A DNA stretch of 61,576 bases, the filler included, from Platydemus manokwari (Eukaryota), in NCBI GenBank assembly GCA_037951405.1. It is 5 parts of 5 records of this genome, joined end to end, with 100 filler letters (N's around TTAATTAATTAA, not from the genome) between each part and the next. Parts side by side here need not be neighbours in the genome. Positions count along the whole stretch, not along the records: positions 28,291 to 41,636 come from JBBMOY011753618.1; 4 more parts are not named here. One strand, written 5' to 3'. Under the pieces are notes generated by a model. It had not been told where the DNA came from and did no database searches. It was given only the letters and a program-made list of their open reading frames with translations. How positions within the stretch are numbered: position 1 is the stretch's first letter; each line of letters opens with the position of its first letter. Of the stretch, positions 1-61,576 are shown one piece after another. A program made the position numbers and the translations under genes.

Positions 1-89
1 ACGTGTGTGTGTGTATGTATGTGTGTGTCTATACAGTTATGGTTATAATTTTAGATGACTGTAAGATTTAATGTTATTAATACATGCAG

Positions 90-3000
90 ATTTACCTTCA
101 TTCGTTGAAAATAATCAATGCACTAAATGTCACGGACACCAGAATAAAGAATTAATCGTAGACAATAACTACCATAATGATACAGTTGCTGGAAACATCA
201 ATATGGTAATTGACGATCATGATAAATCACCATTTGAAGAAACTACCAACGATACGGAACAAAATTTAGAATTTGTATTATGATTTTGATTTTTATTTTT
301 ATTTCAATTTATCATAGGAGCACAAGTCTGATAATGATTCTGAAAATATCTGTCTGGAGAATCAACATTACAATGAGTTGCTGGTAAGATTTTTTTCTTA
401 TAATCAAATTTTATATATGGTTTTATTATTACTGATTTCATTCATATCTTAATTGTGTTGAGATATTTTCTATTAATAAATTAATCCGATCAAAGAACAA
501 GTCTATTTCCTTAAACAAAACATTTTCCTATAATCTCCATTATATGTCTAATCATGTACTAAAATCTCCAACAATCATAAGATCACCAGGGACTCTTGTT
601 TGTCTGATGATCTTTCTAAAATAAAAATCTCGATGCATATATACAATACGGAATAATACAGGATTTGATTGACTGTTACTTCATTATCAATTTATTCAAA
701 TATCTTTATGGTATTGTGCTAAAAATGTAAATAATATAAACCGTTATGTTTTCATTGAATTTAATAAAACAAATGTTGATTTTAAACACCTGGAAATTTT
801 AATTCTCCGTAAAAATGGTATGAAATACTTGATTTTTAATTAAATAAGATATTTATAAATATGCAGCCAATTGATTGATGTCCTCATAAAGTTGTAATAG
901 ACACTGGATTCAACAAATATCAATTGATTCTTGAGCTAAAGCAAGGTAAAACAATATTCATCAAATATAGACATCCAATTGTTAAAATTGATTGAGATAT
1001 AAATATATTTGTCTTCATGAAATATAAACATAATTTATGAGTCAACAACTAAGAAATATTTACTGATAAATATGAGTTTGAATCTGTCTCTGAAGATTTA
1101 ATGATTTTACATTTTGTCTTTTAACCAATGAGATCATAAACAATATCAAACTTATTTATTAGTTATCGCTAGTTGTTGATATAAACCGTTTGAATGAAAA
1201 CGTTCTTATCAATGCTTGTTGTCAGTTATTTCGAATTAATACTGATTTTTCTATCAAATAAACCACCTACAATTTCAATAAGTAGAGATGATAATCACAC
1301 TTGAATTTTCATTGAAAATTAATATGTGATTTTTCAAATTTTGTAATAAAAAATCACAAAATGAAATTTAACTAAACGCGTGACGTATTTTATAATTGTT
1401 TCAATGTTTTTTGAAAATTATTCTTGAGATCACAATTAATTAATTCAATTAATTTATAATTTAATTAATTAATTAATATATGTAGTCAAATTTAGAAAAC
1501 TTCGTAGAACAGGTTCGTCATAGCTCGTTTCATAAAGCCGATGATGAAGAGTCTGTAAATGAAGAGGATTGTGTTAATCAATCGAAAATAAATGTCCTTG
1601 AAGATGCAGTGCGAAATCTCAGAGAATTGGATATCAATAAAGATTTTGAAAGCCAATATTGGGAAACTGTTCGTTCTAGCAAACCAGAATCGTTTGATAA
1701 TTTCGATAATGAGTAAGAAAGTTACAATTCTAGTAAATTAAATTGATGTTTTAAACATGAATTTACTTATTGCCTTCTACAGCTTTCAAAGATTTAATTC
1801 TCGACTATTATATTTGAAAATGTTCTCTAGGTTTCATCTACTATCATATATAGTTTAGAAAGTTATTAATCATATATTGGTTTAATAATTTATATTAATT
1901 ATGGAAAAGAAATCATAGATAAATATTATAGCATAGTAATACAGTGTAGAGATCCATTCGGAACAACAAACGTTAAAATATTAAAAAGGGGGAAACAAAT
2001 CCATATTAATAAATTATTATTAGGTTATCATTGATTATTTTATTAAATAATAAACCAGAAATTTAAAATAGATAGGAAGGTTTCCGCTAATTCTTTGGCA
2101 ATCAAAATTGACGAGCCGGACCAAAGTAGGTTCTCATTTCAACTCTAAACTTACGATATAATAATATTAATTAAAAAAAAATAATTTAAATTATTTTTCT
2201 ATTCAAATCGAGACTTGTTGCTGAAGGTAACTTAAGTCTGTTAATTTTTCCATGAATAAAATAGTTTGTATTGATTTATTCCACAAAAATAGCGAAAGTG
2301 TCTATCTCAGTGGATTTATTGAAAAATAAGAATATAGTATATCCTCGGTAATTAGTTATGGCAATATAAATTACAAACTCTATTTAGAGGATTATCTCTG
2401 TACTTTATCAGAAATCGAATTTAAGAACTTACTAATAGATTTATAAATAAATGTGTTTTGTGTAAATTATTGATAAATGAGCTTGCGTTTGTTTCCATCA
2501 TTGTCAAATAGATCCAGATCACAACAAGTTTTCAATTTTATATTAAATTTTCCTTGGCTGATTATTTAAAATTTAATAGTTTAGGGTGTCGGTTATTTAC
2601 ACTTATAATTATTCAGATTCAATATTTTGAATTTAATGTCTATTTTTTTTATCAATTTTTATATATAAAATCTTTGTAGATTCCATGGTTCTAGAATATG
2701 CGAAAAATCAAGCCTTGACGCTAATATTCTTCAACATAGAATTAATTATGTTTCGTTGTTCCTTAATAGTTCAACAATATCACCAAAATCTTTCAGTGGC
2801 AACAGTGATAAAAGAAACTCAGTCAGTGAACAAAGTGCATTTATAGAAGAATTAGCTCTTAAGTACTTAAATAAGGCTTCCGCGAAGCTGGAATCTTTGT
2901 ATAAATCTAACAAGCAATATACATGTGATACAACTTACACAAGTCATAATTTTAGCTTGGGTACAGAAGAATATTTTCGTCGAAATAATATTAATCGTAA

Positions 3001-3379
3001 TGGCATTGATAATGTCAATCAAAATAGTGCGTATTTCTCTTCAATTAGATTACCGGATGGTCATTCTTTACCAAGAAGTAAACATTTGATATCGAGTACA
3101 CCGGCTATTCATGGCCAACCGTTGCAAGACAATTGCTTTAAAAAACCTGATAATATTCATCGATACAACGACCATTCTGATTGGTCGTGTGTGAAGATTC
3201 TCGATGGGCTCAAACAACAACCATCGATTTTACCTGTTAAAAATCATGATTCGATTTATTGCTTGTTAGAAAAAAATCGGAATAGTCTCGAAACTGATTC
3301 ACAAAAATATACTTATTCAGAAGAAATGATAAATGTTTTAGATATAGACAAGCTGAAACAATTGCCGAAATATTTGTAG
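90..3379 (+). CDS. STIL: STIL/SIL (Ana2/SAS-5 family) centriole assembly protein, 3' exons (5' end outside window)
   Basis: GT-AG exons 90-274, 318-383, 1486-1712, 2680-3379 splice in frame. Motifs in STIL order: DLPSF, YNELL, LEDAVRNLREL, RINYVSL, STAN-region ELALKYL and FSLGTEEYFRRNNI, C-terminal LDIDKLKQLPKYL* (vertebrate LDVKRLRQLPKLF). Confidence 0.85.
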
Positions 3380-6249
3380 CACTTCAATATTGGAAGATTA
3401 TTTTTGTTATTGTAATTGTAAATACAACAATTTAGATATTGAATATAAATATTTTTGTAAAATAATTATTTGTTATATATTTTATAAGCACAAATTTGAG
3501 GATGTTGTTTTTCAGGTATTTGTGTTATAAATAACGTTAGATGATAGTGAGGCAATGTCATTTATAATAATTGTAACCTTAATACTGGGAAAGGGATTGG
3601 TTAAAGATTATTTATCTCTGTATTATCTACAGTTAACCTCTGACTAGGTGAAATCCTTAATAAATAGAAATTCCAATAAAAATCTAGATACGATTTTCTT
3701 AACTAGGTTTGAATAAAATATTCAGTGTTGTTAATAAATTATTATGCATTTTTGCAATGCTTATGGATCTTTTTGGAATGGATCCTTAGTTTTAAAGCAG
3801 AAATATAAACTGTGAATTTTATGAGATTTTCAAGTAGACCAGATATGCCTGCCACGTTTACAATGGTTCTTTACGAGAAAACACGAGAAAGTAAATTTAA
3901 TACCGATATTATGGATTTACAAAAAATTTTATTGTCAATGTATCAAATTCAATTGTGGTTTGTGTTTTCTACTGGTCGTAGCGATCTCCAGCAACACGTA
4001 TGAAGACAATGTTACAGAAAACTTAGTGAAAGTATCCAAATATTGTTAGTATTTATTGATTGTTTGTTTCACCAAAGGATTTCTTGCAACAATGCAGCAA
4101 TTTCTGTAAATGATAAATATTAAATGTAACATTACGTGTCACATATGCCATTATCCTCCATTATTATATTGATCAGTACAACAGAATTCAAGTTGGATTA
4201 ATAATGATTTATTTAAGAAAAACGAAAGTTAAATAATTGACAAAATAATATAAAAGTTTTGTTAATTGTGTGGACACTGCCTAAGCAGGTAATCACAAAG
4301 TATTCATCAACTTGATAAATATAAAACTTGTCAATTAGTGCAATGAAATATAACGACAGTTAAAAGAGCTCTACTCACTACTAAAATAATATTGTAAATG
4401 TAGGTGTCTTCTTGAGTGTAGAACAAGATTATTCTTATCTGAAACTTTGATAATTTATGTCAAATATGGTTTTCTCAGTGAATGCACTCTTTATATATGT
4501 GAGGAAAATTTGAAGGAACAAATTTACTAATAATCTTAATAATAATTTAGATAATGATTTTATTAGTTTAATAATAATTTTAAAAGGACTAAAAAATATT
4601 TTAGATTTTATTAAATGATTTATATACAGAAGCCTGACTAAGATTGGCAATAAAAAAGCTCTATGGAATGGATTTTAATTTGTTTACAAATGTTTTATTT
4701 ATTTTGAATAATAAAATTTACGAAAATCTTCTAAACGAATGCTTCTGTTGGGTACCAAAATACCTCAAAACAATAATAATAAAAGAATATAAATATATTT
4801 TTCCAAAAATCTAGACATTTAGACCCTCCTAAAAATAGAAAACAAATGTTATTAAATTATTCCAAAAATAGAACAAATGATCTGTAGGAGTCTAAAAATA
4901 GAATAAATAAAATACAATAGAAATTGAAAAGATGACCATCTAAAAAAATTGAAAAGAACAGTATAAAAAAGATGACTCAGAAATACACCCATAAATTATT
5001 TCCATAAAAATCCCACGATTATTGATTAAAACACTCATTACTATCGACGACATTTTTTATTGGAAAAATTTCAACTCTATTGATCGATTTCTTGAAGCAA
5101 ACAAAATACAAGCTTATTCAATTATTGGACAGATTAAGGACTTTAAACGATCAAAATTGGGTCTGCAGTCCTGTTGCTTTAATTTTATTTAAATTTAATG
5201 TTTTACATGCGATCTTTAGATTTTTTTAAAAAGTTAATTTTAACATTAGGGACTACATTTTTTTTATTTTAAGACACTAAAATCCAAAGTTTGAAAATGA
5301 AGAATTGATAAACAAGAACTAATTTTCAAGGAAATTGTACAACCGAAAATATTTTCTAAAGTCAAAAAATATGCGAAAAGAAGTTTCAATGAAAAAAGAA
5401 ATAAAATTAGAGGAAGTAATTCAGAGAGAATGTAGATGAAAAATTTTGAATTTAAAAATGATATAAAATTTAAACAGCAGCTTTTGCAGATGTCAATCAA
5501 AATAGTTTCTGATAAATATATTCAAGTTAAGTGAAAAAACTTGTCAACCTTTATAAAGTTAAAAATCGTATTCTAAGTAATGTGTGGTTTGCATCCAGAG
5601 GAAAAGTATTTCCAAATTAGTACCTTTTATGAAAAGTTAATGATGCTATTTCTGTGTTTCATTACAAATTATTACCAAAACGAGTAACCTCGTTACATTT
5701 TCTATTGTTCAGATTTAATTAATGCTTCCGGTTCAGCAATAGAAATTCATCGTCTTGATGCTGAGAGAAAATATAAGAAAAATCACTGGAAACATTAAGA
5801 ACAAAAACAGAAAATATCTCTATTTTGCTTAATGAAAAAATCTTAAAAGCTATTTGTTGGATAAAATTATTACGTCTAATAGAAGACAGAGCTTATTCTT
5901 TGTATGGTGTTGAGCTTAGACTGATTTCATCGTTTTATTGTATTTTTTTTCTTGTTTGCAATACAAATAATAGAATTAGATTCATATTAAATGCATCAAG
6001 TAAAACATCAAGAATTGTTTATGACAAATGGAATTTAGTGAATGATATGCGAAGTTGATTGGAAGAATGAAGGGCAAAGATGACGTCATAGTAAATAATT
6101 GGTAAAATGCATTAAGACAAATCTAATTTGAGCTAAAAATAGTTAACAGTCAATCTTAAGAGAATACAAAATCACATTTTATGCTAGTTCCGTACAGATA
6201 ATGATTTGGCTGAGTAAGAATTTTACATAAAATATTTATCGACGCACTT

Positions 6250-7560
6250 TGTTTTTACCATCCCTTAATTAAAACATAACCACACTCAATCGAAACCACA
6301 CAGAAAATTCATTTCAATGAAACATACACAAGTATCAGTCGAAGTTTTGGAAACTATGTTAATATCTTTGCGTTTGTTGCTTGTGATAGACTTCTATTCA
6401 AGATGTCTGTCAGTTTCCTCTTGAAGTCTCGGACTATGAAGTCAAGGCGCAGAGTTGGGGTTATCAGGTCAGAAAGTTACGAAGGAAAAAACCTGACGTA
6501 TCCAAGATTGAATTATGACGAAAGGTGGTTTGTTTGTTTAATGGGTGGGCAATATATTGGAATGTGCGTAGTCGATTCTGACGAGGTATTGCACCTAAGA
6601 AAAGTTAAAAGCAATTTATTTTGTACACAATGCCTTGAGTTCTGAATTGAATGGGTGATCTTTAAGAGGTATGTAACTTTTGGGTGACAATAAAATGCAA
6701 CGGGTGGATTTTCCCTGATATAAGCACTTGATATAACGATGAAAGTAAACCATTGCTTAAGCATAGTGTAAAATTTAACTGGCCTTATGTTTATGTAAGC
6801 AATTTATAAGGAAATTATTATTTGAGCTCCATTGGAGTGACACTGAGGAAGATGAGAAGTCATCAGTGTGGAATTCACAATCAATGTCTAAGGCAGAGAT
6901 TCGTCTGACAGCATGTCGGAAATTGGACCATCATGTGGTCTTTGAACCGTAAACAGAAGGAAGCTTTTCGAACAGTCATTCGAAAACTCAATCTAGATAA
7001 GAACAGTTCTTTGGAAATAGGTGATGACATTGATCAGATTAGAGATCATAAAATAAAAGGATACATCACAACTAGTAAGAAATTTTAAAGCACCGATAAT
7101 ATATCGTACTTATTAGTCGTAAATCCCGGCTTAATGCCAAGACCACCGAGTTTACGAAGAGTAAAAGGAATATCGTATTAAAAAGTTTAAAGGAATGAGA
7201 ATGAAGGAAAAATTTTTCTCAACGAACACAAGGATGGCAAGAAGCCAGGAGATTAGATTTCACTAGGAAAGCTTAGTTGCAGAGCATCACGAATACGAAG
7301 ATGAAAAGGAAATCATAAGTATAGAAAAGTTTATATCTTTTGAGCTGGGTGGATACGTGAATTGATGAAAAGGATAGTTAATGAAGCTAGTTAGTTTTAA
7401 TTTTCGAAACGAAAGCCTAAGATATTGATAAAGATTATCCTCGTGATACTTACACTTGGAAACATTTAATTTCATGTGTTTACCCTATTAACAATCTACC
7501 TGTACCATCGCACTACGAAAAATTTCCTCAGAGGATCTGCAAGAATTTCTTGCAACCACA
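6250..7560 (-). mobile_element. Decayed non-LTR retrotransposon with restriction-like endonuclease (R2/NeSL/R4/Utopia group), 3' part
   Basis: Minus-strand fragments in canonical order: MKLNVSKCKY..YQYL (RT end), RKLGGLGI (~7125-7160), RCNTSSESTTHIPIYCP (CCHC-knuckle-like), RHNSILD (6497-6520), LRLDFIV (RPD-like). Many stops and frameshifts; boundaries approximate. Confidence 0.75.
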
Positions 7561-8211
7561 ATGTAAATTTAAAGAAGATCAAAAGCCGTCCTGTACTGTA
7601 AGTCAAGTGATGATGGTTTTATCGCCCTATTTCAAATTTGTATTGCTTTTTATTTAATGATTTTGAAATTTTGTTACTTGAGGTTGGTTTTGTTCCCAGA
7701 TTGGGCAGTTTCAATTTATTTTTATAAAATTTTTTCATAAACTTTATTTGTGATTTTATCCACAGGTAGTTTAAAATTGAATAAGTAAATAAAAATTAAA
7801 TAATATTTATCTTTACAATTTTGTAGACTTGCTGAGTAGGTTGATTTGTGATTTTACTTCAAAATTTTTACCATTAGGAGTGAGTACAAGTATATAAGGT
7901 TTATTTTTATAGAAGAGAAAGACTTGTGTTTATTATTTTTAGCTAATTAGAATTTTGACAACCGTTGTGCAGTATTCCAATAAAATTAATTAATTCTGAG
8001 AAATCGGAACAATCGGTTTTGGCGTTAAGGAGTGTACACTGTTCAGTGGCACACTTTTTAAGTCTGAGCTAATCTCAGAATAGTTAATATTAATATTAAC
8101 ATAACTGATAGATTTATCTAAGGAGTTTATACGTCAGCGTTAACTTGGGTTTTATTATCATTTTTTGTTGTTGTTGTTTCTTTTTATTAAAAAATCTCTT
8201 CCCCTGCATTT

Positions 8212-8617
8212 ATCAATTGAAGAATCTCCAAACCAAAATTAATAAAAAATAAACCAAATATTTGTGTTCTGAATAGTTCTTTACCTGTCACATCCATGCA
8301 AAACCATCTTTTGTTTTAGAAAATTTCGTCCAATTAATTTTTTGACAACAATCTTTGAAATTTACCTCACCTGCTAGAAGGTTGCAGCATTTTAGCCAAT
8401 TGATAACGGTGAAGTATCTTCACACAAAAGCGGAAGAAGTACATCTTGATAAGTATTTCCTACCTAAAAATTAAACAGTATTTAAAATTAATTAAATTAA
8501 AACAAACAAGATCTAATATAAGTAAATGTTTAAAGCACACTAGATTTGTTGAATACGAGCAACTGAAGAATCTCCACCCCAACTTGAATCTATTGAAGAA
8601 TCTCCCCTAAATTTGTT
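8212..8617 (-). mobile_element. Merlin (IS1016-like) DNA transposon deletion derivative, copy 1
   Basis: Aligns by eye with 23520-24040, shares TTGAAGAATCTC subterminal repeats, and encodes an N-terminal transposase remnant VINWLK..LLA..DCC..KDGFAW. Confidence 0.7.
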
Positions 8618-10684
8618 TTGTTTTTTCGAGGTAAGATTGGCTGCCAATTGTTGGTTGGATTAATATTTGGGGTGTTACCATCCTTGCTAGTATTAGGTAA
8701 ACTCCGAATGATTGTGTTTGGAGCCAGTCAGATGACAGGTGTTCTATGCGGTTGAAATTTTGATGAGGTGAGATTATTGAATGATTCTGGTGATCTATGA
8801 TGTTATATGTTGTCTTAGATTCCTTCTAATTGTGTCGAAGAGAATTGATTGAAGATTTCCAGGAATTTTTCAGGTTACATTGTGCTTCGTAGAGTGCAAA
8901 AGAGAGATGAAAATCTCTTCACCAGGAAATCTAAGAATGATTCGCGAGCAGCTAGAGTCCAACTCAGAGGCATCGTGCAAGAAAGTAGTTGACAAAATGC
9001 AATTGCATTGTCTGTTGTTGCTTTCCGAAAAAAATTATTCGGATTTTCTGTGTAGGAATTTTCCTATCAACATCTGAAATCTCCAGGAACCGGTATTCTC
9101 TGGAAGTTCCAAGTGATAGAATTATTGAGAAAAACTGATAGTAGTTTTTCAATATTTTATTATTTACGCAGTAGTAAGAACTATTAAGTTTTCTTCATCC
9201 AAAAATTTAGAGCTTAGGGATCCTTGGTTCTAGTCCGATCTCTACCCGGTCCACTGGGTTGGCTGCATCTTGCGTTGCCCAACCTGAGCTTCAACCCAAG
9301 CAATTATGATCTACATTAACAATATATTCTAGTTTAGACAAGTACATAGAATATTAATATTATATTATTATATATCTTCAGATAATAATAGTTTTTAAGT
9401 TGTTTACTTATCATTAGTGGGAGTACCATAAGAATACTTAAAATAAAAAGGTTAAACGCTCACGGACCAGTTTAATAACGTTTTAAAAATTGTATTAGTA
9501 CGTAAGTTTGAAAATATTTTAAATTATTTAATTTAACAATTTTTCAATTATTGACTATTTGTAAGTAGATTCTAACTGAGTTATTATTTTTAGATACAGT
9601 AGAAATTTTTTAGTACCATTTTTAGTAAATAGTATAAAATTTAATAGACAAATCGAATGCGATTTATTAAAATTAACTTCATTTACACCCATATTTATAA
9701 TAAATTATTTATGGATTAAATAATGTACAAACCGTCAAATTAAGCAAATTAAAACTAGATTGATAAATATCAAAATGATTGATTTCATGATCGATGAAGA
9801 TTTTGAAAACTTGCCATCGATAGTAATAAATAATGACACTGACCAACGTTAATGAAACTAATCTTTTGGATTTTGTTGGTATATATTGTGTAAATTAAAG
9901 TAAATGAATATAACATTGTATCAATATTAAAATGATGGGAAATAAAACAATAACATTTTAACATTAACTCTACAGATATATTATTAATTTATAAACAATG
10001 AAATACGGAACGATTTAAGAACAATCTATCTCCTCAATAGCTTCATTTTAATTAATGAAGATTTAAATGAAGATATTTATTGCTTTGAGCGTTTTGTGAT
10101 AATAAATACCGGTCTACTGTTAACTTCTTATTAATACTACAATTCGACACTTCATTTTAATAATAAATTATACTTGATTAACATTTTATACCCAGTTTAT
10201 CAGTCGCACTTTTTAAACTCTAGCTGTTCTACTACTCTAGTTTTATACTCACAATTTTATTTCAATTTAATTATAAATAATGATGAAATTACCTTACTAT
10301 TTATACTATTATCCTAGTTGCCAATTCTTTATTAATTTATGAGCATGTTTTAGAAGTGTCCTAGACTGTTGAAAGAAGATATCTGATAGCTTCTCTAGAA
10401 CAAAAGAACAGTTCAAAGTATTTTTAATTTTTTTTAAGTTGATGACAATGAGTTCATATGGAAACAGGAAAAATAAGTAATTCTTATGCATTTCAACAAG
10501 ATTGTCGGAACTCTTCCTCAATTTGGAAATCAAACCTGTGTTTTAACTGGATGATAAGGCTGGTTATAACAGGTTTATTAATTATTGTTCAGTTAGAGTG
10601 ATATTTGTCTAAATAGTGATACTGTTTTCTCTGTGAATAGCTGAAACAGGGTCATAAGAAATTCAACTTGTTGTCGAATGAGCA

Positions 10685-11209
10685 TGTTGGGTATATCACA
10701 AATCAGTCAAAAAGGTCCTAAGAACCAAGGAAAAACCTTAAAAAGGGTCAATACACAAAAACCCGATAAACACAAGTGTTGTTTACCAATCAGATTTGTT
10801 CTAATGTTAGTCCATATTTAGAGGCTAAGAATCGACAGGCACATGCCTACAAACGGCAGCAAGCTCAAATCTCAAGTAAATCGATCCACAAACAAATTCA
10901 ACAAATTGAAAACGAAGATCCGCGACATCAAGCAGACACACCGGATTGGTTTATAAAAGATGTTGAATTCCATGGATTCTTGTCAGTATTTTTTTTGACC
11001 CCCAACTTTAGTGCTTAGTTTATATGTGATTTCAGTAATGAGTCTTTTTAATTACTCTTCATTTTGTTTTTGACTTTCAGGCGCTGATCTCATCTAAAGT
11101 GATTTTCTTTGTGAATTGCGTTAAGATTTGTTGTTGTTGTTATTGAGAATTTGAGTGTATTATTTTAGTTAATACAGATTTGTAAATTCAAATTGTTGTT
11201 GACTCAACA
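10685..11209. mobile_element. Solo LTR
   Basis: Termini TGTTGGGT...ACTCAACA (imperfect inverted repeat, TG..CA) flanked by an exact 4-bp direct repeat AGCA (10681-10684 and 11210-11213). Confidence 0.8.
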
Positions 11210-11475
11210 AGCAGATTATTCACCTGAATGAGATTTTTAGATGATTGTTGATAATTCCGTTAGTGATAGTTTGGTGTTTTCGATAATGATACGATTAGAA
11301 TATTTTAAGTGATTTATAAATGAAAGATGTTAGATAATTAGATTTCACGATAAGTGAATTGTGTGAAGGAAATAATGGTTTACTCTGATTAGTATAGGCA
11401 CAATTGGTGAAATAAGCGCATTTTAAAAGAGCACTAATTAGTAAAGATAAATTGAAATTGATGTTTTCTATCTAG

Positions 11476-11780
11476 GCCTGTAAGAATGAATATTTATCGT
11501 TCATAAGCTGAGTACACTAATATTTAAGACGTGCAGATGGGCATTCTACAGATTTTGGAATGAAACTTTCTCTGTCCTTTGATCAAGAATAATATACGCA
11601 ACACCTTAAAATCGATGATTTAAACTAACTTAAAACCAAACAATTACATCGGTATGAACCTATGCGTATGAGAAACTGGATCATCAACTCCAATCCATTG
11701 CATCACGATTATTTATCATCATTTACTATTGCATATTAACAATGTGACTAGAACAATTACAAATCATTTTTCTAGATCCA
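11476..11780 (+). pseudogene. Possible DEG/ENaC channel exon relic
   Basis: After an AG, reads ..RRADGHSTDFGMKLSLSFDQE*Y..YIGMNLCV*ETG.., resembling the ENaC GLxLxLxxxQxEY..GxxxxxH region. Several stops. Confidence 0.25.
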
Positions 11781-12096
11781 TAATGTGATCTTGCAATCAT
11801 TTTGCAATGTGTTCTGTTTGATTTCATTGTGAATATGTTCTATATTACAATAATATATTTCCTTTAAATCAAAGTTATCATTACAATATGGATTATTATA
11901 TAATTAAAATTATAAGAATATTTTAGGAATTTTGCTATATTATTTTATAAAATTGATTAACGATAAACAGTACATTAATAATAATAATAATAATATTTTT
12001 AACAAGGCAATTTATGATTATGGATTTAGAACTGTACCAAGGAAAATTTGATTCAATTTAGTACGAATTTAATTTTCCATCGATGTCAGAAAGGAT

Positions 12097-13803
12097 ATGA
12101 ATAAAAGACTTCAAAAAGCAAAAGTATTTCGACTTAACACTAAGGAAATCGTAGTCGAACAATTCAAATCTTTCGTGAATTTGAAACAAATGATGATAGA
12201 AAATGATCAACATCTTTGGGATTTTAAAAATAAAATACCTTTGAACTATTCTAAACCAAAAAATGATTCCAATATGGTAAAAAATTATATCAATTTCAAG
12301 CCACCTATTAATCATCATTTTGCTGATGTGTTTTCTGAATCCAGCTTGATGACTTATAAAATCAAAGAGATCTTAGAGAAGAATACTTTCAAAAACATGA
12401 CTAGTGCAGTTCATCAATTTGATAAATCAGATAATGCATATTTCTATGCTCGAAGTCGTTTTATTTATACTCCGTTGAATTATGTTAATAAACACTATGA
12501 ATCTATTTTAAATTCCAGCGAAACTTTAAATGGGGTTAAATTACAGAGATTTGTAAGACAATTTGAAGCATTGAATGGTGTTTTGCACATAAAACCAACG
12601 AAAGTATTTTCTGTAAAGCCTAATTTAAGTCCACCAGAGAATGTCAATATCCAAGAAACGACAGTAACAAAACATTATCGTGAAGTATCCGAAATGGTTT
12701 CCAACATACCATATCAGGTAGCTGAAATCAATATGGGGAATATTTCCAAATCTTCTAATATTTTATATTATAAACAATTTAATTTCAATAAAGATCTCCA
12801 ATATGACAACGGTTTAAATAAAATTCTGGAAAAAGATCAAGACGATAAACTAGTAAACCCTTTAAAGATAGATAGCATAAATACGACAAGCCCTGAGAGC
12901 AGATTATCAATATTAAGCGATGGATCAAATAAGAAATTTTTTTTGACAAAAGAAACTGATATCGTCAATGATGATCTAGTTCTATCAAATGATAATGTGG
13001 AATTAAGCAAAGCAGATCAAAGTACATCAGAGCATAAAACTTTATCAATAAATAAAATATCATTTACAAGTGATTTTAAAATCATTCATCCAGTAAAAAA
13101 AGCACAATCGACCAAAAAAATGGGGAAAAGGCATTATGCTAAAAAATCAAAAAGTGAACCAAGAAAGTTTGTGGAACTAAATGATGAAGATTTAGATTGC
13201 TGTTTGCAACGCATTTCCCAAACCTTTTTTGAAAACATAACGAATTTTGATGAATTCATCGATGGAGAATCAATGATAAATGAATCCAATGATTTCAAAC
13301 TATCTATTATTTATACCGAGTTATATATCTTTCTGTCAAATCAAATATTAGAACGATCTTTCTCTGGAAGTCAAAGATATATCGATAATGAATTGAAAAC
13401 TAAAATTATTAAATATTCTGGTAATTTTGGATTTGTTGATGGAATTTGTATAGAAGATGGACTCCAAGACGACGATTATGATCGCCGTGATTCAGACTCG
13501 ATTACGAGAGAATCATTTAAAGCTTTGTCACATATGTATAATTTAAAAACATTAGTCGGTAAATCAATTTTACTTGACAAAGATGAAGATAAGTCGAGAA
13601 TATCGCACGAAACAATTCTAAAAAATTATATATCAAAGATTCGATCTTATACAACGGAAAGTTCGTCAATGATAAGTTCAGATAATTCACTAGATCCAGT
13701 TGATGTCGAACTGATTAAAGCATTTTCGCAACGAATAACGGATGAACTCACTGAATTATCTAACGATAAAAGTTTGAAGACATGGAATTTTGATAATATC
13801 TAA
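12097..13803 (+). CDS. Hypothetical protein, 568 aa, single long ORF, no recognisable domain
   Basis: 1.7 kb stop-free frame in highly AT-rich DNA is very unlikely by chance. In-frame stop at 12070 upstream; AATAAA near 13867 downstream; S/N/K/D-rich middle. Confidence 0.75.
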   Translation: MNKRLQKAKVFRLNTKEIVVEQFKSFVNLKQMMIENDQHLWDFKNKIPLNYSKPKNDSNMVKNYINFKPPINHHFADVFSESSLMTYKIKEILEKNTFKNMTSAVHQFDKSDNAYFYARSRFIYTPLNYVNKHYESILNSSETLNGVKLQRFVRQFEALNGVLHIKPTKVFSVKPNLSPPENVNIQETTVTKHYREVSEMVSNIPYQVAEINMGNISKSSNILYYKQFNFNKDLQYDNGLNKILEKDQDDKLVNPLKIDSINTTSPESRLSILSDGSNKKFFLTKETDIVNDDLVLSNDNVELSKADQSTSEHKTLSINKISFTSDFKIIHPVKKAQSTKKMGKRHYAKKSKSEPRKFVELNDEDLDCCLQRISQTFFENITNFDEFIDGESMINESNDFKLSIIYTELYIFLSNQILERSFSGSQRYIDNELKTKIIKYSGNFGFVDGICIEDGLQDDDYDRRDSDSITRESFKALSHMYNLKTLVGKSILLDKDEDKSRISHETILKNYISKIRSYTTESSSMISSDNSLDPVDVELIKAFSQRITDELTELSNDKSLKTWNFDNI

Positions 13804-14688
13804 GAATATTCAAAATATACAATGTAAATTTTGAATTACAGGAAAATTAGTTCTTTATATAATTAAATAAAAAGAAAATTGGCCATGCATGGGGGAGTCA
13901 TAATTTAATTTTACGGAAATTATCGTGATTTCTTAGACCTATGCGTTAGAACTTGTTGGGATTTTGATTCTGAATAACTCAATTATTACTGAATCCAAAA
14001 TCGAAGGTTGTAGCCTTTATTTCTTACTATAACAAAGTAATTACAATTAAAACTTCACTTCCAACAACATGCGTGCTACTCTGCATTTGTAATTTTTCTT
14101 TTTTACTATCCAGTAATTTAATACAATGCCTTAACACATTACCAAAACTTGACTTCCACCTGGCAGTTGGCCATCTTTACATCGGTATTTATACTCGAGA
14201 TATGTGTATAATTTTTGTGTCATGCTTATATAAATTTTGATTTGATCTTTGATTTGCTCTATTTCTGTTGAACTTATTGGTTTTGGTGCGTGTGATATTG
14301 GTCAATGTGTATGTCCCTTTTTCCAATCGTGGTTTTCCATCTAATTTCACTATGATTAGTTGATTGCCAAGCCTGTACGTTGTCCAAGTATGTAAATGTT
14401 TAAAGTGCTAAAACAAGAGTTCCCGGGTGCAAATTCGTTTGTCTTTTACAGAATTTTATCTCACTCAACAAACATATAATAATGTCTGTAGGAGAATCTT
14501 TAGTAAATGGTGATTTAAAAATGTCAATTTTTGTCGACTTAAAATTAGATGTGAGTATTATTATGTAGAGATGATTAAATAGATAGTAAGATCATTTTAA
14601 ACTTTTAAAATCGACTTTCTACATCAGACAAGCATTGTAGAAAACACAGAGACCAAATATACAATCAGTGATAATAAGAGAGAAATTA

Positions 14689-14813
14689 TTAGGTTGGTGC
14701 AAAAATAATGGCCTTTTTTAAATTGGCTTTTCATTGTTAAATATTAAATTGAAGATCTTATGAAAATTATTCATATAATATATCATTTTAAAGCTTTCTT
14801 TGTGCTCTGTTGT
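14689..14813 (+). mobile_element. Mariner terminal fragment (Hsmar1/cecropia-like TIR) at contig end
   Basis: TA followed by TTAGGTTGGTGCAAAAATAATGGC, close to the Hsmar1-type ITR TTAGGTTGGTGCAAAAGTAATTGC; runs into the gap. Confidence 0.8.
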
Positions 14814-14913
14814 NNNNNNNNNNNNNNNNNNNNNNNNNNNNNNNNNNNNNNNNNNNNTTAATTAATTAANNNNNNNNNNNNNNNNNNNNNNNNNNNNNNN
14901 NNNNNNNNNNNNN
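14814..14913. other. Artificial contig linker
   Basis: 44 N + TTAATTAATTAA (stops in all six frames) + 44 N; identical at four places. Confidence 0.97.

Positions 14914-14985
<72 letters not shown>
14914..14985. repeat. (TAT)n microsatellite
   Basis: Direct reading. Confidence 0.95.
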
Positions 14986-14987
<2 letters not shown>

Positions 14988-15070
14988 TAAGATCATAATA
15001 AGTTTTATAGTTAATTTTCTTTAATAACACTCATAAAATAATTTGAATTTTATTAACCGTTTTCACATAC

Positions 15071-15185
15071 TTCTTTAATTGCACAATACGAACCGGAAGA
15101 CGCTTTTTTCCTTTTTGCCTTATATACTGACCCAAAGGCACCAGATCCCAATAATTCCATATTATATGACCAAACTTAAGTGTTC
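15071..15185 (-). CDS. Isolated protein kinase exon (subdomains I-II), NEK10-like; 5' part apparently frameshifted
   Basis: ttttcag acceptor and GTATGT donor bound MELLGSGAFGSVYKAKRKKASSGSYCAIKE (cf. NEK10 LGSGAFGCVYKV..AMKE). Reading this frame from the acceptor hits TAA. Confidence 0.6.
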
Positions 15186-16758
15186 CTGAAAATTAGCACA
15201 CTGTGGAAAATATCAATGTAAATCAATAAATATCAAAATGGATAAAAAATGTTTCAAAAAAAACAGTTACAAACGGTTGAACACAGAATGCAGAAAACAT
15301 GATGTAATGACAAAGAACAAAAGGTAATATATGTTATTAAAATTGCAAGAAAAAGGTCATGTTGGGCTGTGGATGTTTAAAATGATGTTAACAAATCATC
15401 AACGTGAGCTCGTATTAAATGATTTATTATTATCTTATCTTTAATAAGCACAAAGTAACAACACAAATTATTTTATTTAAATGAAATCATAATACACTCA
15501 GGTTAACTCAATCAAACAATTTTACAAATGGGCTTAGTGGTCTTACTGAGAGAATTTTAAGAATATTGATTTTTAACTGATTATTTATTATATAACCAAA
15601 AAATCTGATCTTTTTGGCGTGCTTATTCAATTATTTAAAATAATATTTTACCAAGAATAATTTCGTTTGCTTATTTTCTAAAAATTTTAAGATGCTTTTC
15701 AAAGATTTATTGTGACTAAATTTTTGTGGGATATTTACCGATTTTTTCATTGTAACAAAATTTCGTAAAATATTTAGCTTTAATTGAATCGAGTGCTGAT
15801 CCTTTAAAATTATTTTAAAGTCAACTTATATAGTCGTTTGGTACTTTGTACTCACAATCATTCACTCAAGTTTAATATTTTTGATATTTTACACCGTAAC
15901 TTTTTATGGAATTTTAGAACAACAAATTATGGCATTTAAATTTATTGTAGAAATATAATATTTATCCCATAAGTAGTGATAAAGATAAAAAGCATAGAGA
16001 AATTTGGGATAAAGATCATATTATTTTATTTGCAATCAACATCAAGTACCATAGAAAACACAATACAAAAGCATAAAATTTAAAATGACACCTGAATGTA
16101 AATAAATACTTAACAATATTAAATTTATCAGTTAATAAATCAGTTTAGAAAAATTATATTCGATTCTAAAAAGATTTTGACAAATGACTAATTCAAATAA
16201 AGTTTTCGAAACTTTTAATTAAAAAAATCAAAAAATACAAATCAATCTTCTTGTCTGAACGTACCATTAAAAATTTTTACATTAATATTCATTTTACGAA
16301 ATAAATAACATTCGATAGAAAAAGTTTTGATCATAACCATAATTTTTCCAATTAACATATTGGACTGCAATCAAATCTCCCAATTGTAAAAATGACCACA
16401 CAAAAATAAACAGCAACCAAACACAACTAATCATTATAACTCGATTTTTTGGTTCTGTTTTAAACTTCTGTTTATTGAAACAATGACATGTCTTATTAAA
16501 AATGACAAGAACAAACTCACCAATGTTTCATATTTTCATGCTAAATAAAAACTTACAAATCAAAGTATGTTCCACAGTGACAATTGACAAAAATGAAGCA
16601 CATCTCAGTTATTTATTAATCAAACAAAAAAGTCAATATCCACCATATTAGAAATTAAAAATTTCCATAGTGTGACCGGAAATTTTAAAATGTTTTTACA
16701 GAGCTATATTTATAGATTTTCAATAAACTAAACGATATTTAAAGAATATTAGGACACA

Positions 16759-19700
16759 TCATTGTTCAATCTCTTCTGTTAATAACTTCGACCGAGAAAG
16801 GAAAGAATATGTTATGGTGGAATGGTGGCTTTGTGATTCATTGATATCGTTATAATCAGTAAACTTATCTTTGGTTATATTGAGAGAGAAAGCTGGAAGA
16901 GAAGAAATATGATGATCTAGAATTGAATTCCATTGATGATTAGACAAAGTAGGACGAGAATGAATGACAAAAGCCATAACATGGACACCGACAATAATGC
17001 TCATATATGCCACAACACATCCCGCAATTACCTGAATGCGAACATGTTTTAATAAGTGAATGCATACTAGTAGTAATTAAAAATCAATGTTAATAAAAAT
17101 GATTGTTGAATAACATTGAATTATTTGTTTTAAATGATGAATTTACCCCGATCGTTCTATAGTAAATGATCAACGTTTGGTTTATCACCAAATTTACGGT
17201 GGTTATATGACAGATATTCTAACATGGGCTAGAATTACGGTTTTGAGAAAAATAGGAGCAATAAAACAATAAAAAGGATTTCGATCAATATAAGAGGTAA
17301 AAATTTGCTAATTAATGGATATGGTAAATTTATTACCCATAATGTGCTGTCACGAAAAAACATATGAAATGATAGATTTAAAAAAATATTATATAACTAA
17401 TAATTTTAAATATTATATATTTAAGATAAACGAATGTAAGTTTTCAATGAAATTTATTGTATGATGAATGACAACTATGAGGATAACTTAGAAACCACTG
17501 ACGCACTATTAACGTGATATTTATCATTGTGCTCGTAGTTCTCATTCACCATACATTAAAATTCATTGAAAACTTACATTCGTTTATCTTATAATATCGG
17601 GCGATAGTTTTTGGACACCCCGTAAAAAAATTTCGTATAAATATTAAATTTTAGTATCAGAATGAACTCAACAAGAAATCAGCTTTCGAGGAAATGACAA
17701 GATGAAGCCAGCAACAGAAATATTAGTTAATCAAAAACGAATTAACGTCAGTATATGCTGTTATTATATATTCGGTCAAACTCAGCCAAATAGAACTCTA
17801 GCAAAAGTCATTATGCTTTAAAAAGTTGCGAATATTAAAAACCTAAAGAACATAGACACCAGCCTAAATGAATCATATTTAATCTTTATTAATATTAATA
17901 GCGTTAAGATGTTTGCTTTTGATATGAGAACACCACGCAACTCTTAAACAATAAAATTGTTGTAGGCTGTCATTGTTGAAAAAAGTTCTCAATTTAATTA
18001 ATATGAAGAAGCACAAAATTTCAAATATTTTCCGGATAAAACAATTTTTTCCTTTTTTAATCATGGCTATCAATTTGAAACAAATGCATAAAGCTAAATT
18101 ATACAATTTAAACGTTGGATATAAGCATAAATGAATTTAATTTGAAGTACAGGATTTATTAATAATATTAATCGACATAATTAGCACAATCTTCCACTTT
18201 CATAGATATTTTGTATGGAACTTGGTGAAAATCAAAGGGTTTTATTTATAATTTTAGGAAATATTCATTATAAACATATATCAGTCAACCAAAAACCCTT
18301 AATAATTGTCACTACTAATCAGTAATTTAGTTGAAGATAGATCTTATGGAATAAATATTGAGGACAAATTAAATGTGAAGTTATATATCCTACAAACTGA
18401 TCCAGTACAATAATATAGAGGTTCGATATTGTAATTGTAAAATAAACAACACATATGTGAAGCTTGTAACAGAAAACTATTAATTAAAGTTTGGGAAATT
18501 TTACAAAAATAATAATGATTATCATTAAGAATTTATAAATAATAGTTCATATATTTTATAAACCTTAATGATAATATAAATGATTTCTCACAAAAGGCTT
18601 GATTTTACCACCATATTTCACATACAAGTGCAAGTTAGTCATGTAAATCGTGTATAATAAGTTGTTGTTCGATAAGATCAAAACAACATTTTCGTACATC
18701 CCTTTTACTTCGACAGTCTTCACCTGTAATATTTGTAACATTGTGAAAGTATTCAGAATTATCTACTTCGTAAAATATAAAAAAAATAAAACTTTTTGAA
18801 AATGATTTGGAATATATTTTAAAAAAAATCCATAATCATGACCCAGCCAGATTAATTTCAACACAAACAATGCCATATCTGTATGTATATAGTTTTGAAC
18901 ATGATATCAACTAGAAATAATAATTACATTGAATAAAATTAGCCCATCATATAAAAATTTCCAATATGTTTTATGACAAAAACATGGCTAAATTGTTGGT
19001 TAAATTTGTACGAATTTTTGAAATGAATTATATAATAATTGAAACGGTTAAAATTTTATGTTTTTTTTAATTTTAATAATTAATTAATTATTAAATAAGT
19101 TATTTAAAAGTATTATTTTTCCTATTATTTATAAGCAATTATCATTAAAATAAACTGGAAAATTTTTGAATTATAAAAATATTTTACATGTAAGTGGTGA
19201 ACAAAATTATTCGATTAAGTCATAAAATCGGAACCGGTGCTGGATATATTTTTATTTCAGTTTTCCGGCCCTGATAAATATTGTCGATAAAAGATTAAAA
19301 TATAATCTTGATTATGAAGTTATTCTTGTTTCATTACAATTTCTCGACTACAAAATCGGGATTTAATTAAGAAAATGATCCCTTTGACTTATTCTCAATT
19401 TTCGCACATGAGGAAATATTACAATCTAATTTTATGAATATTTTTATCAGATTTCATGTAAACATCAATTATTAAAATTATTTTAAATTTCAGATCAAAA
19501 TTGCATGAATTACGTGTTCTACATTACTGTAATTTTAAACACCTGGGTTTCGAAATTTGTTTAAGCAATTCGAATCGTTGACAGCACCTTGTTCATAACC
19601 GAAGTTTGGAAGCCAATAACCAAATTGTTAAACCAAGTTCCTATTCTATTCATAACACTTCTATTGGATATTTTGATTTTGTAAATATAATTTTTTTCTA

Positions 19701-21691
19701 ATTATAAATATACTTAGTAAATTCTTGGTATGTTTAATTATCTAATGCTACTTGCTTATTTAAAATAATTGTAAAAATTTAGAGCATTTTTCAATTTGCG
19801 TCTAATATTAAAAGAAGACAATCCTCACCGATTTTCAATAAATTTCAATTTGACCTAATTTTACCGCTTGTTGAAATAATCAAATTTTACGAGATTTTGA
19901 AGCTATAACCTATTTAATATTTGATTTCAAAACAATTAAAATTTTTCTTAAGCACTTAAATAAAAAATTCGAAATGTTTTTAAAAAATATAGATTTTTGC
20001 AATTCACTCCACAAATTAAAAAGTTTATTTTAGAAATTCTTTTCATGACTATGAGCGAAAATTGCATGAATTTCATCTGAAACAACTACAATATTGATTT
20101 ATGGTTTTATCGATTGATTGGTCCTTTATAAAATCATAAGTCGAAATATTGGTCATCTCAAATATTTCACATTAATAAAAATGTTAATCATTTCAACAGC
20201 AAAATCTCAAATGGGTTTTGAAAATTCAACACACACACACACATTATCTGTCATGGAGAAGACGGTAAAAATTATATCATCCGTTATATTGAAGGTGAAT
20301 ACGACAAAAATCGTATATTCGGTCATGGACCAATGAAATCACTACTCATTCATTTACACAAGAAAATAAATCAAATATTTTGAGTGTTCTACTTGCGGTA
20401 CACGGAAATTCATTTCATAGCACCATGCAACCAAATATTATTTGCACGGTGGCGAGCCAGCGGTACACGGGAATAATAATGATAATAGGGTCACATTAAA
20501 TATTGTAGTATGACAGTGAATCCGGAATAAGGATTAAGTTCACGAGACATGCCATAGGCACACACCAATAATGATTTTACGACGTAAAGAGCGCACACAC
20601 ACAAAAATGAATCCAAATTGTACTGATGCACACAACGTATTACCTGAATGTCACACACACACACACACTATCGGATATTAAAAACCCATTATAAAAAATT
20701 TTTAAGTGATTCTTTTCAAACTAGTTTCCATTCTGCCGAAAAATTATCGTGAAAACTCGTCAAATATCATCTCCGCCCAACAAACACACAACCAAAAATC
20801 ATTCAACCGTACAATACCATTATAAGAGATTTTCATAAATAAGTATATTAATTAACTCACTTTGCATATCATCTCAATAAACGCCAGAACATTTTTATCA
20901 TTATCATTCATATTGTGATGGATAATGATCAATTCACGATATGTCGATCCATGAATCAGATGTGAATTCCAGCAAGTTGTCGCCAAATAAACACATATTT
21001 TCTGTTTCAATTCTAAAAATTCCGAAAGCTCCACATGTAATCGCCAATCCTAAATATTAATGACAATTACAATCAACTCCAAATCGTCATCAATCATTTA
21101 GACCATTGCATTTAAAAAATCAATTTCCAAGGCATTAATCTCCATATTTTCTTTTCCGAAATCTTCAGCCCATTCTTCATTGACCACATTTTCCTCCGTA
21201 CCATCATCAAACAAATATTTCGAAGCTAACATCTTAAAATTGCATGAGTTTCTTAATTTATAAATGTAATATTAACCATGGATATTAAAAACAAATCAGC
21301 TGAAGTAAATGAAGATAATCTCGTATTATTGACTTCTTTTCGTTTCTTGAATCTCTTAATGTACATTAAAGCAGTCAACATAGCTTCTGGGCTTAGTTCA
21401 CGCTTTCTATAAATAATGTTAAATATAATGGTCAAAGTATTCATTAGGTAATTATTTACAATAAAAAATCGCATGCAGTAAACATATCAATACGTCCCAA
21501 ATCTCTTTCGATTGCATCATTGGTTAAAGATACTGTTAAGTCTATATAAAAATTAAAGTAAATATAATTTTCACAAAAACAAAACCAGTGAATGGTAAAA
21601 ATTGCTCATATGTTGGAAATGTGTTTTTACTGCAATTAAATGCAGATTTTGATGATTCGAATATTTCTATTTCGTTGAAAAATGATGACAT
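16759..21691 (-). CDS. CNPPD1: Cyclin Pas1/PHO80 domain-containing protein 1
   Basis: Exons 21691-21586, 21541-21460, 21406-21277, 21232-21104, 21049-20861, 17031-16759, all GT-AG and in phase. Motifs SPEAMLTALMYIKR, SADLFLISMMLASKYLFDDGTEE..NEEW, INALEIDFLNAMDW, TYREL and hydrophobic VVAYMSII..VIH match CNPPD1. Confidence 0.92.
17422..17623. mobile_element. Fold-back repeat plus Tc1/mariner-like terminus in CNPPD1 intron 5
   Basis: ~60-bp imperfect inverted arms 17422-17482 and 17531-17591, then TTTTTGGACACCCCG-TA (reverse: TA CGGGGTGTCCAAAAA). Confidence 0.65.
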
Positions 21692-22628
21692 CGAAATATT
21701 TCAAATAAAATATTTATTTTAAGATAAATCAATGATACGATTTGATAAATATAATAATTAATGTTTTTAAACAAACATTACAATAAGTTATTAAATTCAA
21801 AATCATAATTTTACATTAGATAGTATATATTTCTTGAATAATTAGTAAATGTTTCAAGTAATTTAAATATAAGATAAATAATCAAATAATTTTAACATTT
21901 CTTTGTTAAGATTTAATAAATTTCAAGGTAAAGACTGATTAAGTTTTTGCTTATTTATACATTAGTTTCAGAATTCTTATATTTTATAGCTTAATTTCAG
22001 CTAGTATTGTCAGATAGTTTAAAAATAATTAGAACTATTTGTTAATTTTATATTGAAAGAATAAAACAGTAATGATAGGGAATAATAAAACATTTAACAT
22101 GCGTAAAAAATGTCATCTTGCACAAAATTTCGAATTCCCTGTTAAAAATATTTTATCATGGCACTACGCAGAAAACTCAATTTGAATTGAAATTAAATCT
22201 CTTATGAGTAATTTCTTAGAATGCAAAAACATTAATTAGATCGTGTGACGTAAGTCTTGAAACTCAACAAGCAAATTGAACTAATAAATAACTAGAAATT
22301 CGATTATTCTGACTTTTCCAATATTTTTTTAAAAGATTTTAAAACGCAGAATCTTGAACAAAATGATAAACGAAATAGTTTCTAAGTGTCGAGTTTTTGA
22401 AAAAAGAAGGATAATAATCTAAAATAAATAAACAAAATTTAATGTCAACGAAGTTTATTAACTTAAAATAACGTGACAAATTAATATTGTGCAATAATAA
22501 AATTGTTAATTTTCTAAATGATAATATTTCTAATTATAATAGAAAATGATTGTTTTAATCTCTCAACTGTCACAAGATAGATGTAATACTTTAAAATACT
22601 TGTTCAGAATCTATCGTTGATAATTTAA
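21692..22628. promoter_or_regulatory. Divergent (head-to-head) intergenic region between CNPPD1 and RNF5-like gene
   Basis: Start codons at 21691 (-) and 22629 (+), ~0.94 kb apart on one contig. No specific motif assigned. Confidence 0.5.
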
Positions 22629-23024
22629 ATGGCATTTCATCAAAATTCACAAAATGAACAAAGTAATGATCAACTCTGATATTATAAATATAATTTTGAT
22701 TACCAGTTAATTCAAATTTGGATTGTAACATATGTTTGGACCCATCTACTCAATCCGTAGTTAGTTATTGCGGTCATGTATTTTGTTGGCCTTGTATATA
22801 TACTTGGATGGAAGTACAAAATAGAGAATCTTTTGCAAGTGAAAATATCTGTCCAGTTTGTAAAGCTATTATTAATCGAGATAAAGTTGAATATTATATT
22901 GAATGAATTAGAATAACTTAATAAATAGTTAATACCTATATATGGTCAAAACTCCGATAATGTGGACCCAAGAAATATAGTTCCTCCTCGTCCTTTGGCT
23001 CAATATTCTGAACAGCAATTAAAT
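22629..23024 (+). CDS. RNF5/RNF185-family C3HC4 RING E3 ligase, exons 1-3 (3' exons uncertain, possibly to 25190)
   Basis: Exons 22629-22662, 22707-22885, 22929-23024: CNICLD..VVSYCGHVFCWPCIYTW..CPVCKA.I.RDK-LIPIYG..DPR..PPRP. Candidate hydrophobic last exon ~24949-25190. Confidence 0.88.
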
Positions 23025-23494
23025 GTAATTATTATTTAATGATAACTTATAGAATATTTTTAACTTAAATTCTTATTATTTTTATGAAATTAGCGTTTTT
23101 TAATATTCTACTAAATCAAATAATATTTAATTTTGGTTTTTAAACATTATGACTGGGTAATATTGTAGTTATTTTCTATTTTTAAATTAATAGATAATTT
23201 TAAATGTTATTTTTCACGGTGAACATTAAATTATAAATATATTTCTATTTCTGAGGGATATAGTGGTGTAATTAAGTGATTTGTGAATGTAAATGGTATG
23301 GTCTTGGGTTTGAATTATTAGTGGATTCGTGCTGGTATCAGATATTGATGAGCAAAAAGGACTATCGGTTGACTAACTGTTGGAATTAGCAAAGTTTCAA
23401 ATATGAAATCCTTTAATCCATGCACCCTTTATCATGCATTATATTTTAATGTTAATACTTGTTATATTAAAAGTTAAAAAATATTAAATGTTTC

Positions 23495-24064
23495 GGATCA
23501 GTTGAAGAATCTCACGCCCCCACAACATTAAGCACTTGAAAATCTCCACTCATAAATTAATAAAAAAAATAAACAAAATATTAAAATATTTGAGCTTATA
23601 TATGAATTCCATTGGCTTATCGAAGTTCAATGAATGATTAACTGTTCTGTGAGTAAGTCCAAGATTTTCCCAGTTCCTTTAGGATCTCCATTTGTCCTTG
23701 TGAATAATGAGCCTAGGTCGTACAATTGCTTGAATAATGAATAAAAGTGTGTCCGCATCTCTTTTATCCACAGTTTACCTCACTTGCTAAAAGGTTATGG
23801 TGTTTTAACCAATTGATAACGAGTAAAGTATCTTCACACAAAATAGAAAGAAGTACATCTTGAGAAGTATTTCGATCCATGGCTAGAAATTAAAGAGTAT
23901 TTAAAATTAATTAAACTAAAACAAACAAGATTTAATATAAGTAGATGTTTAAAACACAATAGATTAATTGAATATGTGCAAATGAAGAATATCCACACCA
24001 ACTTGAATCAATTGAAGAATCTCTCTCCTAGATTTGTTCAGTGGGGAGATTCTTCAATTGATCC
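23495..24064 (-). mobile_element. Merlin (IS1016-like) DNA transposon deletion derivative, copy 2, both ends present
   Basis: TIRs GGATCAGTTGAAGAATCTC / GAGATTCTTCAATTGATCC; 8-bp TSD AATGTTTC / AAGGTTTC (7/8). Transposase remnants INWLKHHNLL and KRDADTLL.IIQ.IVRP..IIH.D.WRS*....LGLTHRTVNHSLNF. Confidence 0.9.
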
Positions 24065-25559
24065 AAGGTTTCTATTAAAACCAATTAAAAAAACGGTCTT
24101 CTTTCATTATACAAATTTCTATTATCGACTACTTACAAACCCAGTAATATTAATAATTTAATATGCAAATGATGGCCAAACTTTTTAATAACGTGATCAA
24201 TTTTATATTTATTAAAATTATTAAGTTAAACAATTTTATTGTTTTTTGTGATGGATAAGCTGGTAACGAACCGATACGTGCAGTTATTATCAACTTAGTA
24301 GTAAGTAACGGAGGAGTTGCCGTGTTTTTGTATCCACCTAACAAGATTCGATATTCTATTTGATACTGATGAGTAGAAAATGCTATGAAATCGACTACTT
24401 GTTGATATTGTCAATAGTTCAATACATAAAACCGTTGTAAGACAGTTTTATAAGTATTTTTATGAATCACAATATATATATGTATGTGATTATATATTAT
24501 TAACATTACATATTATTTATAAAGATGTGTTTGAGTTTGTGGAATTGTTCAAGAAATTTCTTTTTTATTTCCAATATTTATGTACTAATTATAACTTTCA
24601 TCTAAAAATAGCTCTATCTTATTTAATTTTTGATCAATAAGTGACCTAATTTGTGTTATTAGAAAGTCTGTGAATGAATGAATGATCTTTATGAGAATTA
24701 AGTAATTTTGGTCGAATTTAGCTAATTGGAAAATGAGTTTTCTCCACTATTAAAATTCTTTATTTAAAATTGCAATCATCTTGATAGAAGGTTTATAAAC
24801 ATTAATTAGGTTACCGCTTTTCAGTCAATGAGATTCTGAAAAGGTTCTTATAAATAATTTAGATAATTATATATTTGTTTTGTATAACTGAACCATTTTT
24901 TGGTACTCTAAAGCCTTTCTTTATAATTCAATAATTTCAATAAACAAGATCAAATATCAAACTGGATCGACCGGACAGAACATGGGGCTATACGTGATGT
25001 GCAACTAACTTTGACAAAGCTTGCTTTAGAAACTATTTATCTATTAAATGTAGTTATTTTATTTGTTAAGACTATTTCTGTTGAAATTATAACAAAAAAT
25101 TATATTTCCAGACATTTAGCATTAAAATATTTATATTCACATTCTTATTCAATGAAAGATAAAAATTCTTGTCAAAAATTATTGTATTGACCAATGAAAG
25201 ATAATTGGTAATAGCCAAGGCTATTTTAATATTCAATAGCATATTTTTGAACATTATTTGGCGCTAAATAAGTGATTTGATGATATCTATGTGAATAAAT
25301 TGTAATATCGTTGATCTTTAAGATTATATATAATAAATATTTCATTATAAATGTAAATATATTGTATATTGTGTTTTTTTATTTTGTCATTCATAACATT
25401 TATTCATTTGAACCTTTTTATTTAGTCTTTTATGTATTATTATCATTCAAAAAGCCTTTAAATAGGTTTTAAATGAATTTTCCAAAAAAATATTTTTTCA
25501 AATCCATTCATCTTCATATCTGATTTATCATTTATTTATCATTTTTATAATTAAGATTT

Positions 25560-28010
25560 TAGAAATTTTAGAAATTTAATACATCAGGAATGTAAAAAAT
25601 TGAACTTTTAATGACTGTTTAATAATATGAAAGAACAATAATTTACTTTGATCTTTATGGTAATTTCCAAGCAAAAAGAATTTTAGCAGTTTTATTGAAT
25701 CAGAAAAATCAGTCATTTTGTTTTCATAAATATTCTTCTATTTATTAATATTAGTCTTTAACAATAGCTTGAGGAAAATATTTGGAACATACAATATATA
25801 TTATTGTAACATCCGTGATCATCAATTATTTGGTTTGATTTATTCCAATGATATAAAAAGTTATTACAACTAGTTTTAATGCATAACCAAATATGTCGAT
25901 AAATTCTTTATGTAATTTTTAAAAAATTTAGTCTGGGCCACTTCATTAAATATGTATTGAACGCAAATTAAGAAATTCAACATGAAAAGCATATTTAACT
26001 ACAATGTTCCAACCGATTATCGTCTTTTAATATATTTATATTCATTATAATCAGATATAAAAAGTTTGAAATCCTCACAGATATTATATTTACAGTTTAT
26101 AAAGAACCTATTTGAAAATTTTTCGGTGGATATACATTTTTAAATATTATTTTGTTGTTTATTTATAGAAATGGTTGTAAGTTTAATTTTCAATTATTAT
26201 TTTATTAATTATTTTATTATTAATCAATTGATTATTGTTAAAATAATTAAAATAATCAATAAGTATTGAATGCTGATTGACAATTATGGCCGTTATTTTT
26301 TTAAAAAAATAGAAAATTTTAGAAAATAATGAAATGTTACATATATTACCATATATATATATATGTGTGTGTGTGTGCGCGTGCGCGTGTGAGTGTGTGT
26401 ATTTCATAAAAATTATAAATATATAAAAATTGTTAAATATCCGTAGAATGAAAGTATCATTCAAAATCATGTAATAGATTTTTCCGATAAATGATTTATG
26501 TCCTGTTTGGATAATTTTTTCCTTCAATTATTTATTTTTGAAAATGAAACCCTATTCTATATTAAATTTCTCATTTGAGTGAAATTCTTTTAAATGAAAA
26601 TACACTAATATCAGTGAAACTAGATTTATTATTGACGATGAAAAGTGCGTTATAAAGATCAAGTTTAATCATTATAATATACAGATTTTTTAAAACCCAA
26701 TGTATTAAGTTCTTTTGTTTATTATAACTGACCTTATTTTTGGGTTCAGAGAAATCAAGAGGTAATCATTGTTATATTTATGATGTGAGAAATGTGTGAA
26801 CAGATAATCGAAATGTAATGACAATTAGGCTACAGATGTTATCACTTAAAATTACATGATTCTTGATTATATATATATGTGTGTATCAGATGGAATTTAT
26901 AAATAATTATATAAAATCATTGAAAATATATACCATGAAATATCATTTAAAATAAGATGATGGATAATTTTCAGATAGATGATTTACTTTAATATTTTTA
27001 CGTAATTTTAAATAATTACTAACATATTGATAATCACTACAATAATGAAGTGATAAGAAATCAGTAATAATAATCATCATTCTAATAAATAAATAATAAT
27101 TGTAACTATAATATCAAAATTGATGAGCCGAAATTGAAATATTTCAATAACTTAAATTTGAATGACATTTCTATAATTATTTTACGTTATTGCAAACCAA
27201 TTCTGCTTGAGCAGAGCACAGTGCAATTATCCCCTTCCTAATCAATTACTTTTCCTTTGAAAAAAATTTAGAATAAACTATAATAATTCAGAATAAATTA
27301 TTAATAATTTATCAGGTTAGAATTAATTATGTAAATCTTGGAATTACTTACTGAGAATAGCTATGTTTTGTTATTGGCATAATGAAGTGTCGCAATATCT
27401 TGTGTTATATTCACGATTATGTTCTTGGTTTTAACTATCTCTTCTATTAATAATATTTTATATTTCTGTCGAACAACAACCAAAATAAATTGCATTTCAG
27501 TGTTATCTTTAATCATTGATTCAGTACTGTGCGCATGATTGTGAATCCAAATCTAATTATAATTCTAATATATTGAGATAATTATATATTTTCAATGAAA
27601 TTATTTGTTTATATCATCTGCTTATAATTGGATTTATTGAGAAAATATTAATATTATTCCTTTCATTATTTGAAAGCAGCTTAAATAGTCAATATTTTAT
27701 AAGGCACAAGTCTCTCAATCTTTATTATATATATGGTTGTGTGTGTGTGCGCGTGTGTGTGTCAAAATGATTTAATTATTATTTATAATCAAATCAAGGA
27801 CATAAATATCCTTGATTTATTAACAAGGAAGTTCGAAAGTGATTTCTGATCATTTTGATGGCAATATTTTGAAGTTTAAAAATTATAAATGATTATTAAA
27901 ATTAACTTTTATCTATAAAATCTAGCTCTATCCAATGATTTACAAGATATTCGGAGAAAAATCAGTGAAATTTCATGATTGGTTTCAAAGTATCGAGTCA
28001 ATGTAGTTGA
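25560..28010 (+). pseudogene. Decayed RAD51-paralog (RecA-fold) like gene
   Basis: One frame from 25581 reads TSGM*KIELLMTV**YERTIIYFDLYGNFQAKRILAVL (broken Walker A plus hhhDxxGxF..R). Downstream pieces IYYCNIRDHQL (~25795), NILDLLTRKFESDF (~27800) and ISEIS*LVSKYRVNV (~27960) are in family order. Confidence 0.45.
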
Positions 28011-28190
28011 AATTTTGTTAATCTCAAATAAAAATTTGTGTGTTGGCTTAATTATAGAGGATAATAATAAGAAAAATTAATTAATAATAAGAAAAATAAT
28101 ACAAAAATTAATAAAAATAAATGTAATGCCTATAGAAAGATAAATAATATTTCAAATTATTTATTAAAATTTAATAATGATATATATATA

Positions 28191-28290
28191 NNNNNNNNNN
28201 NNNNNNNNNNNNNNNNNNNNNNNNNNNNNNNNNNTTAATTAATTAANNNNNNNNNNNNNNNNNNNNNNNNNNNNNNNNNNNNNNNNNNNN
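28191..28290. other. Artificial contig linker
   Basis: 44 N + TTAATTAATTAA + 44 N. Confidence 0.97.
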
Positions 28291-28363
28291 ATAAGATCTT
28301 CAATTTAATATTTAAAAATGAAAAGCCAATTTAAAAAAGGCCATTATTTTTGCACCAACCTAA
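28291..28363 (-). mobile_element. Mariner terminal fragment, same family as 14689
   Basis: Near-exact reverse complement of 14689-14761, ending GCACCAACCTAA then TA. Confidence 0.8.
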
Positions 28364-29511
28364 TATTTCAATATATATTTATAAATAACCTTTGTATTAT
28401 CAATCACATAGTTAATACATAGCACCTTTGGAGTCAGGTGTTACTAAAGATTATAATCGTAGTGGAACATGCAAAAGTTGGGATAAAATTTACTATTAAA
28501 ATTAATTGAGTTTAAATTAACCGTTCACTCAAAACTTACTAGAAACTTAGAAACCCCAACAATATATGTGCGACTTCATGGTGGTCCATCGTTTCACATG
28601 AACAGACATCCATTTCCTTTTTAGGATTAAAATGGTAAGGCACATCATGATCAGGCACGCATCAAATTCATTTAAATAAAATGTATAGTCAGCACTCACG
28701 GATCGCAGCATATGAGAAGCCTTGAGAATTTTTGACAACTAAGTTGCGGCATAATAAAAAGACGGGCTGTTCAGTGCACTCAGCTAGTCAGGTAACTGAT
28801 GGAGATTATTTGAGTGAAGAGCTGCAATCCAATAATTGCATGAGTGTAGCGGTTCCTTGGTTTTGAGCTGACGAATATCTTATCATTACTATTGAGAAAG
28901 GGGAAAACGACAACAATATTTTGTATCAGTCGTCGATAAGAGAGGATACAATTCCCAGAACCCCTGGTTTTCTCACAGTTGGACAAAAATCAATTTCGTT
29001 TTTCCTATGTATTCGTATTCTAACATTTTCTAATTTTATTAATTTTCCAATTTGTAACTTTAATTGGATGTTTTGGATCTTTTGAATACCCGGTATGCAA
29101 ACCGTAGTAAGCATACAAAAATAGATAGATCCTCTTATTTTCACAATGAATTATACTCATAATAAATAATGTTTTCTAAACATAATGGTTTTTTTGCCAT
29201 TCCAGATGCAACCAATGGCCCCCGACTCAGGATTTACAAAGTCAATCAAGTAAATTTACATATATTTTTGAAGAATTTGAATTTGAATTTTAATTTCATT
29301 ACGATATACTGTCAGAATAATCATAAGTTTCTATTTAAAAATTAGTATTATCATTTTCTGATTAAGTTATTTTCATTTTACAAATTATCCAAAATAGTCT
29401 TATTAACGATAGATTAAATAAAATTTTCATTTGTAATACAAGAAAATTAAAACTATCACATATAATTGAAAAACAAATTGGGACCAAATTTGATTAAATT
29501 TCTGATTAAAA

Positions 29512-29850
29512 TGTTGGGAGTACCCACCCAACTAACTATTAACTAACACAAACCATATTATTAATTATAACACAATCTATACCCATTTTAACCATTAACT
29601 ATTACAATCCATACCCATGTACAGCACAGCTTACAAATAAAATACAACCCATGTACATAGTAATCGCATTCATACAATATATACACTCTTGACTATGGAT
29701 AAAGCCAAGCCTAAAAGTACCCCCAAAGAGAATCAGGTCTGACGCACAACAATTTTCAATATAAAAGCAAAAGACAATTTGAATGTGTTTTCAATGATCC
29801 TGAAACTTTTATATTAACTTTGTTAAAGGCAAGTGAAACTTTTACATTTG
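29512..29850 (+). mobile_element. LTR-like fragment related to 40267-40638
   Basis: Begins TGTTGGGAGTACCCACCCAA versus TGTTGGGATCCCCACCCAA on the minus strand at 40638; both contain TTGACTATGGA. Right end not defined. Confidence 0.45.
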
Positions 29851-31389
29851 CTCAATTTATATTATGTTGAAATAATTATTCTTGTACACCTTCTTGGTTA
29901 CTATTTTTATATGAAAAAAGCCGGGCGGCAGAATAAGATTTTGGCAGATATAGAAATAAATAAAGTAAAATAATATAAAAAAATAGAATATGAAATCAAA
30001 AATATAAAGGACCTATTTTATTAACAAAAATAAGAAGAGTCAAAATAAAAAGCAGAGGTTGTAAGCATGGCGAAAAAAGTTGCGGGTGTTATGTAGGTAA
30101 CCAAATTTAAAAATTTATTATGGTATAAAATCTGAGTGGTGTACATTGGATACACCACAAAAAATAAAACACTGTACTAGTATGGATAATTACCATAACA
30201 GATCAGCCACAGAGAATTATCATTGCCGAATTTGGAAACTAAACGAAGGTTCGAATTTACGGAGTTATATTCTGGGAATTTCACATCAATTTTTCAAATC
30301 TTAACACTTGTCATAATTGCGCGGAGTAAGCTTTATTTGGTATTATATTGTTTTGTCCGTCATCATATAATTACACCATTAATATTTAATAATAATTTAT
30401 CTAATTTCTCTAGTATGGCATTTTCATAATTGCACATTTATAATTTTATGATTAATAGTAACTATCTAAAATCTGCCAAAATCTATCTTCCATATATTGA
30501 CCACTGCCCGTCCGCTTTCGGATTTCGTCGGCTACTTGCTTTGACAACGTGCTGACTATTGATATAAATTCTTTTTGTTATTAATTCAACTTGTGTTATT
30601 TGTTTTTCTAAATAAATTATTTTATAGCATCTGTCTTGTAGTGGATTTTTCGAACACATAGCATACCGATTATCGATAACTAATGTCATTACTTTATTTT
30701 GAACAAGTTAACATAAGAGTTTAAGTAATCATTAAATTTTTATTAACTTTAGAGTACAGCAATCCACCTATTTTAATCGAATTAAGCTTTCTCATTTTAA
30801 TTAAACTAAATCAGTTAGATTATTACCTTCTTTAACCGAGCCTTTAGAATCTTTTAGCAACTTTTCCGATGGCGTGGTCTTCAGACCCGTTATCGACTTC
30901 CCTTCAGAACCAGTATAAGGTTAAAGCGCAGTCAACATATATAATTATAATCCACCACTTTAACCAGACTATTACTTTAATAAAAATAAAAATTATTAAT
31001 ATATAAATATAAATTTATCCTTATTTAAAAGTGAGTTTGAAATTATTTCTTGTCCTTAAGTTTTTGATGAAAATGATGTTTGTTGAATAATATCAAACTC
31101 TAATTACTTTTTTTTGATATTCCAATTTTATTTATGTTTTATAGTCAAACTTTCTAATTATCGAGAAATTACTTAAATAACATTTAAATACACTCGATTA
31201 TAAAAATGGTTTCACAGTTTTGATTTTATGATTAGGCAATCAGAGGCGGTTTTGATTTTACGTTTCTTTTTGTAGAAAAAATTATAAATTTGTTATATTT
31301 TGAAATTGAAATTTTTTTATTATCAAGTTTTTATTCAGGTTCAATCGCTTTATTATTGAAATCGAAGGTTGCAAGCTTTATTTGCCTGT

Positions 31390-31556
31390 ATCTTTTTTAA
31401 ACATTTAAAATATTATAATTAAAATGTATTACGATATTTTGATTTTTTAAGTAATTGGTAAAAAAAAATATAAGCGATCCTCTGATTATTAGCAGTGCAC
31501 TACTTTTTTCGTCGGAAAATAACATAAGCGGCCTCTTATAATAAGGAACAACACGG
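31390..31556. mobile_element. Partial Tc1/pogo-type MITE related to 34092-34486
   Basis: Ends TTATAATAAGGAACAACACGG-TA and shares ATAAGCG motifs with the 34092 element. Confidence 0.55.
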
Positions 31557-32274
31557 TAATATCCAAAATATATTTCATACTACCATTTATAAGTAAGTTC
31601 TTCAAAACAAATATATTAACAAATAAACTGATGTAAACGTGAAAGAAAACACAATCGAAAAAATCATTCAAAGATTTTATGTCTTACTAACTCCTTAGCA
31701 GATAGTAACTAATTGGCCATGTTTTAGAACAGTTATCTAGTGTTGTATTTTCTAGTTGTGTTTTTAAAATGCTATTTCATTTGTGATTCTCATTGACTGG
31801 TATTATGTGTGCCACTATCGAAAATAGTTCTCGTTTGATTTTTGTGGTTAATTTGCTTATGTTTTTTATATTCTCGACACCGTGGTCTAAAAACCATTGA
31901 AAATAACTCAAAATTATTATTAATTTTTCAAGGCACAAAATTTCCAGATATTTACTTCGAGTCTATATAATCTTTATTTTATTGAAAATGGATTTCGTAA
32001 CAATGATTAACTGAAATAAAACTAAAAGAAAGGTTAGTTTGTTATGATATTACGAGAAGTTTAAATTAAGTAACAAAAGATAGTAAGATTTTTTTATTAG
32101 GATTTTTTTTATAAATTGCTACTAAAAGTTAAGAAAAAATGGTGTGGGTTAGTTTGGGGGCGCTAAGTAATAACTATTCTGAAAAGGGTGCGGTTCGCCA
32201 GAAAAGTTTGGGAATCAGTGGTCTAAATAATAATACATTCTCATATTGATTAATTACTTTGATAAATATTTATA

Positions 32275-32420
32275 AATCCGGATTAACCATCAATTTTAAA
32301 CCTAAAATAAACAAAAACCAATTTTAAATGCAAAATCCGGATTAAACAATTTTATTAACAAGGAATTATGGGTAAAATTCAGGGGACTTAAAAAAAATCC
32401 GGATTAACGGAATCCGGTGA
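32275..32420. repeat. Clustered AAATCCGGATTAA motifs, probable transposon subterminal repeats
   Basis: Three full copies plus one partial AATCCGG in ~145 bp. Confidence 0.6.
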
Positions 32421-33229
32421 CTTTAACGACAAAATGAGCTGATAATTAATAAGCGAGTGATTGGACGAAATCCAAACCACTTTTCATTTAATTGTTCATC
32501 AAAATTATCGTAATAAAATGCATTAAAATTTTTGAAATAGTGATAAAATTAACTTTACTTTGTTTATGATTTCTGGTAGAAAATAAACTCAAATTTCGGT
32601 CGATAGTAATTGGTTTTACATAGTGGTACTCTTCTAATAATAAAAGTGCAAAACTGTGAACGTTTTCTATAAATAATTATGAGGTCTTATTGTGTTGAAT
32701 AATTGTAAGTTTTTTCGGATTTTCTATAATTTCTTTTATACTAATTATCATTTTCCTTTTATAACTAATTACCATTTTTTGTTGTTTTTATATTTTATCC
32801 ATACTGTTTTTGGATTTTCAGTTTCTTTGTATCCTAATTTTAATATCTTTTAATTATTTATTGGTGTGACCACACCTTAGTCCTTTTTTGTATTCCTTTA
32901 CATTCCTTTGTATTCCGTTGTATTTCATTAGATTTGAAATGTAAGTCTAAAGATCTGAAACAAAAGGTAGTTAGTAACGGAAAATGGGCATTTTGACGCG
33001 TTGACCGAGCAGCTGCACCCGGACATTTTGCTTCAATAATTCTAATATTTAAGTTTTCTTTCACCTCGTGTAATTTTTCGAATATCTATTCGATTTTAAT
33101 TTTGGATTTAAACTCATGGAAAGCTGTAAAAAATCTCGGAAGACCAGAATTTTATGGTTATAATATCACATAAATTTATTTTTACTTATCTTTGTTATAA
33201 ATATACCATGAGAAATAGATAGTTCCCTA

Positions 33230-33900
33230 GCAAGTATTTTTACCTTAAAAAGTGGTGAGATACTGGAACCATCTTACATAATATTATTAACTTTGTTGTG
33301 ATGGTTTTGTTCAGTCATTAGGAAGTTTTCTTCGACTCGAAATTTTTCTTCAGGCTGTGTATCTTATTTCTCTACTGAATCTTCTGATTCATTTTTCTGG
33401 GATTGTTTCGAAAACTTGATAGATTTGTTTATTGGATTCGTAGAGTGAATTTGCATTCCCGTCTTCGATTTCATTAAAACCTATTTCCTCTTTATGAATT
33501 TTGGGATGATCTTGTCATCCATATTCCATAGTTTTGTATATCTCGAGAATGTCGTATGCTCTTTGGCATATAGAAGATCTCTTGCAGGATGATTGATTTT
33601 GAGTCAATTTTTCTTTTAATTTATTTAGCCGCTGAAGGCTTTGAACTGCCGTCTTACTTCTGACGAAAAACTAAGGAAGATTTGATTTTAAGTAATGCAA
33701 ATTTTTGTTGCTTTGTAAATTAATGTCACTGAATTTCAAACTCGAGCAGCGAAATGCTATTAAATTTACAGAGCGCATTGTATATTGCAGGATTGTAGAG
33801 GTATAAACCAATTGCCAACATCAATCGTAAATGGATAGTCCTTTAGTGGCAAGATTTCCAACGATGATATCTCGAGAATCTGGGGGTTCACTTTAGAGTG
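33230..33900 (-). mobile_element. Tyrosine-recombinase relic (DIRS/Ngaro-like)
   Basis: Frameshifted pieces in YR order: LRLMLAIG, SLKFSDINL, FVRSKT, IHSLKK, then RW. Confidence 0.45.
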
Positions 33901-34091
33901 AGATTTTCATTTTATTAACATATCTATAACATTATCTATGACTTGAAAAAAAATTCCAATTCTCGAACAATATCTGCTGATTAAATTTTAGTAAACTATT
34001 GGCAATTTTTATCAGATGTTATTAACTGTTGGTTGCATTACCATATTCTTACTTTCGTTTCCTCAAAAATAGTTATCATTAATATCTACTA

Positions 34092-34486
34092 CCGTGTTTT
34101 TCATATTGTAAGCGGTCGCTTATATTTTTTTACCGATTACTTAAAAATCATAAAAAATCATAAATTATTTTTATTATAATATTTAAATGTTTAAAAAAGA
34201 TTTTGAACACTAAATTAATTCCTGTGAATCAAGTTTATCTTTGATAAGTGGTCCTAATTTCTCATTTTTTTGCCATGAAGTTTTCTTCTAATGAAGCTGA
34301 TTTGTCCAGATAGGTAGAATTCAAAGCTTTTTTGGCATAGTTATCATTAATTTTAACCAGCCATTACTAACCCATATTTATAGTTTTTATTTATATAGTA
34401 TTTATATTTACTACCGCTTTTATTCGGAGGATCGCTTATTTTTTTTTCTTATATTTTGGATACCGCTTATAATAGGAAAAACACGG
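34092..34486. mobile_element. Tc1/pogo(Tc2)-type MITE
   Basis: TIRs CCGTGTTTTTC / GAAAAACACGG flanked by TA on both sides. Confidence 0.8.
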
Positions 34487-34705
34487 TAGTAATCATAATT
34501 TTTGGAAATTTTATATTTGAATATTTATTTAGAAGTTTTGAGTTTTTACTAGATTCTTTTGAATTATGTAAATTTATATTTTTAGTACGTAATGATGTTT
34601 TATTAATTTTGAGCTTTTTATAAATATTTGAATATTAGAATAATCAATATCATTGTTCGTAGTTTCTAAAGAACCTTCATTATTATTATTATTGGTACTA
34701 CCGGG

Positions 34706-35517
34706 TGTAGAACACAACAGTTATCGTTAATAAACTGACTTCAAAAACAAAATAAAGTTGCACAAAGTTATATTTAAATAACAATATACAACCTTAATTT
34801 ACACCAACAAGAGCCTAGCCCCTCTTAAAGTTTCGTCAAATAAAATAAAACACGGATCAGGTCCCCTTCACTATCTGAAATACTGACCGTGGAGCTACTC
34901 CTGGCCGTTACTACAGTTACCTGCGTGCGTAAACGGATTATTGGCGATCAAAGATATTCGGGAAACACTGTCCACGAATATCACACGATTAAATTAATCT
35001 ACCTCTACTTGTTACCAATATTCTAACTGTTAATTCCGGTTCTCTTGCTAATCAGTAAAATTCTCTTTGGAATATTCTGGCCTCCTTGTTAATCAAAAAA
35101 ATTTTCTTTTGCAAATTCTGTTAATCGACTGTTGATTACCACCACTTTTACAGTTGCATAACAACACTTGCAGCAAAATTTCCTACCACCGAGTTGACAT
35201 GCACAGTAAACTCCTATACTTAGATCAATATCACCAGAAATTGATCAATAATTACCTTCAAAGAAATTTGGTTACTAAATATTTATTTAATTCAATAAAA
35301 CAATACATATTTTTCTAATAATAATTTTAAATTCTTTATTTATTCGTATTTTTGTTTAATAATTTTTTTCTCATTAATAATTTTATTTTAAAATTATTTT
35401 TCAACTTATTATTTATTTTAAGCAAAATCAATTAATTTTTTTATCTTATTTTTAAACTAACTTTAACTATTCACTTTTAAACTATCTTTTTTATATTTTT
35501 ACATTATGTGCTCTTCA
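34706..35517 (-). repeat. 3' LTR of the Gypsy element
   Basis: Minus-strand TGAAGAGCACA...TGTGTTCTACA (terminal inverted repeat 9/11), directly preceded by a polypurine tract at 35518-35528. Confidence 0.75.
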
Positions 35518-35603
35518 TTTGCCTCCTCAAAATTTTTGAGATTTCCTAATCTCAAAACAATAAAAAAAACTACAAAATACATTTATTAAATCACAAATCA
35601 AAA

Positions 35604-36895
35604 TTATAGTTCGATGTCATCACTCCTGATGTCTGGGGGTTGATTGAGGTCGAACTACGTCTTCGCCTCTTTCCATTTCCTCTTCTTTGCTGGGGTTGAT
35701 CGACTTGCTTGTGAGCTTCCTGGAACCAATAATGCTCCTCTTCTCTCTAGTTCTTCTATAACTTCCTCAAGGGATTGGACCTTTTCTTTTATCTCTGCTG
35801 TTCTATTGGCTTGTGGTTGTTCTTGCGGGCTATTGGCATCTCCTCCTCCCCCACCTTTTGTCTTTCACCTTTTCTCGAGTGTGCCATTCTTACTTAACTT
35901 TGAACTTCAAATTGTCGTAGTCAGTGCATTTCGTATATTTTCATGCGATCTCGTCTTCATCCAGAATGTCTATAGAGTCTGGTGTATCCCATAACTTGCT
36001 AGCCTTTGACGAGTAAATATTTCATTACTCCTTTTCACGCCATCTTCCACGAATATTGGCGCATTGACAGCTCTTGAACGTCAATTGAATCGCTGTGTGA
36101 TTCTCAAAGCTATCAGTTCTTCCAGTACTCTATGACCGATAACTATTGTTCCTCGTAATATTCTATTCACTTCTTTGGTCGACAGTTCATCTTTCTTGCT
36201 ATGAACTGTTTCTTCTATGAGCTTATGTTGGGGTGTTTTGTATTACAAAACCATTGCTGAGAGTAATAACATTGGAGTATATCAATTCTCCTTGATAATC
36301 CAATATATTTACTGTTATCGGAACAAACTCACTGGCAACTTCCGGCTATGCTAATGATACATGGACAAATCGCACTCTTCTCCTTCCTTCCTCGTCATCT
36401 TCATCCTTAGAAAGGATTTGTAGTTTTCTAATTGGAGGCAGTTATTACTCATCTCTTCAAATTTTTCCTTTGACTGACGAGGCATCTTTCCCCTATCAGG
36501 TTGGTTTTTGTCGAATATGGTCAACGACCACATTCCTTTTTTTTCATGCAAGTTCCTAATAGCAATCTTTTTGAGATCCGCACTGGATCCCTCGATCTTA
36601 ACAGTCACATAAGGTATTGTTTTCCACCCATCTCGTGGATGGCAACCTCAATTGCTGTGAGGACGTTGTCGATCTCGATCTCTTCGTGGCCCTCAATTAG
36701 TCCTCCATTGGCCAATTCAGTTTCTTGATGTTCGTTTCGTAGAAACATCCTACGATTCTCCACTACCTTCTCCTTTAGGTAGTTGAGTATGTATTGAACT
36801 CTAGTGATATTAATTTGTCTCCAATGGTTTACATTCATAAATGCTTCGACTCGATTGTACAAGATTCGAGTCTTCACTGATTTTCTGACAGTCAT
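35604..36895 (-). pseudogene. Gypsy accessory ORF B: unknown N-terminal region plus DEDDh (ISG20/REX4-like) exonuclease-fold relic
   Basis: 36380-35930 reads VRFVHVSLA*..PITVNILDYQGELIYSNVIT..FVIQNT / HKLIEE..KEVNRILRGTIVIGHRVLEELIALRI..DILDEDEIA, matching REX4/ISG20 spacing (VSIVD.xG.V.YD.; EV..LLKG.ILVGH...DL..L; EDA.A). Frameshifted. Confidence 0.6.
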
Positions 36896-37023
36896 TTAGC
36901 TTTTGTGTGTTTCTGTAAATTCTCTTGATTTCTTGTTTCTTGGGTATTTTGGGTAGCGCTTTTAGAATTAATTGTAGTTTGTTCATTTTAAAATATAAAT
37001 AATCACTAATATCTGTTTATACT

Positions 37024-38057
37024 TTATTTATAAAGAAACCTATACAATTTTAATTTATACACTAAATACACTATGTGCTGTGTTTTTAACACTGCGTATC
37101 TCGGGTTCTCTCTCTCTTGTCTTGGCATATGCGGTGCCGTTGGTAGCTGACTACAATTTTTGTTGCTATCATTAACATTTCTATCAGGATTACAGTAGTT
37201 ATCATTGCAAATTCTATTATTATTATTAACTGTTCTACGGATCCTGCAAATCCCTTTTTCCTGCTTTGATTCGTTTTCTATTTTTGGTCCGGTACCCATT
37301 CTCTTCAAACGAGTTGGAATGCCAAAAAACTGACTCCGTAGTGACTTTATTTCTCATTTTTCTTCTGTTCCTTTAGACAATCATGGCTTTCATCAATCTC
37401 CTGAATGACCGCCAATCTCTGGTTGTCGTAGGTTTCATTGTCGTAATCGCAGATAATAACGGCGGTATTTTGTCAATGGGTTTGAAATTGAATCCTAGAA
37501 CTGTTATCTCTACTTCTTCATTTTGTTCAACCAAAAATCTGGGTAATTCATTATTCCACCGATTATACCATATATAGGTTTTTATAGGCCTTATAACTTT
37601 CAGTGTCATATCGTATCTCGTATTTTTTTCGTCCAATATCACTACAATATTCACCATTTGAATCTGTATGCATAATTTCGCTCTGGATTCCAAATCCAAA
37701 TTACATTGTATTTAGACACATGTATTTTTACCGTTTCTCATTTCGACTCTGTGATTCTGTTTCGTTTTCCGTGTACGGTCACTTTCGCTGAAAACTACTA
37801 CTTCGAACCAGTAGAATCGTGACTATCTCATATTATTAAAAGAAATCTTTTTCCTGTATTTCCTAAGTAAACTTCGGCTCTGTTTCCTGCTCTTAATAGT
37901 AATGCCATTGACACAAGCGGATCACTGTCGCAATCACAATGCACAGTGATTTTGTGCGTCTGTTTTTCAAAATTAAACTCAGGCATTTTCAGAATTTACT
38001 CTAAATCTTCTTTTGCTTCTGCAGTCAGCATCAATGTGCAATGGGATCCAAAATCAT
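37024..38057 (-). pseudogene. Gypsy accessory ORF A: putative type I membrane (env-position) protein
   Basis: Frameshifted: signal-like ..LMLTAEA, beta-rich region with ISFNNMR*SRFYWFEVVV, Thr/Pro stalk, hydrophobic LIIIIEFAMITTVILIEMLMIA (~37165-37230), then LPTAP..NPRYAVL in the adjacent frame. Confidence 0.5.
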
Positions 38058-38129
38058 TTTTGTTACTTCACTTCTTTTCTCGTAGTTACTGTTGCCACTG
38101 TTTTTGTCCTAGAGCATAGCGCATGTTGG

Positions 38130-38965
38130 CTAGGTTCTATCTCTGTTACTCGTTTACATCTGTATGCACGGACTATCAATGGTCCTTTCTTTTCAATTGT
38201 AAGTTAGTAGGCATCACTTTATTCAGTGTGCAGGCCTTTCTCTGCAACTTTGGAGAGATTTAGTGGTTGCCGGCTATCTACTAATACCGTTCCCCTACCT
38301 TGAACTGGCGAGGCTTTGCTTTTTTATCAAATGCTTCTTTATAGCTCTCCTGGCTATATTTGATTTGTAATCCGGCTCTTCACAAGGTGTTTGCATTCTC
38401 TCTTACATCTCCGTTTTGTAGTCCTTTTCGTCCATATATTGACATGAGGGCTGAACATACTCCATATCTATGGGCATGTTATTATCCTTTAAATACATTA
38501 GATAAAACGATGTCTCCTTTGTCATACTGTGCACCGTGTTCTTGTATGTATATAGGCACGATTCTATGTATCAATATATCTAAATTTCTTTGATTTGTGC
38601 TCGTATAAGAAGCTAACATATATTTTAAAGTATTATTAAATCTTTCTACCATGCCATCTGTCTGAGGTCTAATTGGTGATTCAACTTCATTACGTGGATT
38701 TCCCCAAATATATTGCTCAGGAAGTCCTTTTTTCTGTCTGTCAATATTTTCCCTGGTGCTCCATATCGGAACACTATCCCCTCCACGAATATCTATGTAA
38801 TCGTTGCTGCTTTATGGTTTGGTATCGCGAAAGCTTCTGGCCAACGCGCGAGATAATTAAAAAATACTAAAATGAATCTGTTTCCTTTAGTTGTCTCCGG
38901 CAATGGTCCCATAATATCCATTGTGAATTCCATTGGTTTTGGAATTATATCTATTGGCTGTAGTG
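38130..38965 (-). pseudogene. Gypsy integrase (rve core and C-terminal part), disrupted
   Basis: MDIMGPLPETTKGNRFILV; PEAFAIPNHKAATI; FRYGAPGKILTD; PQTDGMVERFNNTLKYML. Confidence 0.92.
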
Positions 38966-39663
38966 TGTTATATTGTTAAATATATCATAACAAATTTGAC
39001 ATTTTTATTCAAATATTTTTGTTATTATTTGTATTACAATTTTTTTATTTGATTTTCCACGTAATAATAATGTTTTATAAATATTGTTAAATAAGTTTTT
39101 GGTTTTGTATTTTAACTGGCTCTTAAGGGGCTTCAATAACGGGTATGAAGACCTCACTGTTGGTAAATTAAAGATTAGTATTATTAAATCAGTTGATGAC
39201 TTAGTCCTTCTTGATGACACTCAACACTGAACTGGAACGTTGTAATATTAAATTTGTCAATCAATCTCCTCAACCCAATTGACTGATATACTATAATGCA
39301 GTTTAAATTATTACGCTTAAATTATTACGTGAGTTAATTTTTATGAGTTAATTTTTATCGAACTCAAATAAGCATATACGTTTTTAAGAAATAAAACGTA
39401 ACAGTTGAAAAATTTGAACACAAAAAATGATGCAAATAGCCGGCATGTTGCCTCAGCAAGTAACCAGCAGGGTCCGAAGCGGACGGAGGAACGATCTGCA
39501 GAATAAAGAAGAGACTTTTTGGCAAAATTAAAATTAAATATTATTCATATAATTTATCAACTGTTACTAATAACAAATTATTAATAATGTGAAAAAAAAA
39601 TTCATGTGAATTATTTATTGTTAATGATGAATTAAACGTAACTATTACTAAAATGAAGTTGAG

Positions 39664-40240
39664 TGTGATGACACGAAATGAAATATCTCTTACTCAAATA
39701 TTGAATCAAAATGTTATCTTCCTATGAATAATCCTCTTAATGGTTGATTCGAGTAAGTATTTCCAAAATATCCTCTTGATCCAAATTCTTTGATCGATAC
39801 AACAATCCACTTCCAAATCAATTTATAATTCCGATAATATCACTAATGGTTGATTCGAGTGAGTGTTTTACAAAATCTCTTTTTGATTCAAATTTTTTGA
39901 TCGATATAACAATCCGCTTCAATTTATAATTCCGTTAAAATCCCTATGTGGTGTGATGTTGTGGTTGTTTGTAGTGGCTGACTCTGTTTTCAGCTCGGTA
40001 TTTATATCTCACTGTTCCGGCCTCCGACATTCCGTTAATATTTATCTGATTACAAATGTATTATATAATGTACTTTGATTAATATATTTTATTATTTATT
40101 TGTTATAACTTATTAGATATCAGTTTTTATTCTTTAATTCTTTATAAATATTTTCTTCATTATTTATTCTTATTATTTTTATTTTATTATTTATAATGTG
40201 CCAACCTCTCCTCCCCACTTTCTTCCCCCGCTCCGTTACA
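39664..40240 (-). mobile_element. Probable solo LTR containing a ~106-bp tandem duplication
   Basis: Minus strand TGTAACG...CATCACA with a TATAAA near 40000; duplicated unit starts at 39738 and 39844. No TSD found. Confidence 0.5.
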
Positions 40241-40266
40241 TTACATAATTTAATCACTGTTTATGA

Positions 40267-40638
40267 ATGTCAACATCACAAAAGTTTATAAAGATTATTC
40301 AACAATGATACACAAAAGTTTTATAAGAATCATTCATTTACAAATACCAATATAACAATAAAGATTTTTTACACAAGAGTAATATAATTTTCAATATCAA
40401 TAGTTATTAATTGTCAAATAATCAATGCGACTCGACTTAAGCTAGATTGGATTGGGGATTCGGTTTCGGCTAAGTTGATGCGTCCATAGTCAAAGGCATT
40501 CTGTTCTTCGAAAGGCTTTATTTTGTATTATTCTATGCGTGCTACTTATGTATATTTTTTATGTACATGTACACTCGGTGGTGAATATAATTATATATAT
40601 ATATATTGTGGTGTAAGCATTGGGTGGGGATCCCAACA
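40267..40638 (-). mobile_element. LTR-like fragment
   Basis: Minus strand TGTTGGGATC...GTTGACA; related to 29512 copy; no TSD found. Confidence 0.45.
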
Positions 40639-41098
40639 ATATCAGCTGTTGGAGTTAATGTTACTGTTGGAATATACTACGTTTTTAGATTTTCCATAAT
40701 ATTTAAAGTCTGAATGTTTTTAAAAGTTTCATCATTAATCTAGCATTTTGGCTTTGTCAGTTTTATGTTATTATTTTTAATATAGTTTTGTTGGGGTTTT
40801 GGCCAAACTAGTTACTTAAAAACAATTGATTTACATTGAAAAATGTGTGCATGACAGTACGTATGAAATGTGTATTAATTTTTACTGTATTAATTTTTAT
40901 TTTAATCAATGTGTATTTTTATGACCCTCGCATTCTGGAGCGAAGACCTGTTTAAAATATTTATATTTATAATAATCATTATTTATATACGTAAAATAAT
41001 TTTTCCAATAAAATCCCCAATTGAAAACCTGTCGAAATCCTCTAAAATAATAAATTGATTTATAAAATATTAACACGCAATGAGACATCGCGCATTAA

Positions 41099-41348
41099 CA
41101 GCGAAAAATTAATTATCATCTGTTTCTGCGCATGAAAATTCTGTAGCAGAATAAAATATATCACTCGATTAAATTTAATAGAGAGATATTTTCTCTGCCT
41201 AATAAATTTTTTCAGAGAGAATTTCTCTCACTTTAAAATTAAATTTAGTCGCAGATAATATCTGCGAGTGATTCACTGCTTATAAGGCAGTGATTTCAAT
41301 CAACATCGACACTATTAGACACAATTTTTTGGACATAATTCTTCGCTG
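41099..41348. mobile_element. MITE with multiple internal palindromes, TTAA-flanked
   Basis: TTAA-CAGCGAAAAATTA...TAATTCTTCGCTG-TTAA; internal TCGCAGAT/ATCTGCGA and CACTGCTT/AGGCAGTG stems. Confidence 0.7.
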
Positions 41349-41636
41349 TTAATTGATGTTACTATCGCTGCCTGACATTGCATCAATTAGAGAAGAACCA
41401 TCGTTTAACTTCGACGCACTCAAGAAAATCGTCTGGTGCAGAAGATTAATTGTTCCTGTATATGCCCGGCATTTGCTGAAGACCCAAAGTAAGACCATAC
41501 CTGTAAAATCATAATCAATATTATATACCGTATTTCGCTTTACCGTCATACTATAGAGATGTGTCTCAAAACATCTTAAAGGTAAAGGTTCGGCTTCTAG
41601 AGTTGAAGTTTGCAACCGTTTTCTTTCCAGAAGTTG

Positions 41637-41736
41637 NNNNNNNNNNNNNNNNNNNNNNNNNNNNNNNNNNNNNNNNNNNNTTAATTAATTAANNNNNNNN
41701 NNNNNNNNNNNNNNNNNNNNNNNNNNNNNNNNNNNN
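41637..41736. other. Artificial contig linker
   Basis: 44 N + TTAATTAATTAA + 44 N. Confidence 0.97.
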
Positions 41737-43288
41737 AAAATTAATACTATTTATTTTCAATATATTTTAGTATCAAAAGAAATTAATTAAAAAGAAATTA
41801 ATCTCTTTAAATTAATTTTTAAATCAGAAAAAACAGTGAGGAAAACCTATAAATTGTCTAAGTCAGTTAAAGATATATTTAAATATTACAAATTTTTATT
41901 TCTAATTTTCCAATCTTAAATAATCCATAAAAATATTTGATTACCGATTTATCTGAATGGAATATGAAATCTGCTGTTAATGAAGGATCCTTACTTTCAA
42001 AAACTTAATTCGAATAGTATAAGTCAAATTGTTTTTATTTGTGATTTATAAATGGATTCATAAATGTTTGGTCAAACATACTTTGAAGTCCCGAATTCTG
42101 ATCTAAAAATGCATATAACATTTATTAAAATATTAATTAATTAAAATTATTCGAAAATTTCAAAACTTATTTTACAAAGTTTTGTGAATTCTTAACCTGG
42201 CTTTGTTACCAATAAGTACATGATATTAACTGAGGTCAATAGTCACTAAAATGGAGAAACGAAAAACAATGCCAAACATAGATAATGATATCATGATTTT
42301 TTCGAAAAATCAGATTAGTTTATTTCACAATGAAATCAACTCAAGACAAGACAGCACCTGAAAGTTGAATACAGAACAGAAAACAACCAAGAAAACAAAT
42401 TGTCAGAAAAATATTACAAAAGTCACAGAACAGAACGTAGGTTACCGACCAATAAAGACTGGTAGTTGATCGTGAAATTTTGATATTTTTATAGGCTTAT
42501 AGTGTGTGTCCACTTGATGTCCCAGAACTTCGTTTTTCATTTGATAAATTCTTTCATACGTCGATATGTTAGTAGATTATCTTGCATGTCTCGTGCCACT
42601 GCCTTTTGTTGGTGTGCGCCACTCAATTATTGACTTCTCAAAACGTATTGATAAATAGAAGAAATCTTAGTGGCTATTCAATCTGTGTGTATCAACCTTT
42701 GAGGATTATTTCCATGGTTTCCGTGAACATTTTGATTGTTTTCGTGACCTACTTTATATAAATATAGTGACATAAACTTACGCAGATAATTAAATTAAAT
42801 TATTTGAATGGTTAGGCTGGGTTCAATCTATATAAATCAAGGATCATATAAATTTATCATTGCAATTATTATTACTGTAGTATTATTACTTCTTCATATC
42901 ATTTTTACAGGTTGCGTATAATTAATTTTAGAATAATTAGAAATAATACTTCAAAACTATAAAATAATAAACTTAATCTTTTCAAGTCAAAGTCAACCTT
43001 GCTTTAAAATCCAGAAAAATGGTGAAAACAATTGTATCAAATCGAATTATATGCATGTATATATATATTAAAGAGGAGATGTTTATCATTTTAAATAAAT
43101 CACAATCATAGAAATATCTGAGTATTTTCAATAATAAATTTAAACAAAACAGCGGAAAATGTGACTGACTTACTGGTAATCATTATTAATGTTTCCAATT
43201 TAAAGTTTTGAAAGATTAGCTAAGGAATTGAATTGAATTTTCAAATTTAAATCAATAATTACGAATAAACTTTGAGCGAATATAATAA

Positions 43289-46200
43289 ATGTCAGAAAGT
43301 AAATACAGAAAAGGAAGACAAAATTCCTTTTATGAACAGCAGCAACCACAACAACAACATCCAATCTTGGCAGTGAAAAATCGATTTTGGTTGAAGGAAT
43401 TAATAAAAGAAGCCATTAAAAACAGCACATTTAGTTCGAAATTAATTGAAGAATATTATTTAGAAATATCAATTCCATACGTAAAGAATGTTTTAAGAGG
43501 AAGTCTCCTTCTGCTTATTACGTATTTATATCTCACAATTTACTGGACATCAACATACAATCCAATGAAAACATATACATTGCTCGGTCAAATTTCGACG
43601 TTATACATCCTTCTGATGTGTTTTACATGGACGCTATTCATCGAGACAAACAGAAACCATGTCAGGATATCATTAGTTGCCTTGCTAACTGTAGTTTTAC
43701 AGAATATGCTTACAAGTTATGACATCAACAGTAAAATGGAGATCAATTACAGTCCAATATTGCAAATGATAATCCTGGTTTTTAATTTCATTCCTTTGAA
43801 TTTTGCTGCCGCCATTTCCATATCACTGCTGACCATTTGTTTCCTTATATTAGCCACAATGATGAGAATCTCTATTTTAAAAATAACTGACAAGCGAGTT
43901 CTTCAAAGTAACACAAGCATTTTCAAAGCATTAACAGACAACCCGGTGTTGCCAAGTGATTTCGATATGATAAGTTATGTTGGAGGACAAGTTTTCCTTT
44001 GGATCGCAGCGTACCTAGCATCATTTTATATGTTCACGTGTAATCGACTGTGGAGACAATCAGCATTTGTTACTCTCGGCGAAAATGTGCAGGCTAAAAG
44101 AAAATGTAAGCACGCAATGAAAGGTCAATTAAGATGGATTGAAGCGATAATGCCGGCAGTAGTTAAGGATGAATACTGGTCTCATAGTCTCGATGTTAAA
44201 GCAAATAAATGGGTCTATATTAAGGCATTTGAAAATGTTAGTATTTTGTTTGCTGACATTGTTGGATTCACGAACATGAGTTCCAATAAAACGGCGCCTC
44301 AAGTTGTGACATTGCTGAATGACTTATTCAATAGATTCGACGAATTATGTAATATCACGAATTGCGAGAAATTAGGAACTCTAGGTGATTGTTACTACTG
44401 TGTTGCTGGATGTCCTATTCCTAGACCAGATCATGCAGTATCTTGCACAGAAATGGGTTTAGGTATGTGTCGCATTATTAAACAGTTCAATAACGATCAT
44501 AAAGAAAATGTCAATATGAGAGTTGGTATTCACACCGGTCGGGTTAATGCTGCAATTATAGGAAAACAGAGATTTCGATTCGATGTATTTTCCAATGATG
44601 TCATCATCGCCAATACAATGGAATCCAGCGGAAAACCAGGCCAAGTTCATATTTCCCAATCGGTTTACGAACTAATTCGACATGCATACAATGTGGAACC
44701 GGGAGAGGATTTGGAAGTCAAACGTGAAGAAGATCATGGAATTGCAGGAACAATATTGAAAAAATCGGCTATAAAAACATATTTCGTAGATCCAAATTCA
44801 TCTCATTTAAAAAAGAAAGGAGAAAAGTTTGGTAAAAAGGGAGAATTTCATGTGATGGATGTCAGAACTGACAATGAAGACTCGGATTCGGAATCGGATT
44901 TTGGTGATGATAGAGATGATAGTTCTGATATGCAACAGGATCGAATAAGCTTTCATAAAAAATCGTATATGGCCAGAATCGATGAGGAGGTCGCGTTTAT
45001 TGAGACATTGCGCTACGATCCCGATCAACAAGTGATTTGTTTCTATGAACCTCCAATAAATATTATAACTCTAATGTTTTATGATAAAGAAGTCGAATGG
45101 CACTTTCAAAACCACACTATCGATCATGTACAAAGCTTGTCATTATATTCAGCTAAGTTGGCACCGATAGTTGAATGTATTGTATCAATAGTTTGCTTGA
45201 TCTTCATTTGTTGTGCTGTGATCCTGTTCTTTCATTTGGATATGGATTCTGTAAAAAACAGTAATTCCGTATTAGGCCTGTTTGGTTTAACTATATCTCT
45301 GACAATCATAGAATTTTGGAAAGCATCAACATATCTAAGTCTGTTATCAAAGAAATTCGAAAAGGTTTTCTACTCATTACTATCTCATCAATTCTATAGA
45401 TCAATTTTTTGTATCTACATGACAATGCTCCCCAGCATTATGTGTTTTACGATGCTTTACAATTGTCATCGATATACGAATGAATATTATTTTCAAGCTC
45501 GATATTTTAGTCTGAATCTTTTCTCTCTTGTAATCGGATCATTGTTTGTTTCGGCTTGGTCGTGGGTGAAAATTGTCGCTTTAGGGATGAATTTCACACA
45601 GTCAATACTTTTTGGAGTATTTCTCACTTGTACATCAGATGACAACAAACAACCTTTAATGCCTTTTTATACATGTTTAGGGGAAATGAAACTTAGTCGA
45701 AGAATATATAGTGATCTTTTGCTGAGAGAGTATTTCTATCAGTATTTATTTACCTTCATAATTCTCATGGCATTGATACGGGAGCGAGAAAGAAATTTGA
45801 GGATTTGGTTTTACGTTTCCAGGGAAGCTGAAATCGGTAGAGAAGAAGCATTGAGAGCAATGCAAAGTTCTCAGGAACTTTTGTATAATATCATACCAAA
45901 ATATGTTTTCGAATATGTCCGACAAAAAGGTGGCGAAAATTTAGAGTTTACAAGCTTCAATTATGCTGTAGCTATACCTAAGGCGGCTGTTGTTTTTGCA
46001 TGCATTAGCAATTTCTTTTCGAAATACTACCGAGAAGACTACAAAGGCGGAGGGAATGCCTTGAAATTACTGCACGATATCATCACAAAATTCGACCAGA
46101 TTCTCATGAATCGAGAATACAAAGATGTGGAGAAAATCAAAACAATAAATGATTGTTACATGTTGGCATCGGGTCTCAATATGTCTGAAGTGGAATTGAA

Positions 46201-46570
46201 TGCAAACAAACAAGAGCATTTGAAAGCTTTGATGAATTACGCTTTCGAGATGCAGAAAATTCTCGAGAATTTCAATGAATTGTACATAATTGGCACTGAT
46301 AAATTTGAGATCAAAATTGGTTACAATTTCGGTCCAGTCACAGCAGGTATTATTGGATCGACAAAACCAATGTATGATATTTGGGGTGACACAGTAAATG
46401 TGTCGAGTAGAATGTATTCAACAGGAAAACCGGGAGAAATCCAAACACCACATTACGTTGCTGATGAGTTAAAGAATGATTTTGTATTTAAGTACAGGGG
46501 TATTATTTTCGTCAAGGGAAAAGGAGATATGCAGACCTATTTATGTTTACATCCAATCAAGAAAAAGTAA
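43289..46570 (+). CDS. ADCY9: Membrane adenylate cyclase, type 9-like, intronless CDS (1093 aa)
   Basis: TM block-C1a-TM block-C2a. C1a SILFADIVGFTNMSS and CEKLGTLGDCYY (both metal Asp), RFDVFSNDV; C2a VEKIKT and YDIWGDTVNVSSRM (K, D, N, R for ATP use). TLGDCYY and SNDV forms point to AC9. Confidence 0.95.
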   Translation: MSESKYRKGRQNSFYEQQQPQQQHPILAVKNRFWLKELIKEAIKNSTFSSKLIEEYYLEISIPYVKNVLRGSLLLLITYLYLTIYWTSTYNPMKTYTLLGQISTLYILLMCFTWTLFIETNRNHVRISLVALLTVVLQNMLTSYDINSKMEINYSPILQMIILVFNFIPLNFAAAISISLLTICFLILATMMRISILKITDKRVLQSNTSIFKALTDNPVLPSDFDMISYVGGQVFLWIAAYLASFYMFTCNRLWRQSAFVTLGENVQAKRKCKHAMKGQLRWIEAIMPAVVKDEYWSHSLDVKANKWVYIKAFENVSILFADIVGFTNMSSNKTAPQVVTLLNDLFNRFDELCNITNCEKLGTLGDCYYCVAGCPIPRPDHAVSCTEMGLGMCRIIKQFNNDHKENVNMRVGIHTGRVNAAIIGKQRFRFDVFSNDVIIANTMESSGKPGQVHISQSVYELIRHAYNVEPGEDLEVKREEDHGIAGTILKKSAIKTYFVDPNSSHLKKKGEKFGKKGEFHVMDVRTDNEDSDSESDFGDDRDDSSDMQQDRISFHKKSYMARIDEEVAFIETLRYDPDQQVICFYEPPINIITLMFYDKEVEWHFQNHTIDHVQSLSLYSAKLAPIVECIVSIVCLIFICCAVILFFHLDMDSVKNSNSVLGLFGLTISLTIIEFWKASTYLSLLSKKFEKVFYSLLSHQFYRSIFCIYMTMLPSIMCFTMLYNCHRYTNEYYFQARYFSLNLFSLVIGSLFVSAWSWVKIVALGMNFTQSILFGVFLTCTSDDNKQPLMPFYTCLGEMKLSRRIYSDLLLREYFYQYLFTFIILMALIRERERNLRIWFYVSREAEIGREEALRAMQSSQELLYNIIPKYVFEYVRQKGGENLEFTSFNYAVAIPKAAVVFACISNFFSKYYREDYKGGGNALKLLHDIITKFDQILMNREYKDVEKIKTINDCYMLASGLNMSEVELNANKQEHLKALMNYAFEMQKILENFNELYIIGTDKFEIKIGYNFGPVTAGIIGSTKPMYDIWGDTVNVSSRMYSTGKPGEIQTPHYVADELKNDFVFKYRGIIFVKGKGDMQTYLCLHPIKKK

Positions 46571-49427
46571 AAGTATTTGGAGAATTAATTATATGTTCAG
46601 ATATGTTTTAGATAGAATCACTATTATGAAAGCTTTTAATAATAATAGCCTATTATAGAATTCTCTAGGAAATATATTAAATTAATTATATTGTTAATTA
46701 TATTGTTATTGGTTTATTTATATTTATTTATATTTATTTTTCTGATAATATAGTATTATAAAACTATTATCATTCTTATAATAATTATTATATTTCTTAT
46801 GTTAATACTTTGATGTCGATAAGGTTAAATTATTGAACACCAGTTTATTCCTCCTAGAAACAAATGTTAAAAATAAAATAATGAAAATGTTGCCTAATAA
46901 AATATAACATACCCTTATAAATAATAAGTGACCTTTAATAAAATGCCAAGACAAAACAATATAAATAAGCAAAGATAACTTAATAAGCCGCTCAATTTAA
47001 ACCACTAGTTAAGTACCCAGTTAGACAAACCATTGGGTTTTATTATAATTATTTCAATTTAATTATAATGTTTATTTTACTGTAGAATGCTGAGTATAAA
47101 TGGAATTCTGATCCTCAACACAGAATGATCTTCATGATCGATTTTCTTACGTAACAACTGTGTATGAAATAACTGTGACTGCTACCTTACATAGACATCA
47201 ATGAGTCACTCTTAGAAGTTCTCTACGATTATTTATTTAAGGCCGTGTATGTATATTTTATGTACATGAATTTGTAACAGAGAAATATTCTCAGCAATTA
47301 AATTTATTCTGCGCGATTATTTTATAAACAGCTGGAATTTATTAGCTCGATAACTAATGATTTTAATAATTATGAGGTAAATTTAATGGGTTTTATTTAT
47401 TAATATAAAATTATTGATAACCCAAAACACCAACAGTTCATTCGAATATTTCCCATCTTTAGAGCATAAGGTCAAAAACCTTGAAGCAGTTTACGTCTTG
47501 AAGTTGTTTATGTCTATGTGTTTTTATACAAAATTGTTTATGTTGATATTAAATTTTCAGTATTATTGTTGTCTTCAAAATATATTGTGTATTAAATCAG
47601 TGTTATTTATTGATTGAGAAAAATAAGGTTCATTTCGCTTGTCTAATATAAATCATTCATAATCACCGCAAAACGAGGTTCATAAAGTGCAGCAATAAAT
47701 TGGACTGGTAACAAAAGGAGCATACTTGTGCGACTCCCACGATCTCCACATTATAGGTAGAGTGCTAAGTGAAAACAATAACGTTAGGATTGTTACATCT
47801 AAGTTTTGATAATAACTTACAGAGACTGATCATAACGAAATTATTGAAACAAGGAAAAAGAAAATAAAAGGAAAAGTCAATAGGATCAAAACGTATCAAA
47901 GCATAAATACTGAATCACAATAAGAAAAGATTTGATGTGGCAATCTTGATTTTCATTTTATGGCTGATGTTCTAAATTTTTATCCAAAAGTTTTGGTTGG
48001 AAACTTGTTGATATATTAAAATGTTTGTACAGTTTTGTATGAGTACGTTTTCAAATAAAACAATGATTTAACACATCACATTAACACCAGACAATCATTG
48101 GTACCAGAAGATATCATCGGGATCAAATCGTTCACAGAATAAAATTTCCCGTTCATTTAACGTACTACAGGTTAATTTGGCAGGCCCGTTCAAGATTTTG
48201 TTTGGAATTTCTATGCATGCGATTGAAAGAATCAAGTCAACTTGATTAGATCATCAAGGAAACAGAAAGCCATATCAAATCAGAATAAATTTGAGGTTAC
48301 AAAATTGAGAATATTTGAGACAGAGAGAAGGTGGAGTCGAATTTCTTACATTTGTGGAAAAAAGCTTTATTAAAGAAAAGCTCACACGACAACGAAAAAC
48401 AGATAAAATGATTCAATTATTAATTTATTATATTGTTTTGATAAGTTTATTATCAATTTGAAAGAACAGAGTCCTTAAAATTTCAATGTAAGACTTCAAA
48501 GTATAAGACCGCAGGATTTTAAAGAACTATTGAGACTTATCCCTCAATTTCGAATCAACGGATTCGATTAAAATTATGTTTTCATTAAACTTCGTTCAAA
48601 CAAAGTTCAAACTGTCAAGTCAGTCGAGCTTAGCAATGAACTTGATAATATTATTATTATATGATTATCATCATAAAATCAGACGTACATAAATCATCGA
48701 TTTATTTTATATGAGACGGAAGAATCTGATAGAAGGAAGGCTATTTAAGTTCTGAATGTAAGCAAGAGAATTAATATTTTCTTCTATAATCTCTAGCGGC
48801 TTATTAAAAGAGCAAACCTTAATTGTAGAGATAAACAAAATCAGAAGTATATTAACTTTAGGAATTTCTATTAAAATCCTCATTTAAATTTTATTTTCAA
48901 ATTCTGCAAACTATTCTGTCTTGTATCTAATTTCTAGCTAGATAAATGAGTTTCTCTTCAAAAGGATTTATTCAAATCGTCCTCTATGTTTAGTATATTA
49001 ATATATCTAGTTTCATTGATCCATAGATGATAACTATCTTTGCAGAACGAAAAGTTTTCACCCATTAAAATAACACAATTTTATAATGATTTTATACTCT
49101 ACTTTGGTAAACAAAGCTTCCAAAAACAGATTATAATTCAACTTGATATCATGCAAATATATCAAGACATAAAAAAATAGATCAAGACATTAAACAGAAC
49201 CTCTTATTTATTTCGTATATTTAAATAAATAACGTCGACATAATTCGAAAAAAATTCAATATTTTATTAAAATAAAAATAATATTATTATTGGAATTATC
49301 AATTCATTCAAAATGTTGTTTTACTAACTCAATTTCTTCTACAAAAATCATTGTTGTAATAATTATCTTACCAAATGATCTCTATCATTTCCAGTAACAA
49401 ATCATTCAATTATTCCTTGGTACACTA

Positions 49428-50301
49428 ATGGAATTAGAGAGTATTGTAGCGAATACCGTCTATATAAAAGCCAAAGAAAGTACATGATATTAATATTACC
49501 ATATATATGCCATCTAGATATTTATTTATCCATTAAAACCATTCAGGCGGATACGGAAAGGATAAAGGTCGCAGTAGAAAATGGAAAGAAATTCTCAAAT
49601 TTCCCCATATTTCTCAATGTATAGATCTTGCAGAGAAATTAACGGGTATTTGTGTTTTATTCTATTTTTTGTTTTTTTGTTTTTTTCTAAAATATCTTTT
49701 AGATATTTCTTTCAATTATATTGTCATGAATCAACCAATTGGCAATCGATTGTTTTGGGAATTTTGTAAATCGAAAGAAAATCTCAAAGATTTGGTGATT
49801 TTCCTCGACAAAGTGGTACGTATATTAATATTGAATATCATTTCCTTCGGAAGATCAATTGTTTTTATCCGTTATTTTTATAGGAAACGTTTGATCTGTC
49901 TTTGGCAGAAGACCGAAAATCCATTGCGGGCACAATTTTGTTGAATCATTTCGGAGTTAATGTGAGGATTTTTTATTTTTCTCAAAAGATTCCCATTATC
50001 ACAGCCTTGTTTGGTTCGTTAAGATGAATAAGTTTCTTCCAGAAATTGTTGATAATAAATTGCTTAAATCTATTGAAATGAAATTGAGACAAATCGATGA
50101 TGTGAAAAATGAAGTGGAAAAGGATTTGTTTGACAAAGTGACAGAGTGATTTCTTTTTTTTTATTTAAGCTCAAATTTTATTGAGACCTTTTTACAATTC
50201 TCATAAAGGGCAGTCAGGAACCATTTAAGGAAACAACCTTTCAATGACTTCCTCGATTCTATTTATTACAAAAGATATCTCCAATGGAAATGGCTTGAAA
50301 T
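49428..50301 (+). CDS. G protein-coupled receptor kinase, GRK4/5/6 subfamily, exons 1-6 (N-terminus and RH domain); kinase exons not in this contig
   Basis: Exons 49428-49479, 49547-49645, 49703-49815, 49884-49961, 50024-50145, 50209-50301: [60 protein letters not shown]. Confidence 0.93.

Positions 50302-61576: not shown

Follow-up and report, generated by a model that had tools for sequence, protein, structure and literature searches.

A decayed Gypsy-type retrotransposon copy of Platydemus manokwari with a predicted membrane protein ORF and a REX4/ISG20-like ORF between its integrase and an LTR-like end

Layout of the element

The window that we analyzed is a 61,576-nucleotide stretch of Platydemus manokwari DNA (assembly GCA_037951405.1), and the element occupies positions 34,706-38,965 within the part that comes from JBBMOY011753618.1 (28,291-41,636). 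It lies on the minus strand, as do all the features described here, and in this direction a decayed Gypsy-type integrase comes first, two open reading frames (ORF A, then ORF B) follow, and a purine tract leads into an LTR-like end. The integrase (38,063-38,965) is decayed and 5'-truncated; the core and C-terminal part remain, and the last frame stops at the TAA at 38,065-38,063. It matched Pfam rve_3 with an E value of 6.7e-4, which falls short of the curated cut-off, and aligned by tblastx in three collinear blocks (41-53% identity, E 4e-21) with the integrase of L002, an element with the order PR-RT-RNase H-integrase. Together these two similarities identify the Gypsy-type integrase core of Ty3/Gypsy elements (Metaviridae). 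Integrase is the last pol domain in the PR-RT-RNase H-IN order, which fits its position here, the 5' half being absent from the contig. Six-frame translation of the 2.7 kb upstream of about 38,965 gave no Pfam match, no significant RT block was found by tblastx within the window, and the contig carrying the element contains no gag, RT or 5' LTR. The truncation of the element at its 5' end lies at about 38,965. The integrase matched nothing in the PDB (0 matches) or among viral contigs, and no Rfam match was found.

The distance from the end of the integrase frame (38,063) to the purine-rich tract (35,528-35,504) is 2,535 bp, in agreement with the approximately 2.5 kb that an earlier note, made from the sequence of this DNA, had placed between integrase and PPT/LTR. 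The same note had described two decayed ORFs on one strand in this gap, and both were delimited: ORF A runs from an ATG at 38,057 to a stop at 37,086 and ORF B from an ATG at 36,986 to a stop at 35,604. Each has its own ATG, in an AAAATG context, and its own stop, and the two lie on one strand without introns. Both are broken: in the reading used each has 4 frame changes, together with 6 stops in ORF A and 7 in ORF B. The spacers are 5 bp between integrase and ORF A, 99 bp (18% GC) between the two ORFs and 100 bp (24% GC) between ORF B and the LTR. The AT-rich spacer between ORF A and ORF B (36,987-37,085) contains AATAAA, TATAAA and AG dinucleotides and is a candidate promoter or splice acceptor. 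On the element strand the cargo holds 4 stop-free stretches of at least 80 aa, against a mean of 0.34 in shuffled sequences (0 of 500 shuffles reached 4). The opposite strand also holds 3 such stretches, and consequently the stretch count alone leaves the strand unfixed.

An imperfect, PPT-like purine-rich tract (35,504-35,528) stands directly before the start of a probable 3' LTR of 798 bp (34,706-35,503), which reads TGTAAAA...TTCTACA, has TGT...ACA ends with 6 of 7 terminal bases complementary, and whose start we infer. Because of the 5' truncation this LTR was called from a single copy, with neither a second LTR in the window nor a target-site duplication as a control. Summed contig depth in the public run X1 (see below) was 788-1,072 over 34,904-35,605 and 323 over 34,670-34,903.

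The two cargo ORFs

ORF A (37,086-38,057; about 320 aa, broken) is predicted to encode a type I membrane protein with a weak signal-like start, a beta-rich ectodomain of about 260 aa, a Thr-rich stretch, a transmembrane segment and a short basic tail. The whole reading has 8 Cys and one N-glycosylation sequon. The transmembrane-like segment (37,143-37,229), which two Glu interrupt in this copy, was recognized by hydropathy and by a codon-position test. Its best Kyte-Doolittle 19-mer scores 2.48, a value that none of 300 shuffles reached, and T occupies codon position 2 in 19 of its 29 codons compared with 4 and 4 at the other two positions (14 of 24 when the ATA run is left out, p 0.00035). 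Across the three frames of ORF A only one 19-mer exceeds 2.0, the C-terminal anchor itself, indicating that there is no separate fusion peptide. An F-type env has about 600 aa and, besides its anchor, a distinct fusion peptide; ORF A, with about 320 aa and an anchor only, differs from it.

No homologue of ORF A was found. Searches of Pfam, PHROG and the PDB, which are weak on decayed pieces, gave no match, and neither did the viral contigs nor a word-indexed search of proteins of 30-477 aa. The best PDB hit of an ORF A piece, a bacterial Ig-like receptor-binding domain (E 0.076), was not significant, and an Atlas search with such a piece gave an uninformative best score of 0.75. A single-sequence AlphaFold model of a piece had a pLDDT of 36 and retrieved generic beta-sandwiches (best Z 4.8, 0 at Z of at least 5), so that the model is uninformative. 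The predicted product would be a single-pass surface protein serving attachment or membrane targeting rather than a classical fusogen; a putative role in cell-to-cell spread is a tentative suggestion.

ORF B (35,604-36,986; about 460 aa, broken) comprises an N-terminal 200 aa without assignment, a DEDDh-like domain, a Gly/Gln-rich linker, and a coiled-coil-like and basic (NLS-like) tail. The domain (35,920-36,375) is of the REX4/ISG20 exonuclease type and was assigned through P0002, an unbroken homologue from a 593-bp contig that may not come from a retroelement. P0002 was the sole match to ORF B among 1,835,955,588 proteins (E 9.7e-4, 33% identity). In the reverse direction, tblastn of P0002 against the window gave 46.6 bits and an adjoining block of 27.7 bits, compared with 26.6 bits for the best of 100 shuffles. 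P0002 in turn matched ISG20 (E 2.3e-4) and ISG20L2 (E 9.9e-4), and its Atlas model has a TM score of 0.79 to REX4-like RNase_T clusters, while its single-sequence AlphaFold model reached a pLDDT of 32. A profile built from P0002 and the window piece matched ISG20L2 at E 5.4e-6; the window alone, without P0002, reached only E 1.3. Conservation with ISG20/REX4 extends to the scaffold surrounding Exo II and to the strand that follows Exo I. Through its homology to P0002, ORF B therefore has the DnaQ-like fold of the REX4/ISG20 group and holds a DEDDh domain of this type. The earlier note's pairing of a surface protein with a DEDDh fold in one Gypsy element accordingly held up, with the membrane anchor of ORF A on one side and the P0002 homology on the other.

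No cellular REX4/ISG20 protein matched ORF B at E 1e-3 in the same 1,835,955,588 proteins, and the word-indexed search, here of proteins of 253-807 aa, was likewise negative. ORF B had no match in phages, where P0002 gave 10 DnaQ-like matches at E 3-4; P0002 had none in viral contigs or prokaryote genomes, and the motif pattern none in viral contigs. One of 172 stretches in a metagenome scan (L001) matched, but it encodes a bacterial protein, which we take to resemble MoeA, and was judged a chance match. The N-terminal half of ORF B was also tried as a degenerate RNase H, which found no support at 0.4 bits (81 of 300 shuffles scored as high), a weak test since the profile, made from 66 E. coli-type RNases HI, gives a true Gypsy RNase H only 5.3 bits. 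Two pieces from the N-terminus found nothing in the PDB under E 0.2. The NLS-like pattern of the tail, picked after being seen, occurs in 17 of 1,000 shuffles; a nuclear site of action for ORF B may be envisaged from it.

Catalytic positions and related copies

The catalytic residues of ISG20 are D11, E13, D94, H149 and D154 (PMC9157404, in part). In the simplest, ungapped register they map in this copy to H (36,363), S (36,357), E (36,119), T (35,954) and N (35,939), so that 0 of 5 are canonical, and the three positions covered by P0002 read Q/F/Y in its simplest register, again none canonical. Exo I, which lies outside the coverage of P0002 and was placed by ungapped extension over 19 residues, is H-x-S instead of D-x-E. 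The Exo II Asp is Glu in the window and Gln in P0002, and it maps to Q/E also when these are aligned with four DnaQ-type proteins. For the His-x4-Asp of Exo III the register is ambiguous, with three readings in the window: T/N ungapped, H/T with MAFFT, and H/D only across frame changes. P0002 has F/Y or H/F there, and lacks the Asp in both registers tried. Single residues of this copy are unreliable, as 16 of 19 listed in-frame differences to abundant copies fall at codon positions 1-2, as expected under neutral drift, and one of them is the first base of the codon at the E13 position. The non-canonical positions in both this copy and P0002 nonetheless favour a pseudo-nuclease. Judged from these residues, the domain more probably binds RNA without cutting it than acts as a nuclease, and the loss of catalysis in active copies seems somewhat probable. 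The RNA-processing nuclease proposed in the earlier note must be reworded to this extent.

Related copies were sought in run X1, probably the source sample, in which 1,847 contigs matched the locus at 80% likeness, 1,416 of them at 80-95%. Summed depth over 36,074-39,115 was 166-818, compared with 9-17 for four listed contigs identical to the locus. Diverged contigs join integrase to ORF A (37,993-38,338 and 37,615-38,925) and ORF B to ORF A (36,682-37,139), each joint being a single contig whose shorter arm measures 37-40 letters, matched at 80% likeness. Both ORFs are covered by numerous related copies, and with the three ordered joints this makes it probable that the cargo is a family trait, linked family-wide. 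Copies without the two ORFs, named by the earlier note as what would overturn its reading, did not emerge: the copies in X1 appear to carry both. Depth falls to 50-64 over 35,606-36,073, where the abundant copies do not match at 80%, indicating that their Exo III region and tail differ and are unseen. Contigs of this run are short and unlinked and no intact copy was seen; the reading rests on one decayed copy. The tail of ORF B is almost confined to this locus. The flanks of the element are high-depth repeats too.

Interpretation and comparison with known elements

Accessory genes of LTR elements decide cell-to-cell spread and evasion of small-RNA silencing. To our knowledge, outside env, almost none of them has a known job. 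Our best explanation, which we hold to be about as probable as all others together, is that the locus holds a dead copy, truncated at its 5' end, of a Gypsy-type retrotransposon present in many copies, and that the two accessory genes behind the integrase are likely a cassette carried by its whole family. ORF A would encode a surface protein for attachment or membrane targeting, and ORF B a REX4/ISG20-type fold in which cutting has probably been lost and which would instead protect the RNA of the element by binding to it, both putatively expressed from subgenomic RNAs. The tight packing, with spacers of 5 and 99 bp, one strand and AAAATG starts, counts for this explanation. By analogy with Maelstrom and EXD1, ORF B could protect the 3' ends of RNA against host exonucleases or against small-RNA trimming, a possibility that we regard as speculative. 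As for the interpretation in the earlier note, the membrane ORF with a DEDDh fold and the apparent presence in other copies were supported, and an RNA-processing nuclease was not supported as worded. Its virus-like lineage and anti-silencing module stay putative, ORF A showing no fusogen traits. A further reading, a virus-like Gypsy lineage of invertebrates in which a non-F/gB attachment protein would be combined with a disarmed ISG20/REX4-like decoy or RNA shield against exonuclease/piRNA defences, appears unlikely. If this counter-defence reading were true, a retrotransposon would be turning an antiviral-type nuclease fold against host defence; if the domain is dead, retroelements would want RNA binding, not cutting, from DEDD folds.

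Alternatively, and close to the view of the earlier note, active copies of the same cassette might encode a 3'-5' exonuclease that still works, the residues having been lost here by decay. Such an enzyme would trim the ends of element RNA or cDNA, or destroy silencing-trigger RNA, like arenavirus ExoN and the rotifer DEDDy ORF3. This copy is clearly decayed, as the bias of its differences to codon positions 1-2 illustrates, the codon at the E13 position is different in the abundant copies, and His and Asp are both retained in the Exo III reading that crosses frame changes; the Exo II residue is still acidic, and rotifer ORF3s tolerate D-to-E (PMC5408684, in part). We consider this reading rather doubtful, since it needs four non-conservative changes at five catalytic positions between relatives that are mainly 80-95% alike, and since in P0002 the Asp of Exo II is missing, as is that of Exo III in either register tried.

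That ORF A is a shortened or new fusogen, equivalent to env, in an infectious errantivirus-like element with ORF B as an accessory, is suggested by its env position after pol and by its signal-like start, Cys, transmembrane anchor and basic tail. Drosophila elements of the MDG1 group spread by means of short membrane ORFs other than env (PMC11952523, in part), and the same has been suggested for rotifer Vesta4/Vesta6c (PMC5408684). ORF A is however half the length of the roughly 600-aa rotifer F-type env (PMC5408684) and offers one hydrophobic 19-mer, one sequon and no database match in searches that are weak on decayed pieces, which renders a fusogen improbable. Slightly less credible is a nested insertion or a neutral capture of host sequence, comprising one exon for a membrane protein and one from REX4, which was multiplied passively or is confined to this locus. 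The near-uniqueness of the ORF B tail is compatible with it, as are the absence of intact copies among those seen and a depth summed over unlinked short contigs. Against it, 5 bp separate the integrase stop from the start of ORF A and 100 bp the end of ORF B from the LTR, both ORFs are intron-free and on one strand, diverged contigs join the parts in order, and the domain is closer to P0002 than to any cellular REX4/ISG20.

Returning to a cassette with a surface protein and a disarmed DEDDh domain, we found no report of a DEDDh/REX4-like cargo, or of its pairing with a membrane ORF, in the open-access articles searched. Nuclease (DEDDy) cargo and membrane cargo are already known separately from rotifer elements; we did not find the present pairing described. 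The closest relatives in design are the bdelloid rotifer LTR retrotransposons Juno and Vesta, whose ORF3 contains DEDDy, GDSL, TM or coiled-coil regions (Rodriguez, Kenefick, Arkhipova 2017, PMC5408684). They are likewise Gypsy-like, and what follows pol in them is cargo other than env, among it nuclease ORFs of the DEDD superfamily and short membrane ORFs. Their nuclease, however, is an RNase D-like DEDDy enzyme with intact residues (DEED) in a single ORF3, once as a DEDDy-GDSL fusion (PMC5408684). The element described here has instead, after a separate type I membrane ORF, a REX4/ISG20-type DEDDh domain with non-canonical residues, whose nearest group is RNase_T/REX4/ISG20 rather than RNase D/Rrp6. 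The term 'DEDDh' has 0 occurrences in PMC5408684. With ISG20, ISG20L2 and REX4 (PDB 1WLJ, 7YW5; PMC9157404) the domain shares homology via P0002, but it is non-canonical and sits inside a 460-aa retroelement ORF with an unassigned N-terminus and a basic tail. Maelstrom and EXD1, inactive DEDD derivatives that keep RNA binding (PMC5408684), are a model for the DEDD fold as an RNA binder in small-RNA pathways, although they are host proteins from other DEDD branches.

A metazoan survey recognized two env classes, F and gB (Chary and Hayashi, PMC13524379, in part), and 'exonuclease' has 0 occurrences in it. Ty3/gypsy elements with F-type or gB-type env likewise have a membrane ORF in the env position, with a signal-like start and a C-terminal anchor; ORF A is much shorter, shows no detected F/gB similarity and no separate fusion peptide, and a fourth ORF follows it. 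If the family is real, it would add a third kind of surface protein, and its REX4/ISG20-type domain an independent capture from another DEDD branch. The planarian giant Gypsy elements Burro/GYPSM1 are also invertebrate and rich in accessory domains, but their cargo lies within or ahead of a giant polyprotein in which env stands between gag and pol, and no 3' membrane-plus-DEDDh cassette is named in the excerpt of PMC6431247. The MDG1-group sORF2 (Voichek et al., PMC11952523) likewise belongs to a Gypsy element as an accessory transmembrane protein distinct from env, but is short and FAST-like, whereas ORF A has its predicted ectodomain.

Anatomy of the truncated element

The element copy is encoded on the minus strand and falls inside the window piece 28,291-41,636. 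Six-frame reading identified a decayed integrase from 38,965 whose last frame stops at 38,063. This integrase matches Pfam rve_3 with an E value of 6.7e-4, below the curated cut-off, and aligns with the integrase of L002, a Gypsy-like element record, over three collinear blocks that are 41-53% identical (E 4e-21). ORF A begins with an ATG at 38,057, 5 bp past the integrase stop, and runs to 37,086. It is separated by a 99-bp spacer (18% GC) containing TATAAA, AATAAA and AG motifs from ORF B, which runs from an ATG at 36,986 to 35,604. A second spacer of 100 bp (24% GC) closes in a purine-rich tract (35,528-35,504) and is followed by a probable 3' LTR of 798 bp, from 35,503 (TGTAAAA) to 34,706 (TTCTACA), a call that rests on a single end of one copy. 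The earlier note had placed about 2.5 kb between the integrase and the PPT/LTR, and we measured 2,535 bp. No RT, gag or LTR was found upstream of 38,965 within the window, and the copy is 5'-truncated.

Both additional ORFs are broken. In one reading, ORF A carries frame changes near 38,050, 38,032, 37,841 and 37,410 plus 6 stops, and ORF B carries frame changes near 36,890, 36,623, 36,423 and 36,250 plus 7 stops. Stop-free stretches of at least 80 aa in the cargo number 4 on the element strand, a count reached in none of 500 shuffles, and 3 on the opposite strand.

ORF A contains the sole 19-mer with a hydropathy above 2.0 in three frames (37,229-37,143; 2.48; 0 of 300 shuffles). T occupies codon position 2 in 19 of the 29 codons of this stretch (p 0.00035 when the ATA run is left out). 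Next comes a short basic tail, an arrangement seen in type I membrane proteins. At its other end ORF A is only weakly signal-like and interrupted twice; its reading also contains 8 Cys, a Thr-rich stretch and a single N-glycosylation sequon. No homologue was found in searches including Pfam, PHROG, PDB, viral contigs and a fold atlas. A single-sequence model of 147 residues was all-beta with a pLDDT of 36, and its top fold match (Z 4.8) is uninformative.

A predicted nuclease fold with probably altered catalytic positions

Taken from the window alone, ORF B matched ISG20L2 only at an E value of 1.3. Screening its main frame against 1,835,955,588 representative proteins gave a single match (E 9.7e-4), P0002, an unbroken singleton protein of 168 aa encoded on an ENA contig of 593 bp. 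P0002 maps back to 36,290-35,997 (33% over 100 aa) with 46.6 bits, compared with a maximum of 26.6 bits in 100 shuffles, and a second block lies in the adjacent frame at 36,324-36,262 (52% over 21 aa). P0002 itself matches ISG20 (E 2.3e-4), ISG20L2 (9.9e-4) and, weakly, SDN1; its Atlas model (pLDDT 0.75) superposes on REX4-like RNase_T clusters with a TM of 0.77-0.80 over about 150 residues, and a profile of P0002 plus the window piece reaches 5.4e-6 against ISG20L2. Together, the ISG20 and ISG20L2 matches, the model and the profile score make the predicted DEDDh fold of the REX4/ISG20 group, transitive via P0002, well supported for the ORF B domain.

The earlier note had proposed a DEDDh nuclease fold serving as an RNA-processing or anti-silencing module; the fold was borne out, a working nuclease was not. 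The catalytic residues of ISG20 are given as D11, E13, D94, H149 and D154 (PMC9157404). At these positions the ungapped register reads H, S, E, T and N in ORF B, and Q, F and Y in P0002 at the three positions covered; the Exo I register is an ungapped extension by 19 residues, and the Exo II register is firm and holds as well in an alignment with four DnaQ-type proteins. The Exo III register is ambiguous, MAFFT keeping the His and not the Asp in both proteins. ORF B thus reads as a probable pseudo-nuclease, likelier than a decayed active enzyme. An active exonuclease is a doubtful reading: it draws on the fact that reading across frame changes at Exo III would keep both His and Asp, and on the abundant copies in X1, a public sequencing run, which have another base at codon position 1 of the E13 site and do not cover Exo III, but P0002 has Q at the firm Exo II position, where ORF B has E.

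Despite its REX4/ISG20 fold, P0002 has no acidic residue at either Exo II or Exo III and is a candidate pseudo-nuclease family of its own. No match was found for the first 200 aa of ORF B, and a degenerate RNase H in this N-terminal part was unsupported in a weak profile test. The ORF B tail combines a heptad-like stretch with basic residues in an NLS-like motif, a pattern that was picked post hoc and occurs in 17 of 1,000 shuffles.

Related copies and probable linkage of the cargo

X1 was the one public run found to contain the stretch (0.87 of its words), and its copies are not independent evidence because it is probably the source sample. Out of its contigs, 1,847 match 33,500-40,500 at a likeness of at least 80% (152 at 99+, 279 at 95-99, 612 at 90-95 and 804 below 90). 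Summed contig depth, which is not copy number, was 166-818 from the integrase through ORF A and into ORF B for two thirds of its length, 788-1,072 across most of the LTR and just 50-64 across the final 470 bp of ORF B. Depth is 9-17 in the four contigs listed that match the element locus exactly. The flanks 39,116-39,583 and 33,968-34,435 (summed depth about 680-2,070) are other abundant repeats, one of which adjoins the 5' break. Among the 40 differences listed (931 in all), 19 fall in assignable frames, with 6, 10 and 3 at codon positions 1, 2 and 3, a pattern of neutral decay of the element copy and not of selection.

Among the joints listed (15 of 82), 37,993-38,338 and 37,615-38,925 connect ORF A with the integrase and 36,682-37,139 connects ORF B with ORF A, each being a single contig with 37-40 letters on its short side. 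A 1,640-base contig, with 18 and 23 differences in the two pieces of it that are listed, has a depth of 18.5, as do four of the joints. We infer that one diverged copy spans ORF B, ORF A and the integrase; a full-length copy was not seen among the X1 contigs. The earlier note had named nested insertion as an alternative. Such an insertion, or passive cargo in general, is unlikely, because the linking joints keep the parts in order and the parts are tightly spaced.

We favor a family of four ORFs, gag, pol, A and B, as the inferred arrangement. Splicing or internal initiation would provide the RNAs for ORF A and ORF B, and the spacer between them has TATAAA, AATAAA and AG motifs. The ORF A protein is predicted to act in attachment and would be located on the cell surface or in the particle membrane. 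It may be a remote fusogen relative; that it is a new fusogen is improbable, and an F-type env (about 600 aa, PMC5408684) is argued against, because ORF A is short and has no second hydrophobic segment. The ORF B protein may bind element RNA, likely in the nucleus, to shield or route it, by analogy with Maelstrom and EXD1, described as inactive DEDD derivatives that bind RNA (PMC5408684).

Known systems and surroundings

The two-gene cargo of this Gypsy element is real, in one dead, truncated copy and with P0002 as one context-free homologue. Each of the rotifer Juno and Vesta elements described has one ORF3, of DEDDy, GDSL or short TM type, and the nuclease residues are intact (PMC5408684), whereas the element here has two ORFs and a DEDDh-type domain with non-canonical residues. 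A metazoan survey reports env of F and gB type and leaves exonucleases unmentioned (PMC13524379). A short TM protein mediates the spread of MDG1 elements (PMC11952523), viruses have acquired ExoN domains on many occasions (PMC7968707), planarian Burro elements bear other cargo (PMC6431247), and a DnaQ-like exonuclease is listed as a known accessory domain, citing rotifer work among others (PMC6338049). Our search of the main text of open papers returned neither a DEDDh/REX4-type cargo nor a membrane plus DEDDh pairing. Of note, L002 (NZ_CP087956.1, 1-5,332) is deposited as a Wolbachia plasmid; because its genes are retropepsin, RT, RNase H and integrase-like, it is by gene content part of a Gypsy retrotransposon, and the moth host is its probable origin.

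The window is AT-rich DNA of animal type (GC about 27%), presumably from a flatworm-like genome, and includes four identical joining spacers (44 N, TTAATTAATTAA, 44 N) at 14,814-14,913, 28,191-28,290, 41,637-41,736 and 52,497-52,596. It consists of separate contigs, so adjacency across a spacer need not mean adjacency in the genome. An unbroken 1,093-aa ORF at 43,289-46,570 (+), in which two domains match adenylate/guanylate cyclase (E 6e-101), is an intronless membrane adenylate cyclase, consistent with the host being an animal, and a stop-free frame of 576 aa at 12,073-13,803 (+) has no Pfam match. The histidine phosphatase exon at 60,745-61,149 (-) (His_Phos_2, E 3e-8) presumably resembles MINPP1, and 49,537-49,944 (+), without a Pfam match, is a stretch we take to resemble a G-protein-coupled receptor kinase exon. 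A 250-bp repeat is present in two copies, 83-90% alike, at 8,361-8,604 and 23,774-24,023.

Follow-up and report, generated by a model that had tools for sequence, protein, structure and literature searches.

Background

Capture of a DEDD-type 3'-5' exonuclease by LTR retrotransposons is already on record. DEDDy exonuclease ORF3s with intact residues are carried by the Juno and Vesta LTR retrotransposons of bdelloid rotifers and by Athena/Terminon (PMC5408684); they are also cited in the accessible parts of PMC6431247 and PMC6338049. ORF3s are typically expressed separately (PMC5408684). KolobokD (DEDDh) and Dada (DEDDy) are further mobile elements with captured DEDD exonucleases, but both are DNA transposons; according to the available portions of the two sources, the KolobokD domains resemble exuperantia, TREX and ERI1 (PMC9587614), and those of Dada retain the complete set of four acidic residues (PMC3706591). 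DEDD cargo has so far been found in LTR elements of rotifers and in certain DNA transposons, with no function shown. The DEDDh group includes ISG20, REX4, TREX1 and RNase T (PMC9157404, in the part available), and the catalytic residues of ISG20 are given as Asp11, Glu13, Asp94, His149 and Asp154 in the accessible text of PMC9157404 and PMC10085690. Maelstrom and EXD1 have a DEDD fold that lacks the acidic site and reportedly keep RNA binding (available sections of PMC2628886; PMC5408684).

The window analysed here is a stretch of 61,576 nucleotides from Platydemus manokwari. It contains a broken accessory gene behind a gypsy-type integrase. With modest confidence, this gene is read as encoding a REX4/ISG20-type domain that was nuclease-dead before the copy decayed, and that served as an RNA binder, not a cutter. 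As in the bdelloid ORF3s, a DEDD 3'-5' exonuclease domain appears to form a 3' accessory gene behind pol in an invertebrate-type LTR element, and Glu stands at the third acidic position (DEED; PMC5408684). The bdelloid domains are RNase D/Rrp6/mut-7-like DEDDy with the invariant residues intact, whereas the window domain is REX4/ISG20-like DEDDh, seemingly without the ExoI and ExoIII residues, and sits in a longer frame with a further unassigned frame upstream. All DEDD matches in the PDB, in every search, were DEDDh proteins, and the acidic set is not intact; on these PDB comparisons the window domain differs from the bdelloid DEDDy type. The likeness to ISG20, ISG20L2 and REX4 (PDB 1wlj, 7yw5) extends over ISG20 residues 30-131 by way of an intermediate protein, P0004, with a TM score of 0.79 between predicted models. 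Unlike these proteins, the window domain is carried on a repeat, and none of the ISG20 residues Asp11, Glu13, Asp94, His149 and Asp154 is matched in the window or P0004 (ExoI and ExoIII by extrapolation); no feature links it to the vertebrate interferon-induced paralogue in preference to REX4. Maelstrom and EXD1 are host piRNA factors of other DEDD branches, whereas the window domain is element-borne. The aligned parts of the window and P0004 do not contain the Cys/His set of Maelstrom (P0004 has no cysteine), and no Maelstrom match was returned by Pfam, PDB or Atlas searches of P0004.

The earlier note had held that capture of antiviral ISG20 by a retroelement would be noteworthy; DEDD capture in LTR retrotransposons is already published (PMC5408684). 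No REX4/ISG20-like or nuclease-dead DEDD cargo of an LTR retrotransposon was found in the literature searched, which was that outside Repbase, subscription journals and supplements, and a nuclease-dead DEDDh version may be new.

Location and features of the locus

The window is joined from separate contigs by N44-TTAATTAATTAA-N44 linkers at 14814-14913, 28191-28290, 41637-41736 and 52497-52596, and neighbours across a linker are not genuine. GC content is 21-31% in most 1-kb bins. The exonuclease-like DNA lies within the contig piece 28291-41636. All four peptides on which the fold had been proposed are present, on the minus strand and spread over two frames: FVHVS at 36369, VNILDYQGELIYSNVIT at 36312 and DILDEDEIA at 35970 share one frame, and KEVNRILRGTIVIGHRVLEELIAL at 36176 is in a second. 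A decayed gypsy-type integrase lies on this strand as well, about 2 kb upstream of them.

Homology and predicted fold

P0003, the part of the window between 36429 and 36085 in which one stop and one frameshift were rendered as X, gave no DEDD family in Pfam, where the sole entry was PurS (E 0.062), no match in the PDB at E<=10, and none of 224 candidates in a word search among proteins of 201-2000 residues. A direct profile match, whose absence the earlier note had named as refuting the fold, is thus not obtained from the window piece alone, and the link runs through P0004. This protein was the single one at E<=0.001 (E 6.7e-4) in a HMMER scan of one frame of 36647-35601 against 1.84 billion representatives. 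P0004 is a natural, stop-free protein of 168 residues from a 593-nt ENA contig, and shares 38% identity with P0003 across 77 residues.

A frameshift-aware local alignment of P0004 with 35700-36500 placed its residues 6-117 (112 residues) on 36324-35999 with a score of 131; 30 shuffled proteins scored 30.2 on average (sd 4.4, maximum 41), and 20 other stretches of the window scored 24-39. By tblastn, P0004 residues 6-26 match block A (36258..36345, minus strand), which contains VNILDYQGELIYSNVIT and corresponds to strands 2-3, with 52% identity over 21 residues. Residues 18-117 match block B (35996..36242, minus strand), which carries the ExoII motif behind a frameshift near 36260-36243, with 33% identity over 100 residues (E 4e-9 within the window). 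Block B includes Gly-His at 36137-36132, a Glu codon at 36119-36117 at the Asp94 position, and one in-frame stop near 36083. The presumed first strand, with the ExoI position, is placed at 36346..36381 (minus strand) by ungapped extrapolation from ISG20 Leu30 = P0004 Ile12 = window 36306. A further stretch, PDSIDILDEDEIA (35944..35982, minus strand), aligns with P0004 150-162 and is likely the tail behind the ExoIII helix, less likely ExoIII itself.

Searched alone against the PDB, P0004 matched ISG20 (E 2.3e-4), ISG20L2 (9.9e-4) and, weakly, SDN1 (0.19), so that all three matches at E<=10 are DEDDh enzymes. The similarity of the window and P0004 spans ISG20 30-131 and takes in the Tyr-Arg-Thr and Gly-His motifs. 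A profile of P0004 with blocks A and B matched ISG20L2 (E 2.3e-6) and ISG20 (9.2e-4); three of its four matches are DEDDh enzymes, the fourth being an unrelated nitrile hydratase (0.0066), and ISG20L2 outscored ISG20 in both profile searches. RNase_T (PF00929) was not reached when P0004 was searched against Pfam. The Atlas model of P0004 has a pTM of 0.75. Its ten listed structural neighbours are all clusters with RNase_T members (TM 0.71-0.80), REX4-like clusters reach TM 0.77-0.80 over about 150 residues, and every eukaryotic neighbour that carries a specific name is REX4-like. The Atlas feature search also returned RNase_T clusters at 0.81-0.88, to be read as leads only. AlphaFold, run on a three-row alignment of P0004, gave a pLDDT of 34.5.

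By these alignments and models, which lead to the family indirectly through P0004, the locus very likely encodes a REX4/ISG20-like DEDDh fold, as had been proposed. The further suggestion that vertebrate antiviral ISG20 was captured goes beyond the data, which reach only the wider REX4/ISG20/ISG20L2 family: ISG20 and ISG20L2 rank first in the PDB because these are the two that it contains, and the wider Atlas names REX4. The simplest reading of the donor is a host REX4-like gene, presumably captured long ago.

Only two homologues are known, P0004 and P0005, each on a contig of less than 700 nt. P0005 is a partial relative, 82% identical to P0004; it matches P0004 over only 36% of its length and has unrelated flanks, a pattern suggestive of a broken repeat copy. 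When longer relatives were sought by profile, none of 7999 candidates reached E<=10 and no full-length intact ORF3 protein emerged, which is weak evidence. Loci searches gave nothing in metagenome or viral contigs, and the 10 tblastn matches of P0004 in phages (five exonuclease/polymerase III epsilon, three DNA ligase, two unnamed; E 3-4) are not significant.

Active-site positions

ExoII is the motif that is directly aligned. ISG20 Asp94 corresponds to Gln76 in P0004, to Gln in P0005 and to Glu in the window, and the reading of Glu for Asp is confirmed, as codon 36119-36117 sits at Asp94 through two alignments. For ExoI, the peptide FVHVS would place His (36363-36361) at the Asp11 position and Ser (36357-36355) at the Glu13 position. 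The substitution is presumptive, its register coming from an ungapped extension that runs upstream for 17-19 residues past the end of the aligned part, outside every alignment; P0004 itself starts behind the ExoI motif. The presumed strand shows an alternating hydrophobic pattern, and behind it is an in-frame stop at 36348-36346. A neighbouring frame and an upstream acidic run were considered as other places for ExoI and dropped, as neither has a hydrophobic strand ahead of an Asp.

ExoIII would be represented in P0004 by Phe132 at the His149 position and Tyr137 at the Asp154 position, on ungapped extension from ISG20 131 = P0004 114. In the window, DILDEDEIA had been taken for ExoIII; the peptide exists, and its assignment is doubtful. 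The distance from ExoII to its Asp residues is about 53-55 codons, compared with 60 in ISG20, and the best alignment of the stretch is to P0004 150-162, in the tail that follows the presumed ExoIII helix, with a score of 31 (p 0.012-0.015 in a 150-nt space and 0.04-0.052 in 400 nt, 5000 shuffles each). Because this match to the P0004 tail (PDSIDILDEDEIA) begins only about 6 codons from the equivalent of P0004 Ala117, where P0004 has 33 residues, the window copy seems to lack about 27 codons, the ExoIII helix among them. Among the RNA-contact residues of ISG20, as defined in the available part of PMC10085690, Arg53 appears as Lys and His89 is kept, and Asp90, His93 and Arg127 are changed. Deletion of ExoIII abolishes RNA binding in ISG20 (PMC9157404, accessible text), and for this reason the window copy itself is surely dead.

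An alternative is that intact copies of the element specify an active 3'-5' exonuclease of DEDDh (or DEED) type, which would trim the ends of RNA or cDNA in retrotransposition; in that case the odd residues would be decay or a wrong register and DILDEDEIA the true ExoIII. ExoI and ExoIII are indeed not directly aligned, DILDEDEIA is within about 5-7 codons of the ISG20 spacing, and in the bdelloid ORF3s the catalytic residues are preserved, Glu occupying the third position (PMC5408684). The match of DILDEDEIA to the P0004 tail argues the other way, as do the Gln at ExoII in both homologues and, by extrapolation, the absence of His and Asp from the ExoIII positions in P0004, which is free of stops. 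An active enzyme in the intact element is considered unlikely. Were intact copies active, the locus would be one more independent capture, of modest significance.

Probable catalytic loss before decay

The exonuclease-like copy contains several stops and frameshifts, as does the integrase, which would suit an enzyme that was active until the copy decayed. The chance that neutral change hits all three testable acidic codons is, at 5-10% divergence, 0.002-0.011 and, at 15%, 0.033, a post hoc calculation that presupposes the ExoI register; three such decay changes are thus improbable, which tells against activity up to decay. By hand count over the aligned core, ISG20 and P0004 have 19 residues in common, 11 of which are kept in the window; the other eight comprise four conservative changes, two radical changes and two positions at the break. 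The window is only 33-38% identical to P0004, yet the structural Gly, Tyr, His and Leu positions are retained over 112 residues.

Differences in other copies point the same way, as a weak hint. Among the 40 of 1058 differences that are listed, each accounting for roughly 98% of the depth or more, three fall within 36337-36357: one lies within the Ser codon and is not acidic, and none is in the His codon or the stop. As far as these sequences go, other copies would share a non-acidic ExoI and perhaps also the stop. Against activity, this sole listed difference in an ExoI codon weighs little, given that 40 of 1058 are listed. The 12 of 179 indels and 15 of 114 joints that are listed include none in 35900-36400, and hence are silent on the missing helix.

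The earlier note had left a choice between decay after insertion and a pseudo-nuclease. Decay as the sole cause fits less well; a pseudo-nuclease that predates decay fits better because two independent natural homologues have no Asp at ExoII and the uninterrupted P0004 apparently has neither the His nor the Asp of ExoIII. In our judgement catalysis was probably lost before the copy decayed, because of the Gln at ExoII in both homologues together with the hint from other copies. Two points run counter to this: the genomic context of P0004 and P0005 is not known to be a retroelement, and Glu at the ExoII position is found in bdelloid ORF3s that are thought to be active (DEED; PMC5408684).

It is also conceivable that a host REX4-like fragment was captured once, was of no use to the element and was amplified while it drifted. 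No intact copy was seen, and the stop behind the ExoI strand is absent from the listed near-fixed differences, so that many copies may share it. Retention of the structural positions over 112 residues at 33-38% identity speaks instead for long purifying selection after the change of the catalytic site, and a useless passenger is regarded as improbable.

Probable host element

The integrase remnant (38150..39005, minus strand) consists of a CxxC remnant near 39000, a core, and GPL at the GPY/F position near 38180. The matches to Pfam rve (E 8.6e-4) and rve_3 (E 0.0067-0.011) both fall short of the curated cut-offs, and by its integrase motifs the remnant is presumably of Ty3/gypsy type. The copy is truncated upstream, near 39000-39100, and at most one LTR is possible. 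Reverse transcriptase, RNase H and gag were not found in the contig piece, six-frame scans of 39200-41636 and 32000-35600 being without a family, and no second LTR copy, primer site or purine tract of at least 9 bases with 3 G was detected.

Between the integrase and the exonuclease-like gene lies a broken frame (37240..38019, minus strand, two frames), seen as long low-stop blocks in repeated DNA. Neither block has a Pfam match, and the block 37660-38019 has no PDB or phage match either. An env reading of this frame and a Sina/TRAF-like reading were both considered and found no support in these searches.

The N-terminal part of ORF3 (36420..36895, minus strand) is made up of two blocks without a stop, one of 92 and one of 67 codons, or about 160 codons together. 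It has no Pfam match below E 0.07, and its first block has no Atlas match. A second, tandem DEDD-like repeat was considered for this part and dropped, since it shows no similarity to the exonuclease alignment. The N-terminal and exonuclease-like parts presumably form one gene. The likely C-terminal tail (35610..35861, minus strand), delimited by reading of the sequence, contains a Gly run, a short heptad-like acidic segment and a basic KKRKWK cluster that resembles a nuclear localisation signal, the tail roles being putative; it has no Pfam match below E 0.08. Downstream is a repeated non-coding 3' part (34700..35600), a candidate for 3' UTR and LTR, with a summed contig depth of 206-1178.

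Summed contig depth, which is not copy number, is 344 and 424 over the exonuclease-like domain, 209-878 over 36481-38919, 44.8 over the tail and 17 in the flank bin 33771-34041; contigs identical to the window locus have a depth of 9-17. The 4828 contig pieces on 33500-41600, a tally that takes in other repeats of this region too, divide into 401 at >=99%, 1133 at 95-99%, 1831 at 90-95% and 1463 at <90% identity. All 11 bins of 35500-38799 have a GC content of 0.33-0.43 and a minus-strand purine share of 0.58-0.63. One diverged contig of 1640 nt lies on 37139-37277 and 37460-37615, and joints of equal depth tie in 36529-36682; it stops short of both the exonuclease domain and the integrase core. 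None of the listed pieces (8 of 5105) joins the exonuclease domain to the integrase in another copy, and no inverted repeats were found around the exonuclease-like stretch.

The exonuclease-like gene very probably belongs to the retroelement; the placement made in the earlier note is borne out by the shared strand with the integrase, the continuous composition and the repeated DNA. The opposing view is that a separate repeat or host gene family merely adjoins the integrase remnant. DNA transposons can carry DEDDh domains (KolobokD; PMC9587614, in the portion available), the context of P0004 and P0005 offers no link to pol, and the ends of the element are not marked by an LTR pair, a primer site or a polypurine tract. 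A mere neighbour is hard to reconcile with a common strand, a composition unbroken from 35500 to 38800, similar depth throughout and the lack of inverted repeats, or with the second, diverged contig that links ORF3 N-terminal DNA to the post-integrase frame; this explanation is given little credence.

Proposed role

In the preferred reading, an element-borne RNA binder, a single ORF3 gene of about 430 codons (36895-35610) would join the N-terminal part, the nuclease-dead domain and the basic tail, and the metal-binding site would already have been lost in the living element. The intact element would express ORF3 as a separate 3' gene. The product, probably nuclear, would bind RNA ends of the element transcript or of intermediates without cutting them, and once bound may shield the element RNA against host 3'-5' exonucleases or small-RNA trimming. 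Shielding is favoured as the use because of the analogy with Maelstrom and EXD1 (PMC5408684; PMC2628886, available sections), and by this analogy the role is possible, though somewhat short of probable.

A wider reading is more speculative and must be called doubtful. An invertebrate gypsy-type lineage would have kept a captured REX4-like pseudo-nuclease under selection as a counter-defence RNA-end binder, active against 3'-5' decay or piRNA trimming. Such a capture would be independent of the DEDDy cargo in rotifer elements and would mimic host pseudo-nucleases. To our knowledge few retrotransposon-encoded counter-defence proteins are known in animals. If a second DEDD branch was indeed kept after catalytic loss, the gain to the element would be RNA-end binding, not trimming, and P0004 provides a natural, stop-free protein for testing this.

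Neighbouring features

Several other features were observed in the window. A MITE-like element at 34087-34491 has 30-nt inverted repeats that are 93% complementary, and a high contig depth; related pieces occur near 31444-31496. An inverted pair of 53 nt (30862-30914 / 39115-39167) is 75% complementary, its second arm lying just upstream of the truncated end of the integrase remnant. A unit of about 106 nt occurs twice in 39738-39946, with 85-92% identity across the portions that match, and 40817-41600 is a very abundant repeat (summed contig depth 16,000-81,000) without a protein family match. A repeat common to two contigs is found at 8361-8604 and 23774-24023 with 83-90% identity. Open frames of 576 and 236 residues at 12073-13803 and 2669-3379, both on the plus strand, have no Pfam match. 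An intact frame at 43289-46570 (plus strand) encodes an adenylate cyclase of 1093 residues with two catalytic domains (Pfam Guanylate_cyc, E 5.6e-101).
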